A program made the position numbers and the translations under genes. Under the pieces are notes generated by a model. That model was not told the DNA's origin and ran no database searches. It was given only the letters and a program-made list of their open reading frames with translations. Below, in pieces: positions 1 through 64,000 of a stretch of 64,000 bases of DNA. Positions within the stretch are counted from its first letter, which is position 1, and the number at the start of each line of letters is the position of its first letter. This stretch comes from a virus: IMG/VR virus record IMGVR_UViG_3300031221_000001, positions 31,138 to 95,137 of that record; one strand, written 5' to 3'.

Positions 1-1
1 T

Positions 2-88
2 GTGTTAGTTGATGACGTAGCTTATGCAAATGAAAATTTTACAAGCAAAGATGCTCATACCAATTACAGCGATACCACTTGCCCTTAA
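2..88 (+). CDS. 3' end of a CDS truncated by the window edge (...VLVDDVAYANENFTSKDAHTNYSDTTCP*)
   Basis: Open frame from base 2 to TAA at 86-88, followed by an A/T-rich spacer. Confidence 0.5.
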   Translation: MLVDDVAYANENFTSKDAHTNYSDTTCP

Positions 89-128
89 AATAAATAATAA
101 TAACAAGTAAATAAATAAATAAAAAATT

Positions 129-419
129 ATGAAACCAAATGCAATAGCAAGTCCAGACGTTTTTCATCAAGCGACAACAGGACAATACGGAATAGTCAAA
201 CTTATAACTGATGATGTTAGTGCTGATAAAGTAGATGATTCTAAAGTTAATTTTGCCTTCATTAAATCTGAAGAAGACAACAGCTCTTTTGCTTGTAAGC
301 TAAGGAGAGATTATGACGATGTGTTTACTTGGAACTTAGACAAAGGCGATGTAATACCTGGTCCTTTTTATGAAATCACAAAGGTCGTTGGCATCTTGGC
401 TTGCTATCCTACAAAATAA
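129..419 (+). CDS. Hypothetical protein
   Basis: 96 aa ORF with an A-rich leader; no recognisable motif. Confidence 0.7.
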   Translation: MKPNAIASPDVFHQATTGQYGIVKLITDDVSADKVDDSKVNFAFIKSEEDNSSFACKLRRDYDDVFTWNLDKGDVIPGPFYEITKVVGILACYPTK

Positions 420-425
420 ATTATT

Positions 426-584
426 ATGAAATTAGGAATGGGTTTAGGACTACATAAGCACAGGTTTAGAGGTGTTGGTGGAGATAGAACTCCCCCTAAC
501 AAAATGACTATTGAAAGTGTTGAGCTTACTAATGACACAACACCTCCTAATAAGATGACTATTGAATCTGTAGAATTAACTTAA
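426..584 (+). CDS. Small 52 aa protein with an internal duplication (DxTPPNKMTIESVELT x2), not in the ORF track
   Basis: ATG at 426, TAA at 582-584; MKLGMGLGLHKHRFRGVGGDRTPPNKMTIESVELTNDTTPPNKMTIESVELT; the repeat copies differ mostly at synonymous positions. Confidence 0.7.
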   Translation: MKLGMGLGLHKHRFRGVGGDRTPPNKMTIESVELTNDTTPPNKMTIESVELT

Positions 585-595
585 AAATAAATAAT

Positions 596-1618
596 ATGGT
601 ATTAAAAATAATAGCAAATTTAAACGGAGGTGACTTAGTTACTCTTGATAATGAACTAACATATAAAATATATGGTTCTGCTGATAACTATGCTTCACCA
701 ATAGCTACTTTAGGTAGTGCTATTAATGATAGTAAAGTAAGCGTTGCAAATGGAATTGTAACTATTGATAATGTTAACGTAGGAACTGAAGATGTTTTTA
801 AAATATCTTCTGTTGATGAGGCTGGAAATGAAGCTGAATTAAGTGATGCGATTTATAATATTGACCCACAAGCACAGGCACAAATAACACGTATTCAAAA
901 CGCTGGTGGTACTATTGAAGATGCTAATATAATTGATGCAGACATTAAATTTCTGAAATCAATAGGATTATTTGCAAATTTAAAATATGCAGTAGACCCT
1001 CGTGCTGGTATTATACAAAGAGTAGATGGTTCTGATATTTTTGCATCTAAGATATTTGATTACAGTGGTAGTGATGCAGATACAGCAAATGCTACAGGTT
1101 CAGAACAACCAAAAAAAGGTGTTCTAAACGGTGTTACTTCATTAGATTTTGATGGAGTAAACGACAGGCTTACAAATACAAATACCGTTAGTTTCCTTGC
1201 AGGTGAAGAAATGTTTTCTGTTGCTGTTTATGCACAGGATTTTGATAGTTCAGAAAAATACGGTTCTATAATAGACAAATTCAGCCTAAATGAGAGTGGA
1301 AAAGAATTTGCAAAATCAAGAGATGATATAGGAATTTTCGGAAATAGAATACCATACACTCCTTATCAAAACGTACAAATAATAGCTAGTGGTACAGTTG
1401 ACACAAATAATTTGTCAACAGGTTTTATTAATGGTTCTCAAATCGGACAAAAAACTGAAGTAGCTAATGCTGTAGGTAAAAGATTAGGAGTTAATAGAAA
1501 TGACTCATTTTATGCAAAAGCAAAATTTCAAAAGAATTGGGATTTTAACAAACTTCCTACAGAATCACAGGCTGCTGCAATTAATACTTATTTAACCAAT
1601 CAATTTAATATTTCTTAA
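596..1618 (+). CDS. Putative virion-associated lectin-like protein (FN3-like N-terminus plus LamG/concanavalin-like domain)
   Basis: SSVDEAGNE (FN3-type motif); LDFDGVNDRL and FINGSQIG patterns typical of LamG-like beta-sandwiches. Confidence 0.55.
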   Translation: MVLKIIANLNGGDLVTLDNELTYKIYGSADNYASPIATLGSAINDSKVSVANGIVTIDNVNVGTEDVFKISSVDEAGNEAELSDAIYNIDPQAQAQITRIQNAGGTIEDANIIDADIKFLKSIGLFANLKYAVDPRAGIIQRVDGSDIFASKIFDYSGSDADTANATGSEQPKKGVLNGVTSLDFDGVNDRLTNTNTVSFLAGEEMFSVAVYAQDFDSSEKYGSIIDKFSLNESGKEFAKSRDDIGIFGNRIPYTPYQNVQIIASGTVDTNNLSTGFINGSQIGQKTEVANAVGKRLGVNRNDSFYAKAKFQKNWDFNKLPTESQAAAINTYLTNQFNIS

Positions 1619-1620
1619 TT

Positions 1621-1824
1621 ATGTATTATAAAGGAACTAAATCGCAATGTGAAGATTATAACTTAGAGGTTTATAATGGCACAGAAAGCATGAAGCAAGA
1701 CCCCTTTACAACCTCTTACGCTTCAATTCAAGAAATAGAAGGACAGTTTTATATTTTGAAGCATAAAGATTTTGAAAGTAATATGGATGAAGTTAGTCAA
1801 GTCCCAAAAAAAACAGAAATATGA
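1621..1824 (+). CDS. Hypothetical protein
   Basis: 67 aa ORF, ATGA-coupled to the next gene. Confidence 0.65.
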   Translation: MYYKGTKSQCEDYNLEVYNGTESMKQDPFTTSYASIQEIEGQFYILKHKDFESNMDEVSQVPKKTEI

Positions 1825-2099
1825 AAAAATTTAAAGATTACCTAAAAAGAACACGCCACCACCTTCACGCTATTGTAGGCATAGCGGGCGGATTCCTAGC
1901 CTCTTTGTCACTTTCATGGGTTTGGCTAGGTTTTAGGAATTTAGAGGCTTTAGACAAGGCTATGTGGTTTCTCGCACCAGCTTTTATTATAGGTTTGATT
2001 TGGGAATGGAAACAGGGAAAAATTAATAAGTGGGATATTTTTGTGAGTGGTATAGCGATTTCTACAGGAGTATATTTAGGGGGAATTGTATTTAACTGA
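1821..2099 (+). CDS. Small membrane protein (VanZ/YfiM-like H...E..Q...D pattern)
   Basis: About 3 hydrophobic segments; HLHAIVG...GLIWEWKQ...DIFVSG. Confidence 0.6.
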   Translation: MKKFKDYLKRTRHHLHAIVGIAGGFLASLSLSWVWLGFRNLEALDKAMWFLAPAFIIGLIWEWKQGKINKWDIFVSGIAISTGVYLGGIVFN

Positions 2100-2136
2100 A
2101 TTGTAAAACATTTATTACAATAAATAAATATAAATT

Positions 2137-2478
2137 ATGAAGTTTTTTGACAAGATTATTAAAGAGAGATGGCACTTACACATTATTGTAGGGGAAGGTT
2201 TTGGATTTCTTCTATTTGTAGCATTTAGTTTGTTAGGATTTTATGATTCTACGAGATGGTGGGAAGAGATGGTTATTCAATTAGTTTTTGGAACTGTGTT
2301 TGGCTTGGCTTTTGAAATTATCCAGGACCACACTTCGGCGGTTTATTACAAGAAACTGGAGATACTCTACAAATTACAAATTTTCTCAAGAAATAAAATC
2401 GTAGAGAGCAAAGCAGATGCTTTCGCCACAGGCATTGGTTTTGCGGTCATTATTCCACTTATTTACATTTTTATTTAA
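2137..2478 (+). CDS. Small membrane protein, apparent paralog of 1821..2099
   Basis: HLHIIVG...GLAFEIIQ...DAFATG; same motif order as the upstream gene. Confidence 0.6.
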   Translation: MKFFDKIIKERWHLHIIVGEGFGFLLFVAFSLLGFYDSTRWWEEMVIQLVFGTVFGLAFEIIQDHTSAVYYKKLEILYKLQIFSRNKIVESKADAFATGIGFAVIIPLIYIFI

Positions 2479-2535
2479 TTTTATGAGTATATTGCTACAT
2501 AAGAGTCGTAATGAAGGCGAAAGTCACTAATATAA

Positions 2536-2572
2536 ACACTACATAGCCATTCGTCGGTAGGCAATGTAGTGT
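2536..2572. promoter_or_regulatory. Intergenic inverted repeat / stem-loop
   Basis: ACACTACAT (2536-2544) pairs with ATGTAGTGT (2564-2572), with an inner GCC/GGC pairing; no U-tract. Confidence 0.45.
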
Positions 2573-2607
2573 AAATGTATAATCGACAAAACCAAAATTA
2601 AAATCAA

Positions 2608-3006
2608 ATGAGTAAAGAAGACAGTAAAAAAGTAGAAGTAGAGATCAAGAATCTCTCAGAAGTGGAATTGAATGCGCACGAGTCAGGAAGAATTATCGTA
2701 ACAGAGACTGAAGACGGTCAGGTAACGATTTCAGCAAAGACTAAAGGAGCGGTGAATGTAACGTATTTAGTTGGATTACTGGAGGTAGCTAAAAACGACA
2801 TCCTCAATCGTCAAGAAGGAGACGAACATCAGCAAGAGACTGTTGATGTCGTTCTTGAAGAAATCGACTTTGAGATGGATGTCCAAGGACAACTAAAATC
2901 TCAAGGAAAGAAAGTAGGAGACACAATTCAGATGCCAGAGCAAATCGCTGAACTTAGGAACACAGCCAAATTACAGTTTGAAAAAAGTAAGAAGGTTAAC
3001 AAATAG
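2608..3006 (+). CDS. Hypothetical acidic protein
   Basis: 132 aa ORF followed by a terminator. Confidence 0.75.
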   Translation: MSKEDSKKVEVEIKNLSEVELNAHESGRIIVTETEDGQVTISAKTKGAVNVTYLVGLLEVAKNDILNRQEGDEHQQETVDVVLEEIDFEMDVQGQLKSQGKKVGDTIQMPEQIAELRNTAKLQFEKSKKVNK

Positions 3007-3025
3007 TAAAATCACGACAACAATT

Positions 3026-3060
3026 AAAAGTCCTACAGATTAACGTTTGTAGGACTTTTT
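3026..3060 (+). terminator. Rho-independent terminator (possibly bidirectional)
   Basis: AAAAGTCCTACA-loop-TGTAGGACTTTTT. Confidence 0.85.
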
Positions 3061-3061
3061 G

Positions 3062-3092
3062 TTGCATTAAACATATTGTTTAGTTATCTTTA
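3062..3092 (+). promoter_or_regulatory. Bacteroidota-type sigma70 promoter (-33 TTG, -7 TATCTTTA)
   Basis: TTG 3062-3064, 20 nt spacer, TATCTTTA 3085-3092; same geometry recurs at 37608, 45349 and 56570. Confidence 0.65.
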
Positions 3093-3113
3093 GTAAATAT
3101 TAAATCTAATGAT

Positions 3114-3545
3114 ATGGACAATAAGTATCGAGTACTAAAGGCATTGCAGAAGATAGAGCAATTACCACAAGACATACCTTCAGAAAAAGGATTGTCACAG
3201 ATATTCAAAGATCACGACTGTAAAAATTATGTGCGCTTAGCTAAGTATCTGGTGAACAATAAATATCTTGAAAGAAAAGGATCTCCTAAAACTAAATACG
3301 TTTACACTTGGAGATGTAGTCACAGACCGAACATAAAGATGGTTGAGTTAATAATCAAAGGAGTTAGTAAAGTCAATAAAATCCAGAATCGACAGTACAA
3401 TAAGTCGTCCAGAGCAAGTAGGCACCTATCGCCTAGCCAAGATTTTAGAATACAGATAGACCAACAAATCGATAAAGTTCAAAAAGAAATTGACGAAAGA
3501 AGATTAATTTTACAGGCATTAAATACATTAAGATCAGAACTATGA
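3114..3545 (+). CDS. Hypothetical basic protein, possibly winged-helix DNA-binding
   Basis: 143 aa, Lys/Arg-rich, with a C-terminal coiled coil. Confidence 0.65.
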   Translation: MDNKYRVLKALQKIEQLPQDIPSEKGLSQIFKDHDCKNYVRLAKYLVNNKYLERKGSPKTKYVYTWRCSHRPNIKMVELIIKGVSKVNKIQNRQYNKSSRASRHLSPSQDFRIQIDQQIDKVQKEIDERRLILQALNTLRSEL

Positions 3546-3853
3546 GAGAGCTAGAAAAACACAACCCTGACAGTCACAAACAGATCAAGCAGGCAGAAAT
3601 TAAGAAACAGCACAACCTACTAGGGTCATTCAAAAAAATTAGAGGACTAACACTGTTTCAAATGGATGTTACTACAGGAAAGATCTCCAAAGCAAAATTT
3701 GAACAACGGACCGTAGAATATGTTGGACAAAAAAAGCGAAACAAACTGATAGCAGAAGAGAACTGTCTGTATGTTCAAGCGTTGAATTTTAAGAACGCTA
3801 AAAAGAAGTTTACTAAGAAAGTTAAACAGCTAATAGCACAAAAACATGACTAA
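3542..3853 (+). CDS. Hypothetical protein
   Basis: 103 aa ORF with ATGA overlap. Confidence 0.7.
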   Translation: MRELEKHNPDSHKQIKQAEIKKQHNLLGSFKKIRGLTLFQMDVTTGKISKAKFEQRTVEYVGQKKRNKLIAEENCLYVQALNFKNAKKKFTKKVKQLIAQKHD

Positions 3854-4232
3854 ATTACACGCAATCGCCTTTGATCGGTATAAGAGTGAGCAGACTACTG
3901 AAGGAGTGATTTATAACATAGTGGATCAAGAGCACAACGTAATTGTCCAGTACTTTGTGTCGCATAAAGAATACACACTCCACGACATGTATATAGAGAA
4001 TCAATCTAGAGCACCAAGTAGTATGAAAAGAGCCTTGCAAAATTATCTCGATGATAGGTACGGTAAAGATTTGTGGAAGATCAAAACAGTATTTACAGGA
4101 ATGATGGTCAAGAGGAGTCAGAGGTTGAGGCAAATAACGTTCAATCGAGATTCGATAAGGCTAGTGTACAACATGACAGACAAGCAAGTAGAGACAGGTA
4201 AGGCGAATCAAAACTCACAAAACGGTTTTTAG
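3846..4232 (+). CDS. Hypothetical protein
   Basis: 128 aa ORF overlapping the upstream stop. Confidence 0.65.
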   Translation: MTKLHAIAFDRYKSEQTTEGVIYNIVDQEHNVIVQYFVSHKEYTLHDMYIENQSRAPSSMKRALQNYLDDRYGKDLWKIKTVFTGMMVKRSQRLRQITFNRDSIRLVYNMTDKQVETGKANQNSQNGF

Positions 4233-4243
4233 TTAACGATTAA

Positions 4244-4822
4244 TTGGTGAGCTTTAGAAAAATTATACACAACAATCTCATGGAAGACATTTCACAACAC
4301 ATAAAGGATAGACAGAACTTAATTAGAAACAACATTGGAGATAGTATTTCTAAAGGATCCTTTTCAGACGAATTTAGATATAACAGTAATGCAATTCCAA
4401 TATCTAAGACAGGGAAAGAAATCAAAGTCAAGCTAGAAGACGTTAAGCGAGGTTCAATAAATCGTTGCAACGATTTAGCGAATGAAATGAAAGATCTATT
4501 AGCCAAGTGCTCAACTGTGCCAACAGAAGAACCTTCTACATACGAGTTTCAAAAAATGAAAAGCAAGTTCGATGTCATCCCTAAAATGTTTTCATTCAAA
4601 CACGAAGAGATGAATGTGTCAGAAGGATCAATGGATCAGCCAAAACAAATGTCTTCTGAAGAAAAGGCTCAAAGAGAGTGCTGTCACATGTACAACGAAA
4701 AGGTATACAGCTACATTAATGCAAAAATTGATGCCTATGTAATTGATATAATGATTGACGGACTTAAAGATAGTCGCAACTACGACTTAACAATAACACA
4801 AGCAACTCATTTAGGATTTTAA
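4244..4822 (+). CDS. Hypothetical protein, putative head-internal protein (likely start ATG 4280)
   Basis: Upstream of portal; N-terminal leader ending in ISKG resembles the protease-site motif. Confidence 0.65.
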   Translation: MVSFRKIIHNNLMEDISQHIKDRQNLIRNNIGDSISKGSFSDEFRYNSNAIPISKTGKEIKVKLEDVKRGSINRCNDLANEMKDLLAKCSTVPTEEPSTYEFQKMKSKFDVIPKMFSFKHEEMNVSEGSMDQPKQMSSEEKAQRECCHMYNEKVYSYINAKIDAYVIDIMIDGLKDSRNYDLTITQATHLGF

Positions 4823-4824
4823 TT

Positions 4825-5130
4825 ATGGAGCACAAGATAAGAGAACATGCACAAGCAAAAGAAAACAACATTCACAGTCTATTGAAGAAGTCAATAGATC
4901 AATCAATGACTGAGCAGGAATTTACTGAAAAGTACGGATCAGGATATGAAGTATTTGCAAAATCTGACATTGCACAATTTGTACACGATGCAGTAGATAC
5001 AGAAGACATGTCTTTCGAAGATGCCGTGACTGAAGTTAAGACCTTAAATCCTGTATTGATCAAAGCAAACGGAATCGATGAACTTTCTACTCGATATGTT
5101 AGAAAAATTGAAGAAGAGAACCAACAATAA
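4825..5130 (+). CDS. Hypothetical protein, putative head-associated protein
   Basis: Directly upstream of portal; LKKS, FAKS and LIKA motifs. Confidence 0.65.
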   Translation: MEHKIREHAQAKENNIHSLLKKSIDQSMTEQEFTEKYGSGYEVFAKSDIAQFVHDAVDTEDMSFEDAVTEVKTLNPVLIKANGIDELSTRYVRKIEEENQQ

Positions 5131-5140
5131 ACGAAGCTAA

Positions 5141-6865
5141 ATGGAGTTTAATTACGTCTCTACGTCAACGCTAGGGGACTCAGATGATTCTAAAAAAGAA
5201 TCTATTAACGAGAACCAACTAGGCGATCAGCTAGATGCAATAAAAAAGTCACGCCATCAAATGGCAATAGATGAAGGTAGGGTGCTTGAAAGAGCATTCC
5301 AATCGTCAGATCCAGACATATTGCTCAAAGCAAACAGTCATTGGGAGGACGTTCAGCAACGAGAGGGGAGTGGTACGAAATCTGACTTAGTAGACCCTAA
5401 CGCATGGACCGATTCTGTAGGGTATAAAAGTAAGGCAGTCTCAATGTCTTACGGAATGCTTAGAAAAATGGCAATAACGCCAGTAATTAAAGCAATTATA
5501 AGTACAAGACAGACTCAAGTATCTGCGTTCTCATCTCCTCAAAAAAATAAGTACGAAACGGGATTTGTTGTAAGGAAAAAGAAAGAGTTTTATACTGAAG
5601 AAGAGCCCAAAGTTTCTAATTCAGACAAGCAAACAATAAAAAAGATCACTCAATTCATAATTAGTGGTGGAGAAAAATCTAACGCATGGCACGGAGACAG
5701 TTTTGATAGCTTTTTGAAGAAAGTTACCGCAGATTCGTTGACAATCGATCAGGGATGCTTTGAAGTTGTAAGAAACAGAAAGGGAATTCCAACAGAATAC
5801 TTAGCAGTCGATGGAGCTACCTTTAGAATAGCTGATAGCTATGACGACGACAAGTATAGTGAAGGATCTTCTACTAAAAGAGAAAAGATTAGAGGATATT
5901 ACCCTTCATACGTTCAAGTAATTGATGGGATAATCAAAAACGAATACTATCCGTGGGAACTGTGCTTCGGAATACGAAACACTACGACTGACATATATGC
6001 TAATGGCTACGGGAAAAGTGAAGTCGAGGAGCTAGTAAGCATAATCACATGGATGTTGTACGCAGATTCTTATAATGGTAAATTCTTTTCGCAAGGATCA
6101 AGTCCTAAAGGAATGATTAAAGTGTCTAAAGGAATGAACCGTAACAGACTTGCAGAATTTCGTCAACAATGGATATCAATGGTTGCTGGAGTACAGAATG
6201 CATGGAAAATGCCAATCATTGAAGCAGAAAAAATGGACTATATCGACTTGCAAAAAAGCAACACAGACATGCAATTTGCTCAATGGCAAGAATATTTGAT
6301 TAAAATTGCATGTGCGATATTCAAAATTGCTCCAGAAGAGGTAGGATTTAATTTAGGGAATGCATCTGGAGGCGGAGCAATGTTTGAAGGTAACGGAGAG
6401 GCTAAGATTAAATACTCTAGAGACAAAGGATTGAAGCCATTGCTCAAATCGATTGAATTCTGGATCAACAAATGGATCGTCAATGCAATCGATGAAGATT
6501 TTGAATTTAAGTTCGTTGGATTAGAGGTTGATACTGAAGAAGCTGAAGTGGAGTTGGATATCAAAAAAGTAGGCAGCTTTATGGGATTCAAAGAAGCTCG
6601 AAGAAAACACAACCTTCCAGAAGAGCTTGAAGAGGGAGACTTTACACTAAACCCACAATACATTCAAATGATTCAGTCAAGAGAAATGAAGGGAGAGCAA
6701 GAAGAAAACGGTCAAGCTGTTGAAGAAGAATTTGAAGAAGACTCATTGTGGGACAATTTAGAGACCGATGATGAAGTGATCAAATCAATGTTTACGTCAG
6801 AACAGTTATCAGGACATCAAAACAATCCTATGATGGCAGATGCATTTAAAATGTTAATGGAATAG
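5141..6865 (+). CDS. Portal protein
   Basis: YNGKFFSQGSSPKG, DMQFAQWQEYLIKIACAIFKIAPEEVGF and GLKPLLKSIEFWIN match HK97/Twort-type portal patterns; 574 aa. Confidence 0.9.
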   Translation: MEFNYVSTSTLGDSDDSKKESINENQLGDQLDAIKKSRHQMAIDEGRVLERAFQSSDPDILLKANSHWEDVQQREGSGTKSDLVDPNAWTDSVGYKSKAVSMSYGMLRKMAITPVIKAIISTRQTQVSAFSSPQKNKYETGFVVRKKKEFYTEEEPKVSNSDKQTIKKITQFIISGGEKSNAWHGDSFDSFLKKVTADSLTIDQGCFEVVRNRKGIPTEYLAVDGATFRIADSYDDDKYSEGSSTKREKIRGYYPSYVQVIDGIIKNEYYPWELCFGIRNTTTDIYANGYGKSEVEELVSIITWMLYADSYNGKFFSQGSSPKGMIKVSKGMNRNRLAEFRQQWISMVAGVQNAWKMPIIEAEKMDYIDLQKSNTDMQFAQWQEYLIKIACAIFKIAPEEVGFNLGNASGGGAMFEGNGEAKIKYSRDKGLKPLLKSIEFWINKWIVNAIDEDFEFKFVGLEVDTEEAEVELDIKKVGSFMGFKEARRKHNLPEELEEGDFTLNPQYIQMIQSREMKGEQEENGQAVEEEFEEDSLWDNLETDDEVIKSMFTSEQLSGHQNNPMMADAFKMLME

Positions 6866-6869
6866 CGCA

Positions 6870-7598
6870 ATGAAATCAATCAAAGATTACATACTAATTT
6901 TTATAATTGCAATGCTGGCAATCTTCTCTGGATATCAGTGGTGGAGAGCTAGTCAGGCTGATGACGTAATCAAAGATTACAAAAGGTACGTGATAGAACG
7001 CGACACCTTAATTGAAGTGTCTAAAGGACAGTACAAAAAGATAGTCGACGATACCAAGTCAATTAAAGAGTTAAATCAAACACTGAAAAATAGGAATGAG
7101 GAATTGTTTGAGGTGATAGAAGAACAGAATAAGGACATAGTTTCGCTAATTGAAATAACTCAATCATTCAAGTCGAAAACCGATACAGTCTATGTTGAAA
7201 GCGACAACTCTTTTGTAGACTATTATCCGTCAAAACAAGATCCGTTTGTACAGTACACCAGTAGATACGTTTCCAGTAATAAAAGAATCGGTGAATGGTC
7301 TCTTTCAGATATAAACATAGACTTAGTGATTAGCGAAAAGATGCCAGGACTATTTGAGGCAGATCTTAAAGGACCCTCTTTCTTAAAAATAAGCTCGCTG
7401 CAAGTAGAATCGTTGCCATTAGAAAACGTCAATCCAGATAATTTCGGATGGCTGTTGGGAGGATCGTTGGATTACAATTGGACAGATCAGTCCCCAGCAG
7501 TAGATTTGTATGGAGGAGTGCGTGTTAAGAAAACTAACATATTTCTTAAAGCAGGAACTGACGCAACTTTAGGAGTAGGACTAATTAAAGAGTTTTAA
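6870..7598 (+). CDS. Membrane-anchored coiled-coil protein with C-terminal amphipathic beta-strands (spanin-like candidate)
   Basis: N-terminal TM helix, coiled coil at about aa 55-95, Gly/aromatic beta-strands ending in Phe. Confidence 0.5.
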   Translation: MKSIKDYILIFIIAMLAIFSGYQWWRASQADDVIKDYKRYVIERDTLIEVSKGQYKKIVDDTKSIKELNQTLKNRNEELFEVIEEQNKDIVSLIEITQSFKSKTDTVYVESDNSFVDYYPSKQDPFVQYTSRYVSSNKRIGEWSLSDINIDLVISEKMPGLFEADLKGPSFLKISSLQVESLPLENVNPDNFGWLLGGSLDYNWTDQSPAVDLYGGVRVKKTNIFLKAGTDATLGVGLIKEF

Positions 7599-7600
7599 CG

Positions 7601-7738
7601 GTGGCTAAGCGATACAAAGACAAGCCTAGATACAAAGCAATCAATGGCTATGAGAAAGAGTTTAAGAAGCAGTTTTCTAGCGTTTTAAGCCTTGCACTGA
7701 AAGACGTCGAAAAGAAAATGTATCAAATGATAAAATAA
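7601..7738 (+). CDS. Small basic protein (45 aa), not in the ORF track
   Basis: GTG 7601 to TAA 7738; MAKRYKDKPRYKAINGYEKEFKKQFSSVLSLALKDVEKKMYQMIK fills the gap between neighbouring genes. Confidence 0.55.
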   Translation: MAKRYKDKPRYKAINGYEKEFKKQFSSVLSLALKDVEKKMYQMIK

Positions 7739-7764
7739 TTGTACTTTTATAAAAAAATAAATCG

Positions 7765-8730
7765 ATGGAAGAATTTAATGTTATAAAGCAAAACCTTCAA
7801 AGAAAATCTCAAATACTCAAGTCATTTGGATACGAAGATCCTGACACTATTGAAAAAGGAAAGGCTGCGAATGAGGGAGAAGAAAGAGAGTGGAATGGCA
7901 AAAAGTATAAGAAGACTGGAGGCAAGTGGATTCCAGTAACAGGAGATAAGAAAGGCAAAAGTGATGACGGTAAAGGCGACAAGTCTGCTAAAGACGATCA
8001 GAAGAAGATAAAAAAACCTGTACAATCAGGAGAGCCTGGAGAAGTGAGCAATCACGAAATCGCTCAGATGTCTTATATGAAAAAAGTGATGGATGAGAGT
8101 CCAGAAAGAGCTTATGAAATTTACCAAGAATTGTCACCAGAAGCACAATCAAAGATTCCTCAAGATGTAGTAAACAAGATTGTTGAATCTGGAATGAGTG
8201 AAGGAGAAGATCCTGCAGCAAAAGTGTTTGACGACGACAATAAAGGCAGTGAGCAGTCATTCAAGTATTCAGACGATATGAACAGCTTCAGAGAGTCGGT
8301 TCGTCGAATGAGAAAGATATATAATACGTTGACAGATGCGCTCGAAGACGAAGTTGTATTAGAGCAGTTAGGATACGATAAAGAAAGCGCTCAAGAAAAA
8401 ATTGGTAATATCTACAAGTGGATGGACGGTGCTAGAGAGCACAAAAAACAGTTAGAGAGCAACAAAAAACAGTTAGAGAGCAACAAAAAACAGTTAGAGA
8501 GCAACAAAAAACAGTTAGAGAGCAACAAAGTGAGCACTCCTGCTGAAGCAGCTAAAAGGTACGATGAGCTGAGACAGTCAATAGGACAGTCGATGCTTGA
8601 AGAGTTTACGAGTGAAGGAAACAGCGCTGAAGACGTAGATTGGTCATCGTTTGAAGATGAAATGAACGACAGAATTGCAGACATGTTAGGTGAAGAAGGA
8701 ATGGAGTTGTATGAAAAAAACTTCGAATAA
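7765..8730 (+). CDS. Putative head-internal (ejected) protein
   Basis: ILKS and IEKG leader motifs followed by GEEREWNGKKYKKTGGKW; lies in the head module; contains a KKQLESN tandem repeat. Confidence 0.6.
   Translation: MEEFNVIKQNLQRKSQILKSFGYEDPDTIEKGKAANEGEEREWNGKKYKKTGGKWIPVTGDKKGKSDDGKGDKSAKDDQKKIKKPVQSGEPGEVSNHEIAQMSYMKKVMDESPERAYEIYQELSPEAQSKIPQDVVNKIVESGMSEGEDPAAKVFDDDNKGSEQSFKYSDDMNSFRESVRRMRKIYNTLTDALEDEVVLEQLGYDKESAQEKIGNIYKWMDGAREHKKQLESNKKQLESNKKQLESNKKQLESNKVSTPAEAAKRYDELRQSIGQSMLEEFTSEGNSAEDVDWSSFEDEMNDRIADMLGEEGMELYEKNFE
8441..8529 (+). repeat. In-frame 21 bp tandem repeat (AACAAAAAACAGTTAGAGAGC) x ~4, encoding KKQLESN
   Basis: Perfect copies at 8461-8481, 8482-8502 and 8503-8523, plus flanking partial copies. 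Confidence 0.95.
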
Positions 8731-9155
8731 TGCTGAAACAGCAAATTATACAGAGCAACATCTTTAAAGGATTTAAGGCAGAGATAAATTCTGCCGTTGG
8801 AGTGGTATTTGACAAATCTAACAAGATCCTAATAGGCCTATCAAATGACGACGATGATAGAAATGGAAAGTGGTGCTTTTTAGGAGGAGGAGTCGACGAA
8901 GGAGAAAGTCCTTTACAAGCAGCAATAAGAGAGGTTTATGAAGAAGGAGGTGTCTCAGTTACGCCATTAGCGATATCAATGATCGTACATCCGTCAAAAC
9001 CTACAGTAGGATTTTTTGTATTGAAATGCGATACAGATATGCCAGAAATGGTTAAGAACGAAGAGTTTGACGAAATGAAGTGGATTGAGGTGTCTAAGAT
9101 ACCAGAAACAATGCTTCCGTTGAACTTAGAAATATTGAAAATGATAGGTAAATAA
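8730..9155 (+). CDS. NUDIX hydrolase
   Basis: Nudix box GGVDEGESPLQAAIREVYEEGG preceded by GKWCFLGG. Confidence 0.9.
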   Translation: MLKQQIIQSNIFKGFKAEINSAVGVVFDKSNKILIGLSNDDDDRNGKWCFLGGGVDEGESPLQAAIREVYEEGGVSVTPLAISMIVHPSKPTVGFFVLKCDTDMPEMVKNEEFDEMKWIEVSKIPETMLPLNLEILKMIGK

Positions 9156-10120
9156 TGATATTTACGCCTCAACAGATCGTAGAAATATTACAAATCGTTG
9201 ACAGATACACTTTAACGTTTGTAGCACATCACGTAAGTCCAGACATTTTATCAGATCAAGACAAAGAAGTGTTACGTTCAAGTGGTATCGACTTGACAGG
9301 AATTCCTATTGACAGATCTAACGTCACTCAGGCATTCAAGTTTGGAATTTTAAGCACAACACTTCAAGATCCTACAGTCAGGTCTATGAGCTATCAACAA
9401 TTTAAGTCGTACCTGAGTAGTGGAAAAATGTTTAGCTTAAATCCGCTAGAACTTTCTGCATTAAACAATTTACAGTATCAAACATATAGAGATGTATCAA
9501 AACTGTCAGGGAAGGTCAAGGATGACATTACAGACACGCTAGTTCATGCAGACAGAAAGAATCATACAGTCAAACATTCCAAGACAGTAACAGATGCTGC
9601 AAGAAGAGCTGTTGAAAACAGAAAAGGCGTTGCAGATATTGTATCGACAATAGGACGAAAAACCGAAAAGTGGGATAAGGATTTAGGAAGAATAGCAGAC
9701 TTCACATTACATACAGCATTCGATGAGGGACGCGCTATGGGATACGTTAAGGAGGGAGGAGACCATGCGATCGTATATAAAGACGTGTACCCAGGAGCAT
9801 GTCCTCACTGCATAAGAGCATTTTTAAAAGGAGGAGCAGGTAGCGAACCTAAACTATTCAAAGTTAGTGAGCTTAGAGCTAACGGAACCAATGTTGGAAA
9901 AAAGGTTGGTGACTGGCTTCCAGTAATAGGACCTCATCATCCATGGTGCAGGTGTACTTTAATGGACACTCCTAGAGGATTTACAGTAGCAGACTACAAT
10001 GCAGGCAAATGGTATTGGAATGGCAAGGACTTTGAAAGAGATATGAGTAAGTTCGAAAGAAAAGTAAATAGAAACAGTAAAGTAAACGTAACCGTAAACA
10101 GCAAAACTACACAAATATGA
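9155..10120 (+). CDS. Head morphogenesis protein (Mu gpF / SPP1 gp7-like)
   Basis: RIADFTLHTA, ACPHC and PHHPWCRC motifs; head-module context. Confidence 0.75.
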   Translation: MIFTPQQIVEILQIVDRYTLTFVAHHVSPDILSDQDKEVLRSSGIDLTGIPIDRSNVTQAFKFGILSTTLQDPTVRSMSYQQFKSYLSSGKMFSLNPLELSALNNLQYQTYRDVSKLSGKVKDDITDTLVHADRKNHTVKHSKTVTDAARRAVENRKGVADIVSTIGRKTEKWDKDLGRIADFTLHTAFDEGRAMGYVKEGGDHAIVYKDVYPGACPHCIRAFLKGGAGSEPKLFKVSELRANGTNVGKKVGDWLPVIGPHHPWCRCTLMDTPRGFTVADYNAGKWYWNGKDFERDMSKFERKVNRNSKVNVTVNSKTTQI

Positions 10121-10326
10121 AAAGAGTGTTAATAGCAATTAAAGAATGGTGGAACAGAAACAAAATCTTGAAGCAAGAGAATCAAATTCTCAAGAACAAG
10201 TTAGTGCAAAGAGATCGTCAACTGATAATGGCATCAATCAACTACTCATCGGTTAAGGATCAACTCTCTGAAGCACAGCAAGAGCTGATTGTGAAAGAAT
10301 TACATATTGCATTGTTAAAAAAATAA
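10117..10326 (+). CDS. Small coiled-coil hypothetical protein
   Basis: 69 aa ORF with ATGA overlap. Confidence 0.6.
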   Translation: MKRVLIAIKEWWNRNKILKQENQILKNKLVQRDRQLIMASINYSSVKDQLSEAQQELIVKELHIALLKK

Positions 10327-10344
10327 ACTTTTAGGACAGTTAGG

Positions 10345-10376
10345 TTGGTGACTTGTGTATGAAATAGGTATATTTG
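10345..10376 (+). promoter_or_regulatory. Bacteroidota-type promoter (TTG-N21-TATATTTG)
   Basis: Exact TAnnTTTG -7 element at 10369-10376. Confidence 0.55.
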
Positions 10377-10696
10377 TAACCAATAAGAACAGTTTAATAA
10401 ACTTAAAGATGAAAACGATAATCTTAAAATCAGCAGACAACTCAATCAAATCAGAAGTCAAAGTAGATATTTTTGCAACCACTGCAGAATTGCAAGTTCC
10501 AGGATTCGATACTAGATTTACTGGAATGGAAATTGTAGACGATGAAGCTGCAATTGTGGCAGGAATTAATGTGAGAAACATTGAATACAACTGGCAATCT
10601 CTAGTTGCTCTTGCTCAAGAAAACAACCTATCATTATTTGTAATAGATCTCAATGGATCTGAAAGTGGTCCGGTAGAAGTTGTGGAAGCTCCATAG
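10355..10696 (+). CDS. Hypothetical protein (likely start ATG 10409, MKTIILKSA)
   Basis: ORF downstream of the promoter motif. Confidence 0.65.
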   Translation: MYEIGIFVTNKNSLINLKMKTIILKSADNSIKSEVKVDIFATTAELQVPGFDTRFTGMEIVDDEAAIVAGINVRNIEYNWQSLVALAQENNLSLFVIDLNGSESGPVEVVEAP

Positions 10697-10698
10697 CA

Positions 10699-11484
10699 AT
10701 GCGTGATCGCAAAATGAATAGTAATCGAAAAATTGAAAGTATGTTTACTGGATTTTGGGGCACAGTTAAAACACTAAAGCCCTCTCACATATTTATTGTT
10801 GTTTTATTAGGTCTATTAGCATATACTTTAATTAATGGAGGATTTAACTACTTAACTGAACAATCGAAAAACAAGCTGAAACAAGAGCTTGCTACTGAAA
10901 TTGTACAGCTACAAGAAGAAAATCGGAGAATTAAAGACTCAATAACTAGAGACAGGCAGATAAGAGAACAAAATCAAAGTAGAATTAATGTAGATAAGAT
11001 TTACGAGTTGATGGACGAGATTGAAAGAAACATTCCGTCAGCAAACAGTATTTCAATATACTACATTCACGATTCAGGTGGTGTGCCTAAAAGTGGTGTA
11101 CCACTTAAAGCAACTGTCCTTTATGAAAAAAGAGACAAAGAGGTTCCTTCATTAAAAAAATACTGGAAATCAGAGCCTATACCAGAAGGATTTTTCTACT
11201 ACAACAAATTTATATATGATTACAGAGAAAAATACGTCTCAGACGTAACTCAAGAAAAGAAAATTTACGTAGAAGAAACGATTGAATTATTGTCGAGATA
11301 TAAGACTAAAGCTATGTACGGAGTGTTTATAGAACAAAGCACTGCAGGAACGTATTACTTGAATTTCGGATTTCCTAAAACAGATCCGTTTGAAGAGGAT
11401 AGATACATAAAATATCGAGTGTTAGAATACGCAAAAAGAATCAGGCCGTTACTTCAAGTAGCAGAGGCTTCAATACTAAATTAA
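10699..11484 (+). CDS. Single-pass membrane protein with coiled coil and possible GAF-like domain (T4 gpT holin-like topology)
   Basis: TM segment IFIVVLLGLLAYTLI, coiled coil, then an alpha/beta domain beginning ANSISIYYIHDSG. Confidence 0.45.
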   Translation: MRDRKMNSNRKIESMFTGFWGTVKTLKPSHIFIVVLLGLLAYTLINGGFNYLTEQSKNKLKQELATEIVQLQEENRRIKDSITRDRQIREQNQSRINVDKIYELMDEIERNIPSANSISIYYIHDSGGVPKSGVPLKATVLYEKRDKEVPSLKKYWKSEPIPEGFFYYNKFIYDYREKYVSDVTQEKKIYVEETIELLSRYKTKAMYGVFIEQSTAGTYYLNFGFPKTDPFEEDRYIKYRVLEYAKRIRPLLQVAEASILN

Positions 11485-11485
11485 G

Positions 11486-13054
11486 ATGAACAGTCAATTT
11501 AACACAGTCCTTTCAATCGAATTAATCAAGGCTAAGTCTAGTGGCGGCAAGTCTGTGATGAAGATGAAAGGAATTGCATCCACTCCCTCATTAGATAGTG
11601 ACGGAGAGTACTTAGATCCGAAAGGGTTCGAAGTTGAATACTTTTTGAAGTACGGATTTATGAATTGGAATCATCAAACCAACAGTGATCCTTTATCTGT
11701 AGTAGGAAAGCCTTTATCAGCAAAGGTGAATCGAAATGGAGATTTTGAAATAGAGTTTGAGCTGTTTGAGAAGAGCGCAAAAGCTATTCAAATTTACGAG
11801 CTACAAAAGATTCTTGAAAATCAAGGAATGTCTCTAGGACTATCAATTGAAGGTAAGGTAATAGAGAGAAATCCAAAAGACAACAGGATAGTAACTAAGG
11901 CTCAAATAACAGCATGTGCAATAACTCCTAACCCAAAGAACCAAGATACAGTCACTTCGATCATAAAAGGTCAAGGATTTAACAAACTTTCTGCATACGA
12001 CGAAATGTCAGAGGAGGAAAGAGAAAAGGCATTGATGGCCGGAAGTAGTAGTGGATCTGCACTGTCTAAGGAATCTCTCAATGGGAGTGTTAAAGAAATT
12101 GAGAAAAAAACTTTTAGTAAAGCCAAGTTCTTTGATAAAGTTTTCAGAAAGTTACCCTCGATTTCTATAAGAGGTGCACAAAAGATGTACGAATTAACTT
12201 ACAAAATTGAAAAATCATTAATTATGTCAGAAGAGAATAAACAAAAAGAAGGGTTCGTGTCTGAAGAGGCTATTCAGAAAGCACTTGAAATATTAGAGCT
12301 CCAAGAACCTGAGGCGAAACAAACGCCAGAAGGAACTGAAATGCCAGCAGCACAACAATCGCAAGAGTCTGCTGACCAAGAAGAAGAGGTTTCTGTTAAA
12401 GAGTCTAAACAAGAACACGCTCAATCTTCAGCTACTGAAGAAGAAGAGACTGAAGAAGAAGAGACTGAAGAAGAAGATGTAGATCATAGAGACGCTGCTT
12501 TAGTAAAGGCAAGATTGACAATTGAAGAATTGTCAAAAGCGCTAGAAGTAAAGACGCCGTCAAAGAAAGATCCAGAGCCAGAGATTCAAAAGTCAATTGA
12601 AACAGAAACTCCTACACAGTCAGACAACGTATTGTTGAAAGGAATTGGTGAACTTCTAAAAGGTGAAATTAGTGGATTCAAGTCAGAAATTGATAAGAAG
12701 TTTCAAGCAGTTGGAACATTGACTAAGTCGATGACAGACCAAAACGCTGAACTTTTTAAAAGAATCACTAACCTAGAGAAAGAGCCTCAGGGAAGAAAAA
12801 GCATAACCACACAATCGTATGTGGAAAAAAGCTTTGGAGACGGTGACATAAAAAAAGGAGCACAAGAAGATCAGTTAAGCATCTCTCGACACAAAAGACA
12901 AATTTGTGATTTATTGACTAAGTCAATTACAGGAGATGAAGGAATTACTGATCAGAGAACTGCTAGTGAGATCATGGCTTTTGAACAAGCAGGTCACGTA
13001 AGTAAGGGCTTAATTCAAAAAGCAAAAGATTTAGGGTACGCACTAACCAAATAA
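11486..13054 (+). CDS. Prohead protease with fused scaffold domain
   Basis: GIASTPSLDSDGE, NWNH, GLSIEG and AITPNPKN are HK97-type protease motifs; long acidic C-terminus; directly upstream of MCP. Confidence 0.9.
   Translation: MNSQFNTVLSIELIKAKSSGGKSVMKMKGIASTPSLDSDGEYLDPKGFEVEYFLKYGFMNWNHQTNSDPLSVVGKPLSAKVNRNGDFEIEFELFEKSAKAIQIYELQKILENQGMSLGLSIEGKVIERNPKDNRIVTKAQITACAITPNPKNQDTVTSIIKGQGFNKLSAYDEMSEEEREKALMAGSSSGSALSKESLNGSVKEIEKKTFSKAKFFDKVFRKLPSISIRGAQKMYELTYKIEKSLIMSEENKQKEGFVSEEAIQKALEILELQEPEAKQTPEGTEMPAAQQSQESADQEEEVSVKESKQEHAQSSATEEEETEEEETEEEDVDHRDAALVKARLTIEELSKALEVKTPSKKDPEPEIQKSIETETPTQSDNVLLKGIGELLKGEISGFKSEIDKKFQAVGTLTKSMTDQNAELFKRITNLEKEPQGRKSITTQSYVEKSFGDGDIKKGAQEDQLSISRHKRQICDLLTKSITGDEGITDQRTASEIMAFEQAGHVSKGLIQKAKDLGYALTK
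12434..12477 (+). repeat. 15 bp tandem repeat ACTGAAGAAGAAGAG x3 (TEEEE)
   Basis: Direct inspection. Confidence 0.9.
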
Positions 13055-13136
13055 GAGTACCTTTATCAAAAATATTAAAGACTGTATAAATTAACTGAAT
13101 GATTGGAAGCAAAAACTTTAATAAAACAAATTACCA

Positions 13137-14663
13137 ATGGAAAACATGTCAGTAAATCTTGCAGACTATCAGCACGGTTCTGGTTTTGGTGATTCAGCAA
13201 TGAATCAAGCTAACCTAAGCACTGAACAACTTAGTGAGTTAAACAAAGCACTTGAAGCAGGACAACTGCAAGGTGGTGATTTAACTGGAGATCAGTCAAG
13301 TGGTGGAGCACTAAAAACAGAAAGCCTCGAAAGCTCTTTAAAACTTATCACCTTCAAAGAAAGTGATATTCGTTTTTGGAAACGCTTTCCTAAAAGTGCT
13401 GCATTCAACACAGTTGAAGAGTATAATCAATTAACTAGCTACGGTACCGATCGTGGAGGATTCAACAACGAAGGCGAACTGCCCGAAGAAGAAGACTCTA
13501 ATTACATACGTAAGGCTGAGCACGTCAAGTACTTAGGCGTAACGAAGTCTGTGACTCACCAAATGCAGTTAGTGAACACTAACATCGGATCTGTTATTCA
13601 GAGAGAGACTACAAACGGAATTATGTGGATCTTGAGAAAAGCAGACAGAGCCTTATTTCACGGAGACTCAGAGGTCGTAGGTCAAGAGTGGAATGGTCTA
13701 TATGCACAGCATATGAACAACGATCAGTACGCAAACCTAGACGAGTATATGGACTCTGATTTAGTGATCGACTTACGTGGCAAGACACTAAAACAAACCG
13801 ATCTTGAGAGAGGGTCTCAAACACTATTGAACAAATTTGCACAAGCAGACTTGTTAGTGGCTCCTCCAGTTGTACTTTCTGATTTCGCTACAGGATTTTA
13901 TGACAAGCAACGTGTTATGCTTGGAGGTGGTGCGAACAACACCAACACAACTTCTGGACAGCACATGAGCAACTTCCAGTCTATGTACGGGAAGATAGAG
14001 TTTGAATACGATATTTTCGCTGCAAAATCTCCAGCAAAGCTTCCAAGTGCAAACGCAACATCGCCAAAAGCACCTAGTGCACCTACTGCTGACGGAACAG
14101 CTCCAGCAACAGTAATTACTTCAGATGGATCAAGTAAGTTTGCTGATGGGAAAGGAGATTACTTCTATGGAGTAGCTGCAATGAACAGATATGGTGAATC
14201 AGCAATCGCTCAAATTGGAGGCACTGTAACAGTTGCAAACAATGACGACTCAGTCGATCTCAAATTTGCTGCAACAGCAGGTCCTTATCAACCAAACGCT
14301 TACATCATATTTAGATCAAAAGTCAATCCAGGAACAGCATTTGCTAACACACCAATGTCTCCTATCATAGTAATTCCAGCGACAGGAAACGACGTTAAGA
14401 GAGGATCTCTTGCTAACGGAGTTGATGGTGGAGCTGCAGGTATCGTAAGAGATAGAAACAGATACCTTCCAGGAACACAAGACAGTTTACTATTGCAAGC
14501 AGACACTGACGTGATTGAATTTAAACAATTGGCACCTTTAATGAAAATGCCACTTGCTAAGTTGAGTCCAGCCGATAGATTTATGGTACTATTGTATGGT
14601 ACTCCTATCGTGTACGCACCAAGTAAAATGGTCAGATATATAAATATTGGTAGAGAATTTTAA
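13137..14663 (+). CDS. Major capsid protein (SPO1/Twort-like)
   Basis: GALKTESLE, TVEEYNQ, F.NEGELP and KYLGVTKSVT resemble Herelleviridae MCP; follows the protease and precedes a strong terminator. Confidence 0.92.
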   Translation: MENMSVNLADYQHGSGFGDSAMNQANLSTEQLSELNKALEAGQLQGGDLTGDQSSGGALKTESLESSLKLITFKESDIRFWKRFPKSAAFNTVEEYNQLTSYGTDRGGFNNEGELPEEEDSNYIRKAEHVKYLGVTKSVTHQMQLVNTNIGSVIQRETTNGIMWILRKADRALFHGDSEVVGQEWNGLYAQHMNNDQYANLDEYMDSDLVIDLRGKTLKQTDLERGSQTLLNKFAQADLLVAPPVVLSDFATGFYDKQRVMLGGGANNTNTTSGQHMSNFQSMYGKIEFEYDIFAAKSPAKLPSANATSPKAPSAPTADGTAPATVITSDGSSKFADGKGDYFYGVAAMNRYGESAIAQIGGTVTVANNDDSVDLKFAATAGPYQPNAYIIFRSKVNPGTAFANTPMSPIIVIPATGNDVKRGSLANGVDGGAAGIVRDRNRYLPGTQDSLLLQADTDVIEFKQLAPLMKMPLAKLSPADRFMVLLYGTPIVYAPSKMVRYINIGREF

Positions 14664-14682
14664 TCGCCAATCAACACTATTC

Positions 14683-14711
14683 AAAACCCGATCTAAAATA
14701 GATCGGGTTTT
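14683..14711 (+). terminator. Rho-independent terminator after MCP
   Basis: AAAACCCGATCTA-aaa-TAGATCGGGTTTT. Confidence 0.9.
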
Positions 14712-14759
14712 ATTGTTTAATTTTATGTATATTTAGATCTAACTTAAAAACTGTAAACA

Positions 14760-15203
14760 ATGGCATTTATTAAATCCAACAAGATTGATGAAAGAGCAAA
14801 ATCAAGAAGCACACCCTTCGGACAAATTAGCTTTGACGAGAAAGGTGTAGCTGAAGTAGAGCAGTCAGTAGCTGATCACTTATGTAAAATCTCTCCATCA
14901 TTAACACTAGTGTCAGATCAAGGATCGAGCACACCAGAAACAGACACACCAGAAACAGACACACCAGAAACAGACATCGCTTCAACTCCAAAAGTTGAAA
15001 ACGCTATCCAAGAATCTGTAGAAGAGGAAAGCAAAGATCAGTTAGATGAGGTACGTCAATCATTAGATCACAAATCTATGTCTGAAATTCGTCAAATTCT
15101 TAAAGACGCAGGAATAGAAGAGGAGGAGTTTGAAAAAGAAGAATTTAAAGGTAAAGAAGGAAAGCCTGCCTTAATCGAATTTGTAATCCAGAAATTGCAC
15201 TAA
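14760..15203 (+). CDS. Hypothetical protein (post-capsid gene)
   Basis: 147 aa, acidic, with a TPETD repeat. Confidence 0.75.
   Translation: MAFIKSNKIDERAKSRSTPFGQISFDEKGVAEVEQSVADHLCKISPSLTLVSDQGSSTPETDTPETDTPETDIASTPKVENAIQESVEEESKDQLDEVRQSLDHKSMSEIRQILKDAGIEEEEFEKEEFKGKEGKPALIEFVIQKLH
14931..14975 (+). repeat. 15 bp tandem repeat ACACCAGAAACAGAC x3 (TPETD)
   Basis: Direct inspection. Confidence 0.95.
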
Positions 15204-15214
15204 GAACAAATTTA

Positions 15215-15997
15215 ATGGCTACATTAAAATATCTAGTTCGGTCAAATAAAAACGATTCGTTAATTTCACCAAGTGAATTGACGAATCGTTATTTCTTTGG
15301 CATACCAATCATTGATCAAGGAGGCAATGTAATGAGTGAGGAGTCTCTTAACTTTTACATTCAGTCTGCAACTAAGTCTATCGAAGGACTGATCAATTCA
15401 AAGTTAAAAAAACAAGTGATTGAAGAGTCACTAAGTTATCACATAAATGACTATAAGAGTTGGGGATTTATACCAACTAGCTTTCCTGTAATAAAAGCAC
15501 ATTCATTGACAGGATTTATAGGCAACGTTCAGCAAATAGAATTTCCACCAGAATGGCTGTCTGCAAAGAGAACCACTGACGAAGGAGGATATCATAGAGC
15601 GATTTATCTAATACCTACGACTGGTGCTGCAAAAAGTAATAGTGTAGTGTATAGCGGAATTTCTCCACAATTAGGATGGTTTGGTCAAAAAACGGTACCT
15701 AATTATTGGACAATAAAATACTGTACATCGTTTGAAAATGTACCAGAAGATATCATCGACGCTGTAGGAAAGCTCGCTGCAATTAACGTGTTTCACCAGT
15801 TAGGAGACATAATTTTAGGTGCAGGTATCGCCTCACAATCAATAGGGATTGATGGACTCAGTCAAAGCATTTCAACAACATCATCAGCAACAAATGCTGG
15901 GTACGGTGCTAGAATAACTGGATACTTGACGGATCTAAAACAAGCTAAGGTCGATCTAAAAGAGAAGTACGACGGAATAGTTTTCGGAGTGCTGTAA
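15215..15997 (+). CDS. Head-tail adaptor / neck protein
   Basis: GAGIASQSIGIDGLSQSISTTSSATNAGYGARI is a Twort-like adaptor signature; synteny. Confidence 0.75.
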   Translation: MATLKYLVRSNKNDSLISPSELTNRYFFGIPIIDQGGNVMSEESLNFYIQSATKSIEGLINSKLKKQVIEESLSYHINDYKSWGFIPTSFPVIKAHSLTGFIGNVQQIEFPPEWLSAKRTTDEGGYHRAIYLIPTTGAAKSNSVVYSGISPQLGWFGQKTVPNYWTIKYCTSFENVPEDIIDAVGKLAAINVFHQLGDIILGAGIASQSIGIDGLSQSISTTSSATNAGYGARITGYLTDLKQAKVDLKEKYDGIVFGVL

Positions 15998-16008
15998 AAA
16001 ATTACAAC

Positions 16009-16827
16009 ATGGACAATCTATCAGGAAACAGCTATATTCAAGCCACTCCAGTCAACACACAAGGAAAGGCTAGAGTCGATCTAGCTAAGAGCGATTTTGA
16101 TGCAATTATCTGGCAGAAAGGATATGACGTGTTGCTGGATAGAGCAATTAAGTGTCCTTGTAGAAATGTTGCTGACAATCAAGGATTGTCAGACTGCAAG
16201 AATTGTGGAGGTAGTGGATGGTGCTTTATCAATAGAAAGGCCACTAGGATGGTTCTTCAGTCAATGAACAAAGACACACAGTTTAAGGAGTGGAGCATGG
16301 AAAGATTAGGCACCACTAGAATTTCTTGTTTAAACGAAGAAAGAATATCCTACATGGATAGAATTACTGTGACAAGTGCGACAGTGACCACATCACAAAC
16401 AGTTCACTTTAAAGAGCATAGTGACGGTGTATTTAGAGCAGCGATTATATATCCGATAAAGAAATTAATTTATAGCTTCCTATTTAAAGGATCACAAACA
16501 CCCTTATTCAGAGCAGTAGAAGGAACGGATTTCGATATTGTAGATGGGAATTGGATTGAGTTAAAAAGTCAGCACAATCAAGATCATCCTACAATGTCTT
16601 TGAGATATGAACACAATCCGATGTATCACATACTAGATACAAATAGAGATGTAATGACAAGTAAAAAGTCTATCTCAGGCAAAAATGTCAAGAACAACTA
16701 TCCTGTCTCAGGAATAGCAAAACTAGCTCATTACGTGTTAGATGAACAAAGCTTCAATGGAGATTTTTTACTCGACAATAGCTTTGAGGAAAATTGCAAA
16801 GATAAATATACAGACAAACAGTGCTAA
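16009..16827 (+). CDS. Neck / head-closure protein with a Zn-finger
   Basis: KCPC...CKNCGGSGW; synteny with SPO1-like neck genes. Confidence 0.7.
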   Translation: MDNLSGNSYIQATPVNTQGKARVDLAKSDFDAIIWQKGYDVLLDRAIKCPCRNVADNQGLSDCKNCGGSGWCFINRKATRMVLQSMNKDTQFKEWSMERLGTTRISCLNEERISYMDRITVTSATVTTSQTVHFKEHSDGVFRAAIIYPIKKLIYSFLFKGSQTPLFRAVEGTDFDIVDGNWIELKSQHNQDHPTMSLRYEHNPMYHILDTNRDVMTSKKSISGKNVKNNYPVSGIAKLAHYVLDEQSFNGDFLLDNSFEENCKDKYTDKQC

Positions 16828-16830
16828 TAA

Positions 16831-17598
16831 ATGATTGATCTTCAAATAGACACTAGAGCTCTTTCAGAAGAGTTCAGCATGACACAGCAAGACGTTGATG
16901 GAATGTCTGAGTTCGTTGTCGACGAAGTGACTGCTGCATTTGCTAGAAAGTGGGACAATCAAGCAAAAACAAACTTAAACAGCACTAGAGAGCAGTATAG
17001 AAACGCTCTTCAAGTAAGTAAAAGAGGTAGATTTACAGGAGTGGTGTCATTGAATCCTGCAGTATGGATAGCCAATGCATTAGAGATGGGAGCTAGTTCA
17101 TATGATATGAAAACAGGACTTCTCAACTCATCTAAGGTAAAATATACCAGTAAAGGAAAGCCTTACATAACGGTACCTTTTAGATTTGCGACTGCAGGAT
17201 CTGTTGGAGAAAGCTCTTTGTTCGCAGGAGTAATGCCAACAACGATCTCAAATCAAGTTCAACAGGCACCGCCAAAATCTAGCTTAAAGATGGAGCAAAT
17301 TCCATCACAATATCACATGCCTAAAAGTGCTTCGTTGAGAAATAGACTAAGAAGTAGAGGATTTTCTCAAATGGAAAGAAACACTAAAGTGACTTCAATT
17401 TATGAAGGACTTCAAAGAAACAGTAAAGGGTCTGGGTATGTAATGTTCAGAAGAGTAAGTTTAAACAGTGATGCAGATAGATTTATTCATCCAGGATTTG
17501 AACCTAGAATGTTGGCTGATAAGGCATTAAACAATATGAACGTCCCACAAGTAGTAGACGTAGCAATAGACAACTACTTAGCAAATTTAGGAATGTAA
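16831..17598 (+). CDS. Neck / tail-completion protein
   Basis: YITVPFR and YVMFRRVS...FIHPG patterns; synteny. Confidence 0.6.
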   Translation: MIDLQIDTRALSEEFSMTQQDVDGMSEFVVDEVTAAFARKWDNQAKTNLNSTREQYRNALQVSKRGRFTGVVSLNPAVWIANALEMGASSYDMKTGLLNSSKVKYTSKGKPYITVPFRFATAGSVGESSLFAGVMPTTISNQVQQAPPKSSLKMEQIPSQYHMPKSASLRNRLRSRGFSQMERNTKVTSIYEGLQRNSKGSGYVMFRRVSLNSDADRFIHPGFEPRMLADKALNNMNVPQVVDVAIDNYLANLGM

Positions 17599-18272
17599 TG
17601 GCAATAATGATACCAGAGCTAGTGTTGTTCAATATCGTGAACAATCTAGTCGAATATTTAGGAACCAATTTTACAGAAGAATCTGATGAAACTAAAACGT
17701 TTTTACACAGAATCTTTAAGGGAAGTGTGCACGACAAAAAAGATTACTACGATCAAGCAGTAGCGTTGTTTACTAGAAAAAATGACAACCCGAGAAGTGT
17801 AAGAACTAGGCTGTTTTTTGATGCAGAAAGAGCTAAAATACCGACCGTCCACATAACAATGCCTGCAGACAGTAATGGAGAAGACTCGATTGGAGTAGGA
17901 GAGAGCGGAATGCCAGAATCTATGTATGAAGACAGCACTTCTCTAACCCCAAGTTACGAAAGAAGATTTGACACAACATTTCAGATCATATGTACTTCAG
18001 ACAACCATTCAGAGGTGTTAATAATGTATCACGCAATTCGTGCAGGGCTGATTAGCATATTCGACACAATAAGCTTATCAGGTCTTGAAAATGCAAAAAT
18101 TAGTGGTCAAGAACTCAGAATTAAATCGGACCTTGTGCCAGAAAACATATTTATGAGGGGGATAGGAATAGCGTCCTCTTATGAAGTTAAGGTTCCTAGA
18201 TTGTGGAGTGAACAGAAAATCGTAGATCTCTTCATATGTCCAGATCAACCTAAAATTAAATTAGATGAGTAA
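17598..18272 (+). CDS. Tail terminator-like protein
   Basis: Position before the sheath gene; 224 aa. Confidence 0.55.
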   Translation: MAIMIPELVLFNIVNNLVEYLGTNFTEESDETKTFLHRIFKGSVHDKKDYYDQAVALFTRKNDNPRSVRTRLFFDAERAKIPTVHITMPADSNGEDSIGVGESGMPESMYEDSTSLTPSYERRFDTTFQIICTSDNHSEVLIMYHAIRAGLISIFDTISLSGLENAKISGQELRIKSDLVPENIFMRGIGIASSYEVKVPRLWSEQKIVDLFICPDQPKIKLDE

Positions 18273-18468
18273 GAAAATTAAAAAAGTAACAGCAAAGCAG
18301 TTTTCGTCAATGATAGGAATATCTAATAGAGGGAAGTTTTACGTAAACAAAATGCTATCGAACGAAAAAGCGTCACTCAAAGAGTGGTCAAATACATTTA
18401 TTAAAATTGGTTTAATCGAAAAGGAGCCTTCAATAGTAACTAATCAAAGCTCCAATAACAACAAATAA
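18265..18468 (+). CDS. Small basic hypothetical protein
   Basis: 67 aa ORF immediately before the sheath gene. Confidence 0.65.
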   Translation: MSKKIKKVTAKQFSSMIGISNRGKFYVNKMLSNEKASLKEWSNTFIKIGLIEKEPSIVTNQSSNNNK

Positions 18469-18470
18469 AC

Positions 18471-20099
18471 ATGGCAACAGAGTTCAACTTTAACGGTCAA
18501 TTAATTAAGCTACCAGGTGCATATGCCGAAATCAAATCTGGAATCAACAATGCTCCTTTAGCATTTTCTTATGGAAATGTTTTAGTGATCGACACAGACT
18601 CAAGCAATGAGTTTGGAGGAGGTTCTGGAATTAATGGAGAGAGTGCTGAAGGGCAAGATTCAATCTATACCTTCGACAATGTAAGAGACGTTCGACAATT
18701 TTTAGGAGGTGGCGAATTGTGGGACAATGTAGGACCCTTATTTCGACCTTTTGGCTCTGGATCTCAAGGAGTCAGTAACTTAATCTACATTAGAGCATTA
18801 ACTACTGTAGCAGCTACATTGGAATTGACACTAGAGAACGGAGCATTAACGTTTGCCGCAAAGCATGAAGGCCTTGTAGGAAACGGAGTGGAAGTCGATG
18901 ATGAATTAATTAAGGGATTTGCAGTAACCGTTGAAGCAGGAACATTAAGTACTGACAAATTTAGATTAAGATTCTGGAGAGGAACTTTTACAGGAAACGC
19001 ACAAGATGGTCGCTCATATAACGGACTGTCTCAAGAGCAGTCTAGACCAAGATTACTTGCAACATCACCTGAGGTAGCAACGATTCAAGAGATAATCGAC
19101 TGGGCTGAAGCGAATTTTGATTTCAACAATCACTTTTTGCTAACAGGCAACACAATTTCAAATACTGGAGAGATCGTATCTGGAGATCTAACGTCACTAG
19201 CTGGAAACAACTTATTTAGCGGAGGAACTCAAACAAGCGCTCCAGCAGACATGGATGCAGTTTTAGATGCAATTACCAAACTAGATTATACTCACATCTA
19301 CAGTCTAGAAAGCGGAATAGACGCTTTAGGAGTCAACAACTTTAAAATATTATCTCACTTAGAGAGTGAAGCTAGATATGAAAAATTCCTAGTAGTTGCT
19401 GGAGGTGAAGACAAAGACACATTCCAATCGCAAAGTATCGCTTCTGCAACAGCATTTAACAGTCAAAAAGTGATACTTTGTCACGGAGGATGTTACGATA
19501 GAGGAATTTCTGGAACTGCTGGATTGAGAAAGAAAAATGCAAGATATCATGCAGCGTACATTATTGGAAGAGTTGCAGGATTGCCACCACAAACTCCACC
19601 AACATTCAAAGGACTAGGATATTTAGGAGAGTTGCACAAAATGACGGACAGTGAAAGAGAGCTTGCACTAGATGCGGGAGTGATCACTACTTATTTAGAC
19701 GATGAAATAGGATCCTCTGTCATCACTCAAGGGGTTAACACACTGCAGAAGAATGACAATTTAGTCAATGAGGATGGCACGTCATATTCTTGGCAATTAA
19801 TGAGAATTGCTGCTCAGTTGAACAAAGAAATAGTAATCAACGCTAAAGTTCAACTTTTAGGAAACCAAAACGAAGGACCTAATAGAGCAACACTTTCTCC
19901 AGAAGTAGTTCAAGAGTGGGTTAGAGGTTTCTTGAAAAACAAGACTGCAAGGGCAACAGAAGACGATCTAATCTTATCATCACAAGATGTGACTGTAACG
20001 ATAGATCAAGATGCATACTGCATTAATTATGCATTTGTGCCAAACTTTGAAGTAAATAAACTATTTTTCACTGGATTAATTTTAGATCCAAACATATAA
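18471..20099 (+). CDS. Contractile tail sheath protein
   Basis: N-terminal F.G..IKLPGAY; LSHLE..A; PPTFK; ITQGVNT. Confidence 0.9.
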   Translation: MATEFNFNGQLIKLPGAYAEIKSGINNAPLAFSYGNVLVIDTDSSNEFGGGSGINGESAEGQDSIYTFDNVRDVRQFLGGGELWDNVGPLFRPFGSGSQGVSNLIYIRALTTVAATLELTLENGALTFAAKHEGLVGNGVEVDDELIKGFAVTVEAGTLSTDKFRLRFWRGTFTGNAQDGRSYNGLSQEQSRPRLLATSPEVATIQEIIDWAEANFDFNNHFLLTGNTISNTGEIVSGDLTSLAGNNLFSGGTQTSAPADMDAVLDAITKLDYTHIYSLESGIDALGVNNFKILSHLESEARYEKFLVVAGGEDKDTFQSQSIASATAFNSQKVILCHGGCYDRGISGTAGLRKKNARYHAAYIIGRVAGLPPQTPPTFKGLGYLGELHKMTDSERELALDAGVITTYLDDEIGSSVITQGVNTLQKNDNLVNEDGTSYSWQLMRIAAQLNKEIVINAKVQLLGNQNEGPNRATLSPEVVQEWVRGFLKNKTARATEDDLILSSQDVTVTIDQDAYCINYAFVPNFEVNKLFFTGLILDPNI

Positions 20100-20108
20100 T
20101 CAACAATC

Positions 20109-20588
20109 ATGGCAGATAAAGTATTGACAGCTCCATTGGCATTAATTAAAGTTAATGGAGTCACCATAGGAAAGATGAAGAACTTGAGAATCACAGAAAC
20201 CTTCAGAAGAGGTAGAGTTAGTGGCATCGGTGAAGTTGTAGCTTCTGAAGTTCCTGTATTGGAATTTAACGGAACCGTAACTTCAGAATTCTATGAAATA
20301 GATTTCTCGACAACAGGAATTCCAGATGCAATTAAAAGAAAAGCTACCTCTGTTCAAGGATTTATTGACAACATTCTTCTTCAAGAAGAGGGAGTTAATA
20401 TAGTGATCTTTAAGAAAGTTACAGACTTTACAGATCCTCAAACAGGACTGTTGAGAGCTAAACTTAAAGAGCATGCGACGATAACTAGAGCATTCATCGA
20501 TAGAGAAGGAATGGATGTTTCTGAAGGACAAATCAGTGGACATAACCAGGACTTCACTTATCTAGATCCAATTCTATCTAGCTTATAA
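20109..20588 (+). CDS. Tail tube protein
   Basis: Follows sheath; VSGIGEVVASEVP. Confidence 0.85.
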   Translation: MADKVLTAPLALIKVNGVTIGKMKNLRITETFRRGRVSGIGEVVASEVPVLEFNGTVTSEFYEIDFSTTGIPDAIKRKATSVQGFIDNILLQEEGVNIVIFKKVTDFTDPQTGLLRAKLKEHATITRAFIDREGMDVSEGQISGHNQDFTYLDPILSSL

Positions 20589-20610
20589 ATTAATTGCAAA
20601 ACCGTATAAA

Positions 20611-21000
20611 ATGGAAAGCTTAAAAAGAGCCCTAACGTTCAACGTTAAAGGAAATCAGTACAACATTAAAACTCCAACGTCAGGACAGTTATGGGATGTG
20701 GAAGAAATGAAAGCATTATTGACTAACGGTCAATACGGAAACGTATTGAATCACAGAACGTATTGGTCTGAGTATAACTTAGACAACGTAGACATGTTTG
20801 CTTATATCTCAGTATTGTGCCCACAAGTGATTAAAGACTTAGAGGTAGAGACGTGGAAAGACTTAGATCCTTTCGACTTGGCAGAGTTGAAGAACGCATA
20901 CAAAAAACAATTTCTTCCGTGGTATAATGAGTTTACTAAAATGCTGAAATCTGTAGAAAAGCAAAACGTAGACTCTCCTGATGAAAAATCTGATAAATAA
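20611..21000 (+). CDS. Tail assembly chaperone
   Basis: Between tube and tape measure genes. Confidence 0.6.
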   Translation: MESLKRALTFNVKGNQYNIKTPTSGQLWDVEEMKALLTNGQYGNVLNHRTYWSEYNLDNVDMFAYISVLCPQVIKDLEVETWKDLDPFDLAELKNAYKKQFLPWYNEFTKMLKSVEKQNVDSPDEKSDK

Positions 21001-21448
21001 ACTATTTCGGGCACTATCGTCGACGAAAAGGCCTCTTGAAAAACATCAAGAGGTTTCTTCGTTAACGTTGATAGATCAGGCAAGAAGAGATGTCAAGCCT
21101 TCATACAATTCATCCAGTGACTTAAAAGAATTCATTACTCGATGGAACGCGATGTATCCGATAGACAGATGGTGGAGAGAGAAGTATAGAATCCCACTGA
21201 ACAGTCCAGAACATAGAAGGGCTGTGGTGCTAGATATGAAATTAGATTGGGAAGAAGACTTACTGTACAGACAAGTCAAAACTGAAATAGGTACACAAAG
21301 TAAAACAAAATACGTTCCAGGTCGAGGAGCGTGGTTAAAAAAGCGTGAAATTGAAAAGCCAACAGACGATCAGGTTAACGATATGTTCGATGGTTTAGAT
21401 TTATCTAGAATTGAAGGAGGTGAAGATTCTTCAGAAATAATAGTATAG
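20981..21448 (+). CDS. Second tail assembly chaperone-like protein
   Basis: WWREKYRIPLNSPEH pattern; lies directly before the tape measure gene. Confidence 0.55.
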   Translation: MKNLINKLFRALSSTKRPLEKHQEVSSLTLIDQARRDVKPSYNSSSDLKEFITRWNAMYPIDRWWREKYRIPLNSPEHRRAVVLDMKLDWEEDLLYRQVKTEIGTQSKTKYVPGRGAWLKKREIEKPTDDQVNDMFDGLDLSRIEGGEDSSEIIV

Positions 21449-21449
21449 C

Positions 21450-23180
21450 ATGTCCCAGTCTAGGAGAGAAATAGTATTTAATGCAAGAGATAACGGAGTA
21501 GGTGACTTTATGTCAAAGCTTCGTCAATCGGCAAATGAGTTAGGTAGAGACTTGATTAGAGAGTCGATGCAAAACTCTAGTAGTGCTCAAGAAGCAGTTA
21601 AGTATTACGAACAACAAGTTCGATTGCTTGAGAAAAAAACTCGACTAGAGCAGAAAAGTACTAGAGCGTCTCTAGACAGCAGATACAACAATCTACTAGG
21701 AAAGGATGGTGCCAATCAATCCAAATTAAGTAGCGACTACAAAGATCAAATTTCAGACCTACAAAGAAGTACTCGAGAAGACACAATTCAGCTCGACTTA
21801 CTTAGAGAACTGATTGATACAGTCAAGTTGACCTCAAACGAAGAAGTTCGTTCAGACAACAAAAACTCTACAAGAGAACAAAGTAGTGCTGAAAGAAGTA
21901 GATTAGCTTCAGACGTAGGTCCAGAAGCGACTGATCTAGCAGATCAGCTTTCTGAAGAAGGTGGCGGAGGATCTGGCGGAGGATCTGGCGGTAAGAGATC
22001 GAGACTCTCAGGACTTAATGTAGGATCGTTAATGAAAAAGGTTGCTACTTCAGGAGATTCAGTTGGTGCAGTCAACAGTGTCTTAGAACAGGCCAATGAC
22101 ATGGAGATCATGGGTACTGGATTGGGAATTCTAACTGGAGTGATAGGAACTAGTGTCGCTGCATTAAATATTCGTGCGCAAAGAGAGAAGTCAGCAGAAA
22201 TGATGTCAGCTCTTTCTGGACTATCAATAGATTCAATACTTGATCAAGGAATTGGAGGTACAGAGTTTGGGGGATACGGAGCAGGCACCTTAGGAGTGTC
22301 GAGAGAAGATTTCTTATCAAACAACATTCCAAGTACAATTAGAGCGTTAGGAACTAGTAGAAATGCTGGAAGAAGTGCTGTTCAATCATTAGAAGTTCAA
22401 AAAGGATTCGGAGTAGATCAGTCTACTGTAGGAACGCTGGATAGATTAAGTAGGGTGATGGAAGGCGTTGCAGGATCTCAAGCATTGGCTTCTAAAGTGT
22501 ACAGCAGTATGTACGGAACAGGAGCTCTTGGCCAGAACAATAATGATATGGCTAGAATGCAAGACATTATGCAAGGATTCGCGTCATTTCAAGAGGGACA
22601 ATTTATGCGATCTGGAACTGTTGACGGAACAACTACGCTAGGACTAATGCGGTCTCTACAAAATCTTGGAGGAAACTTTCAAAGAGACGACTATGCGTTC
22701 GATACAATAAACCGACTAAATTCTGGACTGTCACAAGGAGGATCTCCAGAATCTAATGCAATAAAATTTGACGTTTTAAGAAGGCAAAATCCAAACAAAA
22801 GCTTTTTTGAGCTTCAAATGGAAATGGAAAAAGGTGTCAACTCAAAAGGATATCTTAGTGGGATGTTTGATTATGTCAAGAATACTGGAGGAGATGTTAA
22901 TAGTCAATCAATGCTATTTGATCAACTGACTGGAGGATCTATGAGAAAGAAAGATATTTTCGACTTAATTTCTGGGAAAACTAGCCTAGATCAAATTAAT
23001 ACTGAAGGAGATGCTAGAGATCCTAGCATTCAACAAAGAGCAGCTAGTGCCAGTTCTGGAGCTCAGGCCGAACTATTGAATTTCACAGAATCGTTTAAGG
23101 ACGTAATGGAGCCTGTTGGAGAACAAATTGAAGAACTAATCAAATTGGTTGGTGAAATGAATAGAAAAATAGACCTATAA
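21450..23180 (+). CDS. Tape measure protein
   Basis: Helical, Gly/Ser/Ala-rich, 576 aa; synteny. Confidence 0.7.
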   Translation: MSQSRREIVFNARDNGVGDFMSKLRQSANELGRDLIRESMQNSSSAQEAVKYYEQQVRLLEKKTRLEQKSTRASLDSRYNNLLGKDGANQSKLSSDYKDQISDLQRSTREDTIQLDLLRELIDTVKLTSNEEVRSDNKNSTREQSSAERSRLASDVGPEATDLADQLSEEGGGGSGGGSGGKRSRLSGLNVGSLMKKVATSGDSVGAVNSVLEQANDMEIMGTGLGILTGVIGTSVAALNIRAQREKSAEMMSALSGLSIDSILDQGIGGTEFGGYGAGTLGVSREDFLSNNIPSTIRALGTSRNAGRSAVQSLEVQKGFGVDQSTVGTLDRLSRVMEGVAGSQALASKVYSSMYGTGALGQNNNDMARMQDIMQGFASFQEGQFMRSGTVDGTTTLGLMRSLQNLGGNFQRDDYAFDTINRLNSGLSQGGSPESNAIKFDVLRRQNPNKSFFELQMEMEKGVNSKGYLSGMFDYVKNTGGDVNSQSMLFDQLTGGSMRKKDIFDLISGKTSLDQINTEGDARDPSIQQRAASASSGAQAELLNFTESFKDVMEPVGEQIEELIKLVGEMNRKIDL

Positions 23181-26126
23181 ATGAAATCGGTACTAGGACA
23201 ATTAGTAAACAATCAAGCTATTCGAGGAAACGATAGTGCAGGATCTGGGAGGTTCGGTAGTAGTAGGAAAAGGAACATTGATGGCAAGTGGATAAATATA
23301 CCACAAGGACATCAGGGATTGGATATAATCACTTTTCCTGGACAAGCGATAAAAAGTCCTATCAGTGGAAAAATTGTAAAAGTTGGGAAAGCATATTCAG
23401 ACGATTCAAGATTTGACACACTTCACATTCAAGGAGATGAGGAATGTTACAGCGGAATTAGGTGCAAATTACTATACATATCTTCATCAGTGTCAGGAAT
23501 ACTGAATAAAACCGTTACTAGAGGCGAAGTAATAGGAGTTGCTCAGAACATAAGCGTAAAATACAAAGGAGCGACGAATCACTTACATTTAGAGGTGTTT
23601 TTCAATGGACTGATTCAAGATCCAACTAGTCTTTTTGGTCCAGAAAGTTGTGACGCTATCGACAATTCAATAGCAATCTCAGAAGTTGCGAATTTATTGA
23701 ATCAAGAAAACACACAATTCACTGCAGTAGAATACATACACCACATAGATCAGCCAGCGCAAATTGAAGACTTATTATCTCAAGAAGAATTTCAAAAAGT
23801 CTCTTTAGATAAAAATCAACTATTGCAGATTAGATATGAGGGAAGAACTAATCACCGAAGACTGTATGAAGGCCTCTCAATAACTGAAAAGAAAAAGTAC
23901 AATAAAGGTTCAACAGAATACAGCCCTTCTGCGAACTATCCAATAGTACAAGGAACTACAATTTTCATTCCAGTAAAGTCTGTTACGATTCAGAGCGCTT
24001 ATGAAAGCAACATTACGGTGACGAAAACCGTCTCCACAAAGTATTTCGCGCCAATCCTTAGAGAACTGACAAACGATCCAGGATTTGTGCCAGGATCTAA
24101 GAATAGAGGAGTAGATGCAAAGGACATTAGGCCTCAACTAACAGTTTGGTTATGGTCAAGAACTAAGTACTTAGAGAGTGGAGGAGATGATGGATTCGTT
24201 GATCTTACAAAAGACATTGTATCGTGCAATACAGGGAATACAATGGTCGATGGAGGCAACTTTACCATAAACCTTGCTCCAGTAATTACTAGGCTAATTG
24301 AAGAGCAAGATTCAGAAGGAAATTCTAGAAGCTATTGGAAGAAGATCGACAGCGATCACTACTCAGATCAAGATTCGTCTGACAGCGTATCTCTAGGTCA
24401 TATAAATAGAGAAAGAGCTTTCACATCAAACACAATAGGTTCTGAGTACGTTAGAAACGATCTGTATTACGAGAAAATTATTCAACAAAACGATTTAGTT
24501 TTTATCTCTTTTGAGAAATTAAAGATTGAAGGAAATGATATTTTAAACTCAGTTGGTGGTAAGTGGTACGATATGATTGGACTAGTTGACATTGTAACTA
24601 GACAAGATACAGCATCGACTTCAGATGCAACGATGTCTATTAGAGGGAGAGATTTATTCAAAGTGCTTCAAGACGACAATAGCTACTTCAATCCATACAG
24701 TATTGGACACGTAAATAGCTTGTATGGAGGAGAGTTGGGATCTCGATTTCTTCAAGGAGAGTTCAAAGAGATTTCAGCAATCATTCCGAGATCAATTAGA
24801 GACTCGATTGAATTCATTTTTCACAGAATAGCTTCAATTGGATATGTTCCGAATGATATTTTTAAAGACTTTACAAACAAAACCCAAACAACAAAGACCG
24901 TAAAAGGTGAAGACAAAAACGTAGAGAAGCAGGTTAAAGGAGTTTGGCAGTTGTTCAAAGTATTTATCGATCAATCGATTCAAGATTTAAAGGTAATTGA
25001 TGACAGTGTTGCAAATCCTAACGGATCTGTGTTGCAAATAATTAGAAAAATTTGTCAACAAGAATTTGTAGAATTTTTCGGTGACACCTATGGCGATAAA
25101 TACTATTTGACTTGTAGAAAGCCTCCATTTACATTTGATGCAGTCAGTCAAGCAGTTTGGAACTTAGATACAGTAGACGAAGACTTTTCTTCATTCCAAC
25201 AAGAGCAGCAAACTCCTGTAGGTCAAGCGACTACGCAACAAAAAAATCGATACGCTCAGAGAGAGGTTAGAAAACAGAAAGAGGTTGATGCAAGACAGAA
25301 TACAAACGACATAGTAATTGACGACAACAATGACACAGCATTTGCTGTTCAAGGACTAGACGAAGCCGTAGTTACTGTTTCGGAGAACTATCCAAGAGTA
25401 ATTAATATCAATGAAGACGACATTCACACATCAAATTTACAGTTCACTAACGAATATTATGCATGGTACAAACTAACAGATAAGGGGAATTTTGCTGGCA
25501 ATGCTGTAAATTTAGGACACGTTCCAGCGATATATTTTGACGAATACGCTCAGATTTTTGGAAACAGAATGCTAGATGTGACAAACAATTACAGCAACTA
25601 TAACTTTTTTGATCACAAAGAAGGCGAGAGAGAAGCAGACTTGTACGCTGAACAGGCATCTCAACTACTATCGTTTCTAGTAGAATCCAACATATATCTA
25701 CCATTCACAAGGCAAGGAACGATTACGATTAATGGGGACCGAAGAATCAAAAAAGGACATTGGATATATTATAGGCCTACCAAAGAATTCTTTTATGTTA
25801 CAGGAGTAGATCATTCAATTGCAATAAGTAAAGACAGTATTGATCGAACGACAAGATTGACGGTTGAGAGAGGGATGGTCAAATCTTACATTAGAAACAA
25901 GCCAGTCACAGTAACGGACAGATCAGGACAGGAAAGGCAGATTGACGTATCGTACTTCAATATAGTGGATATTGAAAAGCTAAAGGACGGAATATATGAC
26001 GTTGTGACTAAAGGATCAGCAAGTGAAAAGTTTGATTACAAAGCAAACATGTCTCTAAATGTAGATGTGATGGACTTCTTTTTACAGAAAAGACAATTTG
26101 AACAAAAGTATCAGTATGAAGACTAG
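23181..26126 (+). CDS. Baseplate hub / tail-associated lysin with an N-terminal M23 peptidase
   Basis: HQGLD and HLHLEV M23 zinc motifs; large C-terminal hub-like region (GRDLFK.L, ITINGDRRIKKG, FYVTGVDH). Confidence 0.75.
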   Translation: MKSVLGQLVNNQAIRGNDSAGSGRFGSSRKRNIDGKWINIPQGHQGLDIITFPGQAIKSPISGKIVKVGKAYSDDSRFDTLHIQGDEECYSGIRCKLLYISSSVSGILNKTVTRGEVIGVAQNISVKYKGATNHLHLEVFFNGLIQDPTSLFGPESCDAIDNSIAISEVANLLNQENTQFTAVEYIHHIDQPAQIEDLLSQEEFQKVSLDKNQLLQIRYEGRTNHRRLYEGLSITEKKKYNKGSTEYSPSANYPIVQGTTIFIPVKSVTIQSAYESNITVTKTVSTKYFAPILRELTNDPGFVPGSKNRGVDAKDIRPQLTVWLWSRTKYLESGGDDGFVDLTKDIVSCNTGNTMVDGGNFTINLAPVITRLIEEQDSEGNSRSYWKKIDSDHYSDQDSSDSVSLGHINRERAFTSNTIGSEYVRNDLYYEKIIQQNDLVFISFEKLKIEGNDILNSVGGKWYDMIGLVDIVTRQDTASTSDATMSIRGRDLFKVLQDDNSYFNPYSIGHVNSLYGGELGSRFLQGEFKEISAIIPRSIRDSIEFIFHRIASIGYVPNDIFKDFTNKTQTTKTVKGEDKNVEKQVKGVWQLFKVFIDQSIQDLKVIDDSVANPNGSVLQIIRKICQQEFVEFFGDTYGDKYYLTCRKPPFTFDAVSQAVWNLDTVDEDFSSFQQEQQTPVGQATTQQKNRYAQREVRKQKEVDARQNTNDIVIDDNNDTAFAVQGLDEAVVTVSENYPRVININEDDIHTSNLQFTNEYYAWYKLTDKGNFAGNAVNLGHVPAIYFDEYAQIFGNRMLDVTNNYSNYNFFDHKEGEREADLYAEQASQLLSFLVESNIYLPFTRQGTITINGDRRIKKGHWIYYRPTKEFFYVTGVDHSIAISKDSIDRTTRLTVERGMVKSYIRNKPVTVTDRSGQERQIDVSYFNIVDIEKLKDGIYDVVTKGSASEKFDYKANMSLNVDVMDFFLQKRQFEQKYQYED

Positions 26127-27024
26127 AAGGATATACAGACAAATAGGACACTCAAAGATTGTAGGAGTTGGAGAGGATAGTCCTGTAGTTGGTTTTGGAT
26201 TTGCAATAATTCCAAACGACATGGACCGATCTACGTATATAAATCGATACTACAAGACAGGACTGTGTATGATCGTCAGTACATACAATGAAGTAATTAA
26301 AGACGTGAGAGTGCCTCTACACTTACTTCAAGAAATACAGTTTCCACAACAATCAGGAGCGTACGGATCATTAGTTTCTTGGAATTGCCAGCCTGTCACG
26401 AATCAGATTTCTTTAACAGGAATACATCAAGGACCAGGCAAAATTTTCCTTAAAAAAGAAAACGTGTGGACCACTTCTAGAACGATTGCTGGAAAGGGAC
26501 GAATATCGACTATAACAGACCTCAATACAAAGACTCATACAATCAACAGTCGAAACGACGAGAGTGTAGAAGGAGGAATCTCGCTGATATCGTCTAGTGA
26601 AGTAGGAAAGTCAAAGTTCAGTATATACAATAACGGATCTGCGATACTGGAGACAGATGACAAATTAGATGTGGTTTGTGAAAATCAAATATCGATTAAA
26701 ATAGGATCGGAAAAGCCTAGCCACTTAACTATTGATGGTGAAGGCAACTTATCATACACCGATCAGCACGAAAATACGGTCCGGATTACACAAGAAGGAA
26801 TATTGCAAGAAGCAAAGCTAATTCAGTTAGGCAAGGAGGCCGAGCAAGAAGCTATGCTTTCGGGAGAATGGAAGACTCTTCAAGAAAAGCTAATTCAAGC
26901 GATTCAATCATTGACCGTGCCAACAGCGCTAGGACCGTCAGGAACTCCAATCAATACGCAAGTGTTTAGTCAAATAGCACAAGAGCTAGATAAAGTGAAA
27001 TCTAAAAAAGTCACCCTAGAATAA
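26098..27024 (+). CDS. Baseplate central spike (gpV/gp5-like)
   Basis: Beta-rich repeats and C-terminal TVPTALGPSGTPIN; synteny. Confidence 0.65.
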   Translation: MNKSISMKTRRIYRQIGHSKIVGVGEDSPVVGFGFAIIPNDMDRSTYINRYYKTGLCMIVSTYNEVIKDVRVPLHLLQEIQFPQQSGAYGSLVSWNCQPVTNQISLTGIHQGPGKIFLKKENVWTTSRTIAGKGRISTITDLNTKTHTINSRNDESVEGGISLISSSEVGKSKFSIYNNGSAILETDDKLDVVCENQISIKIGSEKPSHLTIDGEGNLSYTDQHENTVRITQEGILQEAKLIQLGKEAEQEAMLSGEWKTLQEKLIQAIQSLTVPTALGPSGTPINTQVFSQIAQELDKVKSKKVTLE

Positions 27025-27485
27025 TGCTTAATCAAAAGATTCTTATACAAGAAATTCGTAAAATTGCAGATCAAGAAAGTCCGCAATTCGAACGCTTTCC
27101 TAAAACTTCAATCGAAGTTGCTGAGAGATGGTCAAAGGCAATTGACGTATACGCAAAGGCAATTGTACCACAATCAACGTCGTCAGCAAAGGCTAGGACA
27201 GAAATGATTGCTATAATGAGCACAATCTCTCCTACAGTAGACGGATTAACTATTCTCAGTCAAGCAATTACTACATACGCTATATCACTAGCGATAGGAA
27301 TGGGACCTACTTTTGTAGCAGTGCCTCCTACAATTCCGTTAGCACTAGCTTCAGTAGCTCCTGTAGGTCTGTCAGGAGGATCGTCTGATCAATGCTGTAC
27401 TCTACTTGGTGAAATTATTGACAAATGGTTCAGATTAGGGATAGCAGTAAATACATCAACGGGAGCGACTATCGTTTGGAATTAA
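27024..27485 (+). CDS. Baseplate-associated hypothetical protein
   Basis: Coupled to the spike gene; Pro/Ala-rich. Confidence 0.55.
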   Translation: MLNQKILIQEIRKIADQESPQFERFPKTSIEVAERWSKAIDVYAKAIVPQSTSSAKARTEMIAIMSTISPTVDGLTILSQAITTYAISLAIGMGPTFVAVPPTIPLALASVAPVGLSGGSSDQCCTLLGEIIDKWFRLGIAVNTSTGATIVWN

Positions 27486-27511
27486 ATTAGGATATTTACT
27501 GCAAAAATAAT

Positions 27512-27925
27512 ATGAGTCAGAGAATTGTAATAGATCGGTACAGCCCTGAAGAGTCTCAGACAATTGGAAAGTTCTACTTATTAGGTCAATCCGACAGTCT
27601 CTTGAAGGAGTGGGACTCTATGGAATTGCCATGGCTAAACAATCAACAATATATAAGTTGCGTTCCTATTGGAATTTACACTGCAATTAGACACTACTCA
27701 CCAAAGTTTGGAGAATGTCTATGGATTCAAGACGTTCCTGGCAGATCTGAGATATTAGTGCATTATGCTAACTATCACTATGACCTACTTGGATGTATTG
27801 GTATTGGTCAAGACCTAGCTTACATTGATCAAGATAAAGACATCGACATCACATCTTCTAGAAAATCAATGAGAGAGTTGATGGAATTAATAGAAGGAGA
27901 CGCGATAGAGATTGAAATAAAATAA
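27512..27925 (+). CDS. DUF5675-like protein (YkuD/L,D-transpeptidase-type His-Cys fold)
   Basis: ELPW.NN...SCVP.G.Y and VPGRSEILVHYAN...LGCIGIG. Confidence 0.7.
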   Translation: MSQRIVIDRYSPEESQTIGKFYLLGQSDSLLKEWDSMELPWLNNQQYISCVPIGIYTAIRHYSPKFGECLWIQDVPGRSEILVHYANYHYDLLGCIGIGQDLAYIDQDKDIDITSSRKSMRELMELIEGDAIEIEIK

Positions 27926-27928
27926 CGC

Positions 27929-28666
27929 ATGGCACTAGAATCAGCACAGCAAATTCAAAAATTCATAACAGACGCAGGAAAGGCGGGTGCAAACGCACTA
28001 TTTCCTAATGACTTTGAATATTATGCAATTACGCTTGAATTGACAGATTCTAAAGGAACCACTGTAGACTACTTGACTTTTCCTGTCAATCCTGAGGGAA
28101 TTGATTATAATGAAACTAGTTTAGTCAACATTAAAAAGACATTAGGTGGAGTAACTGCACTAGATACATCAAGCTTCATTCCAAAAAAATACACAATTAC
28201 AGGAACGTTTGGTAAAAAGTTTAGATTGCTACTAACAAAGCCTTCCACTAGTGAACTGTCTACAGATAAAGGAGTGTACGATAAAATTCAAAGTGGATTA
28301 GAAATCAAAACATCTGTATTGAACGCAAAGCTCAAAACAGGGTACGGAACCACAAAGCTATTAGAGGCAATCATAACAAAGTCTAGCGGATTAGATCAGT
28401 ACAATCGTCCAATGAGACTGTACTTATACAATCCTACTCTCAATCATAATTTTTTGGTTAAGAGTCAATCGATCATGTTACATCAAGACAAGCAGGCGTC
28501 GAATATGATGTGGAAGTACACACTAACGCTAACAGCAATTGCACCAATCGACAGATTGAAGGTCGATCAAGATGTAGACTCTTCTCTTTTGAACTCCTCA
28601 TCAATTTCTGTGTTGAGTAAAGGAGCGAACATTTTAGCTAAGAACATCAAACAAAGCATTTTTTAA
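27929..28666 (+). CDS. Baseplate / tube-initiator-like protein
   Basis: FPVNPE, KTLGG and ITGTFG motifs; synteny. Confidence 0.6.
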   Translation: MALESAQQIQKFITDAGKAGANALFPNDFEYYAITLELTDSKGTTVDYLTFPVNPEGIDYNETSLVNIKKTLGGVTALDTSSFIPKKYTITGTFGKKFRLLLTKPSTSELSTDKGVYDKIQSGLEIKTSVLNAKLKTGYGTTKLLEAIITKSSGLDQYNRPMRLYLYNPTLNHNFLVKSQSIMLHQDKQASNMMWKYTLTLTAIAPIDRLKVDQDVDSSLLNSSSISVLSKGANILAKNIKQSIF

Positions 28667-29592
28667 TGGCACTTCCAAACGACATAGTCTCACAATTTCA
28701 CAAATTGACTAGATATCCATTAGCTGAGTATCTAAATCAATTCGTCGACTTTATTGACGTTGATAGAAACAATATTTTAGAATATTATTCGGGAAACGTT
28801 GACGTTCCTAATAAAACTAGTTTTGAAAAACTAAACAACTTACTCAAGCACAGCTCGCTAATTAATGATACGATAGAGAATTATAGAGACAGAATGAATA
28901 ATGGAGCTTACTGGGAACTTGTTGAGCTTCTATCTAACATAGAAGTCTCTCTCTCAACAATTGAAAACAGCTCTAAGTGGTTACGATCTACAATTTCAAA
29001 AAACAACTTTACTCCACAAGTTGAGTTAAATTATGTACTAAAACAGTTAGAAACGTTAGAGGATGCTTCTGTCAAGTCTGGATCCAATGACAAGGACAAC
29101 GATTGGGTGACTATTGCATTAAGAAATGACCTAGAAGAAGAATTGTACACTCCAGACGGAGGGAATTCACTACTAATAGGATATCAAAACAAACTGACAG
29201 TAAGACTGCAATCAGTTGTTGATAATGTAGTAGGTGAAAAAGCATATGGACTAGACTTCAATAAAAAGCTGACCTTCAACCAAGAAGGACTTGAGGTGTT
29301 AGGCTATAAAGAAACGATGTCTCAGTCCGTCAATGTTCTAGCAAATTTGAGACAAGGAAACACTCCAGAATTTCCGCAAGACGGGATTCAAAGTGAGTTA
29401 GTTGTTGGAAGCAACAGAGCAGCGATTGCATATCCAGTACTGTTTAGACAGTTTTATGCAACTTTTAGAAGAGATGATACGTTAAAAGCACTAAGGATAA
29501 CCAATATAGAAAATACGCAAGAAGCACTTTTATTAGACTTCTCAGTAGAGACTAGATTGGGGGAAGAAATAGAACAAACAACGCAACTATGA
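28666..29592 (+). CDS. Baseplate wedge protein (gp25-like C-terminus)
   Basis: G.TPEFP..G motif; directly upstream of baseplate J. Confidence 0.6.
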   Translation: MALPNDIVSQFHKLTRYPLAEYLNQFVDFIDVDRNNILEYYSGNVDVPNKTSFEKLNNLLKHSSLINDTIENYRDRMNNGAYWELVELLSNIEVSLSTIENSSKWLRSTISKNNFTPQVELNYVLKQLETLEDASVKSGSNDKDNDWVTIALRNDLEEELYTPDGGNSLLIGYQNKLTVRLQSVVDNVVGEKAYGLDFNKKLTFNQEGLEVLGYKETMSQSVNVLANLRQGNTPEFPQDGIQSELVVGSNRAAIAYPVLFRQFYATFRRDDTLKALRITNIENTQEALLLDFSVETRLGEEIEQTTQL

Positions 29593-30776
29593 TAACTAGA
29601 ATTTCGACAATAAACGAACTCAAACAGATATACGTTGAGATCTTATTAAACAAAACAGATAAGATAACTAAAATATCTGACGAGAGCGTTAATAATGGCA
29701 TTGCGTATGGTATTGCTAAGATAGGCCAGAAAGCAGCTAAGGACATAGCACTAGTTGAAAGCCACTCCTTTCCGAACAGCGCTTTCGGGAAACACTTAGA
29801 TCAAGTTGCAGAAAAGAATGGGATTGCGCCTAGATTTGGAGCAAGTCAGTCATCAACTTATTTAAGGGTAGTGGCTACTCCAGGAACTGAATATGTAGTA
29901 GACACTCACACATTCTTCGGAAGCGGAGAGACGTTTGAACTAATTGAAGATGTTACTGTCGGCACTGAAGGATATGTGTACGCAAAAGTACGAAGCCAAG
30001 ATGTGGGACTGAAAACTAATCTTGCAGCACTGACCATAAATACAGTAACTCCACAACCGACAGGACATTTATTTGTAACAAATGAATATGAAGCTACTGG
30101 AGGTAGAAATGTTGAAGGAGATGCGTTATTCAAATTAAGAATTAAGGACGGTGCAAACATTAGTGCTAGAGGAACCTTAGCGTATATCACTCAAGTATTT
30201 TTGAAATTCAACTCAAACATACTTAGCGTATATAGTTATGGGGTGAATGATCAAAATCAAACAGTACTTGCAATAGCAACGCAGAACGGAGTAGATCTCA
30301 ATTCAGATGAATTGAGTCAATTATCTGTAGACGTAGCGCCGTATTTAAGTTTGACTGAATTTAATTCAGTAACCAACAATAGTATAGGAGTAGAATTGAG
30401 AAATGTAGAGTATCAAGAAATAGACATTAGCTTTAGAACGGAGCTGATTCAATCAACCTCTGCAGACTCAATTAGAAAAGACCTACAAATTAGAATGAGC
30501 AAATATTTAGATATAAGAAACTGGAAGGCAGGACAGCAAGTTGAGTGGGATGCTCTGTTACAAATAGTCAAAGAACATCCAAGCATAAAATATGTTGCAG
30601 ATTCATTCTTTTCTCCAAGAAGAGATGTGTATGTTGAGCCAGGAAAGTTTCCTAGGGTTCGAGGATTTGTGATGCTCGATCTCGATGGTAAATTAATCAA
30701 TGACAATCAAGGACTGCTAGATCCAATCTTCTATCCGAACGATATAGACTTTAGCTTTCAACAAACTATACTATAA
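29589..30776 (+). CDS. Baseplate J-like protein
   Basis: AFGKHLD..A...GI.PR; TGGRNVEGDALFKLRI; ARGT. Confidence 0.85.
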   Translation: MITRISTINELKQIYVEILLNKTDKITKISDESVNNGIAYGIAKIGQKAAKDIALVESHSFPNSAFGKHLDQVAEKNGIAPRFGASQSSTYLRVVATPGTEYVVDTHTFFGSGETFELIEDVTVGTEGYVYAKVRSQDVGLKTNLAALTINTVTPQPTGHLFVTNEYEATGGRNVEGDALFKLRIKDGANISARGTLAYITQVFLKFNSNILSVYSYGVNDQNQTVLAIATQNGVDLNSDELSQLSVDVAPYLSLTEFNSVTNNSIGVELRNVEYQEIDISFRTELIQSTSADSIRKDLQIRMSKYLDIRNWKAGQQVEWDALLQIVKEHPSIKYVADSFFSPRRDVYVEPGKFPRVRGFVMLDLDGKLINDNQGLLDPIFYPNDIDFSFQQTIL

Positions 30777-33058
30777 TGAGTGGAGTCTCCGATTTAACCT
30801 CTGCAGGAAAGACTAAGACCATAGTATCTAATCCTAGTGGTCAGGTAAAGAACGCAACTACATACTACAAAGATTGTGGATTGCCTAATACACCTCCAAT
30901 TTTAGAGGATATTAGAATTAGAATCGACAGCAATTCTACCCATCAGTTCACTACATCAGATTTTTTGGAAAAATATCAAGATGTAGAAGGCGACTTGCCG
31001 TTAAGTGTCGTTGTAACTAGAGTGCCTAATAAAGGAACCTTAAAGCTAAATCAAATTCCAGTAATAAATGGTCAAAAGATTTCGTTTTCACAGATAGAGA
31101 GCTTGTCATTCACTCCTGCAGAAGGAGGTGGTGGAATTAAATACACTAACTGCAAAGTTCAAATTAATGACGATGGGATTGCTCCGAATCCGTTTAGTGT
31201 GGTTTCTAAAATAACGTTTGACGTAATTATAAACGAACCACCATCAGTACAAGACAACAGCATTTCAATCATAGACGATGAATCCTACACTTTTAAGGTC
31301 AACGACTTTCTTATAGGATTCGTTGATAGTCAAAATGATCAGCCATTACAGTTGCAGATACAGTCTCTTCCAGAACAAGGAATTCTCAGACTTGACGGAC
31401 AAACGTTAACTGTAGGACAAATAATTGGAATCTCACAAGCACAGCTAATAAGATACATCCCAACACAAAATTCATTCGGAACTCCAGTCACTAGCTTCTT
31501 ATTTGCTGTTAGCGATGAAGGTTCTCAAGAGTTTAGTGAAAGTGCACAAATGTTCATTAACGTAAACGCCAGGCCACAGTTCAATGGGTCTGTGATTACA
31601 TTAGAGTTCAATTCTTCGTTCAGATTCTCACAAGACTTTTTTAATCAAAGAACTGTAGATCCTGACGAAGATGGTTTGAGCGCAATAAAAATAATCAATC
31701 CGCCAGCAGTTGGTCAATTGACATTCAAAGGCGTTCAAGTTCAGCAGAATCAAGCAATACCAATATCCTCACTAAGTCAATTCGAATTAAAGTACACTCC
31801 TATAATAGGACAGTCAGGATACGGATATACTACAATAATATTTCAAGTAAGAGATGCTGATAGTGAGAGTCCTGCTTGGAGTAACGCTAACACTACGACA
31901 GTTAATGTATTGGAAGAAGTCAATGAGCCACCTACAGTTTCTAATGGATTATCATTTACCATAGAGACCTCAACAGAATATTCATTTACGTGGGCACAGT
32001 TTGAGAATGAGTTTGTAGATCCTGAAGGCGATCCTATGCAAACGGTGAGAATAGAATCTCTTCCACAGATTGGATCTCTAATCTATCTAGGCAATCCAGT
32101 TGCGCAAGGAGATGAATTTACACAAGCACAAGTTGCAGATTTGAAATATCAATCGGCACTCGTAGCTCCTCTAACAGAAGCGTTTAGTTGGTCTGCAGAA
32201 GATAGTGTAGGTCAATTTAGCAACATAGGAACAGTGACAGCAACGATAGAGCAGCCAGTACAACCTGCTCCAGACACGATAGCGTTAGAAATTGCTGTAG
32301 GAGGGTGTAGAGTTGTTGCAAATAATTGGACACCTGCATGGATTTTGGCAACCGACTTTGTAGAACTTAACACGATAGTGTATTCAGATGAGCTATTAAC
32401 TCAAAGAGTAAATGGACAAAATCAAATTCACAGAATCAAGCAAATTCCGTTTGTAATTCCAAAAGAATTTGTAATCAACTCTCAAGGAGAAATTACTTTA
32501 GTCAGGAATTGTGGACTTCAAGTATCAGCAGCTTCAGTCGAAGTTGCGCCAGGTAATTGTACCGATTCGATTGGAGATCTGCAATTTACAGAGCTTTTTT
32601 ATTCGTCAGGAGCTACTTTGGAAGAAGGAACGATTTTATACACAGAAGATTCGTTGACTACAAAATTCAATGGTGGTGGAAACGATTATAGATTTAAAAG
32701 TGTAAATGGATTGCTAATTGAGCAACTATTTACAATAGAAAGTAATGGAGAAATTGGTAGCGCAGATGCTTGCATCAATGCTCAAGGATATGACGGAGTG
32801 CTTTTAGTCAATGACTGTTCGACTAGTGGAGGACTAAATACCCTAGTTGATTTAACAGATACGACAGTAGGAGGAGTAGCGTTTTATCCAGGATCGCTTG
32901 ACAGATTTCCTGGTCAAGATCTCTTGTATAGAATAAGTTTCGGAGGAGAAAATCAGTTTTATCCTCCAGGAGCAACTCAACTAATTATTTCATCGTTCTT
33001 AGTAAAGATAAACAATAACGGACAAATCACTCAACGAAATCAATGTAGCATTTTTTAA
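30776..33058 (+). CDS. Tandem Ig/cadherin-like repeat protein, putative adhesin or tail appendage
   Basis: About 4 repeats of ~100 aa (NxPP...F...D.EGD...I.SLP..G.L...G) plus 3 Cys-bounded C-terminal repeats. Confidence 0.7.
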   Translation: MSGVSDLTSAGKTKTIVSNPSGQVKNATTYYKDCGLPNTPPILEDIRIRIDSNSTHQFTTSDFLEKYQDVEGDLPLSVVVTRVPNKGTLKLNQIPVINGQKISFSQIESLSFTPAEGGGGIKYTNCKVQINDDGIAPNPFSVVSKITFDVIINEPPSVQDNSISIIDDESYTFKVNDFLIGFVDSQNDQPLQLQIQSLPEQGILRLDGQTLTVGQIIGISQAQLIRYIPTQNSFGTPVTSFLFAVSDEGSQEFSESAQMFINVNARPQFNGSVITLEFNSSFRFSQDFFNQRTVDPDEDGLSAIKIINPPAVGQLTFKGVQVQQNQAIPISSLSQFELKYTPIIGQSGYGYTTIIFQVRDADSESPAWSNANTTTVNVLEEVNEPPTVSNGLSFTIETSTEYSFTWAQFENEFVDPEGDPMQTVRIESLPQIGSLIYLGNPVAQGDEFTQAQVADLKYQSALVAPLTEAFSWSAEDSVGQFSNIGTVTATIEQPVQPAPDTIALEIAVGGCRVVANNWTPAWILATDFVELNTIVYSDELLTQRVNGQNQIHRIKQIPFVIPKEFVINSQGEITLVRNCGLQVSAASVEVAPGNCTDSIGDLQFTELFYSSGATLEEGTILYTEDSLTTKFNGGGNDYRFKSVNGLLIEQLFTIESNGEIGSADACINAQGYDGVLLVNDCSTSGGLNTLVDLTDTTVGGVAFYPGSLDRFPGQDLLYRISFGGENQFYPPGATQLIISSFLVKINNNGQITQRNQCSIF

Positions 33059-33060
33059 TT

Positions 33061-34797
33061 ATGACAGAAGTAAACAACATACTATCGAGTACTGGACAAG
33101 CGATTAGGTTTAAGCTTGACGGTCCTATTACTGGCGTTGAAGGCATTGAAGGATTTACTGATAAAGTGACTGGAGAGGATCAGTTTAAGTTTATTGAGAA
33201 AGAATTTAGATTTACAACAGATGCGATAAATTGGGGGAATTGGATTGAATTAACTGATCAAAATTTACAGCAAATCGACATCAAGCCTCAATTTGATTTT
33301 GATATCGAATATAGGTACACAAGAAGAGGCTCTGAGGGAGGAGAGATTGAGTGGTGTTGGATCAATTTAAACACAGTCAAAGCCGACACTAATTGTGGAG
33401 AGGCTTTTAGTGACAGTATATTTGCACAATTTTTTAATTGTTGCTGTGATCAGGAGGTGCTAAATTGGTGTACAAATGTTCTTGAAAAAGTGTATGCATC
33501 AGGAATTGTGTCGAAGAGCTTAGTGAGAAATCAAAATCGGAACTTGAATAATGAAGATAGAGACTATATCGATTTTTGGAGATCAATAACCTGCTACTTT
33601 GCATTATTTGTCGCATATGCAAGAAAGTTTGAAAATTTAGATCAAGAACAGAGCTTGTTGACTGAATACTTGACTCAGAGAGGAATGTACCTATCTAGTG
33701 ATCAGCCATTAGATTCGATGCAGACGTTAATGAAGAGATATCACAATCAAATCTCGAAGAGATCGACAATTAGAATGGTTCAGTCTTCAGAAGAGATTGA
33801 TGGAGAGTTATTGAGACTAACATCTTACGATGCACATCAAGACGAATTCCTATTCAGCTCATCAAACAGTAAAACTTGTGGGTGGAGCGTTAATCAAAAC
33901 AGTCCTTTATTTAGAACAATTCACAATCAACTAGATTTAATTAAAATCTACAACATTCCGAAAGACGCTCAGATAGCTTCAGAAGTGTTTCCACTAATAA
34001 ATGAAGATGCGTGTACATTGGTGAACTCTTCTTCATCACTAGGATCTGCAGCAGTGAAAGAGCCTCCAATACTAGAAATTACGCCAGTGATCTCTCAAAA
34101 AAGTGGAATAAGTGTAGGAGGAATTCTTTCACAGACACAGGGACTTTTCGAAGAAGGGCTATTCGAAGAAGGATTGTTCGAGCAAGGATCTACGCCAGGA
34201 CAAAATGCAGAAGACTTTAAGGTGATTGTAAGCTCAAACATAACATACGCATTATCTTTCTATATGAAGACAACAGATCTTTCAGCAAAAATAAGTGTAA
34301 GTGGTCTAGGATTTGACGGACTAGATCGAGTGGTCAATCCATTAAATTTAGGAGTGACTACTGGAGGACTGTCTGTAACAAAGCTGTCCAATGTCGCATT
34401 GAACAAAATTACTTTACCTAAGGTAGATCAATGGTACTATGTTAGAGTGATCTTATTCAACTCATCGCAACGATTTATTGACGATCCTGAAGTACTAAAA
34501 ACATCGTTGGGTGTAGGTAATAATTTAAAAATGAGTAATTCTATGATAAGGTTTGCTCCAGAAGTTGTGTTAGATAATACAAATTCCGATATTGCACCGT
34601 CAACTAAAATATCTCTAAAAAATATTGAATTCAAACCGTTAAATACTGACTACGGAAAAGGATTTGTTGGAGGAACTTCTTTAATTGAAACTTGGATGAA
34701 AAACAACTCATTACAGCTAAATGAAGAAGACATTAATCAAGCTGTCAGAAACGATCTTATTCCATATAAAATGGGATTTGTAAACAATTTTATATAA
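33061..34797 (+). CDS. Baseplate / tail structural protein
   Basis: Synteny; 578 aa; contains GLFEE x3. Confidence 0.6.
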   Translation: MTEVNNILSSTGQAIRFKLDGPITGVEGIEGFTDKVTGEDQFKFIEKEFRFTTDAINWGNWIELTDQNLQQIDIKPQFDFDIEYRYTRRGSEGGEIEWCWINLNTVKADTNCGEAFSDSIFAQFFNCCCDQEVLNWCTNVLEKVYASGIVSKSLVRNQNRNLNNEDRDYIDFWRSITCYFALFVAYARKFENLDQEQSLLTEYLTQRGMYLSSDQPLDSMQTLMKRYHNQISKRSTIRMVQSSEEIDGELLRLTSYDAHQDEFLFSSSNSKTCGWSVNQNSPLFRTIHNQLDLIKIYNIPKDAQIASEVFPLINEDACTLVNSSSSLGSAAVKEPPILEITPVISQKSGISVGGILSQTQGLFEEGLFEEGLFEQGSTPGQNAEDFKVIVSSNITYALSFYMKTTDLSAKISVSGLGFDGLDRVVNPLNLGVTTGGLSVTKLSNVALNKITLPKVDQWYYVRVILFNSSQRFIDDPEVLKTSLGVGNNLKMSNSMIRFAPEVVLDNTNSDIAPSTKISLKNIEFKPLNTDYGKGFVGGTSLIETWMKNNSLQLNEEDINQAVRNDLIPYKMGFVNNFI

Positions 34798-36704
34798 TGG
34801 ATTTAAAAATATCAAACAATCTTTTTTTAGGACTTCAAGAACTTGAACATCTCAAGCAATCTCTTAAAAAAGATGGATATGAAAGACTGTTCAAACATAT
34901 GATATCCTCATATGGAGTTGTGCGTCCATTTGAAGACAATGAGTTTACGAACTTAGAAATAGTAAGCTCAGGACTTGGAAACATAACTTTAAGAGCAGGC
35001 ATTGCAATAGACTCAGAGCTTAACGCAATACAAATCGATCAAGATCAAACGGCAATAATCAATGTACCCAACGATCAAGTCGAAAGGAACGTTATAATCA
35101 GCTACAGAGAGACGGTTTTAGAAGAAGGAACTATAAATATTCAGCAAGATGGTACCATAGTGGGTGTCGAAACAGAATTTATCAAAAAGTTGAGAGGATT
35201 GCCAAACTTTCCTTCGAAAATAGTCTTTCCTTTATCAGAAAACAATACTAAGGAATATACAATTCAAGCAGTACAGAACGATAACGTAGCAACGTTGAAC
35301 GTTGTTGGAAGTGAGCTTGTTGCAGAAAGCAATCAAGCATACAGTGTTGTGGGAACATTTACTGCAGGAATTGCAATTCCTACAATAGATAAGTTTCCTT
35401 TAATTCGAGACGGATATCAAATAGAACTTAGAGAAGAATCTGAGCTAATTCAAGGAAAGGAGTTTGTATTAGCTACTGTAACGCGTAACGGTACGATTGT
35501 TAATATTGAAGATAAAAGACTAGACAACATCTTCAACTTCTTAACCCAAGACGTGCAGGCAACTAACTCTAGTGAGTTTGAAAGCGAGAACATAGCCTGT
35601 ACAGAAGTTAAGTTCAAACCTAGTGCAGGAGCAGTCGATTCGAGTGATGTAAGAGTTGAGTGGGGAGTTCGAAGCGTTTCTTGGAGCGTAAATCCGACTA
35701 CACGAAGATTAAGAATTTTCGATGGCAAAGGAGGTTCCTGGGACGACTTTTCAGAATTCACTGCAGGAGATTTTCAAGGACAATATGTTGTTTTCGAAAA
35801 CGGACAGAGCTGTGAAATTTTAGAAAGTCAACTAATTGACGGAGACATTGAATTAGAGCTAGAATATCAGTCAAGCTATTTAAGTGACGGAGCAATTAGA
35901 ATTGGTCCAGCAGGATTGATCGAACTTAGAGTGGTAAATAAGAGTAAGAACGTTACGTTTGAAAAAATTGTTCCAGGATTTGCAGGATTTGCACAGATAC
36001 AGCTACCTCCAGGGACTTATAACATTAAATATAGACTAATTGACGATAGACAGATAACTAGCTTCAGGAACGTCAAAGAAAACAGTTATTTAGGAGAGAA
36101 AAGCTTCAATGACAATGGCTTTTTAATTACTGGAAGTGAAGTCAATAAATTTTCAACTGATGGAGATGTTGAAGTTACTGTTGCTGACAATTCGTTGTTC
36201 AAACTTCTAAATAGCATTGTGTTTCCAGGAGTAGTGTGGGATTACTCTGGCGACATAGCGAACATTCCAAGCGGATGGGTATTGTGTAACGGACAGCAAA
36301 TAAATGCTCCAGGATCAATCTATAATGGACAAAATGCTCCAGACATACAAGGGAAAGTTACTGTAGGACAAAAATCTTCTGACAGCGATTTCGATACAGT
36401 AAAAGAGTCTGGAGGAGAGAAGTCACACACACTAACGGAAGACGAAATGCCTACTCACTCACACGAAGGAAATACAAATAGAGCAGGAAATCACTCGCAT
36501 GATGGATTTGCTGTAGGACCTTATGATGGAGCTGAACTTAGTGGAGGATTTGACGGAGGACCTAATCTTTTTAGACAAAGGCCAATACAAGTGAACAATA
36601 ATGGAGAACACGAACATACACTGAGTATTGAAAATAAAGGTGGAGGTCAGTCGCACAACAATCTACAACCGTACATAGTGATGTATAAAATTATGAAACT
36701 TTAA
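34797..36704 (+). CDS. Tail fibre / baseplate protein with a C-terminal tail-collar domain
   Basis: IPSGWVLCNG...PDIQGK, GGEKSHTLT..EMP.HSH and HNNLQPY..YKIMK. Confidence 0.8.
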   Translation: MDLKISNNLFLGLQELEHLKQSLKKDGYERLFKHMISSYGVVRPFEDNEFTNLEIVSSGLGNITLRAGIAIDSELNAIQIDQDQTAIINVPNDQVERNVIISYRETVLEEGTINIQQDGTIVGVETEFIKKLRGLPNFPSKIVFPLSENNTKEYTIQAVQNDNVATLNVVGSELVAESNQAYSVVGTFTAGIAIPTIDKFPLIRDGYQIELREESELIQGKEFVLATVTRNGTIVNIEDKRLDNIFNFLTQDVQATNSSEFESENIACTEVKFKPSAGAVDSSDVRVEWGVRSVSWSVNPTTRRLRIFDGKGGSWDDFSEFTAGDFQGQYVVFENGQSCEILESQLIDGDIELELEYQSSYLSDGAIRIGPAGLIELRVVNKSKNVTFEKIVPGFAGFAQIQLPPGTYNIKYRLIDDRQITSFRNVKENSYLGEKSFNDNGFLITGSEVNKFSTDGDVEVTVADNSLFKLLNSIVFPGVVWDYSGDIANIPSGWVLCNGQQINAPGSIYNGQNAPDIQGKVTVGQKSSDSDFDTVKESGGEKSHTLTEDEMPTHSHEGNTNRAGNHSHDGFAVGPYDGAELSGGFDGGPNLFRQRPIQVNNNGEHEHTLSIENKGGGQSHNNLQPYIVMYKIMKL

Positions 36705-36707
36705 CAG

Positions 36708-37613
36708 ATGAAACTATACTATACAGGAGCTCCAGACTTCTTACAAGAGCAAGAAAATCCTCTTCAGTCTTTAGGAGGATACATTTCGAAATCTCCAGTT
36801 AAAAATGGAGGAGTTGCATCAATTTTCGGATCTATTTCACAGAAACTTCTTAGAGAGGGAAGTAAGGAGTACAGAATTGTTGCTTTAAAAAATGAAACAG
36901 AGTCAAGTAAAGCGATAACGCTATACTACTCCAATTTATCAAAGGATCCAGTATCTAGCTTTAAGATGGGATTGGTTGCACCAGCAACGGATGATTGTGA
37001 AGGCTTGTATGTGGAAAAGATAGCAAGTATATACAACAAGCCTGTAAGCGGATCATTTGCAGACAATAGAGGTGAAGCAAATGCGTTAAGATTTAGTATC
37101 GAACCTCAACAGTTTATAGGAATATGGATTGAGCGATCAATTAACAAATTCAAAGGATCACAGATATTGAGTTGTGAGAAAATGATAGCAGAATTCAACA
37201 CTGAAGACGTAAATCAAGAAATCGAAGTTTCAATTCAAGATAGTGACGTAATAGGAACCTACTGGACGTTTAATACAGTAGATAGTAGAGTTTATGTATG
37301 GTATGATGATGAGAGTAATCCTTCAGTAGTACAAGTAGCTGACAGAGAGGGCATTCGAGTTAAGGTTTCGTCAACTGACACCGAAGAGCAAGTTGCTCAA
37401 AAAACTCTCACAGTTCTTCAGTCAATTGTTGAAGAAAGAGGTGAAGCAACAGTCACTGTTCAAGGAACCACTTTAACAATAAAGCAAACTCAATCAGGAA
37501 AGGTGGAGGAGCCTAACGTAGGAACTTCACCAATAATGCTTTCACAAGAACAAGGACAGTCGTCAGTTCAAGAAACTTTAGAATCTTTAGAAATAACCAT
37601 AGATTATTTGTAA
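36708..37613 (+). CDS. Putative structural protein
   Basis: SLGGYIS motif; last gene of the tail module. Confidence 0.55.
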   Translation: MKLYYTGAPDFLQEQENPLQSLGGYISKSPVKNGGVASIFGSISQKLLREGSKEYRIVALKNETESSKAITLYYSNLSKDPVSSFKMGLVAPATDDCEGLYVEKIASIYNKPVSGSFADNRGEANALRFSIEPQQFIGIWIERSINKFKGSQILSCEKMIAEFNTEDVNQEIEVSIQDSDVIGTYWTFNTVDSRVYVWYDDESNPSVVQVADREGIRVKVSSTDTEEQVAQKTLTVLQSIVEERGEATVTVQGTTLTIKQTQSGKVEEPNVGTSPIMLSQEQGQSSVQETLESLEITIDYL

Positions 37614-37638
37614 TCAAAAGATATTTGTTCTATATTTA
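37607..37638 (+). promoter_or_regulatory. Bacteroidota-type promoter (TTTG-N20-TATATTTA) at the start of the replication block
   Basis: TTTG 37607-37610; TATATTTA 37631-37638. Confidence 0.55.
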
Positions 37639-38233
37639 TGAAATGAAGATTAGGACAGTGGTTTATCAATTATATAGCGACTTTGTTGTAAAGTTTTATA
37701 GCCTAGAGGATTCGATAGATAATTATACAAAGTCTGGAGACGTTATCGTTACAGACTTTTTGATTGAATTACATAAAAAGATAGGGCTACAATCGATTGG
37801 AGTAAAGGACATCTACAGATACCTAATATTTCAATTTGATTACTGGAGCTCTAAACAAGTTTCGTTTGGAGACAAAATTACTTTAAAGAGAGTGTTCGGA
37901 AAGTCTTCACTAAAAAGGTATTTTGAGAGAAGTGTAAATTTTTCTTGGTACAATGCAGAACTCAATCTTAGCCAATATCAAATCGAACCTTCAATGATAT
38001 CTCAATATCAAATCAAGAAGCTGAAAAACTTTTCAGAGCTTGATCCACAAGAAGAGATGGAGAAGCAAAGACACTTAAATCAAGACGAAGGGCTAAGAAA
38101 TTGCATTGAAGGAACTACGCTATTTAACCATAGAAGTCCTTCATGTACGACATGTAGAGTTAGAGACGTATGTAAAAAATTGTTGAAGAAAAATTATTTA
38201 GGAATATATATCGATAGAGGATATGATAGGTAG
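37625..38233 (+). CDS. Hypothetical protein with a C-terminal Cys cluster (likely start ATG 37643)
   Basis: C-x13-C-x2-C-x5-C near the C-terminus. Confidence 0.65.
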   Translation: MFYIYEMKIRTVVYQLYSDFVVKFYSLEDSIDNYTKSGDVIVTDFLIELHKKIGLQSIGVKDIYRYLIFQFDYWSSKQVSFGDKITLKRVFGKSSLKRYFERSVNFSWYNAELNLSQYQIEPSMISQYQIKKLKNFSELDPQEEMEKQRHLNQDEGLRNCIEGTTLFNHRSPSCTTCRVRDVCKKLLKKNYLGIYIDRGYDR

Positions 38234-38756
38234 TAGAGAAGTGAAGCGATGTGCAAAGTGTGATTGTGGAGAGAAAAGGTTGATTGTTAACAAAAGACAC
38301 AGTCTTTGTCAAGAAAAAAATAGAGAGAGGCTGGATCATAACAGCGGAGAAGAGAGGGTCGTTCAACGAAAGCTCGCTGCCAAATCTCTCACATCAAACA
38401 AAGGACTTTCTCCAGGCAAAAAGAGGTTGGGGCTGTCCAAAAAGAAGAAGGATACAAATACATCTTACAAGAAAGTGTGTGAGCAGATTGGTGAAGAAAG
38501 AGGAATGGAGTGTGAAGGTTGTGGAACGCATCAGAGGCTAAGCTTTAGTCACTTATCTCCTAGAAGTAGAAGACCTGACTTAATTGACGATCCAAGGAAT
38601 ATTCATATTCACTGTATGGACGGAGATGGTGTGGTAGGTTGTCATACAAAGTATGAGGCAGGAGATTGGGAAGAGCTTAATGACAAATGGACGATCGTAT
38701 TTTCGCTAAGAGAAATTGATCCAGAATATTTAAGAATAAAAACGATGAATCAATGA
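38223..38756 (+). CDS. Zn-binding HNH/NinG-like nuclease
   Basis: CEGCG...SH...RS......RNIHIHC...GCH..Y. Confidence 0.55.
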   Translation: MIGSREVKRCAKCDCGEKRLIVNKRHSLCQEKNRERLDHNSGEERVVQRKLAAKSLTSNKGLSPGKKRLGLSKKKKDTNTSYKKVCEQIGEERGMECEGCGTHQRLSFSHLSPRSRRPDLIDDPRNIHIHCMDGDGVVGCHTKYEAGDWEELNDKWTIVFSLREIDPEYLRIKTMNQ

Positions 38757-39271
38757 AGGGACATTTAACATATGCAGCAGCAGAATATGCTCAAGACTCT
38801 GATAGTAGAGGAGTAAGGCCAATTAGCTCAGTTGATGGACAGATCATTACAGAACTGATAGAACTTTTACAAGTTAAGGGACAGGGCGACATAGCTAAAG
38901 TTCTTGATCGATGGAAAGCTATTGATGATCAAGAAATATTAGACCATATAGTCGATTTGTCTAAAGGGGAATTAAGTGCCCTAGATAGTGAGATTTTAGA
39001 ATTTAAAGATACGAAAGTAGCATTTATTCAAATAAAAAATCATATCTTTGAAGCACATCAATTATTTAGTATAGAAACAAAGTCGTCATACAAAAATGGG
39101 CGATCATTATATTGTCTAATCATTAATGGAGTTGACGAAAACATGACATCAATAAGAGGTGTAAAGAAAACAAACGTCATCGTAGAATACTACTCCGAAA
39201 AGCAATTAAACAATGAAGTAGAATCAATTAAAAAAAAGCTAACTGAATACTCTAACTGTGTATTCTTATAA
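38753..39271 (+). CDS. Hypothetical protein
   Basis: 172 aa ORF with ATGA overlap. Confidence 0.7.
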   Translation: MKGHLTYAAAEYAQDSDSRGVRPISSVDGQIITELIELLQVKGQGDIAKVLDRWKAIDDQEILDHIVDLSKGELSALDSEILEFKDTKVAFIQIKNHIFEAHQLFSIETKSSYKNGRSLYCLIINGVDENMTSIRGVKKTNVIVEYYSEKQLNNEVESIKKKLTEYSNCVFL

Positions 39272-39279
39272 GACGTATT

Positions 39280-39534
39280 ATGAGCAAGAAAATAGATATC
39301 AATGAGAAAACAGATTTCACTACTGCAGCGCTAGTAGATCACCTCAACAAAGAGTTTGGATCAAAGGAAACAGGAGAGCTGTTTACTTTAGGAGACGTTC
39401 AACAATACTTGAGAAGAGGGTTTCTTCCAAAAAAATATGGAAACAACACTTTAGAGAGAATTGAAAACGCTCAAGTTGGATTGAAGTTGATAAGACTTCG
39501 TCCTGACAGTAAGGGAAAGCTGAAGCAAGACTAA
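39280..39534 (+). CDS. Hypothetical protein, possibly DNA-binding
   Basis: 84 aa ORF. Confidence 0.65.
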   Translation: MSKKIDINEKTDFTTAALVDHLNKEFGSKETGELFTLGDVQQYLRRGFLPKKYGNNTLERIENAQVGLKLIRLRPDSKGKLKQD

Positions 39535-39552
39535 CCACATAAACAATTGTAA

Positions 39553-40215
39553 ATGAAAGTAGCAAACATCGCTATCTGGGATCTAGAGACTGGAGGACTG
39601 AAAAAAGATAAACATGCAGTGGCAGAGATCGCCATCATCATCATCAATTCTGAAACATTAGAAGAGGTAGATAGGTACGAAGCGATCATAGCACCGTACG
39701 AATTGCCTAATGGAGAAATGGTTCAGTATGATCAAAGAGCGTTAGACTATAACGGACTGACTATGAGAAGGATTGAGGCTGGAGAAGACCCTAAAACAGT
39801 AGCTAGAGCAGTTCGTGATTTATGTAAAAAGCATAAAATAGGATTGCGTGGAGGTAATGGAAAATTAATTCCTGCAGGACACAATTTAGAAGCGTTTGAT
39901 ATACCTTTCTTCGAATACTTTCTGTCTTTATTTAAAATAAAGTACAGTGACCTATTTCAAACTTGGTCATTAGATACGTTATGGGTGACCAGACTAAAAT
40001 GGGTTGCTGACGGAAGTATTTTGAATCACAAATTAGGAACTGCTTGTGAAACCGCTGGAGTTCCGTTAATAGATGCCCACAGGGCAATGAACGATGTCGA
40101 AGCTAATACAGAACTAGTTCGATTCTTTCTAAGATTATTGAGAGGGGATGGACGGTCTGGAGAAGCTGTGATGGCTACTGTAAAGGAAAGGGCTAGAGCA
40201 ACTTTCAAATTTTAA
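39553..40215 (+). CDS. DEDDh 3'-5' exonuclease (DNA Pol III epsilon-like)
   Basis: DLETGG, GHN..FD and AHRAMND motifs. Confidence 0.9.
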   Translation: MKVANIAIWDLETGGLKKDKHAVAEIAIIIINSETLEEVDRYEAIIAPYELPNGEMVQYDQRALDYNGLTMRRIEAGEDPKTVARAVRDLCKKHKIGLRGGNGKLIPAGHNLEAFDIPFFEYFLSLFKIKYSDLFQTWSLDTLWVTRLKWVADGSILNHKLGTACETAGVPLIDAHRAMNDVEANTELVRFFLRLLRGDGRSGEAVMATVKERARATFKF

Positions 40216-41930
40216 TGGCAAAGAAACACAACAAAGCACACATACCAGCATCCCCTGTCGCAGTAGACAATCAAGTCCCGCTATCAATAAATCAGCTTGA
40301 CGACGTGTACTCCATAGTACATGAAATGATTGAAAACTTAGATGAGGCTGCAATTAGTGAATTAAGTGGAGGTCAGAATCTAAGCATTGATCAAATCATA
40401 GATACTTTAATTGACGAAACCGCTGCAGTCGTTGCATCTAAACACTCAACATTACAAACAGGATCTTTTGGATATTTAGAGAAGTTTACTGACGAAGTCG
40501 AAGAGACTTTGCGATGTAAGAGCTTAAACTATTTCATAATATCTGTTTTGCCCGAATTTATTTTAGGTTGGCATAACATAGAGTGGTCAAACCTAATTCA
40601 AATTAACAGATTGCTTTGTGTACTAGCAGCACGTGATCACGGAAAGTCTTACCACTTTAGCTTTGCATATCCTCTGTGGCAGATGTACAGATATAAGCGC
40701 AAAGGAACTCATCTAAATCCAACACCGAAAGAGTTTCAAATGGCAAGAGAGGGTCTTTTGATCACTAACGAATTTGGACTTGCTCGTCACTTTTTGGCTA
40801 TGATCAAAGAAGAGATTGGAGCGAACGATATCTTGAGAAATAGACTGATGCCTGATTCCAAAAGAGAGGGTTGGGGAGCAGAGAAGATTGTTTGTAAGAA
40901 CGGAGCTTCATTGGCAATAAAGTCTGCAGGATCCAAGATTAGAGGCTATCATCCCACATATATCGTACTAGACGACTTTCTAAACGAATCGTCTTTGTAC
41001 AGTCAAGATCAACGAGACAAATACTGGAACACTTTTAGTGCTGTGATTCTGCCAGCACTATCTCCTGGAGGGCAGATGTTGATTGTAGGTACTCCATTTT
41101 TTGAAAAAGATCTATATGCACATCTGAAAGATACTGGAAAGTATAGGGTCTTTGAATATCCAGCAATATTTCCAAATGGAAAATTGCTCTTTCCTCAAAG
41201 ACACACCTTCGATTCCTTAATGGAAAAGAAACAGATTCTCGGTTCGCTAATATTTTCGAGAGAGATACTAGTCAAGCCCATATCGGACAGCGCTTCGATT
41301 TTTCCTTACGACAGTTTGAGAAATGCAATCAAAGGACAGGATTCGGTAGATGTGACTCCAAACATAGATTCTAGCGCAAGAAGGTTCGCTAAAATTGTTG
41401 TCGGATGTGATTTTGCTATTTCATCAAACATTGGAGCTGACTTTAGTGTGTTCACAATATTAGGAGTTGATGAGTTAGGAATTTTTCATGTATTGAATTG
41501 TTGGAGAAAGGCTGGGTCGAATTACGGACAGCAGATAGCAGCATTGAAAAAGATAAACAACGACTTTAGACCAGACGTAATGTATGCAGAGGACAATGGA
41601 ATGCAACAAATCTTCATTCAAATGATGGAAGATGCAAACTTGCCAGTTGTAGGAAAAACCACTAATGCAATAAACAAGAAATCACTATATAAAGGAATTC
41701 CTTCTCTTGCAGTACTGTTCGAGACTGGACGAATTAAATTTCCATACGGAACCCAAAGAGCAAAAAACTTGACCGATCTATATTTTGGAGAACTCAACAG
41801 TATAACGTATATTCAAGACACAGGAAAGTTGGAGTCGGTCTCTCAACATGACGACTGTGGAATGTCATTGTGGAATGCAGTAAATGCAGCAAAAGGAGAC
41901 CTCGAAGAATTCGACTTTTCATTTATTTAA
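40215..41930 (+). CDS. Terminase large subunit
   Basis: ARDHGKS Walker A, IRGYHP..IVLDD, VGTP, GCDFA and HDDCGMS nuclease motifs. Confidence 0.9.
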   Translation: MAKKHNKAHIPASPVAVDNQVPLSINQLDDVYSIVHEMIENLDEAAISELSGGQNLSIDQIIDTLIDETAAVVASKHSTLQTGSFGYLEKFTDEVEETLRCKSLNYFIISVLPEFILGWHNIEWSNLIQINRLLCVLAARDHGKSYHFSFAYPLWQMYRYKRKGTHLNPTPKEFQMAREGLLITNEFGLARHFLAMIKEEIGANDILRNRLMPDSKREGWGAEKIVCKNGASLAIKSAGSKIRGYHPTYIVLDDFLNESSLYSQDQRDKYWNTFSAVILPALSPGGQMLIVGTPFFEKDLYAHLKDTGKYRVFEYPAIFPNGKLLFPQRHTFDSLMEKKQILGSLIFSREILVKPISDSASIFPYDSLRNAIKGQDSVDVTPNIDSSARRFAKIVVGCDFAISSNIGADFSVFTILGVDELGIFHVLNCWRKAGSNYGQQIAALKKINNDFRPDVMYAEDNGMQQIFIQMMEDANLPVVGKTTNAINKKSLYKGIPSLAVLFETGRIKFPYGTQRAKNLTDLYFGELNSITYIQDTGKLESVSQHDDCGMSLWNAVNAAKGDLEEFDFSFI

Positions 41931-41948
41931 TCGATTGTAAATTTTAAT

Positions 41949-43316
41949 ATGAAAGTACTTACAGACAACTTTATCAACGAGTTGTTCAAAATCTGTCTTA
42001 GAAAAAAGCAGATATTTGAAATAGCGCAAACACATCTGAAATTTAACTACCTTCCATCAGAGCAGTACAAAGAAATTTGGCAAGCGATGTCGAAGTACTA
42101 TGACAGTGCGGAAAAGTTATTGACGATAGGACTGCTAACTCAACAATTTGAAAATAGGCCAAAGGTCATAGATGTAATTAATGACGTCAAGAAGGCAGAC
42201 GTTCCAGAAGATCAAGCTGTTCTCGAACAGCTTGAGGTATTCATCAAAAACAAAATATTTATAGAGGCGTATTCAGACCTTCACGACAAGTTCAATCGTG
42301 ACGACAAAAATGGAGCGTTTGAGTTAATGGGTGAAGTTGCTGAACAACTCAAAGAATTTAAGATAACAGAAAAGTCTCAAGGACACAGAGTCTTTGCAGA
42401 TTTTGGGAAAAGACATAACGAAAGGGTAACTAATAACGCTCAAGTTCAAGAAATTCAAGCAGCGATTAAGAGAAAGGTCCCTACAGGAATCTTTCCAATA
42501 GACAAACTGTTGCGAGGAGGAATCGATAAAGGAGATACGTTTTTAATTCTAGCAGATTCTGGAGTAGGAAAGTCTAAGATGTTGAAACATATGGGACTTA
42601 GCGCAGCTAGAAGAGGATATAGAGTAGTTCACATACAAGCTGAGGGAACTGCAAAAGAAGCAGAAGAGGCCTACGATGCAGCAATTGCGGGAGCAACTGT
42701 ACACGACGTTGAGGTGGGTGCGTTAAGTGACAAAGAGCTTGGTAAAATCGAAAATGCACTATCAGTATTGATGAGTCAAGGAGGAGAGATTCATATTAAG
42801 GCGTTTGAGCAGTTCGATAGTGGTAGTATGAGAGACGTTCATTCCTTTTGTGAAGTAATTCAAGATCAGTATGGTGAAATCGATTTGCTGTTAGTGGATT
42901 ATTTAGACGAGGTCGAACCTGGAGATGGTAAAAGATACTTCTCAAACCAAGACGGAACTAGACTATCAAAACGTGCAAGTGCTAAGAAGTTTAAAAACAT
43001 ATGTGTAGAATTTGATTGTGCAGGAGCAACAGCTACACAATCGAGTGATATAAAAGATGCAGACAAAGAAAATCCAGAATTCTTTTTAAAGAGAGGAAAC
43101 ACGTCAGAAAACAAAAAACTACTTCAACCGTTTTCATATTTATTTACATTAAACAGAACAACTACTGAGGAGCAAAATAACATTATGAGACTTTATGCGG
43201 ATAAGTTGAGAAAGTATGGAGCCGAAGATAGAGCAATGTCAATAGTAACTAATTTCAATGTAGAAAGATTCTACGACCACAAGCGAACTGTAAAAACTTT
43301 TGGAGAGTATGAATGA
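41949..43316 (+). CDS. DnaB-like replicative helicase
   Basis: VPTG...DKLLRGG, ADSGVGKS, LLVDYLD and TATQ. Confidence 0.88.
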   Translation: MKVLTDNFINELFKICLRKKQIFEIAQTHLKFNYLPSEQYKEIWQAMSKYYDSAEKLLTIGLLTQQFENRPKVIDVINDVKKADVPEDQAVLEQLEVFIKNKIFIEAYSDLHDKFNRDDKNGAFELMGEVAEQLKEFKITEKSQGHRVFADFGKRHNERVTNNAQVQEIQAAIKRKVPTGIFPIDKLLRGGIDKGDTFLILADSGVGKSKMLKHMGLSAARRGYRVVHIQAEGTAKEAEEAYDAAIAGATVHDVEVGALSDKELGKIENALSVLMSQGGEIHIKAFEQFDSGSMRDVHSFCEVIQDQYGEIDLLLVDYLDEVEPGDGKRYFSNQDGTRLSKRASAKKFKNICVEFDCAGATATQSSDIKDADKENPEFFLKRGNTSENKKLLQPFSYLFTLNRTTTEEQNNIMRLYADKLRKYGAEDRAMSIVTNFNVERFYDHKRTVKTFGEYE

Positions 43317-44331
43317 TATGACTCACAGAATGCAAAAGGTAGCTGAAGCATTCAATCTCAATCTCAGAAACAAATCTCCAAAAGGATGGATTTATGGAGG
43401 AACGTGTCCGTTCTGTAATAGGAGCGATAAGTTCGGAATAAAGTTGAACTATGAGAGAGGGAAGTATAGGAATCACGTCTCGTTCAATTGCTTTCACGGA
43501 TCGTGTCAAGAAAAAGGTAGTGAGTTCAAGCTATTGAAAGAGGTAGGCCTTCTTCACTTAATAAGTGACGGAGAGTTTATTGGAGAAAAAGACAAGTTAG
43601 AGCAACTAACCTTTATTTCAGAAGAGGTAGACATTGACGATGAGGTTCCTACAAAACATAAGCCGTTCGGATATCGTAGAGTCGATAGCGATCCGTACTT
43701 AAATGGAAGAGGATTCAAGCCATGGCAATATCAAACATATAATGTTGGAAGAACTAAAATGTACGATCCTTTAAAGGATTACGTGATTTTTCTAATAGAA
43801 GAAGACAGAGAGAATAAAGGATACGTGGCTAGGCTTACGTGGAGTAAAGAAAAAATCAAACAGCAAGAAGATTTAGGAAGGTTAGTGTTGAGGTATAAAA
43901 ATGAAGGAGGTGTTGATTTTGGAAAACTTTTATTCGGAATAGACGAAATTGTTAGTGAAGTAACTAAAAGAGTGATTTTGGTCGAAGGAGTAACGGACAA
44001 GGCTAACGTAGACAAATTGCTAAGACTTAATCTAAATGAGAAAACTAAATGCTGTTGTAGTTTTGGAAAAAAGATTTCAGAAGAGCAAATCTTTAAATTA
44101 TGGAAAAAAGGAGTAGAGCAAATAGTCGTTCTATACGATCCTGATGCTGTCGATGCGTCAAAACAATATTCATATCAACTTAAATTGTGGTTTAATAATG
44201 TGAAAGTGGGATATTTACATTCAAACGATCCAGGAGACGTTGATAGAAAAGAACTTTTAGAGGTACTTAAAAATGCAGAGACTCCAGGAACTTTCGATGT
44301 TATGAGAGTGCAAAAATTTAATTTAAAATAA
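43300..44331 (+). CDS. DNA primase (Zn finger plus TOPRIM)
   Basis: CPFC...CFHGSC; VEGVTD; YDPD. Confidence 0.88.
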   Translation: MESMNDMTHRMQKVAEAFNLNLRNKSPKGWIYGGTCPFCNRSDKFGIKLNYERGKYRNHVSFNCFHGSCQEKGSEFKLLKEVGLLHLISDGEFIGEKDKLEQLTFISEEVDIDDEVPTKHKPFGYRRVDSDPYLNGRGFKPWQYQTYNVGRTKMYDPLKDYVIFLIEEDRENKGYVARLTWSKEKIKQQEDLGRLVLRYKNEGGVDFGKLLFGIDEIVSEVTKRVILVEGVTDKANVDKLLRLNLNEKTKCCCSFGKKISEEQIFKLWKKGVEQIVVLYDPDAVDASKQYSYQLKLWFNNVKVGYLHSNDPGDVDRKELLEVLKNAETPGTFDVMRVQKFNLK

Positions 44332-44343
44332 ATCGTAAAAAAA

Positions 44344-44865
44344 ATGAGCGAAAGAAAAACTCGAAATCAAACTCTATTTCAATATCTAGAGAGCTTACAA
44401 ACAGAGTACATAAATGCCGAACTGAGAAAGAAAATCTATCCAATCGTAAAAGATAAAAGATTTTACGAAAGAACGATGAAGTGGAAGAGGCAGAAGATTG
44501 AAGATATTGCTCAAAGAAATGAATTACCTACTATCTTCACCAATAGCGAAGAGAAGTCTCGCATATATGAAAAGACGTATACCAAATACGGACTGCCAAA
44601 CTTTCTTTACAGAAACGAAAGTGAGATCGTGGAGTTTAGAAAGTGGGACGTCATAAACTATTTTGCTAAAGAAGCTGAGGTTAAGCTTGATGAAGGTGAA
44701 GGCAAGGTTTCTGTAGGAACTATCGTCGACAACTCAGACATCTCAGCAATTTTCTTCGACCATACTGATGTGATAGACTATAACAAAAATGTAGTAATCG
44801 TCAAAGTGAAAGGAGAGGCAGCTCAAAAGCCGTACTTAATTAAACACATTTCAAGAATACTGTAA
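44344..44865 (+). CDS. Hypothetical protein
   Basis: 173 aa ORF. Confidence 0.7.
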   Translation: MSERKTRNQTLFQYLESLQTEYINAELRKKIYPIVKDKRFYERTMKWKRQKIEDIAQRNELPTIFTNSEEKSRIYEKTYTKYGLPNFLYRNESEIVEFRKWDVINYFAKEAEVKLDEGEGKVSVGTIVDNSDISAIFFDHTDVIDYNKNVVIVKVKGEAAQKPYLIKHISRIL

Positions 44866-44876
44866 AAACTAAACAA

Positions 44877-45359
44877 ATGGGAAATTTTAGATCAACAAAA
44901 GTAATTGACGGATTCAGTACATGCTTTCGTCAATGGAGAGCAAAAGACACTCACTGTTCATTCATACATGGGTATGGAGTCAGTGTGAAATTTATTTTTA
45001 AGGGAGAATTAGATAATCGAAACTGGGTAGTTGATTTTGGAGGATTCAAGAGATCGAAAATAGGAATAGAAACTACAAAAGATGTTTTCTTACCACCAAA
45101 ACAATACCTTTCATGGCTACTAGATCACACAATGGTAGTTGCTGAAGATGATCCAGAACTTGAAACGTTTCAGGCGATGAGCGACAAAGGAATGATTCAG
45201 TTAAGAACGATTGACGGTGTAGGTTGTGAAAAGTTTGCAGAATACATTGGAACCAGATTTGCAGAATGGTGTACTGCTGAAACTATGGGACGTGCTAAGC
45301 TAATCTCATGTGAATTTAGAGAGCACGAAAAAAATTCAGCGATTTGGTTTGCTGAATAG
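44877..45359 (+). CDS. queD: 6-carboxy-5,6,7,8-tetrahydropterin synthase
   Basis: HCSFIHGY, WVVDFG, LDH, GCEKFAEY and EHEKNSA. Confidence 0.9.
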   Translation: MGNFRSTKVIDGFSTCFRQWRAKDTHCSFIHGYGVSVKFIFKGELDNRNWVVDFGGFKRSKIGIETTKDVFLPPKQYLSWLLDHTMVVAEDDPELETFQAMSDKGMIQLRTIDGVGCEKFAEYIGTRFAEWCTAETMGRAKLISCEFREHEKNSAIWFAE

Positions 45360-45379
45360 ATGATGTGTGGTTATCTTTA
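45348..45379 (+). promoter_or_regulatory. Bacteroidota-type promoter (TTTG-N20-TATCTTTA) overlapping the queD 3' end
   Basis: TTTG 45348-45351; TATCTTTA 45372-45379. Confidence 0.6.
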
Positions 45380-45760
45380 TCTACATACATAAAAGATCGT
45401 AAAATGAAAAAGCTAAGTAAAAGAGTATCAAAGAATGGATACGTCTACAAACAGACTCAAAGATATGACTGTCCAGTTTCTGGAAGATCAGTTATTATTT
45501 ACAGCATGCATACTAACGACGACGAAGAAAAGTTAATTGCACACGAGACCTTTATTATCCCAATTCGAAAAAAGCCAATTACAACTCCTAGCGGAATAAT
45601 AGTTCCTCCAGGAGAGAAGTTTCCTGGCAATCAGGAGTTTGGAACTACAGTCAAGGGAAGTAATTGCGGAGGAATTGATTCACAAACTCAAATTCTAGAG
45701 GAATTTGAAAAACTCAAAAAGTATTTACAAAATGGAAAAAGCAAGTTCAAAACCAGCTAA
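45365..45760 (+). CDS. Hypothetical protein (likely start ATG 45404)
   Basis: ORF between queD and queE, downstream of its own promoter motif. Confidence 0.65.
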   Translation: MWLSLSTYIKDRKMKKLSKRVSKNGYVYKQTQRYDCPVSGRSVIIYSMHTNDDEEKLIAHETFIIPIRKKPITTPSGIIVPPGEKFPGNQEFGTTVKGSNCGGIDSQTQILEEFEKLKKYLQNGKSKFKTS

Positions 45761-46499
45761 GAAGACTATTCTCGAGGTTTACAGAGCCGTTCAGAGTGAA
45801 GGTAGTCGAATAATGCCTACAGTGGTGATACGTACATCAGGATGTACTCATCGATGTTATTTTGGCGAAGGAGGTTGGTGTGACTCATGGTACACCTCGA
45901 TTCATCCTGAGAAGTCATTATATGACATTGAAGACGTTAAGCAGATGTACAAAGACAATCCTCAGATTAAAGAAATGATGATCACAGGAGGATCTCCGAC
46001 AATGCATCCAAAACTATTGCAAGAGCTAACTCAGTTTGCTAAAGAAAACGGAATTGTAACTACAATAGAAACTGAAGGATCACATTACGTAGAAACCGAT
46101 CATCCGATAGATTTGATTTCACTATCTCCTAAATTAAGCAATAGTGTGCCAGTGCTGGGAGCGGTCACTCCTAAAGGAAAGGTAGTAGACGAGAAGTTTA
46201 TAAAGCAACACAATAAGTTCAGAATGAACATCGACACGATGAAGCAGATGCTGGAATACCACACAGACTATCAGCTGAAGCCGGTGTGGGGTGGTGGAGA
46301 AGAAGCTTTGCAAGAGATTAGGGATTTGGTTAAAGAATTAGGTATTCCAAACAATAAAGTATGGATGATGCCTGCAGGAGACACTAGAGAACAGCTAGTT
46401 AAAATGTATCCTGTCGTAATGGAACAGTGCATTGAGGAAGGTTGGAACTTTACGGGAAGACCGCACATTATAGCCTATCAAGATCAAAGAGAAGTGTAG
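45705..46499 (+). CDS. queE: 7-carboxy-7-deazaguanine synthase (radical SAM; likely start ATG 45732)
   Basis: QSEG, RTSGCTHRC...WCDS, ITGGSP, IETEG and SLSPK. Confidence 0.92.
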   Translation: MKNSKSIYKMEKASSKPAKKTILEVYRAVQSEGSRIMPTVVIRTSGCTHRCYFGEGGWCDSWYTSIHPEKSLYDIEDVKQMYKDNPQIKEMMITGGSPTMHPKLLQELTQFAKENGIVTTIETEGSHYVETDHPIDLISLSPKLSNSVPVLGAVTPKGKVVDEKFIKQHNKFRMNIDTMKQMLEYHTDYQLKPVWGGGEEALQEIRDLVKELGIPNNKVWMMPAGDTREQLVKMYPVVMEQCIEEGWNFTGRPHIIAYQDQREV

Positions 46500-46873
46500 T
46501 GACCGTTCAAGATAGGGAGAGGGCTTATAAAAAGAATAGATACAAGAGCGATCCGAATTTTCGAATGAGAATTCTCCTCAGATCTAGACTTTATCAAGTA
46601 GTAAAAGGCAAGATGTCTAAAGAGAGTGCAGAAATCCTCGTAGGATGTAGCTATACTGAACTGATCATCTACATAGAGTCTCAATTTAAGCCAGGAATGT
46701 GCTGGGAAAATAGAAAGCAGTGGCATTTAGATCACAAAGTTCCTTGCGCAAAGTTCGACCTCACTATAATTGAAAATCAAAAGAGATGTTTTCATTACAC
46801 TAACCTTCAGCCATTATGGGCAAGCCAAAACTTATCAAAAGCAGCAAAATTAACTATAAAAACAAATAAATGA
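46442..46873 (+). mobile_element. Free-standing HNH homing endonuclease-like gene (likely start GTG 46499)
   Basis: GM.WEN...WHLDHKVPC..FDL......CFHYTNLQPLWA..NLSK; inserted between queE and folE. Confidence 0.75.
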
Positions 46874-47517
46874 AACTACTATCGAGAGCTAACGGAAACG
46901 TTGCTAGAACAGAAGTTGAAAAACTTGAAATGCTAGAAAAGGCACAGTATCATTACGGAAAATTCCTAACATCAATGGGATTTGACTGGGAAGCGGATCC
47001 TCACACCGTAGACACTCCGAAAAGAGTTGCAAAAGCGTGGATTAACGATCTTATCAGCGGATCGATCAATCCAATGTGTAAAGTCACCGCTTTTCCGAAT
47101 CACGAAGGATATACAGGACTAATTTGTCAAACACAAATTCCTGTAATTAGTATGTGTGCTCATCACAACCTAAGTTTTATTGGAGTAGCGCACGTAGCGT
47201 ACATTCCAGGTAAAAGTAAAGACGATATGGTTGTAGGACTATCTAAGCTAAATCGAATCGTAGATTGGTACAGTAGAAGACCGAACATCCAAGAATCGTT
47301 GACGAAACAAATTCACGACGAAATCGACAAGTTGTGTGTCGGTAATCGAGGAGTGGCTGTAGTAATTGAATCTCAACACAATTGTGTTAGATGTAGAGGA
47401 ATCAAGAATAGTAGTGTGATGAAAACTTCTCAAATGAGCAAGTACTTTTTCGACAACAGTATAGGAACTAGACATGAATTTTTTAGTTTAATTGATCAAT
47501 CACGTCACAATGGATAG
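46870..47517 (+). CDS. folE: GTP cyclohydrolase I
   Basis: DTPKRVAK, SMCAHH, GLSKLNR, QESLT.QI and HNCVRCRG. Confidence 0.95.
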   Translation: MKLLSRANGNVARTEVEKLEMLEKAQYHYGKFLTSMGFDWEADPHTVDTPKRVAKAWINDLISGSINPMCKVTAFPNHEGYTGLICQTQIPVISMCAHHNLSFIGVAHVAYIPGKSKDDMVVGLSKLNRIVDWYSRRPNIQESLTKQIHDEIDKLCVGNRGVAVVIESQHNCVRCRGIKNSSVMKTSQMSKYFFDNSIGTRHEFFSLIDQSRHNG

Positions 47518-48025
47518 TATATTTTCAACTCAAAAGGCAATTAAGAAAATGGTTCATAAGTGTGCCTGTAGCATACAGGCACGTACGTTAAATCCTCCAA
47601 TTCCTGTAGTGATGTTAGGAGTGTTGAATGGAGCAATGCCATTTTTAACTGACCTAACTAGAAACTTGCCTTACATGGACATGCAGATAGATACAATTCA
47701 ATGCAAGAGCTACAGTGGAATGTTCGTTCGTGAAAAAGTTAAGATAACTAAAAAGCCAGATCTTGATTTGAATGGACTTCGAGTGATTATTGTTGAGGAC
47801 ATCGTTGATAGTGGAGAAACTATTACTGCCATCAAAAAATATCTCAACAAGAGCTATAAAGAGATCAGTAGCATAGAGGTGTGTTCGTTATTTAAGAGAG
47901 ATGGTTGTGATCTATACTTAGAGCACCTAGGTCGCGTAGTTCCTGATGGACTATGGTTGTATGGATACGGAATGGACAACGACCAATTAGACAGAAACAT
48001 TCCAGAAGTAATGATTAAATCGTAA
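47492..48025 (+). CDS. hpt: Hypoxanthine-guanine phosphoribosyltransferase-like enzyme (likely start ATG 47510)
   Basis: GVLNGAMPF, SY loop, PRPP motif VIIVEDIVDSGET, and YGYGMD...RN. Confidence 0.85.
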   Translation: MINHVTMDSIFSTQKAIKKMVHKCACSIQARTLNPPIPVVMLGVLNGAMPFLTDLTRNLPYMDMQIDTIQCKSYSGMFVREKVKITKKPDLDLNGLRVIIVEDIVDSGETITAIKKYLNKSYKEISSIEVCSLFKRDGCDLYLEHLGRVVPDGLWLYGYGMDNDQLDRNIPEVMIKS

Positions 48026-48035
48026 AACAAAAACA

Positions 48036-48575
48036 ATGTTAAATTCAAGACAGATTTTAGATCAAAAGATTATCACAGGACCAATCGATGACGATATGGT
48101 AGCACAAGTAGGAGTTGACCTACGAGTAATTGAAATCAAGAGCATTTATGGGGGAGGAGTAGTTCCTCAACAAGGCAAAACTAAATTAGCTCACAAAGAG
48201 CCTGTTAAAAGAAACGGTGGAAGAGAGGTTGGATTAGAAAATGCAGTATGGCTATTACAGCCAGGAGCATACGACGTAACCTTTGAGCAAGGATGTGACA
48301 TTCCTGCAGACAAAGTAATGCTACTTCGCCAAAGAAGCTCTTTGTTAAGAAATGGATCAATCTTACATTCCAGCGTATTTGATCCAGGATTCAGTACAAA
48401 GAATGTAGGAACAGTTCTCATAGTAATTTCTCCAATCGTAATCGAATTTAAAGCAAGAATTGCACAAGCATACATTCACGAATGCACTGAGGTCGCAAGT
48501 GAAGATTTATATGACGGTCAGTTCCAAGGAGACAAGCAAAGAGATCAATCAAAAAACGTAAAGGATGCAAAGTAG
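48036..48575 (+). CDS. Trimeric dUTPase / dCTP-deaminase-fold enzyme
   Basis: GVDLR, RSSLLRNG, VFDPGF, RIAQ and YDGQFQG. Confidence 0.85.
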   Translation: MLNSRQILDQKIITGPIDDDMVAQVGVDLRVIEIKSIYGGGVVPQQGKTKLAHKEPVKRNGGREVGLENAVWLLQPGAYDVTFEQGCDIPADKVMLLRQRSSLLRNGSILHSSVFDPGFSTKNVGTVLIVISPIVIEFKARIAQAYIHECTEVASEDLYDGQFQGDKQRDQSKNVKDAK

Positions 48576-49533
48576 AGTCGTAATAAATCTCCAAGTTGAA
48601 GGAATACATGCATGGCCTGGAGTCACAGAAACCAAATATGTAAATAAAGTAGGATATTTACAATTTCCACACAGACATACGTTTGAATTCAAGTGTGAGA
48701 AAAGTGTTAGTCACGCAGATAGAGACATTGAAATCATCGACTTAAAGCATCAAGTCCTAATATATCTTAAACAAAAGTACACTGACGCTTCACGAGTAAA
48801 TTCTACAGGCATTGTCCATGATTTTGGTACTAATTCTTGTGAAATGATTGCTGAAGAGTTAGTGAAACATTTTAAGTTAGAGAGATGTGAAGTTCTTGAA
48901 GATGGAGAAAATGGTGCTGTGGTTTATGAAGATCGTGTAGAAGATTTTCCTCCAAAGTACTATTTTAAGGCAAAAGAGGTACCTGAAGACTTTAGAGACA
49001 ACATTATAAAAAAAATGGAACATCGAATGGTTTTTGGCATAGAGCCTCCCATAGACACTAGAGGAAAGAACGTTACATTCATTTGTAGTTATCTTAAAGG
49101 AGGTAAGAGCACCTTTTCTCACCTACTTGCTCAAGGAATGGACTGTAGATCGCCAGTGGCAAATAAGATTAAGGTGATCGAAGTTAGTGAAATTGTGAAA
49201 AAGCTTCTCAACAAGAGTGAGAGATCTGATTTGCAAGGACATCCAGAACTCAGCGATCAGATTTATCAAGAAATACTAAGAGCAAGCATGGATTACGAAA
49301 ACGTAATCGTTAGCGGAGCACGTCAATTGACTTTACTGAAAGCATTTCCAGAAGCAACGTTTATCTGGATTGATACGCCAAACGACGTCAGATATCAAAG
49401 GTTTAGAGATGATAAGTCGGCAAAAGACCCTAATAGTGGCGAAGCATCTTTTCACAAAGCAAATCTAGGTGACCTTGATTTAGGAATTGCCGATGTAAAA
49501 CAATACATTTTTAAAAGAAACGGATGTCTGTAA
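48565..49533 (+). CDS. DpdL-like T-fold protein (putative CDG decarboxylase) fused to a P-loop NMP-kinase-like domain
   Basis: N-terminal EGIHAWP, LxxxHRHxF (LQFPHRHTF), SCEMIAE and EDGENGA; C-terminal SYLKGGKST, IVSGAR and IDTPNDVRYQR. Confidence 0.75.
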   Translation: MQSRVVINLQVEGIHAWPGVTETKYVNKVGYLQFPHRHTFEFKCEKSVSHADRDIEIIDLKHQVLIYLKQKYTDASRVNSTGIVHDFGTNSCEMIAEELVKHFKLERCEVLEDGENGAVVYEDRVEDFPPKYYFKAKEVPEDFRDNIIKKMEHRMVFGIEPPIDTRGKNVTFICSYLKGGKSTFSHLLAQGMDCRSPVANKIKVIEVSEIVKKLLNKSERSDLQGHPELSDQIYQEILRASMDYENVIVSGARQLTLLKAFPEATFIWIDTPNDVRYQRFRDDKSAKDPNSGEASFHKANLGDLDLGIADVKQYIFKRNGCL

Positions 49534-49546
49534 GATAATAAAGAGG

Positions 49547-49554
49547 TATCTTTA
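49547..49554 (+). promoter_or_regulatory. -7 promoter element TATCTTTA upstream of the ligase gene
   Basis: Same octamer as at 3085, 45372, 51884 and 56593; the -33 element is weak. Confidence 0.45.
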
Positions 49555-49578
49555 TGATATAATTTAAAAGACAGTAAA

Positions 49579-50703
49579 ATGAAAACATTATACAAGAGAG
49601 CTAGAAACGGAAAGATTCAACAATGGAGTGTTGAAATTGAAGGAGACAAGTACAGAACTACTGAAGGATACAAGTACAGAGCTACCGAAGGATACGTTGA
49701 TGGAAAACTAACAACGTCTGAATGGACAGTTTGTCAACCTAAAAACGTAGGTAGATCTAATGAAGTTTCTGCTCCAGAACAAGCAGTTAAGCAAGCAATT
49801 TCAAGAGCTAAAAAAAAGAAGGATCGAGGATATGTTGAGGACATATCCTTCATTGATCAAGTAGAGATAGTGGATCCGATGCTTGCATACAAATGGAAAG
49901 ATCATAAAGACAAGACTGTAGGACTTCTTGCGAGTCAACCAAAACTTGACGGAATTCGCTGTGTAGGTACAATAAATGGACTATTCACTCGACAAGGGAA
50001 AAAGATAACTTCTGCACCTCACATTGAATCTGCAGTAATTAAAATGCTTGACGGAGTTCCTAAAGGAGTCACTCTTGACGGAGAGCTTTACAACCATGAC
50101 TTGAAAGAGAATTTCAACGAAATAACTTCAATTGTAAGAAAGCAAAAGCCTAAGCAAGCAGATTTAGAAAAATCTAAGCAAGTTTTGCAATATCATGTAT
50201 ATGACATTGACCATCAGAGACAGACGTTCGCACAAAGATTCTCTGCACTGAAAATTCTAGTGCATCAGCAGAAAGAAGATTCTCCAATCAAACTAGTTGA
50301 TACTGTATTTATTGAAAGAAACGATGCGGAAGACAATGAGCCTTTAATGACACTTTATCAAGGATATTTAACTGCAGGATTTGAAGGACAGATGATTCGT
50401 GGAGCAAATAGCTTGTACAAGTCAGGTCGTAGTAAAGATTTGTTGAAGAGAAAAGAGTTTGAAGATGGCGAATTTCAAATAGTCGACATTGAAGAGGGAG
50501 CAGGAAATCGTAGTGGAATGATGGGAAGGGTTAAATTTGATGGATTTAATTCTAATGCACGTGGAGGGTACGACTTTTACAAAGAATTGTGGGAGAACAA
50601 GGACAAGTACATAGGAAAGATGGCTACTGTTAGATATCAGAACTTAACTCCAGACGGTAAGCCGAGATTTCCAGTAATGATAGCGATAAGAGACTATGAG
50701 TAA
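49579..50703 (+). CDS. ATP-dependent DNA ligase
   Basis: QPKLDGIRC, LDGELY, YHVYD, EGQMIR and RFPV. Confidence 0.92.
   Translation: MKTLYKRARNGKIQQWSVEIEGDKYRTTEGYKYRATEGYVDGKLTTSEWTVCQPKNVGRSNEVSAPEQAVKQAISRAKKKKDRGYVEDISFIDQVEIVDPMLAYKWKDHKDKTVGLLASQPKLDGIRCVGTINGLFTRQGKKITSAPHIESAVIKMLDGVPKGVTLDGELYNHDLKENFNEITSIVRKQKPKQADLEKSKQVLQYHVYDIDHQRQTFAQRFSALKILVHQQKEDSPIKLVDTVFIERNDAEDNEPLMTLYQGYLTAGFEGQMIRGANSLYKSGRSKDLLKRKEFEDGEFQIVDIEEGAGNRSGMMGRVKFDGFNSNARGGYDFYKELWENKDKYIGKMATVRYQNLTPDGKPRFPVMIAIRDYE
49646..49693 (+). repeat. 24 bp imperfect tandem duplication inside the ligase gene (KYRTTEGY/KYRATEGY)
   Basis: acaagtacagaactactgaaggat / acaagtacagagctaccgaaggat. Confidence 0.85.
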
Positions 50704-50715
50704 GAACAAGCAGCG

Positions 50716-50746
50716 GTGTGAGGCTCTTTGAAAAGAAACCTCACAC
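50716..50746. promoter_or_regulatory. Stem-loop after the ligase gene
   Basis: GTGTGAGG...CCTCACAC inverted repeat with no U-tract. Confidence 0.45.
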
Positions 50747-50837
50747 TCATTAATGGACTGCAAAATTAATCAAGACGCTAGCAAAGTAAAAGAGTGTTTA
50801 AATTCTAATGCCTGAAAAAGGGGAAAACTAATTTAAT

Positions 50838-51077
50838 ATGTCAAGAAGATCAGCAACGTTTAATGCATGTGACTTTTTAGTAGAAAAAATTAAGAATCAC
50901 TGCTTAGCGCATCAAGGTGAAATGCCTAATGCGATGACGATCAGTCCTAATCTGTACGAAAAAGTTCGAGAATTTTGTACAGGAGAACAGTCCAGACTGT
51001 TTATGGGAGTTGAGTTATATAGATCAAGAGATCTAGAATACACACAAATTTTATACAAATACAAAACACACACATAA
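50838..51077 (+). CDS. Hypothetical protein
   Basis: 79 aa, TAATG-coupled to the DpdA-like gene. Confidence 0.65.
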   Translation: MSRRSATFNACDFLVEKIKNHCLAHQGEMPNAMTISPNLYEKVREFCTGEQSRLFMGVELYRSRDLEYTQILYKYKTHT

Positions 51078-51859
51078 TGGACTTTTATTACATACCACCA
51101 AGATCGCAAAACGAATTAATGCACAATGGAGACAGATACTTCTGTTTAGCACAACAGTATCTTAGCGATGATAAATACGCAGCATTCTTTCAGAATCTTT
51201 CTGACGATGCATGGGTCACTTTAGATAATGGCGCAGGCGATCATGATTTAGTGACTGAAGACGCTCTCTTTAAAGTAATGAAAGAGTTGATTCCTAACGA
51301 AGTGATTCCACCAGACATATTATTTGATCATACAAAAACTAGACAGAATGCACTTGCGTTTTATGAAAGAATGGTCAAAGAAGAGCTTGACGATAAGATA
51401 GAAGTGCTTTTCTGTCCTCAAGGCAAAAATCAGTTAGATTGGCTAACATCTTATGTGTGGGCATTGGAGCGAGATTGGATAAAAACAATTGGTTTAAGCA
51501 AAATATCTGTCCCTCAAGCGTTTTTAGGAGTGAAAGGAGACGTAGGCATTATGGAAGCACGACACAACTGTTTCAACTATCTCAAAGTGCACGGACTAAT
51601 ACAAAAACCAATGCACCTATTAGGAATGGGCGATCCTAGAGAATTTCAATATTATCAACAATTTGAAGAGGGTGCTTACATTAGAAGTTCAGATAGCTGC
51701 AACTCTATTTGGAGTGCAATCAATCAATTAGATTGGACTGAGGAAAAGTTCGAAAGAGTACCTACTCCAAAAGACTATTTTGATAGGGACGAGTTGACCG
51801 ACAAACAGAGAACTGTTTTTGAAAATAACGTAGACTTTCTCAAAGAGTCTGTAGTTTAG
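51077..51859 (+). CDS. Divergent TGT-like TIM-barrel protein, putative DNA guanine transglycosylase (DpdA3-like)
   Basis: VTLDNGA, VIPPDIL, PQG, HLLG and IRSSDS follow the catalytic motif order of TGT/DpdA; close to folE-queD-queE. Confidence 0.7.
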   Translation: MDFYYIPPRSQNELMHNGDRYFCLAQQYLSDDKYAAFFQNLSDDAWVTLDNGAGDHDLVTEDALFKVMKELIPNEVIPPDILFDHTKTRQNALAFYERMVKEELDDKIEVLFCPQGKNQLDWLTSYVWALERDWIKTIGLSKISVPQAFLGVKGDVGIMEARHNCFNYLKVHGLIQKPMHLLGMGDPREFQYYQQFEEGAYIRSSDSCNSIWSAINQLDWTEEKFERVPTPKDYFDRDELTDKQRTVFENNVDFLKESVV

Positions 51860-51883
51860 ATATGATTAAAGATAACTTTTTAG

Positions 51884-51891
51884 TATCTTTA
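51884..51891 (+). promoter_or_regulatory. -7 promoter element TATCTTTA
   Basis: Recurrent octamer in an intergenic gap. Confidence 0.45.
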
Positions 51892-51907
51892 GGTAAAATC
51901 TAAAAGA

Positions 51908-52411
51908 ATGGAAACAATAAGTAAATCAATTTCACAAAACAGCTACATGATAACTGACGAAGGAAACGTTATTGGATTCTTCGACGTAGGGGAAGAAGGA
52001 TCTAAAGGAGCACACACAATTTTAATTGGAGAAGACACTGAGATCGTAAAATCGATGTCAGTTACCAAACAGGTGATTTACGATGCAGTACACAAGTCTA
52101 AGTCTCAGTTCAGTGATAAGTATTCATCTGAAATGAATAAGCAAGCACCTTTAACTGCGAAACAGTATTACGATGCACTGAGATCGTATATTGTAGACAA
52201 CAAAACTCCAATTCCTAAGAAATCCACTAAGGCCAAAACCTCAAAGGCTCAACCCAAAGCTAGTGGATCTAAATTGACGCGAAAAGATCAAGTCAGACAG
52301 CTCTTAGATCAGGGAACAACTTCTTCAAGTAAAATTGCTGAAGAGTTATGTACAAATGCTAGCTATGTAGCGAGGCTAGTCAAACAAATAAAGAATGAAG
52401 GTAGTAATTAA
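51908..52411 (+). CDS. Protein with a C-terminal helix-turn-helix
   Basis: SSSKIAEELCTNASYVARLVK. Confidence 0.65.
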   Translation: METISKSISQNSYMITDEGNVIGFFDVGEEGSKGAHTILIGEDTEIVKSMSVTKQVIYDAVHKSKSQFSDKYSSEMNKQAPLTAKQYYDALRSYIVDNKTPIPKKSTKAKTSKAQPKASGSKLTRKDQVRQLLDQGTTSSSKIAEELCTNASYVARLVKQIKNEGSN

Positions 52412-53030
52412 TGCAGTGGAGGCTTTAGTTGGAAGAAGGCCTAATACAATCAAAGAAGTTCGCGCTGAATTGATGGCTTTTCTTAAAATAAACAATGCTG
52501 AAGATTTAATTGTAGACGACGACATAGAAATGTTGTTGGAGCTATGTTCTATTTATAGCGAAATACCAATTGAGCAGCTAATTAACAAAAACATATCTAA
52601 GGAATTAAACAAAGAAGAGCTCTACAAAAGAGTTGGTCCGAGAATGATTCCTCTTCAAAGAGAAACTGACAAACGCTTACTAAAAAAAGTAGCAGAAGTT
52701 ATAGTGGACATTCATGCAGACTTGCATTATGAATTTAAACAGCACGGAATTGTGTTTATCGATCAAGTGAATGTAGTATTTTCTTTTGAACAGATAAGGT
52801 CGATAGAGGGAATGCCTAACGAACTTAGTGGAGCAGTAGTTTTTCCAAGAATTAAAAACCTTGAAGATAGAAATAGCTTGATTCCTCAAAGCTATTTAGA
52901 GGATAAAAAGTGGACATTCAAAACTCTAAGAAATAAATATAGCAGGCTAGAAGCTAGGTACTTAACAACTACCGAACTAATGGATCTACTAACTAATCGT
53001 GAAATAATTACACATGGGAATTACAGATAG
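52395..53030 (+). CDS. Hypothetical protein
   Basis: 211 aa ORF overlapping the dnaE start. Confidence 0.7.
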   Translation: MKVVINAVEALVGRRPNTIKEVRAELMAFLKINNAEDLIVDDDIEMLLELCSIYSEIPIEQLINKNISKELNKEELYKRVGPRMIPLQRETDKRLLKKVAEVIVDIHADLHYEFKQHGIVFIDQVNVVFSFEQIRSIEGMPNELSGAVVFPRIKNLEDRNSLIPQSYLEDKKWTFKTLRNKYSRLEARYLTTTELMDLLTNREIITHGNYR

Positions 53031-56000
53031 TCTAAAACAATGGCTGAAAGAAAATTCAGTAAACTATGCAGAATTGGGATTCGGTAGAGTTCATGTAAAA
53101 GGACTGGGATCTCTAATAGAGTTCATTCCAAGAGAATTTGGCAACACAATAGATGTGCAAGGGAAAATGTTCACTCTGAACATAGGCCAGCAAGTGATTG
53201 AGTACATCATTGACAATAAAGTAGATCACGTGATTTATGAATTTGGAGGTAACCATTACTACACACCAATATCTCACATCGCAAATGCACAAATGGTTTT
53301 ACTTAAAAATGTTGGAGGTCATGACGATTCGTTGATTCCAGATTTTGGAAGAGCATTTCTAGGAGTTCATGGAAGATATGAGATGATGAACGGAAGTAGA
53401 GACTATCAAGATTGGTGTGATAAAGCAAAATTCCTAAAATTCAAAGCATTAGGAATTTGTGAAAAGAACACTCTAGCAGGAACTCTTCCGTTTCAAATGG
53501 CGTGTGTTAAGAACAAGCTTCAACCAATTATAGGATACACAGTCGAAGTGGAGAATGGTAAAGGAGAGCATTTTGATTTAAGACTGTATTGTATCAATAC
53601 AAAAGGATGGAGAAATCTTTTGAGAATCAACAAGCTAGTAAATGTCGATCAGGAAGGATTTGCGTTCGAAAAGCAATTACTTGAATATGGCGAAGGACTT
53701 TTATGTTGCATCTCTCCTGGAATGCACGCAACAAAGCTAATGCTTACGTCATATAAAAGAGCTTTCGACAAGACAATGTTTCAAATCACAACTAATGAAT
53801 ATGCAGGAAACGTTAAAGACAAAGAGATCCTCTCTTCAATCAAAAACTATTTAGACAATTTTCGAAGCATTGTAGATCCGATACTAATTAGCGACGCATA
53901 TTGTATCGACAAAGACGACACTCATATTCGTACTGTATTAAATAAGCAAGGAAAAGTTCAATTTAATCACTCAACAACCAATCACTATTTTAGAAGCCTT
54001 TCTGAGCAGTTCGTTGAATTAGAACCGCTATTTAGAATTGAAGACGGAAGGTTAGAGGACGTATATATTGATTCCTTTGAATCACTAGATTGGGTAATTG
54101 AAAATTGCAAATTTAACATAAACACCAAAGAATTGTTCTTACCAAAGTATGAAATGACTGAGGCTGAGCAAAGCGAATATAATGGAGAGACCTCAGACTT
54201 CTTTGACGATTTAATTGCTGATGGAATGAGGAGAAAGTTTGAAAAAGAACTATCGGGTCCTAATGGAGATTCTTTTGAAAACGAACTGTGGGAGAGAGTA
54301 GATTCAGAGCGTGCAGTAATAGTTAAAGGTGGCTTTATTGATTATTTTTTAATTTTGTGGGACATTGTAAATTGGTGTAAAACGCAAAACATTCAGACAG
54401 GACCTGGAAGAGGGTCTGCAGCGGGATGTTTGATATCATATTTGTTGGGAATCGTAAAGATAAATCCTCTAAGATATGACTTGATTTTTGAACGCTTTCT
54501 CAATGAATCACGTATACAATCAGAGCTTCCAGATATTGATATTGACTTTGCTTCAGACAGAAGAGATGAGGTGATTGAATACATGAAAAAAAGGTACGGT
54601 GAAGATTATGTTTGTAGAGTAGGAACGTATGGTACTCTTCAGATGAGAGGTGTATTGAAAGAACTTGCAAGAGCTTACGGAGTTCAAGGAGACAAGTATA
54701 ACATGAACTTTGTGACGAAATTGATTAGTCAAGACAACGGAACTTGGGAACCTTTATTTAAAGACGCAGCTTCTGAGCCTTTGCTCAAGCAGTTTGTTAT
54801 TGACAATCCTAGAATCGTAAACGATGCTAGGATTGCACTAAACTCAATCAAATCAGCTTCAGTACATGCATGTGCAACTATTATAGTTCCAAAAATCACT
54901 GACGAGGAGGGGAATTCGTTAAACATCTACGACCAAATTCCAGTAAGAAAAGATTCTGACGGAACTTTGATTAGTGAGTGGGAAGGAGACGTGATGGCCG
55001 ATGCGGGATTTTTAAAAGAAGACATTCTATCAACCAAACAGATGGCTAAGATTGGTTCGATATTTGATTTAGTCAAGGAAAGAGAGGGTATACAATTAGA
55101 TATGGAAGAGATTCCACTCGATGATGAAAACGTGTATCGTCTGTTTCAGAAAGGATTAAATCAAGACGTATTTCACTTCGGATCGAGTGGATTGACGATT
55201 TACTTGAAGGACGTTCATCCAGAAAATATCGATGAATTAATTGCATGTATTGCACTTTATCGTCCAGGAGCTATGGCATCCAACGCACACACGGACTTTG
55301 TTAAACTTAAAAAAGGCGAAAAAGAGGTGACGCACGATTATCTTCTACAATCAGTGACTTCAGAAACTTATGGATTGTACATCTATCAAGAACAGATTAT
55401 GAAAGCCGCTCAGACATTAGGAGACTTTAGCTTAGCTGAAGCTGATGGTGTTAGAAAAGCAATGGGTAAAAAGATCAAGGATAAAATGGACTCGTACAAA
55501 GTTCAATTTGTTAAAGGAGCAGTCAATAAAGGATGTGACAAGCTTGAGGCGGAAAAGATTTGGAACAAGATGGAAGTGTTTGCTGGTTATGGATTCAACA
55601 AATCTCACGCAGCAGCGTATAGTGTGATAGGATATTACTGTAACTGGTTAAAGTATCACTATCCATTGGAATTCTGGACAGTAGCTTTTCAATATGCAAA
55701 GAATGAAAAGATTCAAGACTTTGTTGCAGAAATTAAAAGAATGGGACATATAGGAATTGTCGCTCCAGACATAAACAAATCTCACTTAGAATTTCATTCA
55801 GATCCAGAACAATATAAAATCTACTGGAACCTTTCTCAAATTAAATACGTAGGAGAGGCTGCAGCAAGTGCAATCATTGAAGGTAGAGATAAGGACGGAA
55901 AGTTCTTTTCAATTGAAGAGTTCAACGAAAGGGTTCCTAGTAGAGCAGTGAATAAAAGAACTGTAGAGCACTTAATTTTAGCAGGATGTTTTGATGAAAT

Positions 56001-56562
56001 GTACTCAGTTCGACAGTCTAGTGATAGGCTACAAATTCTCCAAGAATACTATGAGTTGAGAAAAGAGGAATTGCCTAAAGAGTATAAGGACAATCGAGCA
56101 GTGGATCATTATTGGTCTATTAGACAAGCAGAGGTGAGTAAATTATCAAATTTAGATTACATCAAACTGTTTAGACAAACTCAGTTTGCCAATTACACCA
56201 GTGAATACGTTAGTAGTGAAGAGGTGTCGAAACCTTTAGAGCGTAAAGTCAAGCAAAACGTTATGATAGCAGGTACGGTAGTTGAGGCTGTAATTAGAAA
56301 GACTAAAAAGGATAAAACAGAATATGCTGTAATACGATTGATGCAAGACCAATATCAAATGCAAGTCAGAGTGTGGCCACAACAACTTAATCCTAATGAC
56401 GACCAATTCGATGTTAGATTTGACGGCCTTAAAGAGTTTATTGAACAAGACAAAAACAAATTATGTGTTTTTAGAGGAGTGATGGAATACAATGACTACG
56501 TCAAAGGCAATGAGATTGTACTGTCCGATAGAATTAATGGACCTACGTACGAAATATTTTAA
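53014..56562 (+). CDS. dnaE: DNA polymerase III alpha subunit (family C)
   Basis: GPGRGSAAG, FERFLN, PDIDIDF, ALYRPG, YQEQIM and YGFNKSHAAAY. Confidence 0.95.
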   Translation: MGITDSLKQWLKENSVNYAELGFGRVHVKGLGSLIEFIPREFGNTIDVQGKMFTLNIGQQVIEYIIDNKVDHVIYEFGGNHYYTPISHIANAQMVLLKNVGGHDDSLIPDFGRAFLGVHGRYEMMNGSRDYQDWCDKAKFLKFKALGICEKNTLAGTLPFQMACVKNKLQPIIGYTVEVENGKGEHFDLRLYCINTKGWRNLLRINKLVNVDQEGFAFEKQLLEYGEGLLCCISPGMHATKLMLTSYKRAFDKTMFQITTNEYAGNVKDKEILSSIKNYLDNFRSIVDPILISDAYCIDKDDTHIRTVLNKQGKVQFNHSTTNHYFRSLSEQFVELEPLFRIEDGRLEDVYIDSFESLDWVIENCKFNINTKELFLPKYEMTEAEQSEYNGETSDFFDDLIADGMRRKFEKELSGPNGDSFENELWERVDSERAVIVKGGFIDYFLILWDIVNWCKTQNIQTGPGRGSAAGCLISYLLGIVKINPLRYDLIFERFLNESRIQSELPDIDIDFASDRRDEVIEYMKKRYGEDYVCRVGTYGTLQMRGVLKELARAYGVQGDKYNMNFVTKLISQDNGTWEPLFKDAASEPLLKQFVIDNPRIVNDARIALNSIKSASVHACATIIVPKITDEEGNSLNIYDQIPVRKDSDGTLISEWEGDVMADAGFLKEDILSTKQMAKIGSIFDLVKEREGIQLDMEEIPLDDENVYRLFQKGLNQDVFHFGSSGLTIYLKDVHPENIDELIACIALYRPGAMASNAHTDFVKLKKGEKEVTHDYLLQSVTSETYGLYIYQEQIMKAAQTLGDFSLAEADGVRKAMGKKIKDKMDSYKVQFVKGAVNKGCDKLEAEKIWNKMEVFAGYGFNKSHAAAYSVIGYYCNWLKYHYPLEFWTVAFQYAKNEKIQDFVAEIKRMGHIGIVAPDINKSHLEFHSDPEQYKIYWNLSQIKYVGEAAASAIIEGRDKDGKFFSIEEFNERVPSRAVNKRTVEHLILAGCFDEMYSVRQSSDRLQILQEYYELRKEELPKEYKDNRAVDHYWSIRQAEVSKLSNLDYIKLFRQTQFANYTSEYVSSEEVSKPLERKVKQNVMIAGTVVEAVIRKTKKDKTEYAVIRLMQDQYQMQVRVWPQQLNPNDDQFDVRFDGLKEFIEQDKNKLCVFRGVMEYNDYVKGNEIVLSDRINGPTYEIF

Positions 56563-56569
56563 AAAACAG

Positions 56570-56600
56570 TTGCTCTAGAGATAATGGTTAGGTATCTTTA
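56570..56600 (+). promoter_or_regulatory. Bacteroidota-type promoter (TTG-N20-TATCTTTA)
   Basis: TTG 56570-56572; TATCTTTA 56593-56600. Confidence 0.65.
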
Positions 56601-56632
56601 TGGTCTAGAAAACAAATTGTAAAAACTAAACA

Positions 56633-57577
56633 TTGGAAATTATGTCAGATTTATTAGTAAAGTACACACAAGAATTCTTAGAGAAAAAAGAGGAGTCCAG
56701 ACTAAGAACTATTCTTCAGAGAGCCTTTGGAATAACCAAAGGAATTTCAAAGTTAGAAAAGCAAGAGCTTATTGATTCAATCATTGAGAACAGAGAAAGG
56801 GCGTTGGCTGAAGTATCAGCAAACAAGAATGTTCGTCCAGATTTGATTTATAAGAAAGACGGAAAAGAATTCAAAGCAAAGTTTCAGCCCGAAACTGATG
56901 AGTTCGACGAATGCATTGTATTAATTGATGGTGATGGAGAGAAGGCGTATGAAATGCTTGAAGATTTTAATTCAGAATATAAGCAAATGAAGTATTCTGA
57001 ATTCACAGACAAGAATTACGTAGCTCCGAAAATCTTAGACGATGATATTTCAGACGTACCTACACTTGAAGAACCTGAGGTCGATGAGAATATGCCAGAA
57101 AAGACTTCTGAATCTGAAGAGGCTTCTGAATCTGAAGAGCCTGTTGAAAAAGAAAAGGAGCACAAAACGCTAAAAAACGTTAAAGCAGCCACCAACGCTT
57201 ACTCTAAAATTTACAAAGAGACCATGCAACGATTTGGTTATCTCACTGAAGAGGAGGATGGATTTTTAGAGGATTTGCCAGAAATCACTAAATTATCAAA
57301 CTCTGAGTTCAAGTCTACTTATGGATTTGATGATTTAGAGTCTGCTAAAATAGAGTTGTCTAAACAAGACAAGCCTGAGCAAAAACAAGACAGACCTTCA
57401 ATCACTACGCCAAAAAAAGGGTCTAAAAGTAGTCGAGTAATTCAAATCGTCAAGGACTTAGAGAAAAAAGGTGAAAAATACACTTCTGGAACTGTAATGA
57501 AAAAATTAAAAGAGTTACATGGAGAAGACATTCACCGTAGCTTCTGTATAACCTTAATGAAAAGAGCTACTTCGTAA
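56633..57577 (+). CDS. Hypothetical acidic protein (likely start ATG 56642)
   Basis: 314 aa ORF. Confidence 0.7.
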   Translation: MEIMSDLLVKYTQEFLEKKEESRLRTILQRAFGITKGISKLEKQELIDSIIENRERALAEVSANKNVRPDLIYKKDGKEFKAKFQPETDEFDECIVLIDGDGEKAYEMLEDFNSEYKQMKYSEFTDKNYVAPKILDDDISDVPTLEEPEVDENMPEKTSESEEASESEEPVEKEKEHKTLKNVKAATNAYSKIYKETMQRFGYLTEEEDGFLEDLPEITKLSNSEFKSTYGFDDLESAKIELSKQDKPEQKQDRPSITTPKKGSKSSRVIQIVKDLEKKGEKYTSGTVMKKLKELHGEDIHRSFCITLMKRATS

Positions 57578-58128
57578 TGGCATCAGAAACACTACAGATA
57601 TCGTTTAAGGACAAAATAATCAATCTTCATTTCGAAGAGTTTGAGGACGATATAGACATCGATCAATTAACTACAATCGATTGGACGAATCTATACGCAG
57701 AGATTGTAACAATCCCTGCGTTGATGAATCGTGTAGGAATATGGAAGGCGGAAGCAGAAAATGCACATTCTTCTCAAAAAATGGGATTTGAAATCTATAA
57801 GGCTCAAACTGCTCATAGATTAAGAAGAACGTTTAAAACAGTAATTAGTAGCGCTGGAAAGGATAGTAAGAAGCCGAAAAGCAATCCTGAAATTGAAGAA
57901 GAGGTTTTGATGGACGAAGGAGTTCAGTTGAGGCACAAAAAACTGCTAAGACTAAAAAAAGAGGCCGAATATATGGATGCACTATACTGGGCAGTGAAGT
58001 CAAAAGAAATGAAGCTGAATCGTATTAGCGACAATATGGGATTTGCTCCAGAAGATTTTGAAAAATCATTAGTTGAAGGAAAGTATAATGGAATTCTAAT
58101 CAAGGCTAGAGAGAAGTTAATTAAGTAA
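57577..58128 (+). CDS. Putative recombination mediator (UvsY-like helical protein)
   Basis: All-helical; lies upstream of SSB in the recombination module. Confidence 0.4.
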   Translation: MASETLQISFKDKIINLHFEEFEDDIDIDQLTTIDWTNLYAEIVTIPALMNRVGIWKAEAENAHSSQKMGFEIYKAQTAHRLRRTFKTVISSAGKDSKKPKSNPEIEEEVLMDEGVQLRHKKLLRLKKEAEYMDALYWAVKSKEMKLNRISDNMGFAPEDFEKSLVEGKYNGILIKAREKLIK

Positions 58129-58222
58129 ATATCGTTGTGTGTGAGATATAAAAGTATTATGTTCTACACATCAAAAATAGATCTAACAAGGTCGCAATAA
58201 TAATTATAAACATTAAGTAAAA

Positions 58223-59524
58223 ATGGCAAAGTTTGACAGAAGTGCGTTCAAAGCAACAAGAGTAGATGCTCTAGAGCAGCAATCTAAAACAGTAGATTCT
58301 TTAACTGGAAAAGGCTCTGGTGATAGAGCAAAAGTACTAGAACTAAAGAGAGATGGTAGTAAAAACAAGCTACGAATCTTTCCAAAACATCCAGACACAA
58401 AGTCATGGGCGTATCCAAAAACGGTACATTTCTTGAAAGTTACCTACACAGACAAGGACGGTAATGTAATCAAGGATGATAAGGGAAATCCTAAAGTAGG
58501 AAAGAAACCTATCTTCAATTCACGAGTTCACGGAGCAACTCAAAAAGACATCATTGACGAGTATATCAATTTCGTATACAAGCGAGCTTATGATGAGATT
58601 CAAGACGATGATACTCGTAAAAAGTTCCTTAGACCTATTGAAGGCTGGAAGGCTGGAGGTACGTGGAATCCTGGAATCAAGTCTCAAAGTAGATGGATTG
58701 TTTACGGAAATCTTAATGGAGATTTCGGAAGAGTAGAACTTCCAACTACAGTAAAGAATCGTCTAAATGAAATCGCCGCAGGACAAGACGATGAGGATGG
58801 ATCAATTGTAGTTGACCCGTTCACAGATATCGATGATGGTCGTAAAGTGTTTGTTTCTTATGATAAGGATCAAAAGGATCCTGCAAAGAAATATTCCACA
58901 GCAATTGACCTAAACAAATCGACTCCTTTAACAGACAAAGAGTTCGAACAGTTTGTTGACCAAACGCCATTAGAAAAGCTGTACAGCAAAGTGTACAAGA
59001 GAAGAGATTTCATGATGGCTATGGAAGGGCTAAAAACATTTGACGAAGAAAGTGCAAAAACACTTCAACAAATGGGATTTGATAGTGGATACGAAGTGTT
59101 CACGTTCGATTCTTTCTTAGACACTGCAGAAGAGATTAGTGAATACTATTCTGAAGAAGAGGACGATGAAGAATTAGAGAACGAAAAGCCAGGGAACGAA
59201 TTTCTTTCTTTAGAAGAAGATGAGGGTGATGATGTCGAAGAAGATGATAACGATGCTCCGTTCGAATCAGATAGCGATGACGTTGACGACATGGACATGG
59301 CTCAACTAAAAGCTCATATCAAAAAAAGCGGTTTGAGCATTCGAGTTCTTCCATCGTACAAGGTAGATCAAGTACGTCAGTTCGTTAAAGAAGAAGAAGC
59401 GCTGATTGCAGAAGAAGCATTGATTGCTGCAGAAGAAGCAATGACTGCTACACAAGAACCTAAGCAAGAAAAGGCTAAAGCAGGTAGTAGACTTGCTAAT
59501 TTAAAGGGAAGAGTTAAAAAATAA
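58223..59524 (+). CDS. Single-stranded DNA-binding protein (gp32-like)
   Basis: LRIFP, DPFTDIDDG and a long acidic tail; context. Confidence 0.65.
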   Translation: MAKFDRSAFKATRVDALEQQSKTVDSLTGKGSGDRAKVLELKRDGSKNKLRIFPKHPDTKSWAYPKTVHFLKVTYTDKDGNVIKDDKGNPKVGKKPIFNSRVHGATQKDIIDEYINFVYKRAYDEIQDDDTRKKFLRPIEGWKAGGTWNPGIKSQSRWIVYGNLNGDFGRVELPTTVKNRLNEIAAGQDDEDGSIVVDPFTDIDDGRKVFVSYDKDQKDPAKKYSTAIDLNKSTPLTDKEFEQFVDQTPLEKLYSKVYKRRDFMMAMEGLKTFDEESAKTLQQMGFDSGYEVFTFDSFLDTAEEISEYYSEEEDDEELENEKPGNEFLSLEEDEGDDVEEDDNDAPFESDSDDVDDMDMAQLKAHIKKSGLSIRVLPSYKVDQVRQFVKEEEALIAEEALIAAEEAMTATQEPKQEKAKAGSRLANLKGRVKK

Positions 59525-59538
59525 CTCCTCATCCAAAG

Positions 59539-59615
59539 TCTCACGTAGCTCAGTTGGTAGAGTGGCTCTTTTTTATAAGGAGCAAGTCATAGGTTCGAAT
59601 CCTGTCGTGAGACCA
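59539..59615 (+). tRNA. Atypical tRNA-like gene with a 9-nt anticodon loop (TTTTTATAA); Ile(TAT)-derived or TTA-reading, possibly a pseudogene
   Basis: Acceptor TCTCACG/CGTGAGA, D arm GCTC-AGTTGGTA-GAGT, anticodon stem GCTCT/GGAGC, T arm ATAGG-TTCGAAT-CCTGT, ends in CCA. Confidence 0.8.
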
Positions 59616-59632
59616 AATTAAAGACAGTTAAA

Positions 59633-60661
59633 ATGAGCAAACCGTTATTGATGGTCATAACTGACCCACACATCGACGTGTCAAACTTAGACATCGTCCC
59701 TAAAATGATTAAAGACGCAATTAGCAAAGCGAAAGAGTTAGGATTAGACAGGATTTACGTTGGAGGAGACATTTTTACCTCAAGAAAATCACAATTCTTG
59801 GCAGTTCTCCTTTCGTGGATGGATGTTTTAGATTTTGCCGAAGAGGAGCAAATAGATGTCGTTGCGATTCCAGGAAATCACGACAAAGCAGACTATACTT
59901 CTGTAGAAAGCTATTTAGATGTATATGAAGATCATTCAGCATTCACTCTTGTCAGAACACATGCAAAGTTCCAGGTAGGCAAGTTTACACTACATCTAGT
60001 TCCTTTCTTTGAAGAAAAGCAAACATATGGTCAGTACCTAAAGCTAGCAAAGCCTGAAGGAAAGCACGATATTCTACTAACGCACGTTGCAGTTAATGGT
60101 GTGCGAAATAATGACGGTAGTGAGGTAGAAGAATCGCTTTCTACAAGTAAGTTCGATAAGTTTTTCAAGGTATTCATAGGTCATTATCACGACGCACAGC
60201 AAGTAGGAGACAACATTTACTATATAGGCTCATTGAGACAGAAAAACTACGGTGAGGACGAGTATAAAGGATACACTGTATTGTATGAAGACGGATCTCA
60301 CGAAATGATCCCTAGTGAATTCAAAAAGTTTGTTACAGTCAAAATAGATTTGGATGAAGTCGACAATAAAGAGTTGACTAATTTGAGAAAGCAGTATCAA
60401 GATTCTGAAGATAGTGTTCGATTCAAGTTTACTGGAAGTAAAGAAAAGGTCACTTCTTTAGACAAAAGTAAATTCGATGCTGTTGGAATTAACGTAAAGT
60501 GTGAATATAAAAACGTTGACGTTGATGTTGATTTCGCTCAAGCAGAACAGTTTGGAGGATTTGACCAAAGTAAGATTAAAGAAGAGTGGATCGAATTCTG
60601 TCAAAATAATGACGACATAGATCAAGAGCAAGGAACCGAACTATTAAATCAAATATTATAA
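59633..60661 (+). CDS. SbcD/Mre11-like nuclease (gp47-like)
   Basis: TDPH, GGDIF, PGNHD and GHYH. Confidence 0.9.
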
Positions 60662-60662
60662 A

Positions 60663-61643
60663 ATGAGTTTAGCTAAAGCATTAGATAAGTTGAATAAAAC
60701 TTATGGAATCAATACTGTAAACAAAGTTAAAGACCTGGAATCGCTAGAAATACAAAGGTTTTCTAGTGGATCACTGCAACTAGATAGAGCGCTAGGAGGT
60801 GGATATCCGGTTGGTAGAATTATTGAAATCTACGGACCGGAATCTTCAGGGAAAACTACACTAGCTCTTCACGCAATAGCGGAAGTTCAACGTCAAGGAA
60901 AGACAGCAGCCTTTATCGATGCTGAACATGCACTAGACACTCACTATGCGTCAGCAATTGGAGTAGATATCGATGAAATGATACTTTCTCAACCAGACAA
61001 CGGAGAACAGGCACTAGAGGTCGCTGACAATTTGGCTAGAAGTGAAGAGGTTGGTTTGATTGTGATAGATTCAGTCGCAGCACTAACTCCTAAAAGTGAA
61101 TTGGATGGAGAGATGGGAGACAATGCTGTAGGTAGGCAAGCAAAATTGATGGCACAGGCAATGAGAAAACTTGTTCCAGCGAGTAAGCAGAATAGCTGTA
61201 CGATCATCTTCATCAATCAAATAAGAATGAAGATTGGAGTAATGTTTGGTAATCCAGAAACTCAGCCAGGAGGAAACGCATTGAAATTTGCTGCCAGTCA
61301 GAGACTAGATATTCGTAAAGGAAAGGCCGTCAAAGATGGAGATGTGGTTATTGGAAACGATACTAAAGTCAAAGTGGTTAAAAATAAAGTCGGAATTCCT
61401 CACAGAGTTGCAGAGACGTTCATTAGATACGGAAGAGGTCTAGTCAAAGAAATGGAGCTTTTAAAGCTAGGAGTAGATTTAGACATAATTGAAAAATCAG
61501 GAGCTTGGTTCAGTTATCAAGGTGCTAAAATTGGCCAAGGCCAAAGTAAATCACTTGAGGTACTATTAGAGAACCCTGATTTATGTGATGAGATTGAAGA
61601 CAAAATTTTAAAAGCATTAGAACTGCTAAAAACTCAAAAATAG
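60663..61643 (+). CDS. recA: RecA recombinase
   Basis: [35 protein letters not shown] and GGNALKF. Confidence 0.97.
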
Positions 61644-63554
61644 ATGTATACACCAAAAAGACTGTGGTTAAGAAACGTAATGTCTCACAAAGATAGTGAG
61701 TTTGTGTTTGAGAATGGAAAGGCTGTGATGGTTCAAGGAATTAACTTGTCTGACGATGGTCAGTTGAGTAACGGATCAGGAAAATCAGCAATTTTAGAAG
61801 GAATTTCTATTGCAATTAGAGGAAACACTCTAAGAGATATTTCAGCAAAGGATTTAGTGAGAGACGGACAGAAATCGTGCATTGTAGAAATGGAGCTTCT
61901 AAATTCAATCGATCAAAAGACGTTGAAGATTAGAAGAACGATCTTCTCTAATACTAAAAGTGCAGAGTTGATGATAACAGTTGATGGAGAGATTCCAAAA
62001 CAACTAAGCGTCAATAGTGAAGAAAAGGTAGATGTTCGTGAAGGAAACGATTGGATCATATACACAATTGGAGTGTCAAAAGAAGATTTGTTAAATTACT
62101 TTTTGATCAGTAAAGAAAAGTACACTGCGTTTCTCAACATGTCTGACGGACCTAAGAAAGAGGTGATTGGCAGATTCAGCAAATCGAATTTATTGGATCC
62201 TGTTTATGGCGTGATTAGTGAAAAGGTCTCAAAGGTCGAAAAGCAAATTAGAGATCTGCAGGACGGAGTTGTTGCTTGTGAAAGTAGAATTCAAGTATAT
62301 AAGGAGCAGCTTGAAAGTGAGAATGTTGAAGAGAAAGAGAAGAAGAAGCAGCAAAAAATTGACTCTTATCGAGAAAAAATTTCACAGGCAAATCAAGTTT
62401 TAGACCAAGAAAAAAAGCTGTTGCCAGAGCTACAAGCAACTCTCAAAGAGGCAGAAGAGATATATGCACAAAAGCAATCTGCGTTGAAGAAAATGGATCA
62501 TACAGCAAAAATAAATCTATTAAACAAGCATAGAGCGCTAATAAAAAGTCAAGGGAAAGAGCTCAGGCAAGAATTGAAAGAGATTGAGAATCTCAAATTA
62601 GATCTAGAGAAAGCTATTCACGGAGCGGTGGAGTGTCCAGAATGTAAGGCTGAATTCAGCATATCAGACGACTCCTTTGATGTAAAAAAATCTCGTGAAA
62701 ACTTAGATGAGTTTGATAAAGCAATAAAAGAGGTTGAGAGAGATATTGATGAAAAAGTGAGCGAATACAATACTATTGACGGTAAAATTGAAAAGTTACA
62801 GCAAGAAGCGTCGAACGCTAAGCAAAGTGCAATGAAAGCAGAAACTGCTACAATTGAAGCTCAGCACAAAATAAAGAACAAAGAGATTACGATAGCTAGC
62901 CAACTACAGTCGATCAGTAATTGGCTAAACAGCATTCAAAACGTTCACGAAGAGGTTGTTAAAGATATGAGTGATGAGGTTACTGAAAAAATTGAACAGC
63001 AAGAGGTTCAGATAAAGACTTATCAAGATCAACTAGAAAACTTAGATCACGAAATTTTTCAACACAAAGAATGGAATGGTGTGATGACTAAGTTTAAAAC
63101 ACACCTATCTAACAAGGCGATCGCTGTAATAGAAGCACATTGCAATGAGTACCTTGGAAGAATGAAAACTAATCTTCAAGTCAAATTGGAAGGTTACAAA
63201 ATCAACAGATCTGGAGATATAAGAGAAAACATCACGGCAAAAGTTTTGAGAGACGGAATTGAAGTCGGACTGTTTGGTAAGTTTTCTAGTGGAGAAAAGG
63301 CTAGAATTCAAATCGCTATGATCTTCTCATTGCAGAGATTGATTAACATGAATAGTGAAGGAGGTGGATTAGATTTGTGCTTTCTTGATGAAGTAATTGA
63401 ATCGGTCGATAGTGAAGGAATTGAAGGAATTATGAACACATTGAATGGCTTAGAAGAAACCATTGTTGTGGTGACTCACGGAACATTCAATAAAAATTAT
63501 CCTAACATAACTGAAGTGAAAAAGGTTAAAGGAATTTCGATAATAAATCAGTAG
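61644..63554 (+). CDS. SbcC/Rad50-like ATPase (gp46-like)
   Basis: NGSGKS, long coiled coil with a CPEC zinc hook, FSSGE and FLDEV. Confidence 0.92.
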   Translation: MYTPKRLWLRNVMSHKDSEFVFENGKAVMVQGINLSDDGQLSNGSGKSAILEGISIAIRGNTLRDISAKDLVRDGQKSCIVEMELLNSIDQKTLKIRRTIFSNTKSAELMITVDGEIPKQLSVNSEEKVDVREGNDWIIYTIGVSKEDLLNYFLISKEKYTAFLNMSDGPKKEVIGRFSKSNLLDPVYGVISEKVSKVEKQIRDLQDGVVACESRIQVYKEQLESENVEEKEKKKQQKIDSYREKISQANQVLDQEKKLLPELQATLKEAEEIYAQKQSALKKMDHTAKINLLNKHRALIKSQGKELRQELKEIENLKLDLEKAIHGAVECPECKAEFSISDDSFDVKKSRENLDEFDKAIKEVERDIDEKVSEYNTIDGKIEKLQQEASNAKQSAMKAETATIEAQHKIKNKEITIASQLQSISNWLNSIQNVHEEVVKDMSDEVTEKIEQQEVQIKTYQDQLENLDHEIFQHKEWNGVMTKFKTHLSNKAIAVIEAHCNEYLGRMKTNLQVKLEGYKINRSGDIRENITAKVLRDGIEVGLFGKFSSGEKARIQIAMIFSLQRLINMNSEGGGLDLCFLDEVIESVDSEGIEGIMNTLNGLEETIVVVTHGTFNKNYPNITEVKKVKGISIINQ

Positions 63555-63563
63555 ATTAGTATT

Positions 63564-63845
63564 ATGAAAAAAAGTTATCTATACGTACATGCTGGGACCT
63601 TACAGCAGTTTCAAGAATATGAGAGGCAGCAAGTTGACGGAGTCGAGTGTATCCAAATTTTAGACGGAGAAACTTTAAGAGGCAGAACTCAAGGACTTGT
63701 GGTTAGAATTGGAACTCATTATGAAAAGTGGAATGCACAAGAAATTGAAGAGTCGATTGCTATTCACGAAGATCTGTGGAGCAAGAGTTCTTCAAGTAGC
63801 CCACAAGATGATGAACAGGGAAATTTAGACTATGGAATCGAATAA
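63564..63845 (+). CDS. Hypothetical protein
   Basis: 93 aa ORF. Confidence 0.6.
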   Translation: MKKSYLYVHAGTLQQFQEYERQQVDGVECIQILDGETLRGRTQGLVVRIGTHYEKWNAQEIEESIAIHEDLWSKSSSSSPQDDEQGNLDYGIE

Positions 63846-64000
63846 AAGATTTATAGGAATTGATCCAGGAAAGACAGGGCACGTCGTTGAACTAGACAAT
63901 AGTGGAAAGATTGTAGATCATTATGTTACTCCAGTAATTGGTAAGGAGTACGACAAACAGCAAATGAGTACAAACTTGTTTAAGTTCTCCCCATACAATA
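63832..64000 (+). CDS. RuvC-like Holliday junction resolvase, 5' part (truncated by the window)
   Basis: ATG 63832; MESNKRFIGIDPGKTG... carries the RuvC first-strand motif GIDPG. Confidence 0.7.
   Translation, partial: MESNKRFIGIDPGKTGHVVELDNSGKIVDHYVTPVIGKEYDKQQMSTNLFKFSPYN

Follow-up and report, generated by a model that had tools for sequence, protein, structure and literature searches.

A phage cluster for 7-deazaguanine synthesis that also carries a phosphoribosyltransferase (PRTase) and a nucleotide-kinase-like domain raises the question of whether the modified base is swapped into finished DNA, with these two enzymes recycling what is released, or is made into a nucleotide before the DNA is copied. 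The cluster occupies 44877..51859 of the 64,000-nucleotide stretch of viral DNA analysed here (the window; positions 31,138 to 95,137 of IMG/VR record IMGVR_UViG_3300031221_000001). The parent record, of 95,137 bp and 92% complete (CheckV), comes from an uncultured Flavobacteriia-type phage, a relative of Cellulophaga phage phiST. An earlier note on this DNA had named the genes from queD to a TGT-like barrel about 1.5 kb after a DpdL-like::NMP-kinase fusion. All were found where it had placed them, on the + strand, and the barrel is DpdA3; the inventory had left out an endonuclease-VII-like ORF, a 131-aa ORF, an ATP-dependent DNA ligase and a 79-aa ORF. The features, numbered from the first letter of the window, are:

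44877..45359, + strand: QueD (6-carboxytetrahydropterin synthase), T-fold, motif CSFIHGY (PTPS PF01242, 1e-8; phrog_2389, 4e-33; 50% identity to phiST QueD)
45365..45760, + strand: 131-aa ORF with no assigned function (weak Zn-ribbon match to an NCBIfam Zn-binding domain; kept in loci L003 and L004)
45705..46499, + strand: QueE (7-carboxy-7-deazaguanine synthase, radical SAM; PF04055, 4e-9; phrog_2076, 4e-47; TIGR03365, 3e-14; 57% identity to phiST QueE)
46442..46873, + strand: endonuclease-VII-like ORF between QueE and FolE (phrog_1035, 9e-12)
46870..47517, + strand: FolE (GTP cyclohydrolase I; PF01227, 8e-44; 48% identity to phiST FolE)
47492..48025, + strand: divergent HGPRT-family 6-oxopurine PRTase (PDB HGXPRT 4qri, 6e-21; bacterial Hpt, 1e-18; TIGR01203, 1.5e-30)
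48036..48575, + strand: trimeric dUTPase/DCD-fold nucleotide hydrolase, archaeal dUTPase type (PF22769, 1.5e-9; NF002598 dUTPase, 1e-24; PDB 9w59 'probable dUTPase', 9e-10)
48565..49533, + strand: DpdL::kinase fusion gene, overlapping the dUTPase-fold gene by 11 nt
48565..48939, + strand: DpdL domain (fusion residues 1-125), QueD-paralogue T-fold, motif LQFPHRHTF (39% identity to phiST gp040 (DpdL), 9e-19; phrog_17812, 5e-24)
49060..49533, + strand: NMP-kinase-fold domain (fusion residues about 166-322; AAA_18, 1e-5)
49579..50703, + strand: ATP-dependent DNA ligase between kinase and DpdA3 (PF01068, 7e-13; PF14743, 1e-8)
50838..51077, + strand: 79-aa ORF, its end overlapping the DpdA3 start by 1 nt (a homologue search found none)
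51077..51859, + strand: DpdA3, minimal TGT-fold barrel of 260 aa (phrog_20335, 1e-61; 42% identity to phiST gp042, 45% to MA9V-3)

The run from QueD through QueE, FolE, the PRTase (whose gene overlaps that of FolE, 47492 vs 47517) and the dUTPase-fold enzyme to the fusion, with DpdA3 1.5 kb further on, is placed between the helicase and DnaE, inside the replication module, and no terminators or promoters above chance were found between the cluster genes. The endonuclease-VII-like ORF, whose homologues vary in position among related clusters, is probably a mobile or accessory nuclease rather than a pathway enzyme; the ligase position is likewise occupied in L004, L027 and L029/L031. By homology, FolE, QueD and QueE make 7-carboxy-7-deazaguanine (CDG) from GTP, and the DpdL T-fold domain, the AF2 model of which matches E. 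coli QueD 4ntk, is the proposed CDG decarboxylase. The absence of queC that the earlier note reported for the window holds for the whole 95,137-bp record, where the genome-wide search that it suggested (92% completeness by CheckV) found neither QueC nor a ribonucleotide reductase (RNR). Judged by its genes, the cluster is a phiST-type, QueC-less 7-deazaguanine (dDG) genome-replacement module, as the note had assigned it.

The dDG system of phiST comprises FolE, QueD, QueE, the MazG-like gp039, DpdL (gp040), an 'ATPase' (gp041) and DpdA3 (gp042), and its virion DNA carries dDG in place of every G (Cui, Hutinet et al., NAR 2023, PMC10516641). The published model makes DpdA3 a post-replicative enzyme; it explicitly sets aside the phiST kinase homologue as unrelated and does not mention a PRTase, so the note was right to put both outside the known pathway. 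The same authors got no dDG in E. coli with DpdL and DpdA, were unsuccessful in reconstituting any DpdA3, and noted that cells infected with CP220 contain the ADG nucleoside in their cytoplasm (PMC10516641).

We examined the company that DpdA3 keeps in 53 loci: those of the window, phiST and MA9V-3 together with loci from IMG/VR, all with a full-length DpdA3. Of these, 49 have the kinase; in the other four it was absent from the DNA retrieved around DpdA3. Where both genes occur (50 loci), the kinase is upstream of DpdA3 by no more than 1.6 kb in 48, and DpdL mostly abuts the kinase. This DpdL-kinase-DpdA3 order is near-universal, spanning siphovirus-like and T4-like genomes. Two clades far apart in the DpdA3 tree contain DpdL::kinase fusions, an architecture shared by dozens of 50%-identity cluster representatives. 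The kinase domain of the window has a P-loop (SYLKGGKST), a conserved G-x-R-Q and a lid Arg, with G180, K181, G251 and R253 invariant, and is homologous to phiST gp041 (23% identity, E 7e-7) and to the MA9V-3 kinase (3e-14). In fold it comes nearest to 3lw7, an AMP-bound adenylate-kinase-related protein, with UMP/CMP and adenylate kinases next. By this comparison of genomes, DpdA3 and the kinase are core partners, and the kinase is no bystander.

The PRTase is less widespread. It is present in 5/5 members of the window's clade (the copies in L003, L004, L005 and L054 are 32-46% identical), which with the kinase counts answers the note's call for co-occurrence with dpd genes in relatives; it has no counterpart in 46 of the 53 loci, phiST included, where DpdL, kinase and DpdA3 remain. 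Gpt-like PRTases recur outside the clade. The window's protein has a PRPP loop (EDIVDSGET) and keeps every 6-oxopurine residue, among them the Asp that reads N7 (D106), which is invariant in 8/8 aligned phage PRTases; because this Asp is kept in all phage copies, guanine fits as the substrate. Against the TIGR01203 HGPRT equivalog it scores 106 bits, under the cut-off of 150. No RNR was found in the PRTase-bearing clade, which makes exchange at the deoxynucleotide level an easier explanation than a ribonucleotide route.

The dUTPase-fold enzyme, found in 23/53 loci and 46% identical to a neighbour gene in MA9V-3, has dUTPase as its top-scoring identity (87 bits against NF002598, under the cut-off of 130). 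Its subfamily is also found in Bacteroides phage DAC16, a phage lacking both DpdA3 and FolE, and the enzyme may be an ordinary dUTPase. The window's phage genome has a ThyX-like gene and no PF00692 (dUTPase family) match anywhere, which leaves a dNTPase step unsecured in this phage.

DpdA3 of the window (AF2 pLDDT 96) has no Zn motif, and its structure compares with TGT and ArcTGT at Z 16.9 and an rmsd of 3.1 A over about 230 residues. The family, with >140 relatives, is acidic (median pI 5.3; net charge of the window protein -17), which does not exclude DNA binding. One relative, P0034, a single sequence, carries a fused PF18909 dATP/dGTP diphosphohydrolase (MazZ-type) domain. To our knowledge, the characterised TGT-superfamily enzymes all act on polynucleotides, and a mononucleotide substrate would be unprecedented. 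In Campylobacter phage CP220 our kinase HMM matches the P-loop half of gp055, a protein that joins an HD phosphohydrolase to a kinase. The gp055 gene lies immediately upstream of DpdA3, and an AAA_28 kinase gene lies immediately downstream; in Flavobacterium phage immuto_2-6A (100% fdPreQ1) a PRTase, an NTP pyrophosphohydrolase and an AAA_28 kinase surround DpdA3.

The reading we prefer, to which we give about an even chance, is that the 7-deazaguanine nucleotide is made before the DNA is copied. A phage or host NTP pyrophosphatase would cut dGTP to dGMP; DpdA3 would then swap guanine for 7-deazaguanine on the free deoxynucleotide, or for CDG with decarboxylation by DpdL to follow; the fused kinase would raise the modified dNMP to the dNDP, host NDK would supply the triphosphate, and the phage DnaE would incorporate it. 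HGPRT would turn the freed guanine into GMP, pulling the exchange forward and refilling the GTP pool for FolE. We base this on the kinase beside DpdA3 in 49/53 loci and its NMP-kinase fold, the DpdL fusions in two distant clades, the P0034 fusion, the kinases and phosphohydrolases around DpdA3 in CP220 and immuto, the acidic minimal barrel lacking a Zn motif, and, from Cui et al. 2023, the failures with DpdL plus DpdA and with DpdA3 and the cytoplasmic ADG nucleoside; the retained Asp of the HGPRT and the clade without RNR agree with it. Against it stand the polynucleotide substrates of the characterised TGT-superfamily enzymes, the four loci in which no kinase was retrieved, the single occurrence of the P0034 fusion and the dUTPase-like score of the candidate dNTPase. 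Genes of phage replication and nucleotide modules may also be neighbours through common expression timing and not through a common pathway. If true, it departs from the published swap into finished DNA.

The main rival, possible although we doubt it, keeps that swap and adds guanine recycling: DpdA3 would be a DNA transglycosylase replacing every G with DpdL-made 7-deazaguanine, HGPRT would return guanine to GMP, the kinase, as a guanylate kinase, would give GDP, GTP would go back to FolE, and the dUTPase would feed ThyX. The TGT fold and the nucleic-acid substrates of its characterised relatives speak for it, as do the complete 6-oxopurine residues with the N7-reading Asp, the dUTPase score and DpdA3-free occurrence of the dUTPase-fold enzyme (DAC16), and the ThyX-like gene; with every G replaced, roughly as many guanines would be set free as there are Gs, which would make salvage worthwhile. 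Cui et al. 2023 likewise proposed a post-replicative DpdA3, but its activity on DNA was never reconstituted there, and 100% replacement is reached only by DpdA3-type phages, other DpdA types giving 0.1-30%. Recycling also leaves three fusions unexplained: kinase with DpdL, whose step would be non-adjacent and on the free base, kinase with HD phosphohydrolase beside DpdA3 in CP220, and DpdA3 with dATP/dGTP diphosphohydrolase; and most DpdA3 phages keep the kinase yet miss the PRTase. From the closed loop of the earlier note, the salvage role of HGPRT survives as the best fit, while the evidence leans to the pre-replicative route.

The note's other model was itself pre-replicative, and a refined form of it, which we regard as improbable, resembles tubercidin synthesis: the PRTase would join CDG or 7-deazaguanine to PRPP, DpdL would decarboxylate the nucleotide, the fused kinase would make the diphosphate, host RNR would reduce it and the dNTP would be polymerised, leaving DpdA3 only to clear residual G. 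Consecutive DpdL and kinase steps would account for their fusion; the PRTase gene is packed closely between those of FolE and the fusion protein, and the score of the PRTase below the equivalog cut-off means that specificity may have shifted. TubE offers a precedent as a CDG-specific PRTase, with decarboxylation after ribosylation (PMC6112128). However, deazapurines lack the N7 that the retained Asp reads, the PRTase is missing from most DpdA3 systems and the clade has no RNR, which disfavours phosphoribosylation followed by reduction; Gpt-like PRTases also accompany immuto's preQ1-derived system, whose end base is not CDG, and the universally conserved DpdA3 is given no necessary role. DpdA3, as the universal component, is a better candidate than the PRTase for the predicted modified-nucleotide synthesis. 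Finally, the PRTase, dUTPase-fold enzyme and kinase might be generic nucleotide-metabolism genes merely co-transcribed with the deazaguanine genes in an early or middle block, as the helicase-to-DnaE setting, the lack of above-chance separating signals and the pathway-free DAC16 would allow. We think this very improbable: for the kinase, recurrent independent fusions to DpdL and the near-universal gene order are hard to reconcile with it, and in a BLAST search of 50,697 phage records, DpdA3 phages alone gave matches to the kinase domain. Overall, the earlier interpretation is partly supported.

Phage T4 replaces a base before replication with a triad of gp56 dCTPase, gp42 dCMP hydroxymethylase and gp1 dNMP kinase. 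The Z-genome phage S-2L has MazZ, PurZ and DatZ (PMC8342488). The layout proposed here would be the same by analogy, dNTPase, dNMP-modifying enzyme and dNMP kinase, and the logic is alike in that an NTP (pyro)phosphohydrolase, a monophosphate-altering enzyme and a kinase lead to one base being wholly replaced. The window differs in that its monophosphate-altering enzyme would be a base exchanger of TGT fold, a role without precedent, and its candidate dNTPase may be a plain dUTPase.

The tubercidin and toyocamycin PRTases TubE and ToyH act on CDG and preQ0, respectively, TubE refusing 7-deazaguanine (PMC6112128). Like the window, the tubercidin pathway combines FolE/QueD/QueE to CDG without QueC, a purine-type PRTase, and decarboxylation to an unsubstituted 7-deazapurine; its decarboxylase is UbiD-family rather than T-fold, its product is a free ribonucleoside antibiotic, and the phage PRTase, by contrast, resembles salvage HGPRT and does not occur in every DpdA3 system. 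CP220 and immuto share with the window small P-loop kinases and NTP or HD phosphohydrolases flanking DpdA3, complete replacement of dG and, in immuto, a PRTase; they differ in their end bases and in having no DpdL, some of the kinases beside DpdA3 belong to another family (AAA_28), and their DpdA3 proteins share only about 25% identity with that of the window.

The closest system is that of phiST: it shares the window's enzymes and their order, beside DnaE, ligase, metallophosphatase and RecA, and has no QueC. Unlike phiST, the window has DpdL and kinase in one polypeptide, a dUTPase/DCD-fold enzyme in place of the MazG-like gene, an added HGPRT-family PRTase, the ligase inside the cluster, and a single DnaE gene where phiST has a split one. 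What goes beyond Cui et al. 2023 is the kinase-DpdA3 association, the DpdL::kinase fusions, the flanking kinases of CP220 and immuto, and the conservation of the PRTase in the window's clade.

From 41.9 kb to 63.8 kb of the window every gene lies on the + strand, and together these genes form a replication and nucleotide block, which holds a DnaB-like helicase, two conserved unknown ORFs, the deazaguanine genes, DnaE, a metallophosphatase, RecA and an SbcC-like protein. The earlier note had described a 7-deazaguanine DNA-modification cluster with a phosphoribosyltransferase (PRTase), a dUTPase-fold enzyme and a DpdL::kinase fusion; because the survey of genes and domains confirmed every gene it named at the coordinates given, all on the + strand, that observation was right in all particulars. 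The cluster reads as follows, DpdL being a QueD paralogue and DpdA3 a TGT-fold base-exchange subfamily.

44877-45359, + strand, QueD
45365-45760, + strand, ORF of 131 aa
45705-46499, + strand, QueE
46442-46873, + strand, endonuclease-VII-like ORF (phrog_1035), overlapping the end of QueE
46870-47517, + strand, FolE
47492-48025, + strand, HGPRT-family PRTase, overlapping FolE
48036-48575, + strand, dUTPase/DCD-fold enzyme
48565-49533, + strand, DpdL::kinase fusion of 322 aa, with an 11-nt overlap with the preceding gene
49579-50703, + strand, ATP-dependent ligase
50838-51077, + strand, ORF of 79 aa
51077-51859, + strand, DpdA3 of 260 aa

The window is the final 64 kb of a 95,137-bp IMG/VR record with a rated completeness of 92%. 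The absence of QueC, first noted for the window, is borne out in the whole 92%-complete genome, where PF06508 has no match, and QueC was likewise not found with this family in five relatives of the phage. A check of the full record for RNR, proposed in the earlier note, found none, and neither ThyA nor a match to the dUTPase family PF00692 was found anywhere in its 95,137 bp. The only thymidylate synthase found in the record is a ThyX-like ORF of 312 aa outside the window (genome positions 13098-14036; locus L063, L numbers denoting the loci compared). Within 43.0-53.5 kb of the window there are no terminator-like sites on the + strand, and promoter-like sites show no excess over chance. Among 50,697 phage records, none matched the region by Megablast.

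Some features of the block are recorded here for their own sake. The QueD motif reads CSFIHGY, against a signature of CxxxHGH, with the final His replaced by Tyr. The endonuclease-VII-like ORF is squeezed in between QueE and FolE. Its homologues lie elsewhere in related clusters, as in L052 and L053, where they follow the fusion gene and precede DpdA3; because of these varying positions, the ORF suggests a mobile or homing-type element. An ATP-dependent DNA ligase gene separates the kinase from DpdA3 in the window and also in L004, L027, L029 and L031, which represent several separate clades; this position may reflect chance within a replication module or a tie to nick repair. DnaE is a single gene of 1182 aa in the window (53014-56562) and in its clade members L003-L005, and is found as two split genes in Cellulophaga phage phiST, L006 and L033.

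Among the partners of DpdA3 the kinase is a core one, coupled genomically and physically to both DpdL and DpdA3. A degenerate-pattern scan of IMG/VR, derived from an alignment of 44 DpdA3 sequences, yielded 53 loci, which were mapped with HMMs made from the window proteins and searched iteratively across all ORFs. Among the 53 full-length DpdA3 genes, 43 are accompanied by a separate kinase gene and six by a DpdL::kinase fusion, leaving four with no kinase within the fetched DNA. The kinase lies upstream of DpdA3 and ends no more than 1.6 kb from it in 48 of 50 cases, and it starts within 100 nt of the DpdL end in 30 of the 42 unfused cases. In about 20 loci from T4-like genomes, which have a gp15-like tail protein, the DpdL-kinase-DpdA3 triad is all that is found of the system within 10 kb; in two T4-like loci (L030, L037) a ThyX insertion separates DpdL from the kinase. 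Fusion occurs in two well-separated clades of the maximum-likelihood DpdA3 tree, one holding the window and L003-L005 (100/97 support) and the other, across the midpoint, L052 and L053, and a full scan of 1.8 billion cluster representatives with the window's fusion protein as query returned dozens of proteins of 265-330 aa that span both halves. The kinase tracks DpdA3 and does not accompany DpdL as such, because phages ACP17, Bakedbeans and Roos, which have DpdL and lack a phiST-type DpdA3, do not have this kinase.

Ten longer proteins that contain DpdL were scanned with Pfam for other fusion partners and gave one weak P-loop (CPT) match only. In Chryseobacterium phage MA9V-3 (L002:7647-8528) DpdL makes up the C-terminal third of a protein of 293 aa, and Pfam matches nothing in the first 180 aa of that protein; a PRTase was considered for this part and rejected, its similarity to the window PRTase being nil. 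Triad-only loci of the T4-like clade always have, next after DpdA3, a GT2-like glycosyltransferase of 223 aa (L034:10789-11460; about 18 loci) and a conserved series of small ORFs.

Residues 1-125 of the window fusion form a QueD-like T-fold and residues ~166-322 a P-loop kinase, and in the AF2 model (pLDDT 86) these are joined by a disordered linker (125-165). A structure search with the model matched the N-terminal half to E. coli QueD, and the C-terminal half best to 3lw7, an AMP-bound adenylate-kinase-related protein of Sulfolobus (23% identity). The kinase half also matches UMP/CMP and adenylate kinases (1uky, 5ukd; Foldseek probability 1.0), with T4 polynucleotide kinase a lower-ranked match. 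Its invariant residues are G180 and K181 of the P-loop Gly-Lys and G251 and R253 of a G-x-R(-Q) motif that follows the third strand; conservation is at least 90% for Q254, in the same motif, and for R279 in the lid. We take the G-x-R(-Q) and lid residues to be equivalent to the adenylate-kinase DGFPR and lid arginines that grip the NMP phosphate. With this P-loop and fold, and arginines in the NMP site and lid, the domain is a putative NMP kinase.

The AF2 model of DpdA3 (pLDDT 96) is a TGT barrel that VIA matches to ArcTGT 1iq8 and to Z. mobilis TGT over ~230 residues (Z 16.9, rmsd 3.1-3.2 Å). A 44-sequence DpdA3 profile found no match among PDB sequences, and the link to TGT, as modeled, is structural only. 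D50 (LDNG) and D206 (RSSDSC) are invariant in the 44 sequences and follow the motif order of the TGT catalytic Asp pair, for whose general base and ribosyl nucleophile they are candidates. At 260 aa, DpdA3 is at least 100 residues shorter than TGTs of 360-390 aa, and it has four scattered Cys (C23, C113, C165, C208) and no CxCxxC zinc motif of the tRNA TGTs. The family has more than 140 relatives. The window protein is acidic (net charge -17, pI 4.7) and the median pI of 118 family sequences is 5.3; as a sign bearing on a polynucleotide substrate this acidity is only a hint. In one metagenomic homologue (P0034, 379 aa; a single sequence) DpdA3 is joined at its C terminus to a PF18909 dATP/dGTP diphosphohydrolase (MazZ-type) domain (E 1.5e-28).

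A search for longer DpdA3 fusions gave only a form containing LAGLIDADG, the 463-aa homologue P0274, whose LAGLIDADG_3 domain may be an intein or inserted homing endonuclease. Rhizobium phage RHph_I1_18 (L056) encodes a 422-aa protein that joins a distantly DpdA3-like domain to DUF3310; its neighbors are DpdL, a dUTPase-fold enzyme of the window's subfamily and a protein with a macro domain (Appr-1-p processing).

By its sequence the window PRTase is a divergent HGPRT. It matches the PDB HGXPRT 4qri (6e-21) and TIGR01203 (106 bits, under the equivalog cut-off of 150), and its nearest cellular homologues are Hpt proteins, 31-34% identical. In alignment with Salmonella Hpt (1j7j) and 4qri it keeps EDIVDSGET, which holds the PRPP loop and the N7-reading Asp, as well as KSYSG with the loop-II Ser-Tyr, LFKR with the O6 Lys, the stacking aromatic W155, and GMD...DR with the Mg/PPi Asp and Arg; in the L-K/R-G turn the Lys/Arg is replaced by Asn. 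The N7-reading Asp (D106) and W155 are invariant in all eight aligned phage PRTases, including the short Gpt-like forms of L024, L035 and Flavobacterium phage immuto_2-6A. All five members of the window's clade carry the PRTase (32-46% identity), and among the other loci compared it was found only as those three Gpt-like forms.

The dUTPase-fold enzyme scores best as an archaeal-type dUTPase (NF002598, 87 bits, not reaching the cut-off of 130; PDB 9w59) and exceeds the cut-off of 27 for PF22769 with 38.5 bits. Its motifs QRSSLLRNG and FDPGF agree with the superfamily patterns R-S-S-x-x-R-x-G and D-P-G-F, and inspection by eye showed no Glu at the dCTP-deaminase catalytic position. All 29 loci with FolE nearby carry either a dUTPase-fold (23) or a MazG-like (6) enzyme, usually just upstream of DpdL, and because L027, with the dUTPase fold, is sister to L029 and L031, with the MazG fold (100/100 support), the two genes have been exchanged in place. 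That one ordinary dUTPase was exchanged for another is a live explanation, because the phiST MazG-like protein has an HHpred match to dimeric dUTPases (Cui et al., PMC10516641). The dUTPase-fold enzyme is not specific to DpdA3 phages: Bacteroides phage DAC16 has the subfamily (HMM E 8e-45) in a complete genome that lacks DpdA3 and FolE.

Kinases also flank DpdA3 in other phages with full G replacement. The kinase HMM matches residues 188-311 of Campylobacter phage CP220 gp055 (E 1e-5), which Pfam reads as an HD phosphohydrolase with an AAA_33 kinase; gp055 is directly upstream of the DpdA3 gene gp056, and gp057, directly downstream, is an AAA_28 kinase. In immuto_2-6A, where every G is replaced by fdPreQ1, the order is QueD, QueE, a 131-aa PRTase, FolE, an NTP pyrophosphohydrolase, DpdA3, DpdN, an AAA_28 kinase and QueF.

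FolE, QueD and QueE are families established to convert GTP to 7-carboxy-7-deazaguanine (CDG). For what follows we favor, with moderate confidence, a pre-replicative route. DpdA3 would exchange guanine for 7-deazaguanine on a free deoxynucleotide, or for CDG with DpdL acting afterwards, in which case the DpdL::kinase fusion would couple two consecutive steps. The kinase would convert the modified deoxynucleotide to its diphosphate, and host NDK and phage DnaE would complete the steps into DNA, while HGPRT would use up released guanine, drawing the reversible exchange forward and replenishing GTP for FolE. An enzyme of the NMP-kinase fold would require a small-molecule acceptor, phosphorylated or phosphorylatable, for which a base swap at the DNA level would have no use; moreover, (d)NTP phosphohydrolases of three or four folds surround, or are fused to, DpdA3 and the kinase. 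These two considerations, together with the layout described next, are why this route is ranked first. The classical pre-replicative triad is that of T4, gp56, gp42 and gp1. Another has been described for Z-genomes (PMC8342488). The module appears to mirror this layout, with DpdA3 in the place of the dNMP-modifying enzyme: candidates for dNTPase, dNMP-level modifier and dNMP kinase are all encoded and genomically linked, although the dNTPase candidate may be a dUTPase. More tentatively, we propose that DpdA3 is not a DNA transglycosylase but the first TGT-superfamily enzyme to perform exchange on free deoxynucleotides (dGMP + 7-deazaguanine base -> 7-deaza-dGMP + guanine), that with its dedicated kinase it would make full G replacement pre-replicative in phiST-, CP220- and immuto-type phages, and that the HGPRT of the window's clade would clear and recycle the guanine.

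Ranked after this route is the published post-replicative swap, with HGPRT and the kinase forming a guanine-to-GTP recycling loop as the earlier note had suggested; we consider it somewhat unlikely. For a tubercidin-like route, with the PRTase acting to ribosylate CDG, there is a precedent in TubE, which accepts CDG and refuses 7-deazaguanine (PMC6112128), but the PRTase is rare among DpdA3 systems and retains the N7 Asp, and RNR is missing from the window's clade, making this route improbable. Mere coincidence of neighborhood is contradicted for the kinase by the fusions and is the least probable of all.

Co-expression of DpdL and DpdA in E. coli did not yield dDG, the 7-deazaguanine deoxynucleoside, and no DpdA3 functioned in the E. 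coli system of Cui et al. (PMC10516641). That a nucleotide kinase is conserved here and has been fused repeatedly suggests a concrete possible cause of these failed reconstitutions, in that parts were absent and the wrong substrate was tried. The phosphohydrolases and salvage PRTases that recur near DpdA3 point the same way, and together they make a directly testable alternative. If true, the pre-replicative reading would bring the kinds of pre-replicative base replacement to four, show the TGT fold in a new type of reaction and provide enzymatic access to 7-deaza-dGTP, a reagent in wide use for PCR and sequencing. Otherwise, the kinase and HGPRT would still constitute a guanine-recycling arm absent from the published pathway. 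Our literature search found no paper tying a kinase or PRTase to phage 7-deazaguanine DNA, and the mechanistic reading, which draws solely on genome comparison and assigned folds, would amount to a new class of reaction should it be confirmed.

Of the systems described so far, those of phiST, its close relatives and MA9V-3 come nearest. The DNA of phiST contains 302,000 dDG per million nucleotides with the dG peak absent (Cui, Hutinet et al., NAR 2023, PMC10516641), and only the DpdA3 subfamily gives 100% replacement (PMC10516641). The phiST gene order is QueD, QueE, FolE, MazG-like gp039, gp040, the 'ATPase' gp041 and gp042, then DnaE and ligase; the authors introduced the names DpdL for gp040, which they proposed as a CDG decarboxylase, and DpdA3 for gp042, and set the gp041 homologue aside as missing from other deazaguanine phages then known (PMC10516641). 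The window shares the genetic hallmarks of this type: FolE, QueD and QueE without QueC; a DpdL with LxxxHRHxF instead of CxxxHGH (LQFPHRHTF, residues 31-39), 39% identical to gp040; and a DpdA3 42% identical to gp042 across 99% of its length (E 3e-59). Homologues of the window's kinase domain are gp041 (23% identity, E 7e-7) and the MA9V-3 kinase (30% identity, E 3e-14). Sequence comparison thus shows the module of this phage, known from the genes of a metagenomic contig alone, to be homologous to the phiST dDG system. Particular to the window's clade are the absence of a phage RNR, a dUTPase-fold enzyme where MazG would stand, the addition of a full-length HGPRT, and the fusion of DpdL with the kinase.
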